Source: Zestosphaera tikiterensis
GTDB lineage: Archaea > Thermoproteota > Thermoprotei_A > Sulfolobales > NBVN01
DNA: 32,000 nucleotides
Direction of reading: 5' to 3'
Assembly: GCA_003056265.1 (NCBI GenBank)
Contig: NBVN01000004.1
Coordinates: forward strand, 60,001-92,000
Shown here: positions 1 through 32,000 of the stretch, piece after piece
How positions within the stretch are numbered: position 1 is the first letter of the stretch
How the letters are laid out: every line of letters starts with the position of its first letter
Notes under the pieces: model-generated
Seen by the model: the letters and a program-made list of their open reading frames with translations, nothing else
What the model was told of the DNA's origin: nothing
The model's database searches: none
Position numbers and translations under genes: made by a program

Positions 1-111
1 GATAATTGGGATGGACCACCACCCTTAAGGAAGGATTTCGACTCTGTAAAGTACGCGTTAGAGCATTACTATAAGGGGCTTAGGTATGAAAGAGGTGATA
101 GTAATGAATGA
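1..111 (+). CDS. 3' end of a NuoC/MbhK-type subunit of a membrane-bound respiratory complex (partial; start lies outside the window)
   Basis: Frame 1 reads DNWDGPPPLRKDFDSVKYALEHYYKGLRYERGDSNE* with stop TGA at 109-111. W-x-G-x-PLRKDF resembles the conserved C-terminal motif of NuoC-like subunits. The ORF lies directly upstream of a NuoD-like gene. Confidence 0.5.
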   Translation, partial: DNWDGPPPLRKDFDSVKYALEHYYKGLRYERGDSNE

Positions 112-1204
112 AGAGATTGAGCTGTTTTTCGGTCCCCAACATCCTGGAGCTCCGGGTAACGTAGGTTTTAAACTAAAACTTAAAGGTGAGAGAGTTCTAG
201 ACGTTGAGCTGATTCCCGGCTTCCTCCACAGAGGCTTTGAGAAAATGATGGAAAACAGGTGGTGGGAGGTAAACGTAGTTTTATCGTCTAGATACTGCGT
301 TGAGGACCCAGACAACATGGAGTTAGGGTATGTCTTAGCTGTTGACGATCTCTACGGAGTTGAAGTACCTGAGAAGGCAAATCACGTCAGAACGGTAGTA
401 GCCGAGATGAGTAGAATACAATCGCATCTTTTCTGGATTATGTTTATGGGCGCAGGGTTAGGAGCTAGGTACATACCTAGTTGGGCTATGGCGGCGCGTG
501 AAGAGATACTTAAGTGGTATGATTACCTCACCGGGCATAGGATCTATCATCACTACATGGTTCCTGGAGGGATACGTTGGAACGTACCTCAAGACTTTAA
601 TGAAAGAACGCTACATACCTTGAACACCGTGAGTAAGATAGTTAGGGATATCGAGGAAGCCTTTATAACGAATAAAATCGTTCGAGAGAGGACGGAAGGT
701 GTCGGCGTAGTTAAAGGTTCTATAGCGGTTGAGTTAGGCGTTTCAGGACCTACCTTAAGAGCTGCTGGAATACCCTACGACATAAGGAAAGCGGATCCAT
801 ACGCATCATACGGAAAGGTGAGCTTTGAAGTTCCCGTAGGTTCTAGAGGAGATTCATACGATAGGATTAAAATCAGGGTTAAGGAAATCTATGAAAGCAT
901 TAAGATAATCGAACAACTACTTCCGAAGATTAACTACGAGGACAAAGCCTACAGGTTACAGTTACCTACCATACCACCCAACGGAGAAGGGTTGGGACGT
1001 GTTGAGGCTGCTCGCGGGGAGCACTTAGTTCATGTGGTTAATTTAAGAAGTAGGTACCCATATAGAGTAAGGATAAGACCTCCCTCCATGCCGTTACTTA
1101 CTACGGTGCTTAAGTATATAGTAAGTAATGAGGAGGTAACGATAGCCGATTTTCCAGTAATAGTTAAAAGCCTAGATCCCTGCGCACCAGATATAGATAG
1201 GTGA
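86..1204 (+). CDS. NuoD-like / group-4 [NiFe]-hydrogenase-like large subunit, Mbx (MbxL)-type without a complete NiFe site
   Basis: 372 aa. FFGPQHPGAPG and LHRGFEKMMEN match the GPxHP and HRGxEK signatures of NuoD / Mbh large subunits. Both NiFe-ligand CxxC motifs read CxxD: RYCVED (Cys codon 296-298) and the C-terminal DPCAPDIDR*. An alternative start at ATG 104 would overlap the upstream stop. Confidence 0.85.
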   Translation: MKEVIVMNEEIELFFGPQHPGAPGNVGFKLKLKGERVLDVELIPGFLHRGFEKMMENRWWEVNVVLSSRYCVEDPDNMELGYVLAVDDLYGVEVPEKANHVRTVVAEMSRIQSHLFWIMFMGAGLGARYIPSWAMAAREEILKWYDYLTGHRIYHHYMVPGGIRWNVPQDFNERTLHTLNTVSKIVRDIEEAFITNKIVRERTEGVGVVKGSIAVELGVSGPTLRAAGIPYDIRKADPYASYGKVSFEVPVGSRGDSYDRIKIRVKEIYESIKIIEQLLPKINYEDKAYRLQLPTIPPNGEGLGRVEAARGEHLVHVVNLRSRYPYRVRIRPPSMPLLTTVLKYIVSNEEVTIADFPVIVKSLDPCAPDIDR

Positions 1205-1210
1205 GCTGGT

Positions 1211-1681
1211 ATGGTTATTAAGACGTTTAAAGTAGGTCTTAAATACCTTTTGAGAAGACCCTACACTAGGTTAGTACCGGATAGAGAAGGCCCCCTAACT
1301 TCAGATAGGACGCGTGGAAGGCATGTGTTAGACATGAGTAAATGCACGGGTTGTAGCATGTGCCAGAAGGTTTGCCCGGCCGATGCTATACAGATGGTTA
1401 AAGTTGAAGGTCCCTGGCCTCAAAACGTTAAAAAGATATTCCCCAGAATTGATTACCAGAGATGTACCTTCTGCGGTATGTGTGTTGAAGCATGTCCATT
1501 CAACGCATTATCAATGACTAACATCTCAGGCTGGTATTTAATAACAAGAGATAAGAAATCCACACTCTATAATCCTGAAAAACTCTCTAAGGTTTTTGAA
1601 ACGAAGGAATATAGGATCACGATGGTTAAATCCTTAGCTGAAGTCCAACGTCTTAAGAAGGAAGGTGAATCTAATGCTTGA
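1211..1681 (+). CDS. NuoI/MbhN-type 2x[4Fe-4S] ferredoxin subunit
   Basis: 156 aa with two CxxCxxCxxxCP motifs (CTGCSMCQKVCP, CTFCGMCVEACP). It starts 6 nt after the large-subunit gene. Confidence 0.85.
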   Translation: MVIKTFKVGLKYLLRRPYTRLVPDREGPLTSDRTRGRHVLDMSKCTGCSMCQKVCPADAIQMVKVEGPWPQNVKKIFPRIDYQRCTFCGMCVEACPFNALSMTNISGWYLITRDKKSTLYNPEKLSKVFETKEYRITMVKSLAEVQRLKKEGESNA

Positions 1682-1955
1682 ACTACTGCAGGATTACCTC
1701 CTTTGGGCGTTAGTCACCGTGTATTTCATAGCTGGCATGCTTTACTTAGGTAGGTTATTTAAAGGTGTTGATGTCCCATCGATGGTGATTTTAGTAGATT
1801 CTCTAACGTATGATGTCGCTGTATTGATTTTAGTTATAGCTATATACACGAGGAACGCTTTTTTAGCTATAATAGCGTTGCCGCTATCCTTATGGGCTTA
1901 CGCCCTTGACATCTACGTATCTAAGTACTTGGAGGGGAGAGAGTTTGGTGATTGA
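1674..1955 (+). CDS. Small integral-membrane subunit, MrpF/MbhB-like (assigned by context)
   Basis: ORF track gives 1665..1955. ATG 1674 is preceded by GGAAGGTGA and overlaps the upstream stop (ATGCTTGA). About 93 aa, mostly hydrophobic helices, directly before an MnhG-like gene. Confidence 0.45.
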   Translation: MLELLQDYLLWALVTVYFIAGMLYLGRLFKGVDVPSMVILVDSLTYDVAVLILVIAIYTRNAFLAIIALPLSLWAYALDIYVSKYLEGREFGD

Positions 1956-2334
1956 TCCTTATGTATTAACTGAGGTGTTAACAACGCTACTTTTAATGGG
2001 TGCATTAATAGGGGGTATACTAGACGTTATAGCTGCTTTAGGAATGATTAGGTTTAAAGATTTCTACCTAAGACTACATGCTCTAACGGTTGGTGTTATT
2101 GGAGGTTCGTTCTATCCATTGATACTATTAGGACTGTACTCCATGATTAAACTGCCTTACCCAAGCAATTACTACGTAGGTGGTATAGCGTTAACTACGG
2201 CTTTCTTCATATTGATCACCGCCCCAGCTGGAAGTCACGCAATTGCTAGAGCTGCTCATAGATCTAAACACGTCCCAAAACCTGCGGTTGTAGATAGATT
2301 ACGTGAAGATAGGGAGTCCGGGGTGATGAATTAA
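1948..2334 (+). CDS. MnhG/MrpG-like membrane subunit
   Basis: ORF track gives 1906..2334. GTG 1948 overlaps the upstream stop (GTGATTGA). GMIRFKDFYLRLHALTVG matches the MnhG/PhaG family signature (R-x-x-D-x-Y-x-R-x-H). Confidence 0.7.
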   Translation: MIDPYVLTEVLTTLLLMGALIGGILDVIAALGMIRFKDFYLRLHALTVGVIGGSFYPLILLGLYSMIKLPYPSNYYVGGIALTTAFFILITAPAGSHAIARAAHRSKHVPKPAVVDRLREDRESGVMN

Positions 2335-2335
2335 A

Positions 2336-2608
2336 ATGAACTACATTACAGTTAATGATGTGATGCTGGCTGTTTTCCTAACTATAGCCCTTTTATTCAC
2401 GTATAAAACGTTAGTAGAGAAAGATCTCTTAAAAGCGGTTATATATTCGGCTGTGGAGTCGGCTTCATATACGGTTGTATTCACTTCATTATTCGCGCCA
2501 GATTTAGCGTTAGCTTACGTAGCGATAGGGGTTGGAGTTTACTCAGCCTTATTCTTACTCGTAATTTCCAGGACGGAAAGGTTTGAAGGAGGTGATTCCA
2601 ATGCCTGA
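2336..2608 (+). CDS. MbhD / MrpB-N-terminal-like (DUF4040-type) small membrane subunit
   Basis: 90 aa with three hydrophobic segments. LFAPDLALAYVAIGVG resembles the APDVALTE-type motif of this family. Confidence 0.5.
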   Translation: MNYITVNDVMLAVFLTIALLFTYKTLVEKDLLKAVIYSAVESASYTVVFTSLFAPDLALAYVAIGVGVYSALFLLVISRTERFEGGDSNA

Positions 2609-3425
2609 CTTAAGGACTTTCATAATAGCTTTATCGTTAATCACGGTTTCAGCTGTTTTAGGGTATGCTTTAATAACGTATGGCTTAGCCCCAGTAGCTA
2701 ATCAAGACTTAGTTAAACTCTCAAGGGTGTATTTAGGTACGGTATTCAATAAATCAAGTGTTTTGTGGGGTGCTTCACCTGAGGTAGTTACCTCCATCAT
2801 ATGGGATTATAGGGGTTTAGACACGGTTTACGAGACTACGGTGTTCTTCGTGGCTGTTATCTCAGCATTAACTTTATTTAGGAATGTTAAAATAACTCCT
2901 TCCAATACCGGCAGGGGCGTAGGAATGACTGTAATCGTGAAGACCGTGTCTAAAATTGTATTCATAGCCATACCCGCCGTAGCTGTATCTATAACTGTTC
3001 ACGGGCATTTAACTCCGGGAGGCGGATTTCAAGGGGGCTCCACGTTCTCTGTAGCGTCCTTATTAATGATTAGCGTCTTCTCACTTAACCTCGTAGTTGC
3101 TAGGGGATGGTCGAAGGAGAAGCTCTTAAGTATTAGAACTTTAGGGTTGCTTTCTGTAGGATTTGTAGCTTTCTCAACACCTTTAATCGCGTCTTTACTT
3201 GGTTTGAAAGGTTACTTAATGCAGAACTTAGAGAAGCCTTGGGCCCCTGTAGGTTGGCCTGCTGAAGTTAGTTTAGCAAGTGCTTCAAGCATTTTAGTTT
3301 CCGGAACTTTAATCGTGTTAAACATAGCTGAGTTTGTTGCGGTGTCAGCCGGCCTTTCATTAATATTTATCACGTTATCGTTACCTACGAACGTTTTAGA
3401 AGAGGGTGGGGGTGTGGCAAGGTGA
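2601..3425 (+). CDS. MnhB-domain membrane subunit (MbhE/F-like)
   Basis: ORF track gives 2583..3425. ATG 2601 has GGAGGTGA 5 nt upstream and overlaps the previous stop by 8 nt. Multi-TM protein. IWDYRGLDTVYETTVFFVAV matches the MnhB-domain motif (D-x-R-G-x-D-T-x-x-E). Confidence 0.65.
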   Translation: MPDLRTFIIALSLITVSAVLGYALITYGLAPVANQDLVKLSRVYLGTVFNKSSVLWGASPEVVTSIIWDYRGLDTVYETTVFFVAVISALTLFRNVKITPSNTGRGVGMTVIVKTVSKIVFIAIPAVAVSITVHGHLTPGGGFQGGSTFSVASLLMISVFSLNLVVARGWSKEKLLSIRTLGLLSVGFVAFSTPLIASLLGLKGYLMQNLEKPWAPVGWPAEVSLASASSILVSGTLIVLNIAEFVAVSAGLSLIFITLSLPTNVLEEGGGVAR

Positions 3426-3844
3426 AGGAGTTCTTATGGATGTATTTCTACGCAGTTTTATTTTTAACTATGTTGGTAGCTATATATGGTATAGCTGTAA
3501 AACCAAACATGCTTAAGAAGATTATAATGTTATCAATACTTTCGGACGCTGCTAACGTACTAGCTGTTGTTATGGGTTATAGAGCTAATGCTTCATCGCC
3601 TCCAGTGTACCCTGGGTATACCTTTGAAGTGGTGGATTACCCATCTAAAGACGCAATCGTCAGTTTCGTAAATTCAGCTGTTGACCCAATACCTCAGGTA
3701 TTGGTTGTAACCGCCATAGTGATAGGTCTTGCCGTGTTAGTTTTTCTATCCTCTATACTCATCTTAATCTACAGGAAATACAGAACTTTAGATGTTAGGC
3801 GATTAAGCTCTTTAATTAAAGAAGGGGGTGAATGGATTGAGTAA
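3422..3844 (+). CDS. MnhC/NuoK-like membrane subunit
   Basis: 140 aa with a GTGA start/stop overlap. DPIPQVLVVTAIVIGLAV matches the conserved DP-x-PQAL-x-LTAIVI region of MnhC/NuoK-like subunits. Confidence 0.6.
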   Translation: MKEFLWMYFYAVLFLTMLVAIYGIAVKPNMLKKIIMLSILSDAANVLAVVMGYRANASSPPVYPGYTFEVVDYPSKDAIVSFVNSAVDPIPQVLVVTAIVIGLAVLVFLSSILILIYRKYRTLDVRRLSSLIKEGGEWIE

Positions 3845-4355
3845 AGAAGGGGGAGGTTTAGGCAGGGTTTTCGTAGTAGCGGGTTTCGTATTTATGATTT
3901 ACGTAGTTTTCACAGGTGCTTTAACATTAGTGGATTTAATCGTAGGGTTTTCTACAGCTATTGTGGTTGGGGTATTAAGTAGCGACTTAGTAGTGAAGAA
4001 CTCGTCCAAAGCTTTCGAGTTGAGAAGGTGGGTTTACCTCCTATTCTATACCTTAAAATACCTTACAGTCTACGAGTTTAAAGCTCATTTAGACGTTGTG
4101 AAGAGGATTTTATCTCCGAAGCTACCAGTTAATCCAGCTATAGTTAGAGTTCCTTACGAGGTTGACGACGAGTACGCTGTAACCACTATAGCGAATTCTA
4201 TAACCAACACCCCCGGAACTGTTGTAGTAGATATAGACGTCGTTAGGAAGGTTATGTACGTTCATTGGATTGACGCTAAAGCTGTGGAAGACTTTAAAGC
4301 GAGGGAATATATCTCTGAGGACTTTGAAAAATACGCTACGAAGATTTTTGGGTGA
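3828..4355 (+). CDS. MnhE/MrpE-like subunit
   Basis: 175 aa. N-terminal TM helices are followed by a soluble domain. SITNTPGTVVVDID matches the MnhE family T-x-T-P-G-T signature. The start could be GTG 3828 or TTG 3837. Confidence 0.7.
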   Translation: MNGLSKEGGGLGRVFVVAGFVFMIYVVFTGALTLVDLIVGFSTAIVVGVLSSDLVVKNSSKAFELRRWVYLLFYTLKYLTVYEFKAHLDVVKRILSPKLPVNPAIVRVPYEVDDEYAVTTIANSITNTPGTVVVDIDVVRKVMYVHWIDAKAVEDFKAREYISEDFEKYATKIFG

Positions 4356-4726
4356 TATGCATGAATGAACTGCAGCTCACAGTTGACATATATGCTTTGG
4401 TCATCACCACACTAACTCTAGTGAACGCAGGTGCTGTTTATATGATCTTCTATGAGATGTTCAAGAGGTTCTATGGAGCTAAACTTAAGTTTGAAACGCC
4501 TGTCAAGAATATGATGACGCTATGCGGTATGGAAGTTACAGATGAGGTTAAGCATTTAGTGCCTGTTTCGGAGATTATGGTCTTTACATTTAGGAAGGCC
4601 TTCAAGCACATTACAGAGAGCTTGACGTCAGAATTTGAAAGTAAGGTACTTAGGGATTGGTTCTTCTATGCTTTGATAATCTTAACGGCACTCATAGTTT
4701 TATCCCTTATAATGGGGTGGTATTAA
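4352..4726 (+). CDS. Hypothetical two-TM protein inside the Mbx-like operon (possible accessory subunit)
   Basis: 124 aa. It is translationally coupled at both ends (GTGA overlap at 4352-4355, TAATG overlap at 4724-4728). Hydrophobic helices at both termini flank a charged, probably amphipathic helical middle. I recognise no family motif. Confidence 0.45.
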   Translation: MICMNELQLTVDIYALVITTLTLVNAGAVYMIFYEMFKRFYGAKLKFETPVKNMMTLCGMEVTDEVKHLVPVSEIMVFTFRKAFKHITESLTSEFESKVLRDWFFYALIILTALIVLSLIMGWY

Positions 4727-5733
4727 TGACGGATTTAAACCTCGGGATAGTGTTGGTTTCGGAGGTTTTGATATATCCAGGGCTTATGTTTTTAGTAGCA
4801 ACTATAATATTCACGCAGTGGTTATGGAGGAAAATAGCTGCTAGGTTAGGCTTTAGAAGAGGGCCCATGAAGACAGGCCCTGCTGGGGTTTTACAGCCTA
4901 TGGCAGACTTACTCAAACTTCTATCTAAGGAGGAAGTTAGAACAGCCCTCTCATCTAAAAGATTGCCTGCGTTAATAGCACCCCTAGGGATTGGAGCGTT
5001 GTCTACGGTTCTTCTAACCACACCCTTAGCCCCACTACCCATATGGTCACCTTTCGATTCTTTAGTGGTGCTTTACCTCATATTATGGGCTACAGTTTCA
5101 ATTGTGATATTAGCTCTTTCAACGCCTAACCCCTACACAAACATAGGCGTTGGAAGGTATCTAGCGTTTATAGTAGCTGCTGAACCGCCGTTCTTCATAT
5201 CTGTGTTGGTACCTATAATACTCGCTAGTAGGTATTATAGCGACGTAAATTATTCGATATATAAGACTAGCCTCTACTCAAGCAGTTTATGGGGTCTTAA
5301 CCCATTAACTGCGACGCTTATGTTATTATCTGCTTTCTCCGGTTTTATCTCTATGATGGCTGTAATGAATATAAAACCTTTTGACGCGGCTGAAGCGGAA
5401 ACTGAAATCTACTGGGGTATATTCACAGAATTTGGAGGTCCTAGACTAGCCTTAGGTATGTTCATATCATTTGCTGAAAGAGTTGTACTGCCGCTTATCT
5501 ATACGTTTCTTTTCCTAGGGGGTTCTTCACCATTCACCTTCACCGATAACTACCTAGCGTCATTGATTACTACACTGATTAAGTTCTTCGTTATTTTCTC
5601 TATATTAGCTATAATAGATACTTTAATGCCTAGGTTTAGACCCGATCAAGCCGTAAGGTTCTTAATTAAATACGCCTTAACTACAGCGGTAATAGCTTTA
5701 ATAGCCTCAATAACTTTAACGTTTATCTACTGA
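4726..5733 (+). CDS. NuoH/MbhM-like membrane subunit
   Basis: ORF track gives 4657..5733. ATG 4726 overlaps the upstream TAA. FRRGPMKTGPAGVLQPMADLLKLLSKEE matches the NuoH signature (R-x-GP-x-x-x-G-x-x-G-x-LQ-x-x-AD-x-x-K). The protein is polytopic. Confidence 0.8.
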   Translation: MTDLNLGIVLVSEVLIYPGLMFLVATIIFTQWLWRKIAARLGFRRGPMKTGPAGVLQPMADLLKLLSKEEVRTALSSKRLPALIAPLGIGALSTVLLTTPLAPLPIWSPFDSLVVLYLILWATVSIVILALSTPNPYTNIGVGRYLAFIVAAEPPFFISVLVPIILASRYYSDVNYSIYKTSLYSSSLWGLNPLTATLMLLSAFSGFISMMAVMNIKPFDAAEAETEIYWGIFTEFGGPRLALGMFISFAERVVLPLIYTFLFLGGSSPFTFTDNYLASLITTLIKFFVIFSILAIIDTLMPRFRPDQAVRFLIKYALTTAVIALIASITLTFIY

Positions 5734-5809
5734 TGAGCCCTTACAAGTTAATGTTAATTAATCGTTATCGAATATGATTTAATCACATAAACCTAAGATC
5801 TCCAGACAT

Positions 5810-6346
5810 GTGCAGGCAAATACTTCAGAAATAAAACGAATATTAACCTATTTGAAAGTTAATACTATGGTGTTTAAAATGTGGTCTGAAATGTTTAAAA
5901 GTATGTCAAACTTAGAGAAGGAATACTCTAAAAAACTTAGTGACTCAGCTAAGGACGTTAAAAACCCTGTCGTTAAGATAATAATGAAGTCCGTAGCGCA
6001 AGATTCTTTGAAGCATTCCCTAATATACGAAGCCTTGGTTGAGATGCTGTCCGGCGAGAGGCCTATGTTAGGTGAGGCCGAAGCGGAGAAAATAGCTTCT
6101 GAAATAGAGTATCATATAAAAACTGAAGAGGAGATGATAAGGTTCCTAAACGATGCTTTAAAGCAGGATATAAAGGATAAGTCATTGAAGTTCCTGCTGG
6201 AGTCGCTTTTAAGGGATGAAATATATCACCATGCGTTATTAAAGAGAGTTCATGAAATGATAGTTAAGAAAGAAACGTTTACCGAATCTGATTTATGGGA
6301 TTTGGTTTGGAAGGAAGCAGCTTTTCATGGAGCTCCAGGAGGTTAG
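5810..6346 (+). CDS. Hypothetical helical protein, possibly ferritin-like four-helix-bundle
   Basis: 178-aa ORF. The true start is probably ATG 5867 (MVFKMWSEMF...). It is helix-rich, with QDSLKH and DEIYHH (ExxH-like) strings in two halves. The functional call is weak. Confidence 0.35.
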   Translation: MQANTSEIKRILTYLKVNTMVFKMWSEMFKSMSNLEKEYSKKLSDSAKDVKNPVVKIIMKSVAQDSLKHSLIYEALVEMLSGERPMLGEAEAEKIASEIEYHIKTEEEMIRFLNDALKQDIKDKSLKFLLESLLRDEIYHHALLKRVHEMIVKKETFTESDLWDLVWKEAAFHGAPGG

Positions 6347-6876
6347 GGGGGTTCAAACTGGAGAATGAATACTTAAACTTTCTCTTAACTAGGAGGAGTA
6401 TAAGAAAGTTTAAACCTGACCCTATATCTAAAGAGGTTATACTGAAGATCCTAGACGTAGCTAGGTATGCTCCAAGCGCTAGAAACGCACAACCCTGGAT
6501 TTTCATCGTAATAACCGATGAGAAGGTTAAGAACGAGTTAGCGTCTGTACATAGTTGGGCTAGCCCGTTGAAAAACGCTCCTTTAGGGATAGTTATAGCA
6601 TGTAATAAAGACCTTTCTCCTCACTCATATCAGGTCGACTGTGCTAACGTCACTATGTACGTTATGCTGGCAGCTCATGCTTTAGGGTTAGGTAGCGTGT
6701 GGTTACAGACCCTCAGAAACGTTAGCGAAATTCAGAAGATACTTAACCTACCTGAGAATTACGTGCCTGTCTCAATGTTAGCTATCGGATACCCGGACGA
6801 AAAGCCAACTCCCAGGCCTAGGAAAAACCTTAACGAAATAACATTTAAAGACAGATTCAACGAACCGTTTATTTGA
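6295..6876 (+). CDS. Nitroreductase-family flavoprotein
   Basis: LLTRRSIRKFKPDPISKEVILKILDVARYAPSARNAQPWIFIVI is the canonical nitroreductase N-terminal signature. The start is uncertain: ATG 6295 overlaps the upstream ORF by 52 nt, and GGAGG at 6338-6342 suggests a later start. Confidence 0.85.
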   Translation: MGFGLEGSSFSWSSRRLGGFKLENEYLNFLLTRRSIRKFKPDPISKEVILKILDVARYAPSARNAQPWIFIVITDEKVKNELASVHSWASPLKNAPLGIVIACNKDLSPHSYQVDCANVTMYVMLAAHALGLGSVWLQTLRNVSEIQKILNLPENYVPVSMLAIGYPDEKPTPRPRKNLNEITFKDRFNEPFI

Positions 6877-6921
6877 ATACATCCTAACGTGGGGATTAAA
6901 TAAAAGTTCTAAATAAAGAAT

Positions 6922-6936
6922 GGTAAAACTTAAAAA
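6922..6936 (+). promoter_or_regulatory. BRE/TATA-like promoter element for the S16 protease gene
   Basis: GTAAAACTTAAAAAC lies about 46 nt upstream of ATG 6982. It resembles the AAAACTTATATA elements at 10022 and 11523. A second GTAAAACTT copy is at 6946. Confidence 0.4.
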
Positions 6937-6981
6937 CATTTTAGTAAAACTTCAAGTAGGTATGCGAGTAGGGTGTGAAGT

Positions 6982-8889
6982 ATGAAGAGTTACGCCCGCA
7001 GTACGTTTCTAATCGGTTATTTAATGGTTTTCCTAGTCTTATCTATTGGGTTTCTTCCAGTAGTTTATAGCTCGACATGCGTTTTAAACGTGAAGGAGCT
7101 TTACCTACTGGCTGTAAGTTCTTCCGGCGGTACTTACTACGGAGTTCCGTCGGAGCTAGTGGTTTCTTTAATGCCTGGCTCCGGCGACGTGTACCTATCC
7201 GTTGAGCCCTTAGCTGAGCTGGATATGCAGGCTTCGGTAAAGTTAGCGGCGTTAATATCGTCATACGTGTCCGGCATAGACTACAGCAACTACTCAATCC
7301 TAGTAAAAATAAGGTCTGACGCACCAATCATAGGAGGGCCTTCAGCCGGTGGAGCCATAACCGTGGCTTTAATTTCATTACTTACGAACATGTCTTTAAA
7401 TAAATCTGTAGTTATGACCGGCATGATATTGCCTGACGGCCTCATCGGCCCCGTAGGAGGTATACCAGAAAAGCTTGAAGCGGCTAAATCCGTAGGTGCT
7501 AAAGTTATGATTATACCGGCCGGCCAACGCATGGCTTTAAGCCTTAGAAGCGGTAGTTACGTAGATATGTATGAGTTAGGTAAGAAAGAAGGTATACGAG
7601 TGGTTGAAGCTTCAACTATTTATGACGCGCTTAAGATATTCGGCTATAAGGTAGTCAGACCACAAACAACAACTATAAATGAAACAACGACGATCACCGA
7701 ATATTTTAAGGCTTGGGTTAATTCCTCAAGAGCGGATTACTTAAATCTAAGCAACTACGTAAGTAATGAAGTAAGTAACAACAGACAGACACTAAGTAGA
7801 GGCGGTGTACTTAACGTCGTCAATAACTACGTCAATAAAGCCAGCGAAGCCGTTAAAACAGCTGAGAAAGAATTTGACGCCGGCATGTATTACGCCGCAG
7901 CTTCAGACTATTTCGGGGCTCTCGTATATTTAACTACAGCTAAATACATAGTGGACATAACTTTAGGTAAGGTTAAATGGGATGAAATCTTAAAAACGAT
8001 TAAGGATGAAGTCAACAACGCCACCAAATACTACTTAAATGTGGTTACTTCTTTAAACCGTGAATATATAAACATAGTTGAAGTTAGTCTATTAGCGGAA
8101 ATCGCTGGCAGGGTTTTAGAAGCTAACGATACTTTAAATTCGTTGCCGGCTAGACAACCAACTATAGATGATGTATATAGCGCTGCCTACACTTATTGGA
8201 GAGCTAAGTCAGTATACGGTTGGGGTAATGTATATGAAGTTCTTAAAAGAGAAGGTGTGAATAAAGAAGGTTTATCAATGGAGAAACTGAAGGAAGGTAT
8301 TCAACTACTCTTAAGTTACGCTACCTCAGCATTAACGTATCTGCAGTCTTTAACCGGTAGTTCATCAGTTAATTTGAACACGTTGCTAGATAGAGCAGAG
8401 AACTTCCTAGGAAGCGGTAAGGCAGAAGATCTTTTCTACTCTTTAACGCTAGCTTTAAAAACAGCTACTTATGCCTCAATAAATACGCATCTAGCGTTTG
8501 AAACAAATACGTCCTTCCTAGCGTATAGGTTGGAATCAGCTGCTGAGGAATTCCTTAGAGACGCGTTAGCCGCGGGGTTCAACCCCGTGGTTGCTCTCTC
8601 ATATTATGAAAGAGGTAAGGTATTGAGGGATGTGGATAGTTCCACAGCAGCGTACTACTACGACTTAGCTATAATGAACTCCATATGGTATGTGATACTG
8701 TCCAAAAGTATGTTAAGGAAGGTTAGTATTGAGGTATCTGAGCAAAGCACGCAAACTACTGTTTCCTCGTCAACAACTATCAATACGGTACTAAGTAATT
8801 ACTTAGCTTTAGTAGCTGCTATAATCACGGGATCTCTAGCAGGCGTTGCTTTAGGGTATTACCTAACTAGTAAAAGAGGACATGCTTAA
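6982..8889 (+). CDS. Secreted, C-terminally membrane-anchored Lon-type (MEROPS S16) serine protease domain protein with a large helical domain
   Basis: An N-terminal hydrophobic signal/anchor (FLIGYLMVFLVLSIGFLPVVYSS) is present. The S16 catalytic signatures are PIIGGPSAGGAITVAL (Ser) and GPVGGIPEKLEAAKSVGAKVMIIPAG (Lys). There is no AAA+ module. About 330 aa of helical region, Thr/Ser-rich linkers, many N-x-S/T sequons and a C-terminal TM (LALVAAIITGSLAGVALGYYL) follow. Confidence 0.75.
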   Translation: MKSYARSTFLIGYLMVFLVLSIGFLPVVYSSTCVLNVKELYLLAVSSSGGTYYGVPSELVVSLMPGSGDVYLSVEPLAELDMQASVKLAALISSYVSGIDYSNYSILVKIRSDAPIIGGPSAGGAITVALISLLTNMSLNKSVVMTGMILPDGLIGPVGGIPEKLEAAKSVGAKVMIIPAGQRMALSLRSGSYVDMYELGKKEGIRVVEASTIYDALKIFGYKVVRPQTTTINETTTITEYFKAWVNSSRADYLNLSNYVSNEVSNNRQTLSRGGVLNVVNNYVNKASEAVKTAEKEFDAGMYYAAASDYFGALVYLTTAKYIVDITLGKVKWDEILKTIKDEVNNATKYYLNVVTSLNREYINIVEVSLLAEIAGRVLEANDTLNSLPARQPTIDDVYSAAYTYWRAKSVYGWGNVYEVLKREGVNKEGLSMEKLKEGIQLLLSYATSALTYLQSLTGSSSVNLNTLLDRAENFLGSGKAEDLFYSLTLALKTATYASINTHLAFETNTSFLAYRLESAAEEFLRDALAAGFNPVVALSYYERGKVLRDVDSSTAAYYYDLAIMNSIWYVILSKSMLRKVSIEVSEQSTQTTVSSSTTINTVLSNYLALVAAIITGSLAGVALGYYLTSKRGHA

Positions 8890-8926
8890 CGACTTTAAGG
8901 GTTTGCGACGTTGACATTTTTAATAA

Positions 8927-10006
8927 CTAGTTTGAAGAGTTGAAGCAATATTTAATTAAGTCAACCCTATATATGTACTTACGTGGCGCGTACTCTAACA
9001 CCTCGCTTGAGGATAGGACCTGAACCTTCTCAATAGTTAGATTCTCTAAAGCCTGCTTTACCGCCTCCTCAGGATTTCTAGCTACTGAGTATACATGCAG
9101 TACACCACCGCATTTAACTTTCTCAATTGCTTTAGGTACGTACTTAAACGCTTCATGAGGTAAGTTCATGATGACCCTATCGAAGAAATTGTCTTTAAAT
9201 ACCTCTAAGGCGAAACCCACATCAGCTAACATCGGTATAGCTACGCCGATTATGTTCTTAAAGTTTAAACTTAGGGAATCAATTAGACATTTAACGGCTT
9301 CAGGATTTAAATCGACTGAGATTACAGTGGCTTTCTTACGAGTTACTATGTGTAATGTAAATGAACCTACCCCGCAAAACAAATCCCCAACTACCTCACC
9401 GTCTTTAACGAAGTCCGCGATTCTTTTATGTTCCTCAGCTAGTGAGGGATTGAAGTAAGTTTTAGCTACGTCAACCCACATCCTTATGCCGTATTCCCTA
9501 TGTATAGTTTTACTTCTTTCTTCACCGAACAGATGCTTTAAAGGTTTAACTCTGAATGGACCTTCCGTAAAACCAGATGCGTAAACAACCTTCACATTCT
9601 TAGCTACTTTAGAAATTGCTTCCCCGATGAGGGGCCCATAACTTAAAGCTTCGCTAGGCAGCCTTATGATTGCGATATCCCCGATTATATCGTAGGAGTT
9701 CGGTATCATATCTAGAACTTCAGGGGGTATAGAGTCTTTAAGAATATCTTTAAAACTAAGCTTGAATGTGGTTTTTTCAAATGAATCCTCACATATCGCG
9801 AAATTGAAGTTGTTAAGAACGTCTTTGAGTTCATCTTCGCTTACTTCATCTACTACCGGTATAAGTACGTAATCATCAACACGTTTAACCTTAACGCCTT
9901 TAGCTAAGAGGTTGAAATCACGTAATACCTTAAGCACTTCTTCAGCATGGCGTTTATAGACTTTAACACATTTAAACATAAGTGGGGACTCCATCCTACG
10001 GCCCAA
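8927..10006 (-). CDS. trm5: tRNA (guanine37-N1)-methyltransferase Trm5 / Taw22-type (Met-10+ family)
   Basis: SAM motif I is DLFCGVGSFTL, followed by VDLNPEAV and the catalytic-loop motif VIMNLPHEA. Length and N-terminal extra domains fit archaeal Trm5. The start may be a downstream Met (MESPLMF or MFKCVKV). Confidence 0.75.
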   Translation of the reverse strand: MGRRMESPLMFKCVKVYKRHAEEVLKVLRDFNLLAKGVKVKRVDDYVLIPVVDEVSEDELKDVLNNFNFAICEDSFEKTTFKLSFKDILKDSIPPEVLDMIPNSYDIIGDIAIIRLPSEALSYGPLIGEAISKVAKNVKVVYASGFTEGPFRVKPLKHLFGEERSKTIHREYGIRMWVDVAKTYFNPSLAEEHKRIADFVKDGEVVGDLFCGVGSFTLHIVTRKKATVISVDLNPEAVKCLIDSLSLNFKNIIGVAIPMLADVGFALEVFKDNFFDRVIMNLPHEAFKYVPKAIEKVKCGGVLHVYSVARNPEEAVKQALENLTIEKVQVLSSSEVLEYAPRKYIYRVDLIKYCFNSSN

Positions 10007-10020
10007 CCCTCAATCGATTC

Positions 10021-10042
10021 TAAAACTTATATCTTATATGAC
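10021..10042. promoter_or_regulatory. AT-rich BRE/TATA-like region between divergent trm5 and NAD kinase genes
   Basis: The + strand carries TAAAACTTATATCTTATATG. Its reverse complement also reads as a TATA-like box about 25-30 nt upstream of the minus-strand ATG at 10006. A second TTTATAG box at 10086-10092 precedes the NAD kinase start. Confidence 0.35.
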
Positions 10043-10120
10043 CCTCCCCCCGGCTTTAAAGGCGGGTTTAGTTAGCTGCTATGATGTTTATAGTTGGTAA
10101 AAAGAAAATAAATAATAAGA

Positions 10121-10984
10121 TTGTTTAGAAGGGATATCTTAGGTGTTAGTGTGAAGTTAGGTGTCGTCCCTAAGCTAAACAGTCCTGAAGCACTACAGCT
10201 CGCTTCGTTAATGCTTAGATATGCTGAGGGTAGGGGTTTAAAGCCTTATTTAGATGTTAGAGCTAAGGAGTTAATCAGCTGGGAGAGAACCTTCACGTTA
10301 GGTAAGGAGTTTGTTGATATGGTTGTAGTGATAGGTGGTGATGGAACTGTTCTTAACACTCTACATCTTCTAAACGATATGGATACCTTAGTAGCTACTG
10401 TAAAGTATGGTAGGAGAGGTTTCTTATGTGATGTACTCCCTTACGAATATACGGACTTAATAGATAGGATAATTGAGAAGAGATTCGTTGTGGTTAATTA
10501 TATGAGGTTGCGGATGGCTTACCCTACGGATAAACCCATGCCTGCTGTACTTAACGAATTCGCTATAGTGTCCTCCGGCGCTACGAGAGCTAAAGTGATT
10601 AGACTGTACGTACAGAAGAATAACGAGGATCTATATAGGAGGCTTGTGGGGGATGGCCTCATAGTCTCCACCCCCGTAGGGTCGACAGCTTACAACTTAG
10701 CTGCGGGGGGCCCTATACTTGATCCAGAGATGGAAGCTATAGTGGTTACTCCTTTAGCGTCTATAACCGTTTGCTCAAGGCCTGTTGTATTGCCTGCGGA
10801 CTCGGAAGTTAAGGTTGTGGTAGCTAAAGACTCTCCGGAGGTTCTTCTGATAGCTGACGGAGCCTACTCAATAACTTTAAAACCTAAAGACTACGTAGTT
10901 ATAAAGAGGCATCCTAAACCAGCGAAGTTCGCTAGGTTCAACATAGGTGATTACTACGTTAAAATCTTCGAAAGATGTTTCTAA
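10121..10984 (+). CDS. nadK: NAD(+) kinase
   Basis: The GGDGTVL motif, NEFAI, and GDGLIVSTPVGSTAYNLAAGGPI are classic NAD kinase signatures. The start could be TTG 10121 or GTG 10151. Confidence 0.9.
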   Translation: MFRRDILGVSVKLGVVPKLNSPEALQLASLMLRYAEGRGLKPYLDVRAKELISWERTFTLGKEFVDMVVVIGGDGTVLNTLHLLNDMDTLVATVKYGRRGFLCDVLPYEYTDLIDRIIEKRFVVVNYMRLRMAYPTDKPMPAVLNEFAIVSSGATRAKVIRLYVQKNNEDLYRRLVGDGLIVSTPVGSTAYNLAAGGPILDPEMEAIVVTPLASITVCSRPVVLPADSEVKVVVAKDSPEVLLIADGAYSITLKPKDYVVIKRHPKPAKFARFNIGDYYVKIFERCF

Positions 10985-11477
10985 GATCGTGTATGTAGTT
11001 GATGCCGCGGGTTTTTTCGCTGGTGTTCCTCTATACCTAGATAAACCTTCATTTACGGTTGAAGAGGTTTTAAAGGAGGTTAAAGACTTAAGCAGTAGGC
11101 AGGCTTTAGACCTAGCGGTTTCAGCGAGTAAGATACACATTGGTGGATACACGAATGAAGACGTACATAAAGTCATCGACTTAGCTAAGGAGTTAGGCGA
11201 ATACGGCAGGCTTTCAAAGAGTGATATAGCCTTACTTGCTTTAACTCATAACCTACTTAAAGGCAACTATAGGGTTGTGGTGATTTCAGATGATAGATCC
11301 GTTCAAAACATAGCTTTGAAGATGGGTGCCGATACCTTAGGCATTAAGAGAAAGGAGATAAAGAAGCCGCGGAGGTATGTCTACGTATGTAAAAGTTGCG
11401 GTTATGTTGCAACTTCACCCGGTACCTGCCCGAACTGCGGAATTGAATTAACTAGGAAAAACTGGGCCGGTGGGTAA
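10947..11477 (+). CDS. nob1: Nob1-like PIN-domain endonuclease with C-terminal zinc ribbon (16S rRNA 3'-end maturation)
   Basis: The PIN-like N-terminus is VYVVDAAGFF ... VISDDRSVQN. The C-terminal ribbon is CKSCGY...CPNCG. A more likely start is GTG 10989, just after the nadK stop. Confidence 0.7.
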   Translation: MITTLKSSKDVSKIVYVVDAAGFFAGVPLYLDKPSFTVEEVLKEVKDLSSRQALDLAVSASKIHIGGYTNEDVHKVIDLAKELGEYGRLSKSDIALLALTHNLLKGNYRVVVISDDRSVQNIALKMGADTLGIKRKEIKKPRRYVYVCKSCGYVATSPGTCPNCGIELTRKNWAGG

Positions 11478-11522
11478 TACCTTCTTAAATTAGGTAAGAA
11501 TGGATGGATTAACTGACGAGTG

Positions 11523-11534
11523 AAAACTTATATA
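11523..11534 (+). promoter_or_regulatory. BRE/TATA promoter element of the ribosomal protein / RNAP operon
   Basis: AAAACTTATATA lies about 42 nt upstream of ATG 11576. A GGTGG Shine-Dalgarno-like string follows at about 11563. Confidence 0.5.
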
Positions 11535-11575
11535 CCGTAATTATCTTTTAATTTAGGTATGTGGTGGGTAAGTAA

Positions 11576-12052
11576 ATGGCTGAAAGCGCGTTTAAGCACA
11601 TAGTTAGGATCGCTGGCGTTGATGTAGAGGGGGATGTCTTACTTCCTTACGGGTTAGCTAAGATTAAAGGTATTGGATACCATACAGGGTTAGCCATAGC
11701 TAGGATCTTAGGTTTGAATCCATATATGCGTGTAGGATATTTAAGCGAGTCCGACGTGAAAAGAATTGAGGATGTTATACATAACCCCAGCAAATACGGC
11801 ATTCCTCCCTGGTATCTAAACAGACGTAAAGACTACAAAACAGGTGAAGATAAGCACCTGATAGGTGCTGACTTAATATTCGAGGTTAGGGAGGATATAG
11901 ATAGAGAAATAAAGACGAGGAGTTGGAGGGGTATTAGACATCAGTTAGGTCTTAAAGTTAGGGGTCAGAGAACGCATACTACCGGTAGGATAGGGCCGGT
12001 TGTAGGCGTCACTAAAGGTAAAGCTCAACAACAGCAACAAAAGAAGGAGTGA
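11576..12052 (+). CDS. rps13: 30S ribosomal protein S13 (uS13)
   Basis: FKHIVRIAGVDVEG...GIGYHTGLAI...RGIRHQLGLKVRGQRT is typical uS13. It is the first gene of the conserved S13-S4-S11-RpoD cluster. Confidence 0.95.
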   Translation: MAESAFKHIVRIAGVDVEGDVLLPYGLAKIKGIGYHTGLAIARILGLNPYMRVGYLSESDVKRIEDVIHNPSKYGIPPWYLNRRKDYKTGEDKHLIGADLIFEVREDIDREIKTRSWRGIRHQLGLKVRGQRTHTTGRIGPVVGVTKGKAQQQQQKKE

Positions 12053-12062
12053 GGGGTAAGTT

Positions 12063-12605
12063 ATGGGAGATCCTAAGAAACCTAGGAAAAAGTGGGAAAG
12101 GCCTGGTCACCCGTGGATTAAAGAAAGGCTTCTAGAAGAAATGGAGTATGTAGGTAAGTACGGGTTAAGAAATAAAAGGGAGTTATGGAATGCGCAAACG
12201 CTCTTAAGGCAGATAAGAAATAAGGCTAAAGCCTTATTAGCTCTTCCACCGGAGGAGCGAGCGGTTAGGGAAGCAGCACTTTCAGCGAAACTCTACAAGA
12301 TGGGCATACTTAACGTTGAACACGGCACTATAGACAACATATTAGGTTTAACAATTGATGATATCCTACAGAGAAGACTTCAAACCATAGTTTACCGTAA
12401 AGGCTTAGCGAGAACAATCCACGAGGCTAGGCAATTAATCGTTCATAGACATATAGCCATAGGCGGTAAGGTAGTTAACTCACCCGGTTATTTAGTAAGT
12501 AGAGATGAAGAAAACCTTATAGACTTCGCATACAACTCACCGTTTAGAAATAGGTTAAAACAGCAGGCGGAGGAGGGCTTTATCTCCGAAGCAAGTCAGA
12601 CTTAA
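12063..12605 (+). CDS. rps4: 30S ribosomal protein S4 (uS4)
   Basis: The N-terminus is [17 protein letters not shown], and an S4 RNA-binding domain follows ([30 protein letters not shown]). Confidence 0.95.
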
Positions 12606-12619
12606 GGAGGTAGGTTCAT

Positions 12620-13021
12620 ATGGCGTTCACATCTAGAGAGCTTAAGTGGGGTGTGGCCCACATCTACAGCTCCTTCAATAACACCATAGTCCACATAACT
12701 GACTTAAGCGGTGCTGAGACCGTAGTAAGAATGTCTGGGGGTATGGTCGTAAGAGCCGATAGGGAGAAACCCTCCCCATACGTAGCTATGTTGATAGCCT
12801 ATAGAGCTGCTCAGAAAGCTATGGATAAAGGGATTACAGCCATTCATATAAAAGTTCGAGGTCCCGGTGGTCACGGCTCTAAAATACCCGGTCCTGGGGC
12901 TCAGGCAGCTATAAGAGCGTTAGCTAGGACAGGCTTTATCATAGGACGTATAGAGGACGTAACGCCAATACCTCATGACACTACCAGAAGGCCTGGCGGT
13001 AGGAGAGGTAGGAGAGTCTAA
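12620..13021 (+). CDS. rps11: 30S ribosomal protein S11 (uS11)
   Basis: [21 protein letters not shown]...IKVRGPGG...[15 protein letters not shown]...DVTPIPHD is typical uS11. Confidence 0.95.
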
Positions 13022-13033
13022 GGTGTTTTCTTC

Positions 13034-13876
13034 ATGGGGAAATTCGCAGTTGAGGTTATCGAGAAGGATGAGAAGACGGTCAAGCTTAAGTTTAAAGGCG
13101 TCCCTCTTCAAATACTCAACGCTTTAAGAAGAGCTGCGTTAGAGTACGTACCCACAATGGCTGTAGACCTAGTTGTTTTTAGAGATAACACCAGCGTCTT
13201 ACATGATGAGATAATAGCGCATAGGCTGGGTTTAATACCGCTTAAATCCGATGAAGCTTTAAACAAGTATAAATCACCTGAAGAATGTGTTGACGTTAAA
13301 CCTGAGGAGAGCTTAGACTGCTATGCCCACTTAACGTTGGAGGCTTCAACAGGCCCTGACGAAGTTAAGGATATTTATTCAGGGGATTTAAAACCCGTTA
13401 CAGACCCTAAGGTTAGGCCTGCCTACGATAGGATACCTATAGTTAGGTTAGGTCCTAGGCAGTCTATAGCGTTAGACGCTTACGCAAGGCTTGGTAGGGG
13501 AGTTGAGCACATTAAATGGTCGCCGGCAACCATCTCAACAGTAACTTACTTAGCTCAAATAAATGTAGACGTAAGTAAATGCAACCTATGCGGTAAGTGT
13601 GTGGAGGTTTGTCCTCGGGAAGCTCTAGCAATTGAAGGAAACGTATTGAAAACATATGAAGATAGGTGCATTATCTGTAGGCAATGCGTTAGAGTCTGCC
13701 CTACAGAAGCTATAGACGTAACTCATAAGGAGGATGAGTACATACTCACTATAGAGTCTTCAGGAGCTTTAAGGCCTGAGAGAATTGTTTTTGAAGCTTT
13801 GAAAATTGTAGCTAGCAAGCTAGATATGCTTTTAAGTAGGCTTGAATTAATTGTTAAGGCTGAGGTGAGGGGTTAG
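13034..13876 (+). CDS. rpoD: DNA-directed RNA polymerase subunit D (Rpo3) with ferredoxin-like Fe-S domain
   Basis: LNALRRAALEYVPTMAVD and HDEIIAHRLGLIPL are alpha-like subunit motifs. An inserted domain carries CNLCGKCVEVCP and CIICRQCVRVCP (13580-13699). Confidence 0.9.
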   Translation: MGKFAVEVIEKDEKTVKLKFKGVPLQILNALRRAALEYVPTMAVDLVVFRDNTSVLHDEIIAHRLGLIPLKSDEALNKYKSPEECVDVKPEESLDCYAHLTLEASTGPDEVKDIYSGDLKPVTDPKVRPAYDRIPIVRLGPRQSIALDAYARLGRGVEHIKWSPATISTVTYLAQINVDVSKCNLCGKCVEVCPREALAIEGNVLKTYEDRCIICRQCVRVCPTEAIDVTHKEDEYILTIESSGALRPERIVFEALKIVASKLDMLLSRLELIVKAEVRG

Positions 13877-13877
13877 G

Positions 13878-14240
13878 TTGAGGAGGACTGGCCCGACTAA
13901 TATAAGGTTAAGGAAGTTGATAAGTATGCTTAAGAAGAAAGCCAACGAGTCTAACGCAGCTATATGGGATTACGTTGCTGAACTCCTATCTCTCCCTTCA
14001 AGAAGGAGGGTAGCTGTTAACATATCTAAGATTCAGAGGTATGCCAACGACGGAGACGTAATCGTCGTTCCAGGTAAGGTTTTAGGTGCTGGAGTTTTAA
14101 ATAAGAAAGTTACCGTAGCAGCGGTTACGTTTTCCATGAAGGCTTTAGAGAAGATAAACCTAGCTGGCGGTAGGGTTCTTACAATTGAAGAACTCTTAAG
14201 TCAAAATCCTAAAGGAAGTGGTGTTAAGGTGATAACATGA
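13878..14240 (+). CDS. rpl18e: 50S ribosomal protein L18e (eL18)
   Basis: TTG start. RRTGPTNIRLRKLI...VVPGKVLGAG...V is typical L18e, in the conserved position after rpoD. Confidence 0.9.
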   Translation: MRRTGPTNIRLRKLISMLKKKANESNAAIWDYVAELLSLPSRRRVAVNISKIQRYANDGDVIVVPGKVLGAGVLNKKVTVAAVTFSMKALEKINLAGGRVLTIEELLSQNPKGSGVKVIT

Positions 14241-14698
14241 GTTCAGAACCTCAGGTAGCAGGTAAGGAAAGCGTAATCGTCATCGACGCTGAAGGATCTG
14301 TTTTAGGTAGATTAGCTACGTACGTAGCTAGGATGCTTAAGGAAGGTTATAAAGTGTATGTTGTTAATGTGGAGAAAGCTGTGATCAGCGGAGATAAAAA
14401 CAGAGTCATTGAAGGTTATAAGGTATGGTTAAAGATAAAAACTTTAAGAAATCCTGAGAGATCCCCTAAAAGACCTAGAAATCCCATAGCTATATTCAAA
14501 TACGCCGTGAGGGGTATGTTACCTAAAGACTTTACTAAAGGTAGGGCTAGACTTAAGAACCTGAAGGTGTATGTAGGTATTCCGAAGGAGCTTGAGGGTA
14601 GGGACATGGTTAGGCTTGTTTCGGCTTCAAGCTCTAAATTAAAGGGTGAGTTTATCACTGTGGCTGAAGTAGCTAAAGCTCTTGGGTGGAGTCCATGA
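14237..14698 (+). CDS. rpl13: 50S ribosomal protein L13 (uL13)
   Basis: ATGA overlap with the rpl18e stop. VIDAEGSVLGRLATYVARML...VVNVEKAVISG is typical uL13. Confidence 0.9.
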   Translation: MSSEPQVAGKESVIVIDAEGSVLGRLATYVARMLKEGYKVYVVNVEKAVISGDKNRVIEGYKVWLKIKTLRNPERSPKRPRNPIAIFKYAVRGMLPKDFTKGRARLKNLKVYVGIPKELEGRDMVRLVSASSSKLKGEFITVAEVAKALGWSP

Positions 14699-15126
14699 GT
14701 GCTAAAGAGTTAAGCCTTCAAACAAAGAAGGTAGTGCTGTCTTCAGGCAAGAGAAAAACGGCCATAGCGAGAGCGGTAGTTAAGGAAGGTAAAGGTAGGG
14801 TGTGGGTTAACGGAGTCCCTATAGAGATATGGCCTGTGGAGATGGCCAGGCTTAAAATGATGGAACCCCTACTCTTAGCTGGTGAGGACATAAGAAATAA
14901 AGTCGATATTAGGGTTGAAGTACGCGGCGGTGGTTTCATGGCTCAAGCCGAAGCTGTTAGAACAGCTATAGCTAGAGGTTTAGTAGCTTTTACAGGGAGT
15001 GAGGAGTTGAAGAAGATATATAAAGAGTATTCTAGAACCATGCTTGCTGGAGATCCTAGAAGGACAGAGCCTGAGAAATGGATGCGTTACTCAGCCAGGA
15101 GGTTTAGGCAGAAATCATACAGGTGA
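14695..15126 (+). CDS. rps9: 30S ribosomal protein S9 (uS9)
   Basis: ORF track gives 14686..15126. ATG 14695 gives an ATGA overlap with the rpl13 stop. GKRKTAIARAVVKEGKG...GGGFMAQAEAVRTAIARGL...DPRRTEPEK...RRFRQKSYR is typical uS9. Confidence 0.9.
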   Translation: MSAKELSLQTKKVVLSSGKRKTAIARAVVKEGKGRVWVNGVPIEIWPVEMARLKMMEPLLLAGEDIRNKVDIRVEVRGGGFMAQAEAVRTAIARGLVAFTGSEELKKIYKEYSRTMLAGDPRRTEPEKWMRYSARRFRQKSYR

Positions 15127-15132
15127 GACTCG

Positions 15133-15336
15133 ATGGTTATATTTCCCGTTAGATGCTTCACGTGCGGTTCCGTAATAGGGGATAAGTGGGAGTACTTCGT
15201 TAATGAGGTTAAGAAGGGAAGATCTATGAAGGAAGTCTTGGACGAGTTAGGTATTAAGAGATACTGTTGCAGGAGGATGTTTATTTCACACGTCGACTTA
15301 ATCGATGAGTTAGTAAGGTATTCAAGGAAGGTGTGA
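15133..15336 (+). CDS. rpoN: DNA-directed RNA polymerase subunit N (Rpo10)
   Basis: [20 protein letters not shown]...[14 protein letters not shown] is the canonical RpoN/Rpb10 zinc-bundle sequence. Confidence 0.95.
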
Positions 15337-15971
15337 TTGATATGACCGAAGGAGTTGACTATGAGAAAGGAGTGGGTGTAGAGCTTTTAGTTCCTATAAA
15401 CGTGTATTTAGAGGCTGGAGTTCATATAGGGACTTACATGTGTACAAAACATATGAAGAAGTTCGTCTTTAGGCAGAGACCCGACGGCCCTTACGTTTTG
15501 GACGTTAGGAAAATAGATGAAAGGATTAGAATAGCGGCTAAATTCATAGCTAGGTTTAAACCTGAGGCTGTGTTAGCTGTCTCAGCTAGGCAATACGGTT
15601 ACGTACCTGTGCAGAAATTCGCTGAGGTAACCGGAGGTAAGGTAGTGGTAGGTAGGTTTATCCCAGGCACTTTAACTAACCCATGGCTGAACAACTACAT
15701 TGAACCAGACATATTAATAGTTACGGATCCGAGGGTAGACCAGCAAGCTATTCTCGAAGCCTCTAGAGTGGGTATACCTGTAGTAGCTATAGCAAGCACA
15801 GACGCGAAAACAAACAACGTAGACTTGATAATCCCTGGAAACAATAAAGGCAGGAAATCCCTAGCTGTGATTTACTGGCTTTTAGCAAGGCAAGTACTGA
15901 GGGAAAGAGGAGTTATACCGCCTAACGGAGATTTAAGCGTAGGTCCAGACGCGTTTGAAACTAAAGTTTAA
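15333..15971 (+). CDS. rps2: 30S ribosomal protein S2 (uS2)
   Basis: LEAGVHIGT...[17 protein letters not shown]...[31 protein letters not shown] is typical archaeal uS2. The start could be GTG 15333 or ATG 15342. Confidence 0.9.
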
Positions 15972-16048
15972 ATCAGCTTAAGTAAAGATATTAAGCTAGC
16001 ACTATTTCTCCCTAGATTTCCATTCCAGTCATTTTGTATTGCTTTCGT

Positions 16049-16145
16049 GGTTTTATTTGGGGAGTTCCGCCTCCGCCTAGAGGGCTTGCTTAGCTCATCC
16101 CGTAGGTTCATGGGCGGTTGTCGAGGGTAACGGCACAACCATCCC
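16049..16145 (-). repeat. GC-rich intergenic element, copy A (candidate structured RNA / old repeat); strand is motif orientation only
   Basis: The minus strand reads ...GGTTGTgccgttaccctcgACAACCgcccatgaaCCTAcGGGATGAGCTAAGCAAGCCctcTAGGCGGAGGCGGAACtccccAAATAAAAC. This shares GGGATGAG, AAGCC, GCGGAGG..GAAC and an A-rich tail with the copies at 16366, 20084 and 31451. There is a 6-bp stem at 16116-16121/16135-16140. No ORF is present. Confidence 0.3.
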
Positions 16146-16365
16146 TATCTATCTAGACTTGGAGCAACGTCTACTTACTTTTAACCTTATCTTATACAGG
16201 TTGCCATGTATGTGTTAGAAAAATATGTAAATGCTACTATTTAACTTTATAATAGTTGAGGGTTGGTTTGATGATTCGATTAAGAGACGAAGACAAGGGT
16301 GAGATTCAACTAAATGGGGCTCCTACCTTAGCTTGAGGTGTTTAGTGGAGGGTTGAGGAGGGTTT

Positions 16366-16500
16366 GAGCTATGAAGCTAAGCTATCGAAATGCGAGGGTA
16401 GAGTAAAGAATAGAGGTGATGAAGGCAAGTAATTGAAAATACGATGAAGCCGAAACCCTTATAAGGGCTTAGGCGAAGAGGGGAGGAAAGTAAATATAGA
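16366..16500 (+). repeat. Purine-rich intergenic element, copy A2, inverted relative to copy A
   Basis: It contains ATGAAGCTAAGC (16371-16382; matches copy A ATGAGCTAAGC), GTGATGAAGG (16416-16425), CGATGAAGCC (16442-16451; identical 9-mer GGCTTCATC at 20117-20125), the palindrome CCCTTATAAGGG and GGGGAGGAAAGTAAAT. No ORF is present. Confidence 0.3.
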
Positions 16501-16565
16501 GATGTTAAATATAATATGTACGAAGAAAATTAGAGAAGTGGTAAGTCTTTAAGAGGTGCTATATA

Positions 16566-17417
16566 GTGGTAGTTAGAAACCCAGCTGTGGCCGGGTATTT
16601 TTACGAGGGTAGAGCGCAAGCTCTTTTAAAGAGGTTAGAGTGGGCTTTCACACATCCCTTAGGTCCCGGAGCTAAGCCGGTTACGGCTAGTGTAAGAACA
16701 CGCGTAAGCGTTGGTTTCATAGTACCTCACGCTGGATATATGTACAGTGGTCCTGTAGCTGCTCACGCATATTTTAAAATGGCTTTAGAAGGGGTTCCGC
16801 AAACCGTCGTTATTTTAGGGCCTAACCATACGGGGTTTGGTGAGGCTGTGTCTGTATGGGATGAAGGTGTTTGGAGTACCCCACTCGGTAATGTAAGTGT
16901 TGATGAAGAGCTTGCTTCGGAAATCATAAAGAACTCTAGCTTTGCTAGACCGGATAAAACAGCACATTATGAGGAACACTCAATTGAGGTTCAGCTGCCT
17001 TTCCTACAGTATATATTCAAAGATTTTAAGATAGTGCCTATAGCTTTAATGTATCAAGTACCTGAAATAGCTAAAGACCTTTCCACGTCTATACTTAAGT
17101 CAGTACAGAAACTCTCACGGGACGTAGTTCTCATAGCTTCGTCGGACATGTCGCATTATGAAAGGCATGAAGTCGCCGTAGCTAAAGACAATCTCGCTTT
17201 AAGTAGGATATTAATGTTAGATCCTGAAGGTCTTTACGACGCTGTTATTAGCAACGACATAAGTATGTGTGGTGTTGGACCTGTAATGACGCTACTTTAC
17301 TATGCTAAGCAGTTAAACGCTTCTAAAGCTGAAGTGCTTAAATATGCTACTTCAGGTGACGTTACAGGCGATAAAAGCCAGGTGGTAGGCTACGCTTCAG
17401 TAAGGATTCACTTCTAA
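16566..17417 (+). CDS. MEMO1-family protein (AmmeMemoRadiSam system protein B-like)
   Basis: GTG start. RNPAVAGYFYEG, IVPHAGYMYSGPVAAHAY, LGPNHTG, EHSIEVQLPFLQ and SSDMSHY are the Memo/UPF0103 signatures. Confidence 0.85.
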   Translation: MVVRNPAVAGYFYEGRAQALLKRLEWAFTHPLGPGAKPVTASVRTRVSVGFIVPHAGYMYSGPVAAHAYFKMALEGVPQTVVILGPNHTGFGEAVSVWDEGVWSTPLGNVSVDEELASEIIKNSSFARPDKTAHYEEHSIEVQLPFLQYIFKDFKIVPIALMYQVPEIAKDLSTSILKSVQKLSRDVVLIASSDMSHYERHEVAVAKDNLALSRILMLDPEGLYDAVISNDISMCGVGPVMTLLYYAKQLNASKAEVLKYATSGDVTGDKSQVVGYASVRIHF

Positions 17418-17441
17418 CATTTAAAGGAAAGGATTTAGAAG

Positions 17442-18197
17442 GTGTTATCCTTGATTAAAGAAAGCCATGAATGGATACCTCTATTCCACATACCAATACC
17501 TAAGAAACATAACCCTATGGTTTTAATCTCAACTCAGAGGAGAGTTTCTATACGTTTAGAAACTTTAAAGGAAAGCGAAGATCTACGGATTGAAGGCCTT
17601 GAAGCATACCCAAAAGTAAAGGAGTTAATATCTTCCTTTATTAGCAAACTTTTTGAAGAAGTCTCTATGAAGGTAGGATTGGAGATACTGGTCAACACCC
17701 CCGAAGGTGTGCATGAAGGTTTTCTCTACGCATTCATAACAAACGCTGTCGTAGAGCTTTTAAGCGGGGAATTTAATGAAGATCTTATTAAGGCTGCAAC
17801 AGTCATAGACTCCTTACTTAACCTAGAGGATTTCGTATACGGTTTAAGAAGAACGTATTTAGCAAGTGAACCATTTATATGGAGGGTAGGGGACGATCCC
17901 ATATCTATCAATAGGAAATTAACAGCATACGTTGACGCGATTTTCAAGCAGCAAATGGGCTCTTCTACGGAAATGCAATTAACGGATTTAATAACACATT
18001 TATCGGGTTTAACGACCATACATATCTTTAGAGCCTTACGCGATGGTAGTGAGTTAAGGGATTTAATCCGTGTGTATAACGGCATATGGTACATCCTCTA
18101 TGAGGTGATCCCGCCTAAAATCGCGGAAAATGAACGTTACTTCATCGTATATCCAGACATAGGTAACGTAGTTATCGCTGAGGTGAGATTCCATTAG
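17442..18197 (+). CDS. Hypothetical protein; possible degenerate GHMP-kinase-fold protein (mevalonate-kinase position)
   Basis: 251 aa. VGLEILVNTPEGVHEGFLYAFITNAVVELLSGEFNEDLI aligns by eye with GHMP motif II (i-x-S-x-iP-x-GSGLGSSAA-x-x-vA), but with all Gly/Ser replaced. No GEH motif I and no GAGGGG motif III are present. It lies immediately upstream of ipk and fni. Confidence 0.3.
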   Translation: MLSLIKESHEWIPLFHIPIPKKHNPMVLISTQRRVSIRLETLKESEDLRIEGLEAYPKVKELISSFISKLFEEVSMKVGLEILVNTPEGVHEGFLYAFITNAVVELLSGEFNEDLIKAATVIDSLLNLEDFVYGLRRTYLASEPFIWRVGDDPISINRKLTAYVDAIFKQQMGSSTEMQLTDLITHLSGLTTIHIFRALRDGSELRDLIRVYNGIWYILYEVIPPKIAENERYFIVYPDIGNVVIAEVRFH

Positions 18198-18207
18198 CGG
18201 TCATGCG

Positions 18208-18978
18208 TTGAAGATAATTAAGTTTGGAGGTTCCGTTATAACATCTAAAAATGATCCACTATCTTTAAACTCCAACGTAATAATTGAGTTAGCAGAAGAG
18301 ATCCGTAGATATTATTTAGAGTTTAAAGACAGGGTTAAGTTAGTTATCGTGCATGGGGGTGGGTCATACGGACATCCGCTAGTTATAGAATGTTTAAAAC
18401 GTTTCAGCACGTTAACGCTAGAGTGCTTTGCTAAGGTTTCATACTTCATGAACTTACTTAACATGTACGTTCTTGAAGCTTTATTAAGTAATGAAGTACC
18501 GGTAGTTGGAATACCTCCTAAAGCTATTTGTAAAGTTTCAGAAACGTTGGAATGCGATTTAACGACTGTAAATCAACTGATGGAGGCTGGTTTAATCCCA
18601 GTACTCTATGGAGATGTAGTTCTCTACAACAACGGATTTAAAGTGTTGTCAGGTGATGACATCGTTTGGATGATCGCTAAGGAATTCAACGCTAACGCAG
18701 TAATATTCTTAACAGACGTGGATGGCGTCTACGATAGGAATCCCAAATCTTTTAAAGACGCTACTTTACTAACGCATGTAAGCTTAGACGAGGTTTTAAA
18801 CCGTGTTGAGTTTTGGGGGGTTAAGGACGTTACTGGGGGAATGCTTGAGAAGCTAAGGAAGGCTAAAGAGCTTAACGTTAGGGGGTTAAGGGTCTACGTT
18901 GTGAATGGTTATAAACGGGGGAACCTTTATAATGCGTTACGTGAGAGTAATGTTTTAGGGTCTGTAATATGGGTTTAG
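18208..18978 (+). CDS. ipk: Isopentenyl phosphate kinase (amino-acid-kinase fold)
   Basis: TTG start. KIIKFGGSVITSK, VIVHGGGSYGH, SGDDIV, LTDVDGVYDRNP and VTGGM are typical of archaeal IPK. The gene is adjacent to fni. Confidence 0.85.
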   Translation: MKIIKFGGSVITSKNDPLSLNSNVIIELAEEIRRYYLEFKDRVKLVIVHGGGSYGHPLVIECLKRFSTLTLECFAKVSYFMNLLNMYVLEALLSNEVPVVGIPPKAICKVSETLECDLTTVNQLMEAGLIPVLYGDVVLYNNGFKVLSGDDIVWMIAKEFNANAVIFLTDVDGVYDRNPKSFKDATLLTHVSLDEVLNRVEFWGVKDVTGGMLEKLRKAKELNVRGLRVYVVNGYKRGNLYNALRESNVLGSVIWV

Positions 18979-20039
18979 ACGATAACCAGTTAAGGAAGTT
19001 GGAACATTTGGAGATCGTTCTTAACGAATCGGTTGAAGGGCCTAACACTACTTTTTTCGAGTATGTTTTTATACCTCACCAAGCATATAGCGACTTAACA
19101 TTCGATGATATTGATTTACGCGTTAGGGTTTTCGGTAAGGACCTTCAAGCACCTATATTCATTTCAGGCATGACTGGAGGCGCTCCAGGAACTGAAAAAA
19201 TAAATGAGAAGTTAGCTGAGGTTGCTGAGAAGTATGGTCTGGGTTTAGGGGTGGGGAGTCAGAGGGCAGCCATTGAAAACCCATCACTCCAATACACGTT
19301 TAAAGTGGTTAGAAAGCACGCTAGGAGCATTCCTGTACTGGCTAATATAGGGGCGCATGAGTTCGTGAAGTATGACATGCGTAAGATACTAGACATTATT
19401 AACATGATTGAAGCAGACGCTCTAGCCATACATCTTAACATAGCTCAAGAGATGATTCAACTTGAGGGGACTCCAACCTTTAAAAACCTGCTGATTAAGG
19501 TAGGTGAGGTACTCAAGGAAATTTCCATTCCTATAGTGATAAAGGAGGTCGGTAATGGGTTGTCTTACGAAGTCGTTAAGGCTTTCCACGAGGTTGGAGT
19601 TAATCACTTCGACGTTCAAGGCGCGGGAGGAACGAATTGGGTGTTGGTGGAGAAGTATAGAGCCTTAAGAAAAGGAAACACTTTAAAAGGTTTCGTCGCC
19701 GACAACATAGCAGATGTTGGAATACCTACCGCAGCATCTATCGTTGAAGCTAGGAACGCCGCCCCGAACGCCTTCATAATAGGTTCCGGCGGCATTAGGA
19801 AGGCGTCGGACGTAATTAAAGCGTTAAGGCTAGGGGCGGACGCCGTTGGTTTAGCAAGCCCTATATTGAAGGCTTACTTCAACGGCGTTTTGGAAGAGTA
19901 TCTACATGCTCTACTACATGGTGTTAAAGCTTGTTTCATATTAAGCGGTTCTAGAAACGTAAGTGAGTTAAGGACAAAGCCCGTTATAATAACGTCATTA
20001 CTTAAGGAGTGGATAACCGCCAGAGGGATTCGGGTCTGA
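18969..20039 (+). CDS. fni: Type 2 (FMN-dependent) isopentenyl-diphosphate delta-isomerase
   Basis: PIFISGMTGG, GVGSQRAA, IHLNIAQE, VIKEVGNG, DVQGAGGTNW and GSGGIR are IDI-2 signatures. It overlaps ipk by 10 nt. Confidence 0.9.
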   Translation: MGLDDNQLRKLEHLEIVLNESVEGPNTTFFEYVFIPHQAYSDLTFDDIDLRVRVFGKDLQAPIFISGMTGGAPGTEKINEKLAEVAEKYGLGLGVGSQRAAIENPSLQYTFKVVRKHARSIPVLANIGAHEFVKYDMRKILDIINMIEADALAIHLNIAQEMIQLEGTPTFKNLLIKVGEVLKEISIPIVIKEVGNGLSYEVVKAFHEVGVNHFDVQGAGGTNWVLVEKYRALRKGNTLKGFVADNIADVGIPTAASIVEARNAAPNAFIIGSGGIRKASDVIKALRLGADAVGLASPILKAYFNGVLEEYLHALLHGVKACFILSGSRNVSELRTKPVIITSLLKEWITARGIRV

Positions 20040-20057
20040 ACGATATTCTTAAATTAC

Positions 20058-20083
20058 TTTTTAGATATATTTAATTGTTTTTT
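20058..20083 (+). terminator. Oligo-T tracts downstream of fni (candidate archaeal intrinsic terminator)
   Basis: A T5 run at 20058-20062 and a T6 run at 20078-20083 lie within 45 nt of the fni stop. Confidence 0.4.
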
Positions 20084-20215
20084 CATCCCATCATGTTTTG
20101 TTCCTCCGCTCTGTCTGGCTTCATCCTTCACTGCGGAAGCTCTTAGGGGCGACCCAAGCACCCCCACACACGCTTAACCACTCTTTCATTCTATCCCTAC
20201 GATAGAATACCGAGG
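20084..20215 (-). repeat. GC-rich intergenic element, copy B (candidate structured RNA / old repeat); strand is motif orientation only
   Basis: The minus strand reads ...GTGTGTGGGGGTGCTTGGGTCGCCCCtaaGAGCTTCcgcagtgaaggatGAAGCCagacagaGCGGAGGAACAAAAC. There is a hairpin GCTTC/GAAGC (20118-20122 / 20136-20140, 13-nt loop). No ORF is present. Confidence 0.3.
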
Positions 20216-20310
20216 AATTAAATAGAAGGCAAAATGGCTTAAGGTGTTTTAGTAGACCTCCGCAAAGGTTTTATGTTCGTACATCATTTATAGTTTGTGG
20301 TGTAGAACGG

Positions 20311-21321
20311 ATGGGTTTAAGCGATTTCAACGCTTTGTTAAGCTACGCTAAGTATGTATCCAGCCACGTGGAGGAGGTTATCTACGATCTACTTAATAAA
20401 GAACCTCAAAAACTATATGATGCCTCTAAGCATTTGATTAAAGCGGGGGGTAAGAGGTTAAGGCCATTAGCACTTGTTTTAAGTGGTCGGATGTACGGCC
20501 TTCCTGAGAACCTAGGTTTCATAGCTGGAGCAGCTGTAGAGATACTTCACAACTTCACTTTAGTTCATGATGACATAATGGATAAAGACACTTTTAGGAG
20601 GGGTGTTCCCACCGTTCACGTTCTTTACGGCGTTGATATGGCTATACTCGCGGGAGATACGCTTTTTGCTAAAGCTTATGAAGCTTTAGGTCTGCTAGAG
20701 CGTTACGTACCTGCTGAACGTTTAGTTAAAGCTTTTAAAGAGCTTACGTGGGCGGCCGTAACCGTTGCTGAAGGTCAAGCGTTAGATATGGATTTCGAAG
20801 GTAGAATGGACGTATCTCTAGAAGAATACTTAACCATGATTTACAAGAAAACCGCCGCCTTATTTAAGGCCAGTTTAAATATCGGTGCGTTATTAGCTGG
20901 AGCTCCAGAGAAGGAGTTGAAACTACTTAGCGAATTTGCTGAGGGGGTTGGCATAGCTTTTCAAATAAGAGATGACGTACTTGGATTAGTAGGGGATGAA
21001 AAAACTTTAGGTAAGCCTATATACAGCGATTTAAGGGAGGGGAAGAAAACAGTCTTAGTTATATATGCTTTAAGCAAACTATCTAACGAAGAGAAAGAGA
21101 GGATAAGCAAAGTTTTAGGGAATAGATCAGCAAGTGTTGAAGAACTTCGTAAAGTAGCAGAACTTATAATTTCAACAGGCGCCGTTGATTACGCTGAAAA
21201 ACTAGCTGACGAATACTTAAGCAGAGGCTTAAACGCTTTAAACATGACCAACCCTCAAGATTTTGAAGCTAAGGAAATGCTTAAGAACCTCGCACTATAC
21301 GTTACTTCAAGAACCTATTAA
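20311..21321 (+). CDS. idsA: Geranylgeranyl diphosphate synthase (short-chain trans-prenyltransferase)
   Basis: The first Asp-rich motif is LVHDDIMDKD, the second is FQIRDDVLG, and GKRLRP is also present. Confidence 0.9.
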   Translation: MGLSDFNALLSYAKYVSSHVEEVIYDLLNKEPQKLYDASKHLIKAGGKRLRPLALVLSGRMYGLPENLGFIAGAAVEILHNFTLVHDDIMDKDTFRRGVPTVHVLYGVDMAILAGDTLFAKAYEALGLLERYVPAERLVKAFKELTWAAVTVAEGQALDMDFEGRMDVSLEEYLTMIYKKTAALFKASLNIGALLAGAPEKELKLLSEFAEGVGIAFQIRDDVLGLVGDEKTLGKPIYSDLREGKKTVLVIYALSKLSNEEKERISKVLGNRSASVEELRKVAELIISTGAVDYAEKLADEYLSRGLNALNMTNPQDFEAKEMLKNLALYVTSRTY

Positions 21322-21398
21322 CGTGTTGATTTTAACATAAGCTATTAACCAACTCCTTTAAGTTAACCCACGCTGTCTTCCAATCATATCTTACAGCT

Positions 21399-21413
21399 GA
21401 AAGCCTCGCTTTC
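21399..21413. terminator. Short hairpin between convergent genes
   Basis: GAAAGC-ctc-GCTTTC is a 6-bp stem with a 3-nt loop, between the idsA stop (21321) and the stop of the minus-strand ORF (21430). It is marginal. Confidence 0.25.
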
Positions 21414-21429
21414 TAAGGTGGGGGTGGGT

Positions 21430-21807
21430 TTACTTATTTTGTGAGGTACTTAATAATAGCTTACTTATGAATTCTTTAAACGCGCTACTATCGGTAGTAG
21501 CTAACTTAATTAACTCAGGTTCTAAATCAACTTTACCTAACTTTATAGTTATCGGGCGGATAAGAAAATGTGTTAAAACAAATAGGGCAGAGTCTTCATT
21601 ACCGTAGTGATTACTTAGGAGTCGATAAACCTTAACCGGGTCTTCAAAAATTGCCTCTTCAACGTGTTTTCTCATCCTACTAAATACCGCCATGTCTAAA
21701 AGGGTGTAGAAACCAGGTGCTTTAAGTTGTATGTATTCTTTAATGTAATCGGAAAGTTCCTTAAAACTAACCACGTTTAAACACCTTCTAGTCCAGTCTT
21801 TAAACAT
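21430..21807 (-). CDS. Hypothetical small helical protein coupled to the KaiC-like ATPase
   Basis: 125-aa ORF. ATG 21807 would overlap the KaiC-like gene by 31 nt, and the alternative GTG 21774 starts right after its TAA. I recognise no motif. Confidence 0.5.
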   Translation of the reverse strand: MFKDWTRRCLNVVSFKELSDYIKEYIQLKAPGFYTLLDMAVFSRMRKHVEEAIFEDPVKVYRLLSNHYGNEDSALFVLTHFLIRPITIKLGKVDLEPELIKLATTDSSAFKEFISKLLLSTSQNK

Positions 21808-23150
21808 TTGATTAAATCATCTTCGTTAATCATTAACGGCACTCTTCCAGTACGCCAGAAAATGTAATAATATCGACACGGCTTTATGAAATCGTCGTCT
21901 TTAGACTCATCGCATTTTACCTCAGACTTAATCACTAAATCAGCAAGACTTGCGAAAGCTCTACTTCTTTCGTCATTTATAAAACTGCCTGAACGTATCA
22001 CTAATCTATGAGATTTCTTAAGCGTGTATAGCTGGTTAGTTAACTCCCCTATATAGTCCTCTAAACTTCTAGCCATGGCCGGAATCTCCACGCCGTGAAA
22101 GTACACCAAGTCTGGGTTATGTTCTTCTATAAGCGAAAGTTCGTAGGAAAACAGCTGACTTAAGCTAAGGCTGAAAGGGTTTATAGACCTAACAGTTATT
22201 AACTCGTCTATAGAGTCTCTAAGTTTAGTGAGGTTCACCCTCTCCAATATGGTATACAATAATCGTTTAATCTCAGCTTCGCTGTAGCGATAGCTAATTA
22301 CGAAGGTTTTAAGTTTATATTGATGAATTAAAGCTAGAAGCAATAAATTATGGGTTAAAGCCCTAGCGTTGGGTGGATACTCTACGTAGACGATCTCACC
22401 CCTTCTTAAACCTCCTAACGCTTCATTAAGAGCTTTACACGGTAGTGAATACGGGGTCTCCGACGTAGGGTATATCTCCTCAAGCTTAGGTGGGGGAAAG
22501 AGCTTAATCCCCTTCCCAGACGTTATGATGAAAGGCGTCTCAGCTATGTAAACTTCACTACCCCTAGCTTTCCGCACCTCTAAGCTCCTCTCAACCAAAC
22601 CCCTTACTATCCTCTGTTTGAGGACTATATACACATCAACTACGAATTCCACATCGCCTAAATCTAAGGTTTCCTTACCTATAGGCACTTCAGCCGTCAG
22701 TACTAACAACCCGTTTTTATAAGTCGGTACTTCATAGAAGAAATTCTGAAGTAAGCTTCTTGAGGCCTTACCTTTAACGCCGCTTAACAACGCGTTAATC
22801 GAGTCTAAAACTAAAACTCCGTCTTCAGGGAATAAGTTCCCTAATTCCGTTAGCAGATCTTTAATGTCGAGAGTTACAGGCATCTTAACAAATTTAAATA
22901 ACTCCTTACTTTCTAACTCGCTGAAGTTAAGACCTAGTCTAGACATAAACAACATGAACTTACTCTTACTTTCTTGGAAAGTTATGTAAGTGCATTTCCT
23001 ACCTATTAAAGCATTATTATAGCATATCGTGGCTGCTAAAGTTGTTTTGCCAGCTCCCGGATTGCCGGTTATTAAAAGTAGGGTACCCGGTATTAAAGCT
23101 TCTTTAAGTAAGTTGTCGAGTTCGTTTACCCCAGTTAAGAAAAACTTCAT
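21777..23150 (-). CDS. KaiC/RecA-superfamily two-domain ATPase (second domain degenerate)
   Basis: Domain 1 has TGVNELDNLL...GTLLLITGNPGAGKTTLA (Walker A) and GVLVLDSINAL (Walker B). Domain 2 repeats the fold (LNEALGGLRRGEIVYVEYPPNARAL), but the P-loop is replaced. Confidence 0.8.
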   Translation of the reverse strand: MKFFLTGVNELDNLLKEALIPGTLLLITGNPGAGKTTLAATICYNNALIGRKCTYITFQESKSKFMLFMSRLGLNFSELESKELFKFVKMPVTLDIKDLLTELGNLFPEDGVLVLDSINALLSGVKGKASRSLLQNFFYEVPTYKNGLLVLTAEVPIGKETLDLGDVEFVVDVYIVLKQRIVRGLVERSLEVRKARGSEVYIAETPFIITSGKGIKLFPPPKLEEIYPTSETPYSLPCKALNEALGGLRRGEIVYVEYPPNARALTHNLLLLALIHQYKLKTFVISYRYSEAEIKRLLYTILERVNLTKLRDSIDELITVRSINPFSLSLSQLFSYELSLIEEHNPDLVYFHGVEIPAMARSLEDYIGELTNQLYTLKKSHRLVIRSGSFINDERSRAFASLADLVIKSEVKCDESKDDDFIKPCRYYYIFWRTGRVPLMINEDDLIKCLKTGLEGV

Positions 23151-23364
23151 GATACGTCACTATCCCAAATTAGTAAGTTTATGAGGTTCCTAATAAGTTT
23201 TAATTTTATGAGGGCTTCAACTCTTCTCAGTTTATAGGATGTGACGTCATTTCGAAGGTCTCCCGGCTTTATGAGGTGTTAAGAAGTGTTTATCCTTATT
23301 TGCTTTAAAGCCTTATAACACCTTGATATGGAGGAAGGTGTTGATAAATACGTGAGAGTGTGAG

Positions 23365-23835
23365 GTGGTATTCACGGTCTTAAGCGATGATGTAGTTAAG
23401 GGCGTGAAAGTAGGTAAAGCTACTGATAACGCGTTAAAATACCTTAAAGATGTCTCAAGTTACTATAGGATGCCTGAATGTTTTAAGGTTTTAAACGATG
23501 TTAAAGAGAAAATCCCATGTTATGAAATACCTAAGGAGATAGAACTTCTGAAGGATGGTAAGTACGCGTTAGAGGTATGTAACCCAAGGCTGAATAAATG
23601 TGTTGACTTAGATTCTAACGCTTTAGTCGATGAAGTAGTTATAGAGGGGTTTGAAGTATATCCTGTGGTTGAGGAATGCTCTGAAGTGGGTCGAAATGAT
23701 AAACTAGCTTATATAGTAACAGGCAAAGGTGAAGTGAGGGTCGTTAGGTATGAAGGTGATGGCGTTGTCTTATACGTAGATGAAGTGGTGGGTGTAAGGC
23801 CTGTTAAGTATAGAGTGTTTATAAAGAGGGGTTAG
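23365..23835 (+). CDS. Hypothetical protein, possibly with a biotinyl/lipoyl-like beta hybrid fold (DUF2118-like guess)
   Basis: 156 aa, GTG start, ending 2 nt before gltX. EECSEVGRNDKLAYIVTGKGEVRVVRYEGDGVVLYVDEV resembles the hybrid-barrel pattern. The call is weak. Confidence 0.35.
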   Translation: MVFTVLSDDVVKGVKVGKATDNALKYLKDVSSYYRMPECFKVLNDVKEKIPCYEIPKEIELLKDGKYALEVCNPRLNKCVDLDSNALVDEVVIEGFEVYPVVEECSEVGRNDKLAYIVTGKGEVRVVRYEGDGVVLYVDEVVGVRPVKYRVFIKRG

Positions 23836-23837
23836 CC

Positions 23838-25631
23838 TTGGTTGGTGATGGCTTCGCAATCAACGATGAGTTGTGGAATTTAATTAAGGGACTGGCTCTT
23901 AAGAACGCATGTGAGCATGGTGGGAAAGCTATAGAAGGACCTATAATCAGCGCGTTATTAGGGAGGAATCCCACCCTTAGGCCCCACGTTAAAGAACTAG
24001 CTAAAGTTGTTTCGGAAGTAGTTAAGGAAGTTAATGCTTTACCGCATCAAGAGCAGTGTAGGTTACTTAACGAGGAGTTTCCAGAGCTGGTTGAGTGGAG
24101 GAGAGAGAAGGAGGAGAAGAAGTTATTACCGCCTCTACCTAACGTATCTAAATATAAAGTTGTGAGGACTAGATTTGCGCCCAATCCTGACTTCTACATA
24201 CATTTAGGAAACGCGAGGCCGGCGATCTTAAGTAGTGAATACGCTAAAATGTACGGTGGTGTAATGATATTAAGGTTTGAAGATACAGATCCTAAAATAA
24301 AGACGCCAACCGTTGAAGCGTATAAGCAGATTAGGGAGGACCTAACTTGGCTAGGTGTTGAATGGCATGAAGAATATATTCAATCGCTGAGGATGTCTAT
24401 ATATTACGGGATAGCTAAGGATCTTATATCTAGAGGCGGTGCTTACGTAGATCTCTGTTCACAGGAAGATTTTAGGAAGTTAAAGCTTGAGAGGAGGGCA
24501 TGCCCTCATAGAAATGCCGACCCAAACACAAACTTAGAACTGTTCGATAAGATGCTTTCAGGACATTTTAAAGAAGGCGAGGCTGTAGTAAGAGTTAAAA
24601 CAGACCTCAACCATCCAGACCCTTCAGTAGTGGATTGGGTTGCTTTTAGAATCGTAGACACTTCAAAACACCCACACCCTATAGTAGGGGATAGATATGT
24701 GGTATGGCCCACCTACAACTTCGCGGCGGGAGTTGACGATCATTTAATGAATGTTACACATATATTGAGGGGCAGGGAGCATTCAGTAAACACGCTCAAG
24801 CAGATGTTTATGTATTCACATATGGGTTGGACCTATCCGGAGGTCATAAACTTAGGTAGGCTTAATCTAGAGGGGTTAATATTAAGTAAATCTAAGATAA
24901 AATCGCTGATTAAGGAAAACCCTGACGCTTTCAAAGGCCCCGAAGACATAAGGTTCGGAACCATAGCTTCCTTAAGGAATAGAGGGATAGACCCTCAAAC
25001 CATTCGCACGTTAATATTGGAGGTCGGGATTAAACAAACGGATGCTTCAATAAGTTGGGATAACATAGCCGCAACAAACAGGAAACTTATAGATAACTTC
25101 ACTAAAAGACTTATGGCCGTCTTCAACCCCGTTAAGATGGTCGTACGCAATTACTTAGGACCTGAAGAGGTTATAATACCCTACCACCCAGATAACGCAT
25201 CTTTAGGTAGGAGAAGCGTTAAGTTAAGCGTGAATGACGGAACGCTTTACGTGATGGTTGAATCTAAGGATGTAAGAGCTTTAAAAGTGAATTCCGCAGT
25301 TAGATTGATGGAGTTATGCAATGTTAGAGTAACAGCCATAAATAAGGACTTAGTTGAAGCTGAGTTCATAGGTAGGGATTTAACGCAAGCTAGGGAGTTG
25401 AGATTACCGATAATTCATTGGGTCTCTACCGATGTTAACGTTCATTTAGAGGTGTTAAAACCCGAAGGTCTGGAAATTAACGTGTTGAAGGCCGTTGGTG
25501 AGAAGGAATTAAGTAATTTAACTCCCGGCGATAGAGTGCAGTTAGTTAGGTTTGGCTTCATTAAAATAGCTGACGTGATTAAAACTTCAACAGACTACGT
25601 TAACGTTAAGTCAATTTACATACATGACTAA
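23838..25631 (+). CDS. gltX: Glutamyl-tRNA synthetase (archaeal type)
   Basis: RFAPNPDFYIHLGNARPA is the HIGH-type motif and LILSKSK is the KMSKS-type motif. RFEDTDP and WPTYNFAAGVDDH are also present. TTG start. Confidence 0.9.
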   Translation: MVGDGFAINDELWNLIKGLALKNACEHGGKAIEGPIISALLGRNPTLRPHVKELAKVVSEVVKEVNALPHQEQCRLLNEEFPELVEWRREKEEKKLLPPLPNVSKYKVVRTRFAPNPDFYIHLGNARPAILSSEYAKMYGGVMILRFEDTDPKIKTPTVEAYKQIREDLTWLGVEWHEEYIQSLRMSIYYGIAKDLISRGGAYVDLCSQEDFRKLKLERRACPHRNADPNTNLELFDKMLSGHFKEGEAVVRVKTDLNHPDPSVVDWVAFRIVDTSKHPHPIVGDRYVVWPTYNFAAGVDDHLMNVTHILRGREHSVNTLKQMFMYSHMGWTYPEVINLGRLNLEGLILSKSKIKSLIKENPDAFKGPEDIRFGTIASLRNRGIDPQTIRTLILEVGIKQTDASISWDNIAATNRKLIDNFTKRLMAVFNPVKMVVRNYLGPEEVIIPYHPDNASLGRRSVKLSVNDGTLYVMVESKDVRALKVNSAVRLMELCNVRVTAINKDLVEAEFIGRDLTQARELRLPIIHWVSTDVNVHLEVLKPEGLEINVLKAVGEKELSNLTPGDRVQLVRFGFIKIADVIKTSTDYVNVKSIYIHD

Positions 25632-25745
25632 AAGTATCGCTCATGACTCAGTAGTGGAAAATCAGCCATCTCAATACGATTTCCTCGTTTCCTTAGATTT
25701 CACCGTCGTTTTGGAAAGCTTTTAAGCTTTACAGAGTTAGTAAAT

Positions 25746-26153
25746 ATGCGACGACTTGAGGGGATGAGAATGAGCAAGGCCACACATATACGGTTTAAAA
25801 CACCTCCCGAAATTGCTGAGAAAGCGTATGAAGCAGTTAAAAAAGCGAGAGAGTCTGGCGGTAAGATAAGAAAAGGAACTAACGAGACAACTAAAGCTGT
25901 TGAGAGAGGCTTAGCTAAGTTAGTGGTTATCGCTGAGGATGTAGACCCACCTGAGGTCGTGATGCACTTACCTCCTCTATGCGAGGAGAAGAAGGTTCCG
26001 TACATATACGTGCCGAGCAAGAAGAGGTTAGGTGAGTCAGCAGGCATTCAAGTTAACGCTGCCGCCGTAGCTATAGTTGAGCCCGGAGAGGCGAAGGGAT
26101 TAGTTGAGGAACTCGCTAAAGCATATCAAGACTTAAAGGCAAGAGGCGCGTAA
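25746..26153 (+). CDS. rpl7ae: 50S ribosomal protein L7Ae (K-turn binding protein)
   Basis: [57 protein letters not shown] is canonical L7Ae. The start could be ATG 25746, 25764 or 25770. Confidence 0.95.
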
Positions 26154-26185
26154 ACCTTAAGATATTTAAGGGATAACGTCGTAGT

Positions 26186-26196
26186 AGCTTTTTTAA
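26186..26196 (+). terminator. Oligo-T tract downstream of rpl7ae
   Basis: A T6 run lies at 26189-26194, 36 nt after the stop. Confidence 0.35.
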
Positions 26197-26283
26197 TCCA
26201 ACATCAATAACGTTAAGCTCTTTTAGAAACATAGCAGTAAATCCTTATAAGTTAGAAACTACATAATTTCTAAGGTGTAAGGA

Positions 26284-26550
26284 TTGGCTGAAGAGAGTGG
26301 TAAGAAAATAGACCTTACTCACCAACCTGTTGATGTAGTCGAGGAGTTTGGTTTCCCCGCCGAGGTACTTCAGATAATAGGCAGGACTGGAGTTACAGGC
26401 GAGATAACTCAAGTTAGGGTTAGGGTTCTTGAAGGCAGAGATAAGGGCAGGATACTCACGAGAAACGTTAAAGGACCTGTTAGGGTTGGTGATATAATAC
26501 TCCTTAGGGAGACGGAGAGAGAAGCTAGGAAATTAACCACTAGGAGGTAG
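26284..26550 (+). CDS. rps28e: 30S ribosomal protein S28e
   Basis: [52 protein letters not shown] is canonical eS28. TTG start preceded by AAGGTG. Confidence 0.9.
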
Positions 26551-26559
26551 GTGGTTTAA

Positions 26560-26754
26560 ATGGTTAAAGTGGGTAAATGCTCCTTCTGCGGCGGTGACAT
26601 AAGTCCCGGTACAGGTGTTATGTTAGTTAAAAACGACGGCACCATACTCCACTTCTGTTCAAGTAAATGTTTTAAAAGCTTTAAACTAGGTAGAGACCCT
26701 AAGAGAACACCTTGGTCTTCCTACTTCTTAAGCAGAAAGCAAGCAAGTAAGTGA
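26560..26754 (+). CDS. rpl24e: 50S ribosomal protein L24e
   Basis: CSFCGGDISPGTGVMLVKNDGTILHFCSSKCFKSFKLGRDPKRTPW is the canonical eL24 zinc-ribbon sequence. Confidence 0.95.
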   Translation: MVKVGKCSFCGGDISPGTGVMLVKNDGTILHFCSSKCFKSFKLGRDPKRTPWSSYFLSRKQASK

Positions 26755-26799
26755 ATAGACCTTTTATTATTAACAAAAAATAAATGCAGAGGTGAGTCA

Positions 26800-27219
26800 A
26801 TGATTCAAAGGACGTTATTAATAGTGAAGCCTGACGGTGTGTCAAGAGGGCTTGTTGGTGAAGTGCTTAAGCGTGTTGAAGCTAAAGGCTTGCGAATAAC
26901 GCGTTTAAGGATGGTATATCCAACTAGAGAATGCATTGAAAAACTTTACGACATACATAAAGGTAAAGCTTTCTACGAAGGCCTAGTTAAGTTCATGGCT
27001 TCAGGACCTATAGTAGCTGCTGTTATTGAAGGTGAGGAAGCAGTTAAAGTCGTTAGGAACTTAATAGGCCCTACCAACGGTAGGGAAGCCCCGCCAGGAA
27101 CTATAAGGGGTGATTTCTCACTTTCTATCCAGGAAAATATAGTTCACGCTGCCGACTCTCCTGAAAGAGCTGAGTACGAGATAGAGACGGTATTCGCTCC
27201 TGAGTGTGGGTTTTATTAA
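26800..27219 (+). CDS. ndk: Nucleoside diphosphate kinase
   Basis: RTLLIVKPDGVSRGLVGEV, GPIVAAVIEG, GTIRGDF and NIVHAADSPERAEYE (catalytic His) are present. Confidence 0.9.
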   Translation: MIQRTLLIVKPDGVSRGLVGEVLKRVEAKGLRITRLRMVYPTRECIEKLYDIHKGKAFYEGLVKFMASGPIVAAVIEGEEAVKVVRNLIGPTNGREAPPGTIRGDFSLSIQENIVHAADSPERAEYEIETVFAPECGFY

Positions 27220-27274
27220 GCTATTTAGATGTTAAGGAAATTCATTAGTTATTTTAAATGAAACTGATATTCCC

Positions 27275-30097
27275 CTATTTCTTAGGCGGTAGTTGAAGTT
27301 TTCGCTCGAATTCCTTAATCTTTAGGAGAACGCTTAAGCCGAATTTCCTGTCTATGTTTTGCTGTTTTATCTTAATGATTTCTTTAATGAGTTCTAGAAT
27401 TTCCTGAGTTACTTCTGAAGGGAATTCCGTTAGTATTTCATTTATGTCGTCCTCGCTTGGATCTGTATAAAGCACATCTCCTTCGTCGAAATGCCTTCCA
27501 ACGAGCACATCTCCCTCAATCGATATAGCTACTTCCGAGCCTGTTTTAGCTTCGTTTAAAGCTTTACCTTTAAACTGTATTTGATGTATCTTGCCTAAGG
27601 GTTTGCCATCGCTTCTCATGATTCTATAGCCCGGCCTAATAACACCGCCTAAGACCCTAACCCCTACTATAGCTGGGTTACTTCTCCTAAAGACATAACC
27701 CGGTAGTACTTGAAACTTAGCTGGAAATACAGTTTTCTGAAGCTTTAACATCATCTCCTTAGATTTCTCCTCAGCAACCCACTTCTCATAACTTTCTATA
27801 AGTCTATATATTATATTATCGTAGAATATCTTCACACCTTCAGCTCGAGCTAGCTCCTCCACATCCGCTGGAGCTTTAACGTTGAAAAGAAGTATGACGC
27901 CTAAGTACCTATCCTCCTTAGCTACAACCGCAGCTTCAATCACTTCCCTCCTAGTTAGTGGACCTACATCAGCAAGTCTGACTGGGATATTACGTTTCTC
28001 AAGCATTGATACTATAGCCTCAAGAGTTCCTATGGTGTCCGCCTTAACTACAACTCCCTTAATGTCTTTTGTAAACCTTACTTGAACTAACTCCTCCGCC
28101 ACTTTCCTTACGTACTCATCTATTTTAGACTCGTCTTCAACGGCGTATAGGGGTGCTCCGGCGACAGCCCTTTCAAGGTTTGGAGCACTTATTCTAACTC
28201 CAGCAGCAGCTACTACCTCATTAACATTCATAAAAGCGGACTCGCTCACCACTCTAATCTCCTCTAAGGGTTTAGGCATTAGCAATGCCCTTACCTTAGT
28301 TACTAAAGGCCCTTCCAACCCACCCACCACTATAGTATCGCCCTTCCTAAGCACCCCATCATATATGACGGTATCAATCACGTGTCCGATACCGGGTAAT
28401 TCCTTAACCTCAAGAACCACTCCTCTAGCGGGGCCCGACGTAAACGCTATCCTACCGGTTAAGTACTTCTGGATGATTCCAGCTAGAACCGCTAGGAGCT
28501 CCGGAATACCCTCTCCAGTTTTCGCCGATACTGGGACTATAGCTATAGCTTTCCTAAAGTCTTTAATTCTATCGAATCTTTCCGCAGGTATTTTAAGGTT
28601 GCTTAACTGCCCTACAATACTGTAGATTCTTCTTTCCAACTCCTCAACAGTTTGAGGTGTTTGATTCTTGATGCTGAGCGTGAAGGGAGCGTTCGGCATG
28701 GGTTTCCATCCACGTATCTTATCTATCTTATTAGCTGCCACAACGAAAGGTACCTTCCTACTTAAGAGTATCTCTAGAGACTCAACGGTTTGTTTCTCAA
28801 CACCCTCCATAACGTCAACCACTAAAATAGCGAAATCGGCAGCACTACCACCACGCCTTCTAAGGTTAGAAAAAGCTTCATGGCCTGGTGTGTCTATAAA
28901 TAACAACCCTGGAATTGAAAGCTTTACGGGGAATAACTGCTTTAAAGGCTCGGTTAGTTTCTCGATAACTGATAAAGGAACTAAGCTAGCGCCAACATGC
29001 TGTGTCATCTCACCAGGTTCTTTACTAACTACGGCCGTACCTCTAATCTTATCTAGGAGGGTCGTGTTATGGACGAGGATCCCATTAGCTATGAAAGATT
29101 GAGATCCAGGCACCGTCAAATCATATACGTAACCATCATACTCTAAAACACGTATATCGGTAATCCTAGCTAACTTTAAGCTATTTTGGCTTGATGAATC
29201 ATAACTTACGTTATGACTCTCATCTGCTATAGCGATCGTAAGGTCGTACTCACTCAGGTTTAAATCAATGCGTGTTTTAAAGCCTACTCTAGAGAACAAC
29301 AGCTTGTACTTTACGGCATCGTAATAATTGTTGAAGCGCAGCTTAACTTCTTTTGATGATTTTTTAATGCCTAAATGCTTAATCATTGCTTCAGCGAAAA
29401 CTTTAACGTATTCCTTAGGCAAACTGAAAATCACGTCTTCAGGGTTTTTATATGTTTGTAGAAGATTCTTTAAAACTTTAAGTACGTGTTTCTCTTTAAA
29501 CTCTTCTTTAAGCCACGTATCAAGTACGTGAACGTTATTTAAGTATTTAAAAACCTTAAGTACTAAAGCATCAGCGAAATTACGGAAAGCCTCTAGCTCG
29601 TTACCAGCTAAGTAAGTCGTCAGTTTAAGGAAATCCTCATCCGTGGTGAACTTCCTTAAAGCTTTCATTGAGTTAATAGGTTCAGGAATGGAGTTAATTA
29701 CGTAGATTTCATCACCTCTGCTTAAATGATCTGCTGGGAGCCAGCCATGACCTGTTAGAAATGGATGCTCTGGAGTTACAGCTACTTTGCTTCCATCCTC
29801 AAGTAATACCTCATAAATGTAACCTGAGTATCTTACTCTCCATGCCTGAGTAGCTTCAACGCGGTTTAAGAGGTTGTGGTTGGACACTTCTAGGGAATAA
29901 ACATCATAACTTGTATTCTCCACTTCGTAAACACCCGACTTAAACGTTAAGGTTCCGTTGAAAAGATCCCGTATTGGCTTAAGCCTACCATCAGCTAATA
30001 AGACCAACTCTTCAGGCAGTAAGCATTTTCCATGATCTACATGACCTAAGACGACAACTATCGGCGAACGTAACTTAACCTCACTTCTTTCAGTCAT
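27275..30097 (-). CDS. infB: Translation initiation factor aIF5B (IF2-like GTPase), intein-containing precursor
   Basis: The G1 motif GHVDHGK is split from TTLLDKIRG by a 320-aa insert. DTPGHEAF (G3), NKID (G4) and downstream aIF5B domains are intact. 940 aa minus 320 aa gives 620 aa, the normal aIF5B size. Confidence 0.9.
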   Translation of the reverse strand: MTERSEVKLRSPIVVVLGHVDHGKCLLPEELVLLADGRLKPIRDLFNGTLTFKSGVYEVENTSYDVYSLEVSNHNLLNRVEATQAWRVRYSGYIYEVLLEDGSKVAVTPEHPFLTGHGWLPADHLSRGDEIYVINSIPEPINSMKALRKFTTDEDFLKLTTYLAGNELEAFRNFADALVLKVFKYLNNVHVLDTWLKEEFKEKHVLKVLKNLLQTYKNPEDVIFSLPKEYVKVFAEAMIKHLGIKKSSKEVKLRFNNYYDAVKYKLLFSRVGFKTRIDLNLSEYDLTIAIADESHNVSYDSSSQNSLKLARITDIRVLEYDGYVYDLTVPGSQSFIANGILVHNTTLLDKIRGTAVVSKEPGEMTQHVGASLVPLSVIEKLTEPLKQLFPVKLSIPGLLFIDTPGHEAFSNLRRRGGSAADFAILVVDVMEGVEKQTVESLEILLSRKVPFVVAANKIDKIRGWKPMPNAPFTLSIKNQTPQTVEELERRIYSIVGQLSNLKIPAERFDRIKDFRKAIAIVPVSAKTGEGIPELLAVLAGIIQKYLTGRIAFTSGPARGVVLEVKELPGIGHVIDTVIYDGVLRKGDTIVVGGLEGPLVTKVRALLMPKPLEEIRVVSESAFMNVNEVVAAAGVRISAPNLERAVAGAPLYAVEDESKIDEYVRKVAEELVQVRFTKDIKGVVVKADTIGTLEAIVSMLEKRNIPVRLADVGPLTRREVIEAAVVAKEDRYLGVILLFNVKAPADVEELARAEGVKIFYDNIIYRLIESYEKWVAEEKSKEMMLKLQKTVFPAKFQVLPGYVFRRSNPAIVGVRVLGGVIRPGYRIMRSDGKPLGKIHQIQFKGKALNEAKTGSEVAISIEGDVLVGRHFDEGDVLYTDPSEDDINEILTEFPSEVTQEILELIKEIIKIKQQNIDRKFGLSVLLKIKEFERKLQLPPKK
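29066..30025 (-). mobile_element. Intein inserted in the P-loop of aIF5B
   Basis: The insert starts with Cys25 (TGC, 30025-30023) after GHVDHGK. Block A is CLLPEELVLLADG and block B is VTPEHPF. It ends ...VYDLTVPGSQSFIANGILVHN (Asn344, 29068-29066) followed by Thr+1. The central ~170 aa has only a weak LAGLIDADG-like string (TYLAGNELEA). The segment looks more AT-rich than the flanking exteins. Confidence 0.85.
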
Positions 30098-30183
30098 TTA
30101 AAGCCACCTTACCTGCTCTTATACTTACAAAACCACTTATTAAGCGTGTTAACTTCCTTAAATGTTAACTAATTTATAGATAA

Positions 30184-31269
30184 TTAGCTGATTATGGGAT
30201 ATCTTAGGAGGGCTATAACACCAGCAAACGTCTTTTTAAGCCATTCATATTCAGGTATTTCTGAATTAATAACTAAGACCTCAGCACCTTTCTCCTCCGC
30301 TTTCTTACTTAATTCCTCAATTCTAGGATGATCCTCAACGATGATTAAATGTCTAACCGCACCCATGTTTAATGCTTCAATTATTTCCTTCTCGCCATAC
30401 GTCACATATCCGTCGTCTTTAGCTAAGTGCGTCTTCACCTCCTCGAGGAGGTCGTAAGTCTTTATGTAGGTATGTTGTTTAAGTAGGTCTTTAGCCCTAA
30501 CCACCAATTCTCTAAGTCCTGGAAATCCTTGCGAACTCACGTCGATTAACTCAGGTATTATCAGAGATTTTAACCTATAATCTATGGAGTCGTTTTTCAC
30601 GAAATCGTTCTTTACGTAACCCGGCCCCCCTACTAATATCCCTTTAAGCCTTCCCTGTTCTAAGTACGGTAGGAAGTAATTGTTCATTTTCTCAGCAACG
30701 CTTTTATGGAATTCATCGGTTAACTCCTCTATTATTCTATCGTATCTTCGTTGAGACCAACCACCTTTAGAGTGTTTACCGGGGATATACCCTTCAATCT
30801 CATCTAAGACTAGTATGCTATTCCCTTTAAGCAAGCCTATCGTTGCCTCATCTCTTTCTATAATGACTAAACCATATACATTAGATTCCTCAATCATATC
30901 CTCAAGAAACTCTGTATGAAAGTGTTTATCAGTTCTATAGAAAAATACGTTGACAGGCTCCGGAGGCTCTAAAACCAACGTTATGATCTCACCGGTTTTG
31001 TCGTTCTCACCTGAGAATATCACCAACCCGTTAGGCGGGGTTTTAGGTATTTTAAGCAGTCTATCTATCGCAGCTTCTAAAGCAGTCTGAACTTTACTCC
31101 TAGTCTGTTTAAGCTTTATGTTTTCAGTTATTGAAAGTTCCTGCCTTAAGGTGTTTACAACATCAGCTATAGGTCTTCCAGGCGGTATGTAAAGACTTAA
31201 CAACGTCGTAGCATGTGCTTCCCAAGTCTTAAGAGACTTCACTATCCTCTTAAGCTCTTCTTTACTCAC
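30184..31269 (-). CDS. aRF1 (eRF1-family) homologue with non-canonical NIKS, YxCxxxF and GGQ motifs
   Basis: GTG start. The N-terminus LKTWEAHATTLLSLYIPPGRPI and overall collinearity are typical aRF1. The motif positions read ITENIKLKQTR, FFYRTDKHF and PGKHSKGGWSQRRYDR (Trp171 codon TGG at 30759-30757). Confidence 0.8.
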   Translation of the reverse strand: MSKEELKRIVKSLKTWEAHATTLLSLYIPPGRPIADVVNTLRQELSITENIKLKQTRSKVQTALEAAIDRLLKIPKTPPNGLVIFSGENDKTGEIITLVLEPPEPVNVFFYRTDKHFHTEFLEDMIEESNVYGLVIIERDEATIGLLKGNSILVLDEIEGYIPGKHSKGGWSQRRYDRIIEELTDEFHKSVAEKMNNYFLPYLEQGRLKGILVGGPGYVKNDFVKNDSIDYRLKSLIIPELIDVSSQGFPGLRELVVRAKDLLKQHTYIKTYDLLEEVKTHLAKDDGYVTYGEKEIIEALNMGAVRHLIIVEDHPRIEELSKKAEEKGAEVLVINSEIPEYEWLKKTFAGVIALLRYPIIS

Positions 31270-31450
31270 TCTATACTCGCTAAATATGACCCACCTAAAA
31301 CATAAGATTTTCAGGGAGTAATAAGATTAACACTATCCTTTTGTTTCTAGGCTCTAGCTTCACCGCTTCAGCCATCATCACCACCTGTTTGAGGCTCCGC
31401 CTTTTAAGGTAGGATGAATGTTTTTAAGTTTTTCTTGTTTAATGTTTTTG

Positions 31451-31615
31451 GTGTTGGGTGTGGGTAACCGTAGCTTGGGATGAGTCCCACACCTTCCCGG
31501 TGCTGGCGGCGGGAACTGATGGATGATGCACTCCCTGTGAGGGGCTTCAGAAAGGTGATGGAAGCCCTAGGGGGAGAACCCCTGTTAAAACAATAGGGGC
31601 CGTCAGCCTACTGAA
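31451..31615 (+). repeat. GC-rich intergenic element, copy C (candidate structured RNA); strand is motif orientation only
   Basis: Three local hairpins are present: GGTGTGGG/CCCACACC (31457-31464 / 31486-31493, loop contains GGGATGAG), GGGCTTC/GAAGCCC (31542-31548 / 31561-31567, loop AGAAAGGTGATG) and GGGG-AGAA-CCCC (31571-31582). It shares GGGATGAG, GGCGGCGGGAAC, GATGGAAGCC, GGGGAGAAC and TTAAAAC with copies A, A2 and B. No ORF with a start codon is present. Confidence 0.35.
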
Positions 31616-31779
31616 CTTCCTTAAATGGAGTTAAGAACTTCCTTGTCTAGATCTTATCCCTAACTTCATTCCTTCATTAAATCATTCACCGCAACGTTAA
31701 CATACGTGATAGCCCGAAAACATTAAGAAACGTATGGAAACCTTAAAAACCTTCTCAACGTTTATAGAGAAATAGCTAC

Positions 31780-32000
31780 CTAGCCCGTAGTGATGCTGAA
31801 GATGAATGAAGTTAATAGCATGACCGCATAACCTATTGAAACCATGTAAGCAGTTAAAGCTAAAGTAGCTTTGGCGTTTCTACCTTCCGATAATATTGTT
31901 GCTAAAGTAGCTATACACGGTACGTAAAGAATTGTAAAGTACATTATGGAGAGGGCTTGACCATATGTAAGGTTTAAACTTCTTATTGCGGTTATAGGAT
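31780..32000 (-). CDS. feoB: 3' end of ferrous iron transporter FeoB-like membrane protein (partial)
   Basis: The minus strand reads ...TYGQALSIMYFTILYVPCIATLATILSEGRNAKATLALTAYMVSIGYAVMLLTSFIFSITTG* with stop TAG at 31782-31780. LLYVPC-x-AT-x-A-x-I resembles the conserved C-terminal FeoB gate motif. Confidence 0.5.
   Translation of the reverse strand, partial: PITAIRSLNLTYGQALSIMYFTILYVPCIATLATILSEGRNAKATLALTAYMVSIGYAVMLLTSFIFSITTG

What the first reader, a model, noticed from the sequence alone, without database searches (positions are those of the whole stretch)
30184..31269. aRF1 homologue with all three functional signatures altered (GGQ->GGW, NIKS->NIKL, YxCxxxF->YxTxxxF)
The ORF is collinear with archaeal class-I release factor aRF1, but three key motifs differ.
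- The universally conserved GGQ, needed for peptidyl-tRNA hydrolysis, reads GGW (KHSKGGWSQRRYDR). The Trp codon TGG at 30759-30757 is two substitutions away from CAG/CAA, so it is not a simple one-base error.
- The NIKS stop-codon recognition loop reads NIKL (ITENIKLKQTR).
- The YxCxxxF motif reads YRTDKHF.

TGA, TAA and TAG all terminate well-supported genes in this window, so a genetic-code change is not indicated. A GGW factor should bind ribosomes without releasing peptide. It is therefore either a neofunctionalised paralogue (for example a stalling, rescue or regulatory factor that may use aEF1-alpha) or, if it is the only copy, a real puzzle.
Basis: partly seen in the sequence, partly recalled or inferred. 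Interest (0 to 1): 0.75.

Follow-up and report, generated by a model that had tools for sequence, protein, structure and literature searches.

The report
Archaeal release factor with GGW motif
The normal translation-termination factor of this hot-spring archaeon carries tryptophan where every textbook release factor has its "universally conserved" catalytic glutamine. The same change recurs in many other archaea, so the glutamine at that exact position is not indispensable in nature.

Summary
The ORF at 30184-31269(-) is a full three-domain aRF1 of Zestosphaera tikiterensis (TIGR03676, 428 bits). W171 (TGG, 30757-30759) aligns exactly on the Gln of GGQ.

Two of the three "altered" motifs are ordinary. 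NIKL and YxTxxxF are the normal crenarchaeal forms and also occur in the crystallised A. pernix aRF1.

GGW is real and conserved. It is present in 38 of the 120 closest protein clusters, down to 63% identity, and TGG stays fixed while flanking codons drift.

The gene lies in the same more-than-15-kb housekeeping gene array (FeoB-aRF1-aIF5B-NDK-S28e-L7Ae-GluRS...) as the GGQ gene of its nearest relatives. It is therefore the positional orthologue, not a side paralogue. W171 is the only diagnostic residue.

Non-Gln forms (W, F, M, A) occur at about a dozen separate places in the archaeal aRF1 tree. One is a large DPANN clade where 115 of 120 clusters are GGW.

These forms almost always carry Gln at +2 or Asn at +3 (GG-X-S-Q), and apparent revertants lose it.

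Best reading: an active release factor with a re-registered catalytic loop.

I found no prior report. I could not test for a second aRF1 copy, Mtq2 presence or actual release activity.

The parts
30184..31269 (-). aRF1 gene (361 aa), class-I peptide chain release factor of Zestosphaera tikiterensis (PUA32221.1)
   Evidence: ORF. (Pfam eRF1_1/2/3; TIGR03676 at 428 bits, above the cut-off). (E=4.5e-126 to A. pernix aRF1, 3agk). (100% identical to PUA32221.1). (AF2 model pLDDT 88.3; Foldseek best hits 3agk/3vmf_B, TM 0.70-0.78).
30892..31248 (-). N domain (aa 8-126), stop-codon recognition
   Evidence: PF03463, E=1.4e-16. Coordinates.
31111..31122 (-). NIKL loop (aa 50-53), the crenarchaeal form of NIKS
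   Evidence: 104 of 120 homologues read NIKL. A. pernix aRF1 reads NIKL (PMC3467058).
30919..30939 (-). YRTDKHF (aa 111-117), the crenarchaeal form of YxCxxxF
   Evidence: YRTDKxF in all 90 homologues where the pattern was found, and in A. pernix aRF1.
30478..30876 (-). M domain (aa 132-264), which carries the catalytic loop
   Evidence: PF03464, E=2e-39. The loop at aa 160-172 lies between strand 151-159 and helix 173-204 in the model.
30751..30765 (-). Catalytic loop tip GGWSQ (aa 169-173). W171 replaces the GGQ glutamine; Q173 is the +2 glutamine.
   Evidence: G169, G170, S172, Q173, R174 and R175 are invariant in 42 aligned crenarchaeal aRF1s. W171 is the only column diagnostic for the clade.
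30757..30759 (-). TGG codon of W171
   Evidence: TGG is fixed in 7 diverged DNA loci while neighbouring codons vary synonymously.
30193..30465 (-). C domain (aa 269-359) with the ALLRY (GILRY-type) motif at 30199-30213; binds aEF1-alpha
   Evidence: PF03465, E=6.9e-21.. W343 is invariant; it aligns with A. pernix Trp354, implicated in aEF1-alpha binding.
27275..30097 (-). aIF5B/IF-2 gene with an intein, immediately downstream. It is the syntenic anchor showing positional orthology.
   Evidence: TIGR00491 at 722 bits; intein N- and C-terminal models. The aRF1->aIF5B tandem is also found in GGQ relatives L005, L029, L033 and L034.

Best explanation
This is the ordinary, orthologous class-I release factor (aRF1) of Zestosphaera. 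It most likely still releases peptides.

**What is shown**
- In the ancestor of a family-level group of Desulfurococcales-type archaea, the Gln of GGQ was replaced by Trp and has been kept under purifying selection. The group includes Zestosphaera, Zestomicrobium and many hot-spring MAGs.
- The substitution is real and conserved, the gene is the positional orthologue, and the rest of the protein is unchanged.
- The change recurs across Archaea and covaries with an amide residue at +2 or +3.

**What is inferred**
- The factor is delivered by aEF1-alpha-GTP and reads all three stop codons with its NIKL/YxTxxxF N domain.
- It then inserts the loop K-G-G-W-S-Q-R-R into the peptidyl-transferase centre.
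- The two glycines and the main-chain NH of residue 171 do the catalytic positioning, as in GGQ factors.
- The bulky hydrophobic side chain (W here; F or M in other lineages) fills the rRNA pocket that normally packs the N5-methyl-glutamine side chain.
- The carboxamide function is supplied from two residues downstream (Q173). This gives a re-registered GG-X-S-Q loop of the kind described for VLRF1-type release-factor homologues.
For: **Real and conserved**
- 38 of the 120 closest 90%-identity clusters have GGW, at 63-100% identity.
- All 22 further members read from six GGW clusters have it too, whenever their sequence covers the loop. That includes four Z. tikiterensis-like variants with 3-25 aa differences.
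- TGG is fixed in loci of 41-59% GC while flanking codons change synonymously.

**Orthology**
- The window, L027 (GGW) and L034/L029 (GGQ, the nearest relatives) share a gene array: FeoB-aRF1-aIF5B-NDK-(L24e)-S28e-L7Ae-GluRS-DUF2118-polyprenyl synthase-FMN_dh. It is collinear in the window, L027 and L034. In L029 the genes are the same but rearranged, FeoB is not seen, and the aRF1->aIF5B tandem is kept.

**No sign of a change of function**
- W171 is the only clade-diagnostic column.
- Conservation of the N, M and C domains inside the W clade (0.77, 0.72, 0.59) is at least that of the Q group (0.72, 0.68, 0.53).
- The loop flanks PGKHxxGG-SQRR are invariant.

**Recurrence**
- Among the 150 best 50%-identity representatives, 24 are non-Gln (11 W, 6 F, 4 M, 2 A, 1 E). 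They sit at about 12 separate places in the tree.
- Of these 24, 23 keep YxCxxxF, 17 read NIKS and most of the rest a close variant, and all with an aligned C terminus keep a GILRY-type motif.
- In a DPANN clade (Aenigmatarchaeota, Nanoarchaeota and Micrarchaeota MAGs, on contigs up to 555-665 kb), 115 of 120 clusters are GGW.

**Relocated amide**
- Among non-Gln representatives 21 of 24 have Gln at +2, against 28 of 123 GGQ representatives (Fisher p=2.7e-9, not corrected for phylogeny).
- 23 of 24 have Gln or Asn at +2 or +3, against 53 of 123.
- In the DPANN clade GGW goes with SQ (83 clusters) or SAN (29). Nested GGQ forms read GGQSAA or GGQSAQ.

**Literature**
- The main-chain amide of the Gln is the catalytic element (PMC3467058).
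- The Gln side chain has a packing role, and its methyl group adds van der Waals contacts to U2506, A2451 and A2452 (PMC5799190).
- aVLRF-1 and acVLRF-1 carry a GGxSQ motif (PMC6514570).
- A cited title reports that mutating the Gln in human eRF1 does not abolish activity (reference B52 in PMC2613156).
Against: - No biochemical test exists for any natural GGW factor.
- I could not scan a whole GGW genome. A second, canonical aRF1 elsewhere is therefore not excluded.
- In Crenarchaeota the +2 Gln is present in GGQ forms too (GGQSQ in all 120). Here it is at most a permissive background, not a compensatory change.
- One DPANN cluster is GGWSAS, with no nearby amide.
- Strict monophyly of the W group is weakly supported once column 171 is removed (29 of 100 bootstraps). 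In the point estimate the GGQ cluster P0040 falls inside the W group. W alone or W plus only P0040 forms a clade in 38 of 60 replicates.
- The covariation statistics are not corrected for phylogeny.
- From my own recollection, unverified because the papers are not held: Gln substitutions in bacterial RF1/RF2 and yeast eRF1 fail to complement in vivo.
- The AF2 loop has low confidence (mean pLDDT about 59 for residues 161-170), so it gives no usable geometry.
Confidence: 0.6

Rival explanations
1. The factor is active, but the +2 Gln plays no part. Catalysis needs only the GG backbone and the main-chain NH, and Trp, Phe or Met simply replaces the packing of (methyl-)Gln in the A-site pocket. 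The SQ association would be a historical or structural accident.
For: - The replacements are almost all bulky hydrophobic residues: W 11, F 6, M 4 of 24.
- GGQSQ already exists in all crenarchaeal GGQ forms.
- One GGWSAS cluster exists.
- The main-chain amide and packing roles are documented (PMC3467058; PMC5799190).
Against: - The amide at +2 or +3 accompanies the non-Gln state in 23 of 24 representatives and 112 of the 113 intein-free DPANN GGW clusters.
- It switches off in the nested GGQ forms.
- That pattern is hard to get by accident in about 12 lineages.
Confidence: 0.2
2. Non-catalytic or regulatory A-site factor. GGW aRF1 would bind stop codons or stalled ribosomes without hydrolysis, in the manner of Pelota or Balon, while another protein performs release. 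That protein would be a second GGQ aRF1 or an unrelated hydrolase.
For: - The canonical Gln is absent.
- The literature equates loss of the loop Gln with inactivity in Dom34 and most baeRF families (PMC6514570).
- Whole genomes could not be searched for a second copy.
Against: - It is the positional orthologue of GGQ aRF1.
- The loop, its length and its Arg-rich flank are invariant, unlike the inactive families, whose loops degenerate (PMC6514570).
- The NIKS, YxCxxxF and GILRY-type motifs are retained in all lineages.
- The Pelota model scores 95 bits against a cut-off of 177.65.
- The same state dominates a DPANN clade. DPANN archaea have reduced genomes (PMC11291902 abstract), and I consider an extra release factor unlikely there (my inference).
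- No second crenarchaeal-type aRF1 from these taxa appears among the top 120 hits.
Confidence: 0.12
3. Artefact or decay: a sequencing or assembly error at 30757-30759, or a pseudogene-like copy.
For: None beyond the rarity of the motif. The second assembly of this exact sequence (L023) is 100% identical over 5,065 nt, so it is not an independent population.
Against: - GGW appears in dozens of independent assemblies from NCBI, JGI, ENA and Logan, with diverged DNA.
- The ORF is intact.
- Purifying selection acts across all three domains.
Confidence: 0.01

Closest known systems
Aeropyrum pernix aRF1 (PDB 3AGK; 3VMF in complex with aEF1-alpha-GTP)
   Same: - Same three-domain fold (Foldseek TM 0.70-0.78).
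- Sequence match E=4.5e-126 over aa 2-359.
- Same NIKL and YRTDKxF motifs, same PGKHxxGG-SQRRY loop context, and the same C-domain Trp used for aEF1-alpha binding.
   Different: A. pernix has GGQ (Gln182). This protein has GGW (Trp171) at the aligned position.
Classical a/eRF1 family (TIGR03676; GGQ/NIKS/YxCxxxF release factors)
   Same: Scores well above the equivalog cut-off. Same domain order, same genomic role and same conserved loop length.
   Different: It lacks the Gln that the literature calls universally conserved in e/aRF1 (PMC2613156; PMC6144793).
VLRF1 / Vms1-type release-factor homologues (aVLRF-1 and acVLRF-1, GGxSQ loop)
   Same: The loop reads G-G-x-S-Q, the pattern Burroughs and Aravind report for aVLRF-1 and acVLRF-1 (PMC6514570). 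There is a weak overlapping Pfam PF18859 hit (45.6 bits).
   Different: - It is not a member: NCBIfam acVLRF1 scores 30.4 bits against a cut-off of 125.
- It has the full stop-codon-reading N domain and the aEF1-alpha-binding C domain.
- Its loop length is that of classical aRF1.
Pelota/Dom34 and bacterial Balon/baeRF factors (non-catalytic aeRF1 relatives)
   Same: Same M/C-domain fold. They also lack Gln at the GGQ position.
   Different: - Those families lack the whole conserved loop and the NIKS/YxCxxxF domain (PMC2613156; PMC6514570).
- Here everything except one residue is conserved.
- TIGR00111 (pelota) scores below its cut-off.
Laboratory Gln-substituted release factors (bacterial RF1/RF2 and human eRF1 Gln mutants)
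   Same: A single substitution at the Gln of GGQ. A cited study title reports partial retention of activity in human eRF1 (reference B52 in PMC2613156).
   Different: - Those are engineered mutants.
- This is a natural state, fixed and recurrent, and coupled to an amide at +2 or +3.
- I could not read the primary mutant papers (Shaw and Green 2007; Seit-Nebi 2001), which are not held.

Membership tests
aRF1/eRF1 class-I release factor (TIGR03676) | Whole-protein score above the curated equivalog cut-off | tested here: met
   428 bits against a cut-off of 234.7.
aRF1/eRF1 class-I release factor (TIGR03676) | Three domains N-M-C (eRF1_1, eRF1_2, eRF1_3) and the aRF1 fold | tested here: met
   All three Pfam domains score above their gathering cut-offs. 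AF2 model pLDDT 88.3; best structural matches are 3agk and 3vmf_B.
aRF1/eRF1 class-I release factor (TIGR03676) | NIKS-type loop and YxCxxxF-type motif in the N domain | tested here: met
   NIKL and YRTDKHF are the forms shared by the closest crenarchaeal homologues and by A. pernix aRF1.
aRF1/eRF1 class-I release factor (TIGR03676) | [quoted passage not shown] | tested here: not met
   GGW; W171 aligns on the Gln. The two Gly residues, the loop length and the flanks are conserved. This is the one defining feature that fails, so I file it as a variant of the family, not a typical member.
aRF1/eRF1 class-I release factor (TIGR03676) | C-terminal GILRY-type motif and the Trp used for binding aEF1-alpha | tested here: met
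   ALLRY lies at aa 353-357. W343 is invariant and aligns with A. pernix Trp354.
aRF1/eRF1 class-I release factor (TIGR03676) | Orthologous genomic position (single housekeeping copy) | tested here: inconclusive
   Positional orthology with GGQ relatives is shown. Copy number per genome could not be examined.
aRF1/eRF1 class-I release factor (TIGR03676) | Stop-codon-dependent peptidyl-tRNA hydrolysis | not testable with these tools
   Needs an in vitro release assay.
Pelota/Dom34 (TIGR00111) | Score above cut-off; Sm-like N domain; no conserved catalytic loop | tested here: not met
   95.3 bits against a cut-off of 177.65, and the match starts at aa 86. The N domain is eRF1_1. The loop is invariant.
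VLRF1 family (acVLRF1, NF041024 / PF18859) | Family model above cut-off | tested here: not met
   NCBIfam scores 30.4 bits against a cut-off of 125. The Pfam PF18859 hit (45.6 bits) overlaps the much stronger eRF1_2 hit (135 bits).
VLRF1 family (acVLRF1, NF041024 / PF18859) | GGxSQ catalytic-loop pattern | tested here: met
   GGWSQ at aa 169-173. The pattern is as described in PMC6514570. This is a resemblance in the loop only, not family membership.
baeRF / Balon-type non-catalytic factors | Degenerate loop of variable length, loss of stop-codon motifs | tested here: not met
   The loop and the motifs are conserved. The PF18854 hit is weak (38 bits) and overlaps eRF1_2.

The most novel reading that the evidence does not exclude
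The 'universally conserved' catalytic glutamine of class-I release factors is not universal. In several archaeal lineages the sole release factor would terminate translation with a GG-(W/F/M)-S-Q loop. These lineages include a family-level group of Desulfurococcales with a cultured member, and a large part of DPANN.

A bulky hydrophobic residue would replace the (methyl-)glutamine, and the amide would be supplied from +2 or +3. This would be a natural re-registration of the catalytic motif, linking classical aRF1 loops to the GGxSQ loops of VLRF1/Vms1-type factors. It would probably change or remove the need for Mtq2 methylation.
Probability: 0.5. Interest if true: 0.85.

Novelty: new variant of a known kind. 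Interest (0 to 1): 0.8.

Why it matters
**Why the motif matters**
- GGQ is the one motif shared by the unrelated bacterial and archaeo-eukaryotic release factors. It is routinely called universally conserved and essential (PMC2613156, PMC6144793, PMC5799190).
- What its glutamine side chain and its conserved N5-methylation actually do has been argued for two decades from engineered mutants.

**What this finding adds**
- Nature has run the experiment repeatedly. The Gln has been swapped for Trp, Phe or Met in otherwise untouched, orthologous release factors, with a tightly coupled amide two or three residues downstream.
- This gives testable predictions: activity of W171 against W171Q and Q173A; methylation of Q173; loss or retention of Mtq2; compensating changes in the rRNA pocket.
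- It also gives a tractable organism. Zestosphaera tikiterensis NZ3(T) is a described type strain, the host of Nanoclepta (St John et al. 2019, cited in PMC11467010).

**Practical consequence**
- Annotation rules and 'catalytically dead' calls that rely on the literal GGQ string would misjudge these factors.

Tried and rejected
- **Short-peptide profile search.** A 40-aa profile with Trp forced into loops of several lineages was meant to fish out all GGW factors. The search returned only fragments of 70 aa or less, none with GGW. It cost one of three searches and gave nothing.
- **Names for the non-Gln representatives.** The cluster look-up gave no organism names. I reached taxonomy only for the DPANN clade, through a third homology search.
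- **Strict monophyly of the GGW group.** The NJ tree with all columns shows one clade. Without column 171 the exact split is recovered in only 29 of 100 bootstraps, and the GGQ cluster P0040 is sister or nested. I therefore claim a coherent group, not a proven single origin.
- **Compensatory changes inside aRF1.** No other diagnostic column exists in the crenarchaeal clade.
- **Independent reads.** The Logan contig L023 is 100% identical to the window and so is not independent evidence. Independence comes from the other cluster members.
- **Genome-wide search for a second aRF1.** The single genome-collection scan used query-specific peptide patterns. It found 22 loci in 22 records (MAGs and one complete genome), with no record hit twice and none from Z. 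tikiterensis itself. It cannot detect a divergent paralogue.
- **Annotation table for Zestomicrobium.** No supplement is held for that paper.
- **Primary mutagenesis papers.** Shaw and Green 2007 and Seit-Nebi 2001 are not held.
- **AF2 loop geometry.** Confidence in the loop is too low to interpret.
- **Mtq2 or Trm112 in the window.** None was found among the 30 ORFs scanned against NCBIfam, which are ordinary housekeeping genes; six ORFs at 14686-18978 were not scanned.
- **GC-rich spacer upstream of aRF1.** It gave no Rfam or tRNA match, weak fold z-scores and no conservation in other loci.
- **Genetic-code change or TGG reassignment.** Rejected.
Full report
**1. What is in the window**

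The ORF 30184..31269 on the minus strand encodes 361 aa, with a GTG start and TAA stop.
- It matches all three eRF1 Pfam domains and the NCBIfam aRF1 equivalog TIGR03676 at 428 bits, against a cut-off of 234.7.
- Pelota (TIGR00111) reaches only 95 bits against a cut-off of 177.65.
- The best solved relative is Aeropyrum pernix aRF1 (3agk/3vmf), E=4.5e-126 over residues 2-359. In that ungapped stretch the Trp of KGGWSQRRY lies on the Gln of MGGQSQRRY.
- An AlphaFold2 model (mean pLDDT 88.3) puts residues 160-172 in a flexible loop between strand 151-159 and helix 173-204. Its best structural matches are again 3agk and 3vmf_B, TM 0.70-0.78.
- GGWSQ lies at 30751-30765 and the W171 codon TGG at 30757-30759. 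NIKL lies at 31111-31122 and YRTDKHF at 30919-30939.
- The protein is 100% identical to PUA32221.1 of Zestosphaera tikiterensis, on a 454,821-bp contig.

**2. Two of the three 'altered signatures' are normal for the lineage**

- Of the 120 closest homologue clusters, 104 read NIKL. Every one where my pattern found the second motif (90 of 120) reads YRTDKxF.
- A. pernix aRF1 has both forms, and Kobayashi et al. 2012 write 'NIKL for A. pernix aRF1' (PMC3467058).
- Only GGW is unusual.

**3. GGW is real, conserved and selected**

- Thirty-eight of the 120 clusters carry GGW, at 63-100% identity to the query. The remainder are 81 GGQ and one GGK singleton.
- All 22 further members read from six GGW clusters also have GGW whenever their sequence covers the loop. 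That includes four Z. tikiterensis-like variants differing at 3-25 residues, from JGI, ENA and Logan.
- In seven diverged DNA loci the TGG is fixed while the neighbouring Ser, Lys/Arg, Gly, Gln and Arg codons vary synonymously. The GC content of these loci ranges from 41% to 59%.
- TGG also encodes the family-conserved W16 and W343, and all three stop codons are in use. Neither a code change nor a sequencing error explains the motif.
- The carriers are annotated as Zestosphaera, Zestomicrobium tamdykulense, Desulfurococcaceae, 'Sulfolobales archaeon' and 'Desulfurococcales archaeon ex4484_204'. The Zestomicrobium MAG is 98.7% complete (PMC11467010).

**4. It is the orthologue, not a side paralogue**

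- The window reads FeoB-like C terminus / aRF1 / aIF5B (with intein) / NDK / ... / L7Ae / GluRS / DUF2118-size ORF / ... / polyprenyl synthase / type-2 IPP isomerase.
- Locus L027, a GGW cluster at 69% identity, has the same order.
- The nearest GGQ relatives sit in the same array. P0040/P0494 (loci L033, L034) are collinear. P0033 (locus L029) has the same genes partly rearranged, without FeoB, but keeps the aRF1->aIF5B tandem. L005 keeps that tandem too.
- These neighbours are housekeeping genes that I take to be single-copy (my inference), so the GGW and GGQ genes are states of one orthologous locus in different genomes.
- In an NJ tree the GGW sequences form one group nested among crenarchaeal aRF1s, with no long stem.
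- W171 is the only column that distinguishes them. Conservation of the N, M and C domains within the group is not relaxed.
- With column 171 removed, the exact split is recovered in 29 of 100 bootstraps. In the point estimate the GGQ cluster P0040 falls inside the W group, and W alone or W plus only P0040 forms a clade in 38 of 60 replicates. I call it a coherent lineage with moderate support for a single origin.

**5. The phenomenon is much wider than this genome**

- An exhaustive HMMER search of 1.84 billion 50%-identity representatives listed 150 best aRF1s. At the GGQ position 24 are not Gln: 11 W, 6 F, 4 M, 2 A and 1 E.
- They occur at about a dozen separate places in the tree.
- Of the 24, 23 keep YxCxxxF and 17 read NIKS, with most of the rest a close variant. 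All with an aligned C terminus keep a GILRY-type motif. Only the GGE case looks degenerate.
- Using one of them (P0245) as query, 115 of the 120 nearest clusters are GGW. The named ones are Aenigmatarchaeota, Nanoarchaeota and Micrarchaeota MAGs, on contigs up to 555 and 665 kb.
- DPANN archaea have reduced genomes (PMC11291902 abstract). I consider a spare release factor unlikely there (my inference).
- The genomic contexts of two such genes are ordinary housekeeping neighbourhoods.

**6. A coupled change two or three residues downstream**

- Among the representatives, 21 of 24 non-Gln forms read GG-X-S-Q, against 28 of 123 GGQ forms (Fisher p=2.7e-9, not phylogenetically corrected).
- Counting Gln or Asn at +2 or +3, the figures are 23 of 24 against 53 of 123.
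- For many of the non-Gln lineages the nearest GGQ relatives are GGQSA, so the +2 Gln appears together with the loss of the canonical Gln.
- Inside the DPANN clade GGW goes with SQ (83 clusters) or SAN (29), with a single GGWSAS. The five nested GGQ forms read GGQSAA or GGQSAQ.
- In Crenarchaeota GGQSQ is universal. There the +2 Gln was already present and may have made the Q-to-W step permissible.
[quoted passage not shown] The protein is not a member of that family.

**7. Mechanism**

Established knowledge:
- The glycines adopt backbone angles only glycine can reach.
- The main-chain amide of the Gln residue is the catalytic contributor.
- The Gln side chain has a packing role.
- Its N5-methyl group adds van der Waals contacts with U2506, A2451 and A2452 (PMC5799190; PMC3467058).

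Inference:
- In GGW factors the backbone chemistry is intact.
- The indole (or the Phe or Met side chain) fills the pocket used by methyl-Gln.
- The amide that helps to order water is provided by Q173.

Alternatives:
- The +2 Gln may be irrelevant.
- The factor may be non-catalytic, with release done by something else.
- The latter fits poorly with the orthology, the invariant loop and the DPANN distribution. Only a whole-genome search and biochemistry can exclude it.

**8. Novelty**

- Full-text searches found nothing on a natural GGW, GGF or GGM aRF1. The queries were GGW+GGQ+release factor, GGxSQ, GGQ+DPANN and aRF1+GGQ+substitution.
- The comparative papers I could read state that GGQ is universally conserved in e/aRF1 (PMC2613156; PMC6144793).
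- The library is incomplete, so prior mention elsewhere cannot be excluded.
- I rate it a new variant of a known kind.

**9. Limits**

- Not tested: copy number per genome, Mtq2/Trm112 presence, rRNA co-variation, and any activity.
- The trees are single-gene NJ trees.
- The covariation counts treat 50% or 90% clusters as units.

Noticed in passing
window 27275-30097 (-): The aIF5B/IF-2 gene (940 aa) contains an intein: N-terminal splicing region at aa 25-115 and C-terminal region at aa 323-345. GGW relative L027 also has an intein-bearing aIF5B (974 aa), whereas the GGQ sister loci L029, L033 and L034 have intein-free genes of 608-610 aa.
   Followed up: partly
proteins P0242, P0249, P0254, P0267, P0271, P0281, P0298, P0321, P0332, P0333, P0348: Many archaeal aRF1s of 500-970 aa carry an intein inserted exactly after the third residue of the GGQ/GGW/GGF/GGM motif, for example GGW|CVRSNSL. 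The conserved Ser is the +1 extein residue. The catalytic loop is thus an intein homing site. I did not check whether this site is catalogued.
   Followed up: no
window 31450-31600: A GC-rich island (57-61% GC against 41% for the window) lies in the roughly 500-nt spacer between the FeoB-like gene end and aRF1, and could be a structured RNA gene. It has no tRNA or Rfam match, weak fold z-scores (-1.8 and -1.4) and no similarity in related loci.
   Followed up: partly
protein P0056: A single GGK variant sits inside the otherwise GGQ sister clade, among near-identical GGQ sequences. It is probably an error or a rare polymorphism (CAG to AAG).
   Followed up: no
protein P0327: One representative reads GGESA with EIKS and YxRxxxF, so all three motifs are degraded. 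Unlike the W, F and M forms, this one looks like a decaying or divergent paralogue.
   Followed up: no
L025 and L026, 10984-12207 (+): A TnpB/Cas12f-like gene (PF07282) is inserted between the RimK-like gene and the thermosome gene, downstream of the GGW aRF1. It is present in two of three otherwise identical MAG loci and absent from L024.
   Followed up: no
window 86-5733 and 11576-14698: The left part of the window encodes an Mbx/Mrp-type membrane complex (NuoD, NuoI and NuoH homologues with MnhB, C, E and G subunits). The middle holds the S13-S4-S11-RpoD-L18e-L13 cluster. This is ordinary core-genome context; RpoD carries a ferredoxin-like 4Fe-4S segment (aa 170-240).
   Followed up: partly
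protein P0488 = MDW8082320.1: A GGW aRF1 lies on a 1,408,415-bp contig of a 'Sulfolobales archaeon' MAG, probably a closed genome. It is the best public target for testing for a second aRF1 and for Mtq2.
   Followed up: no
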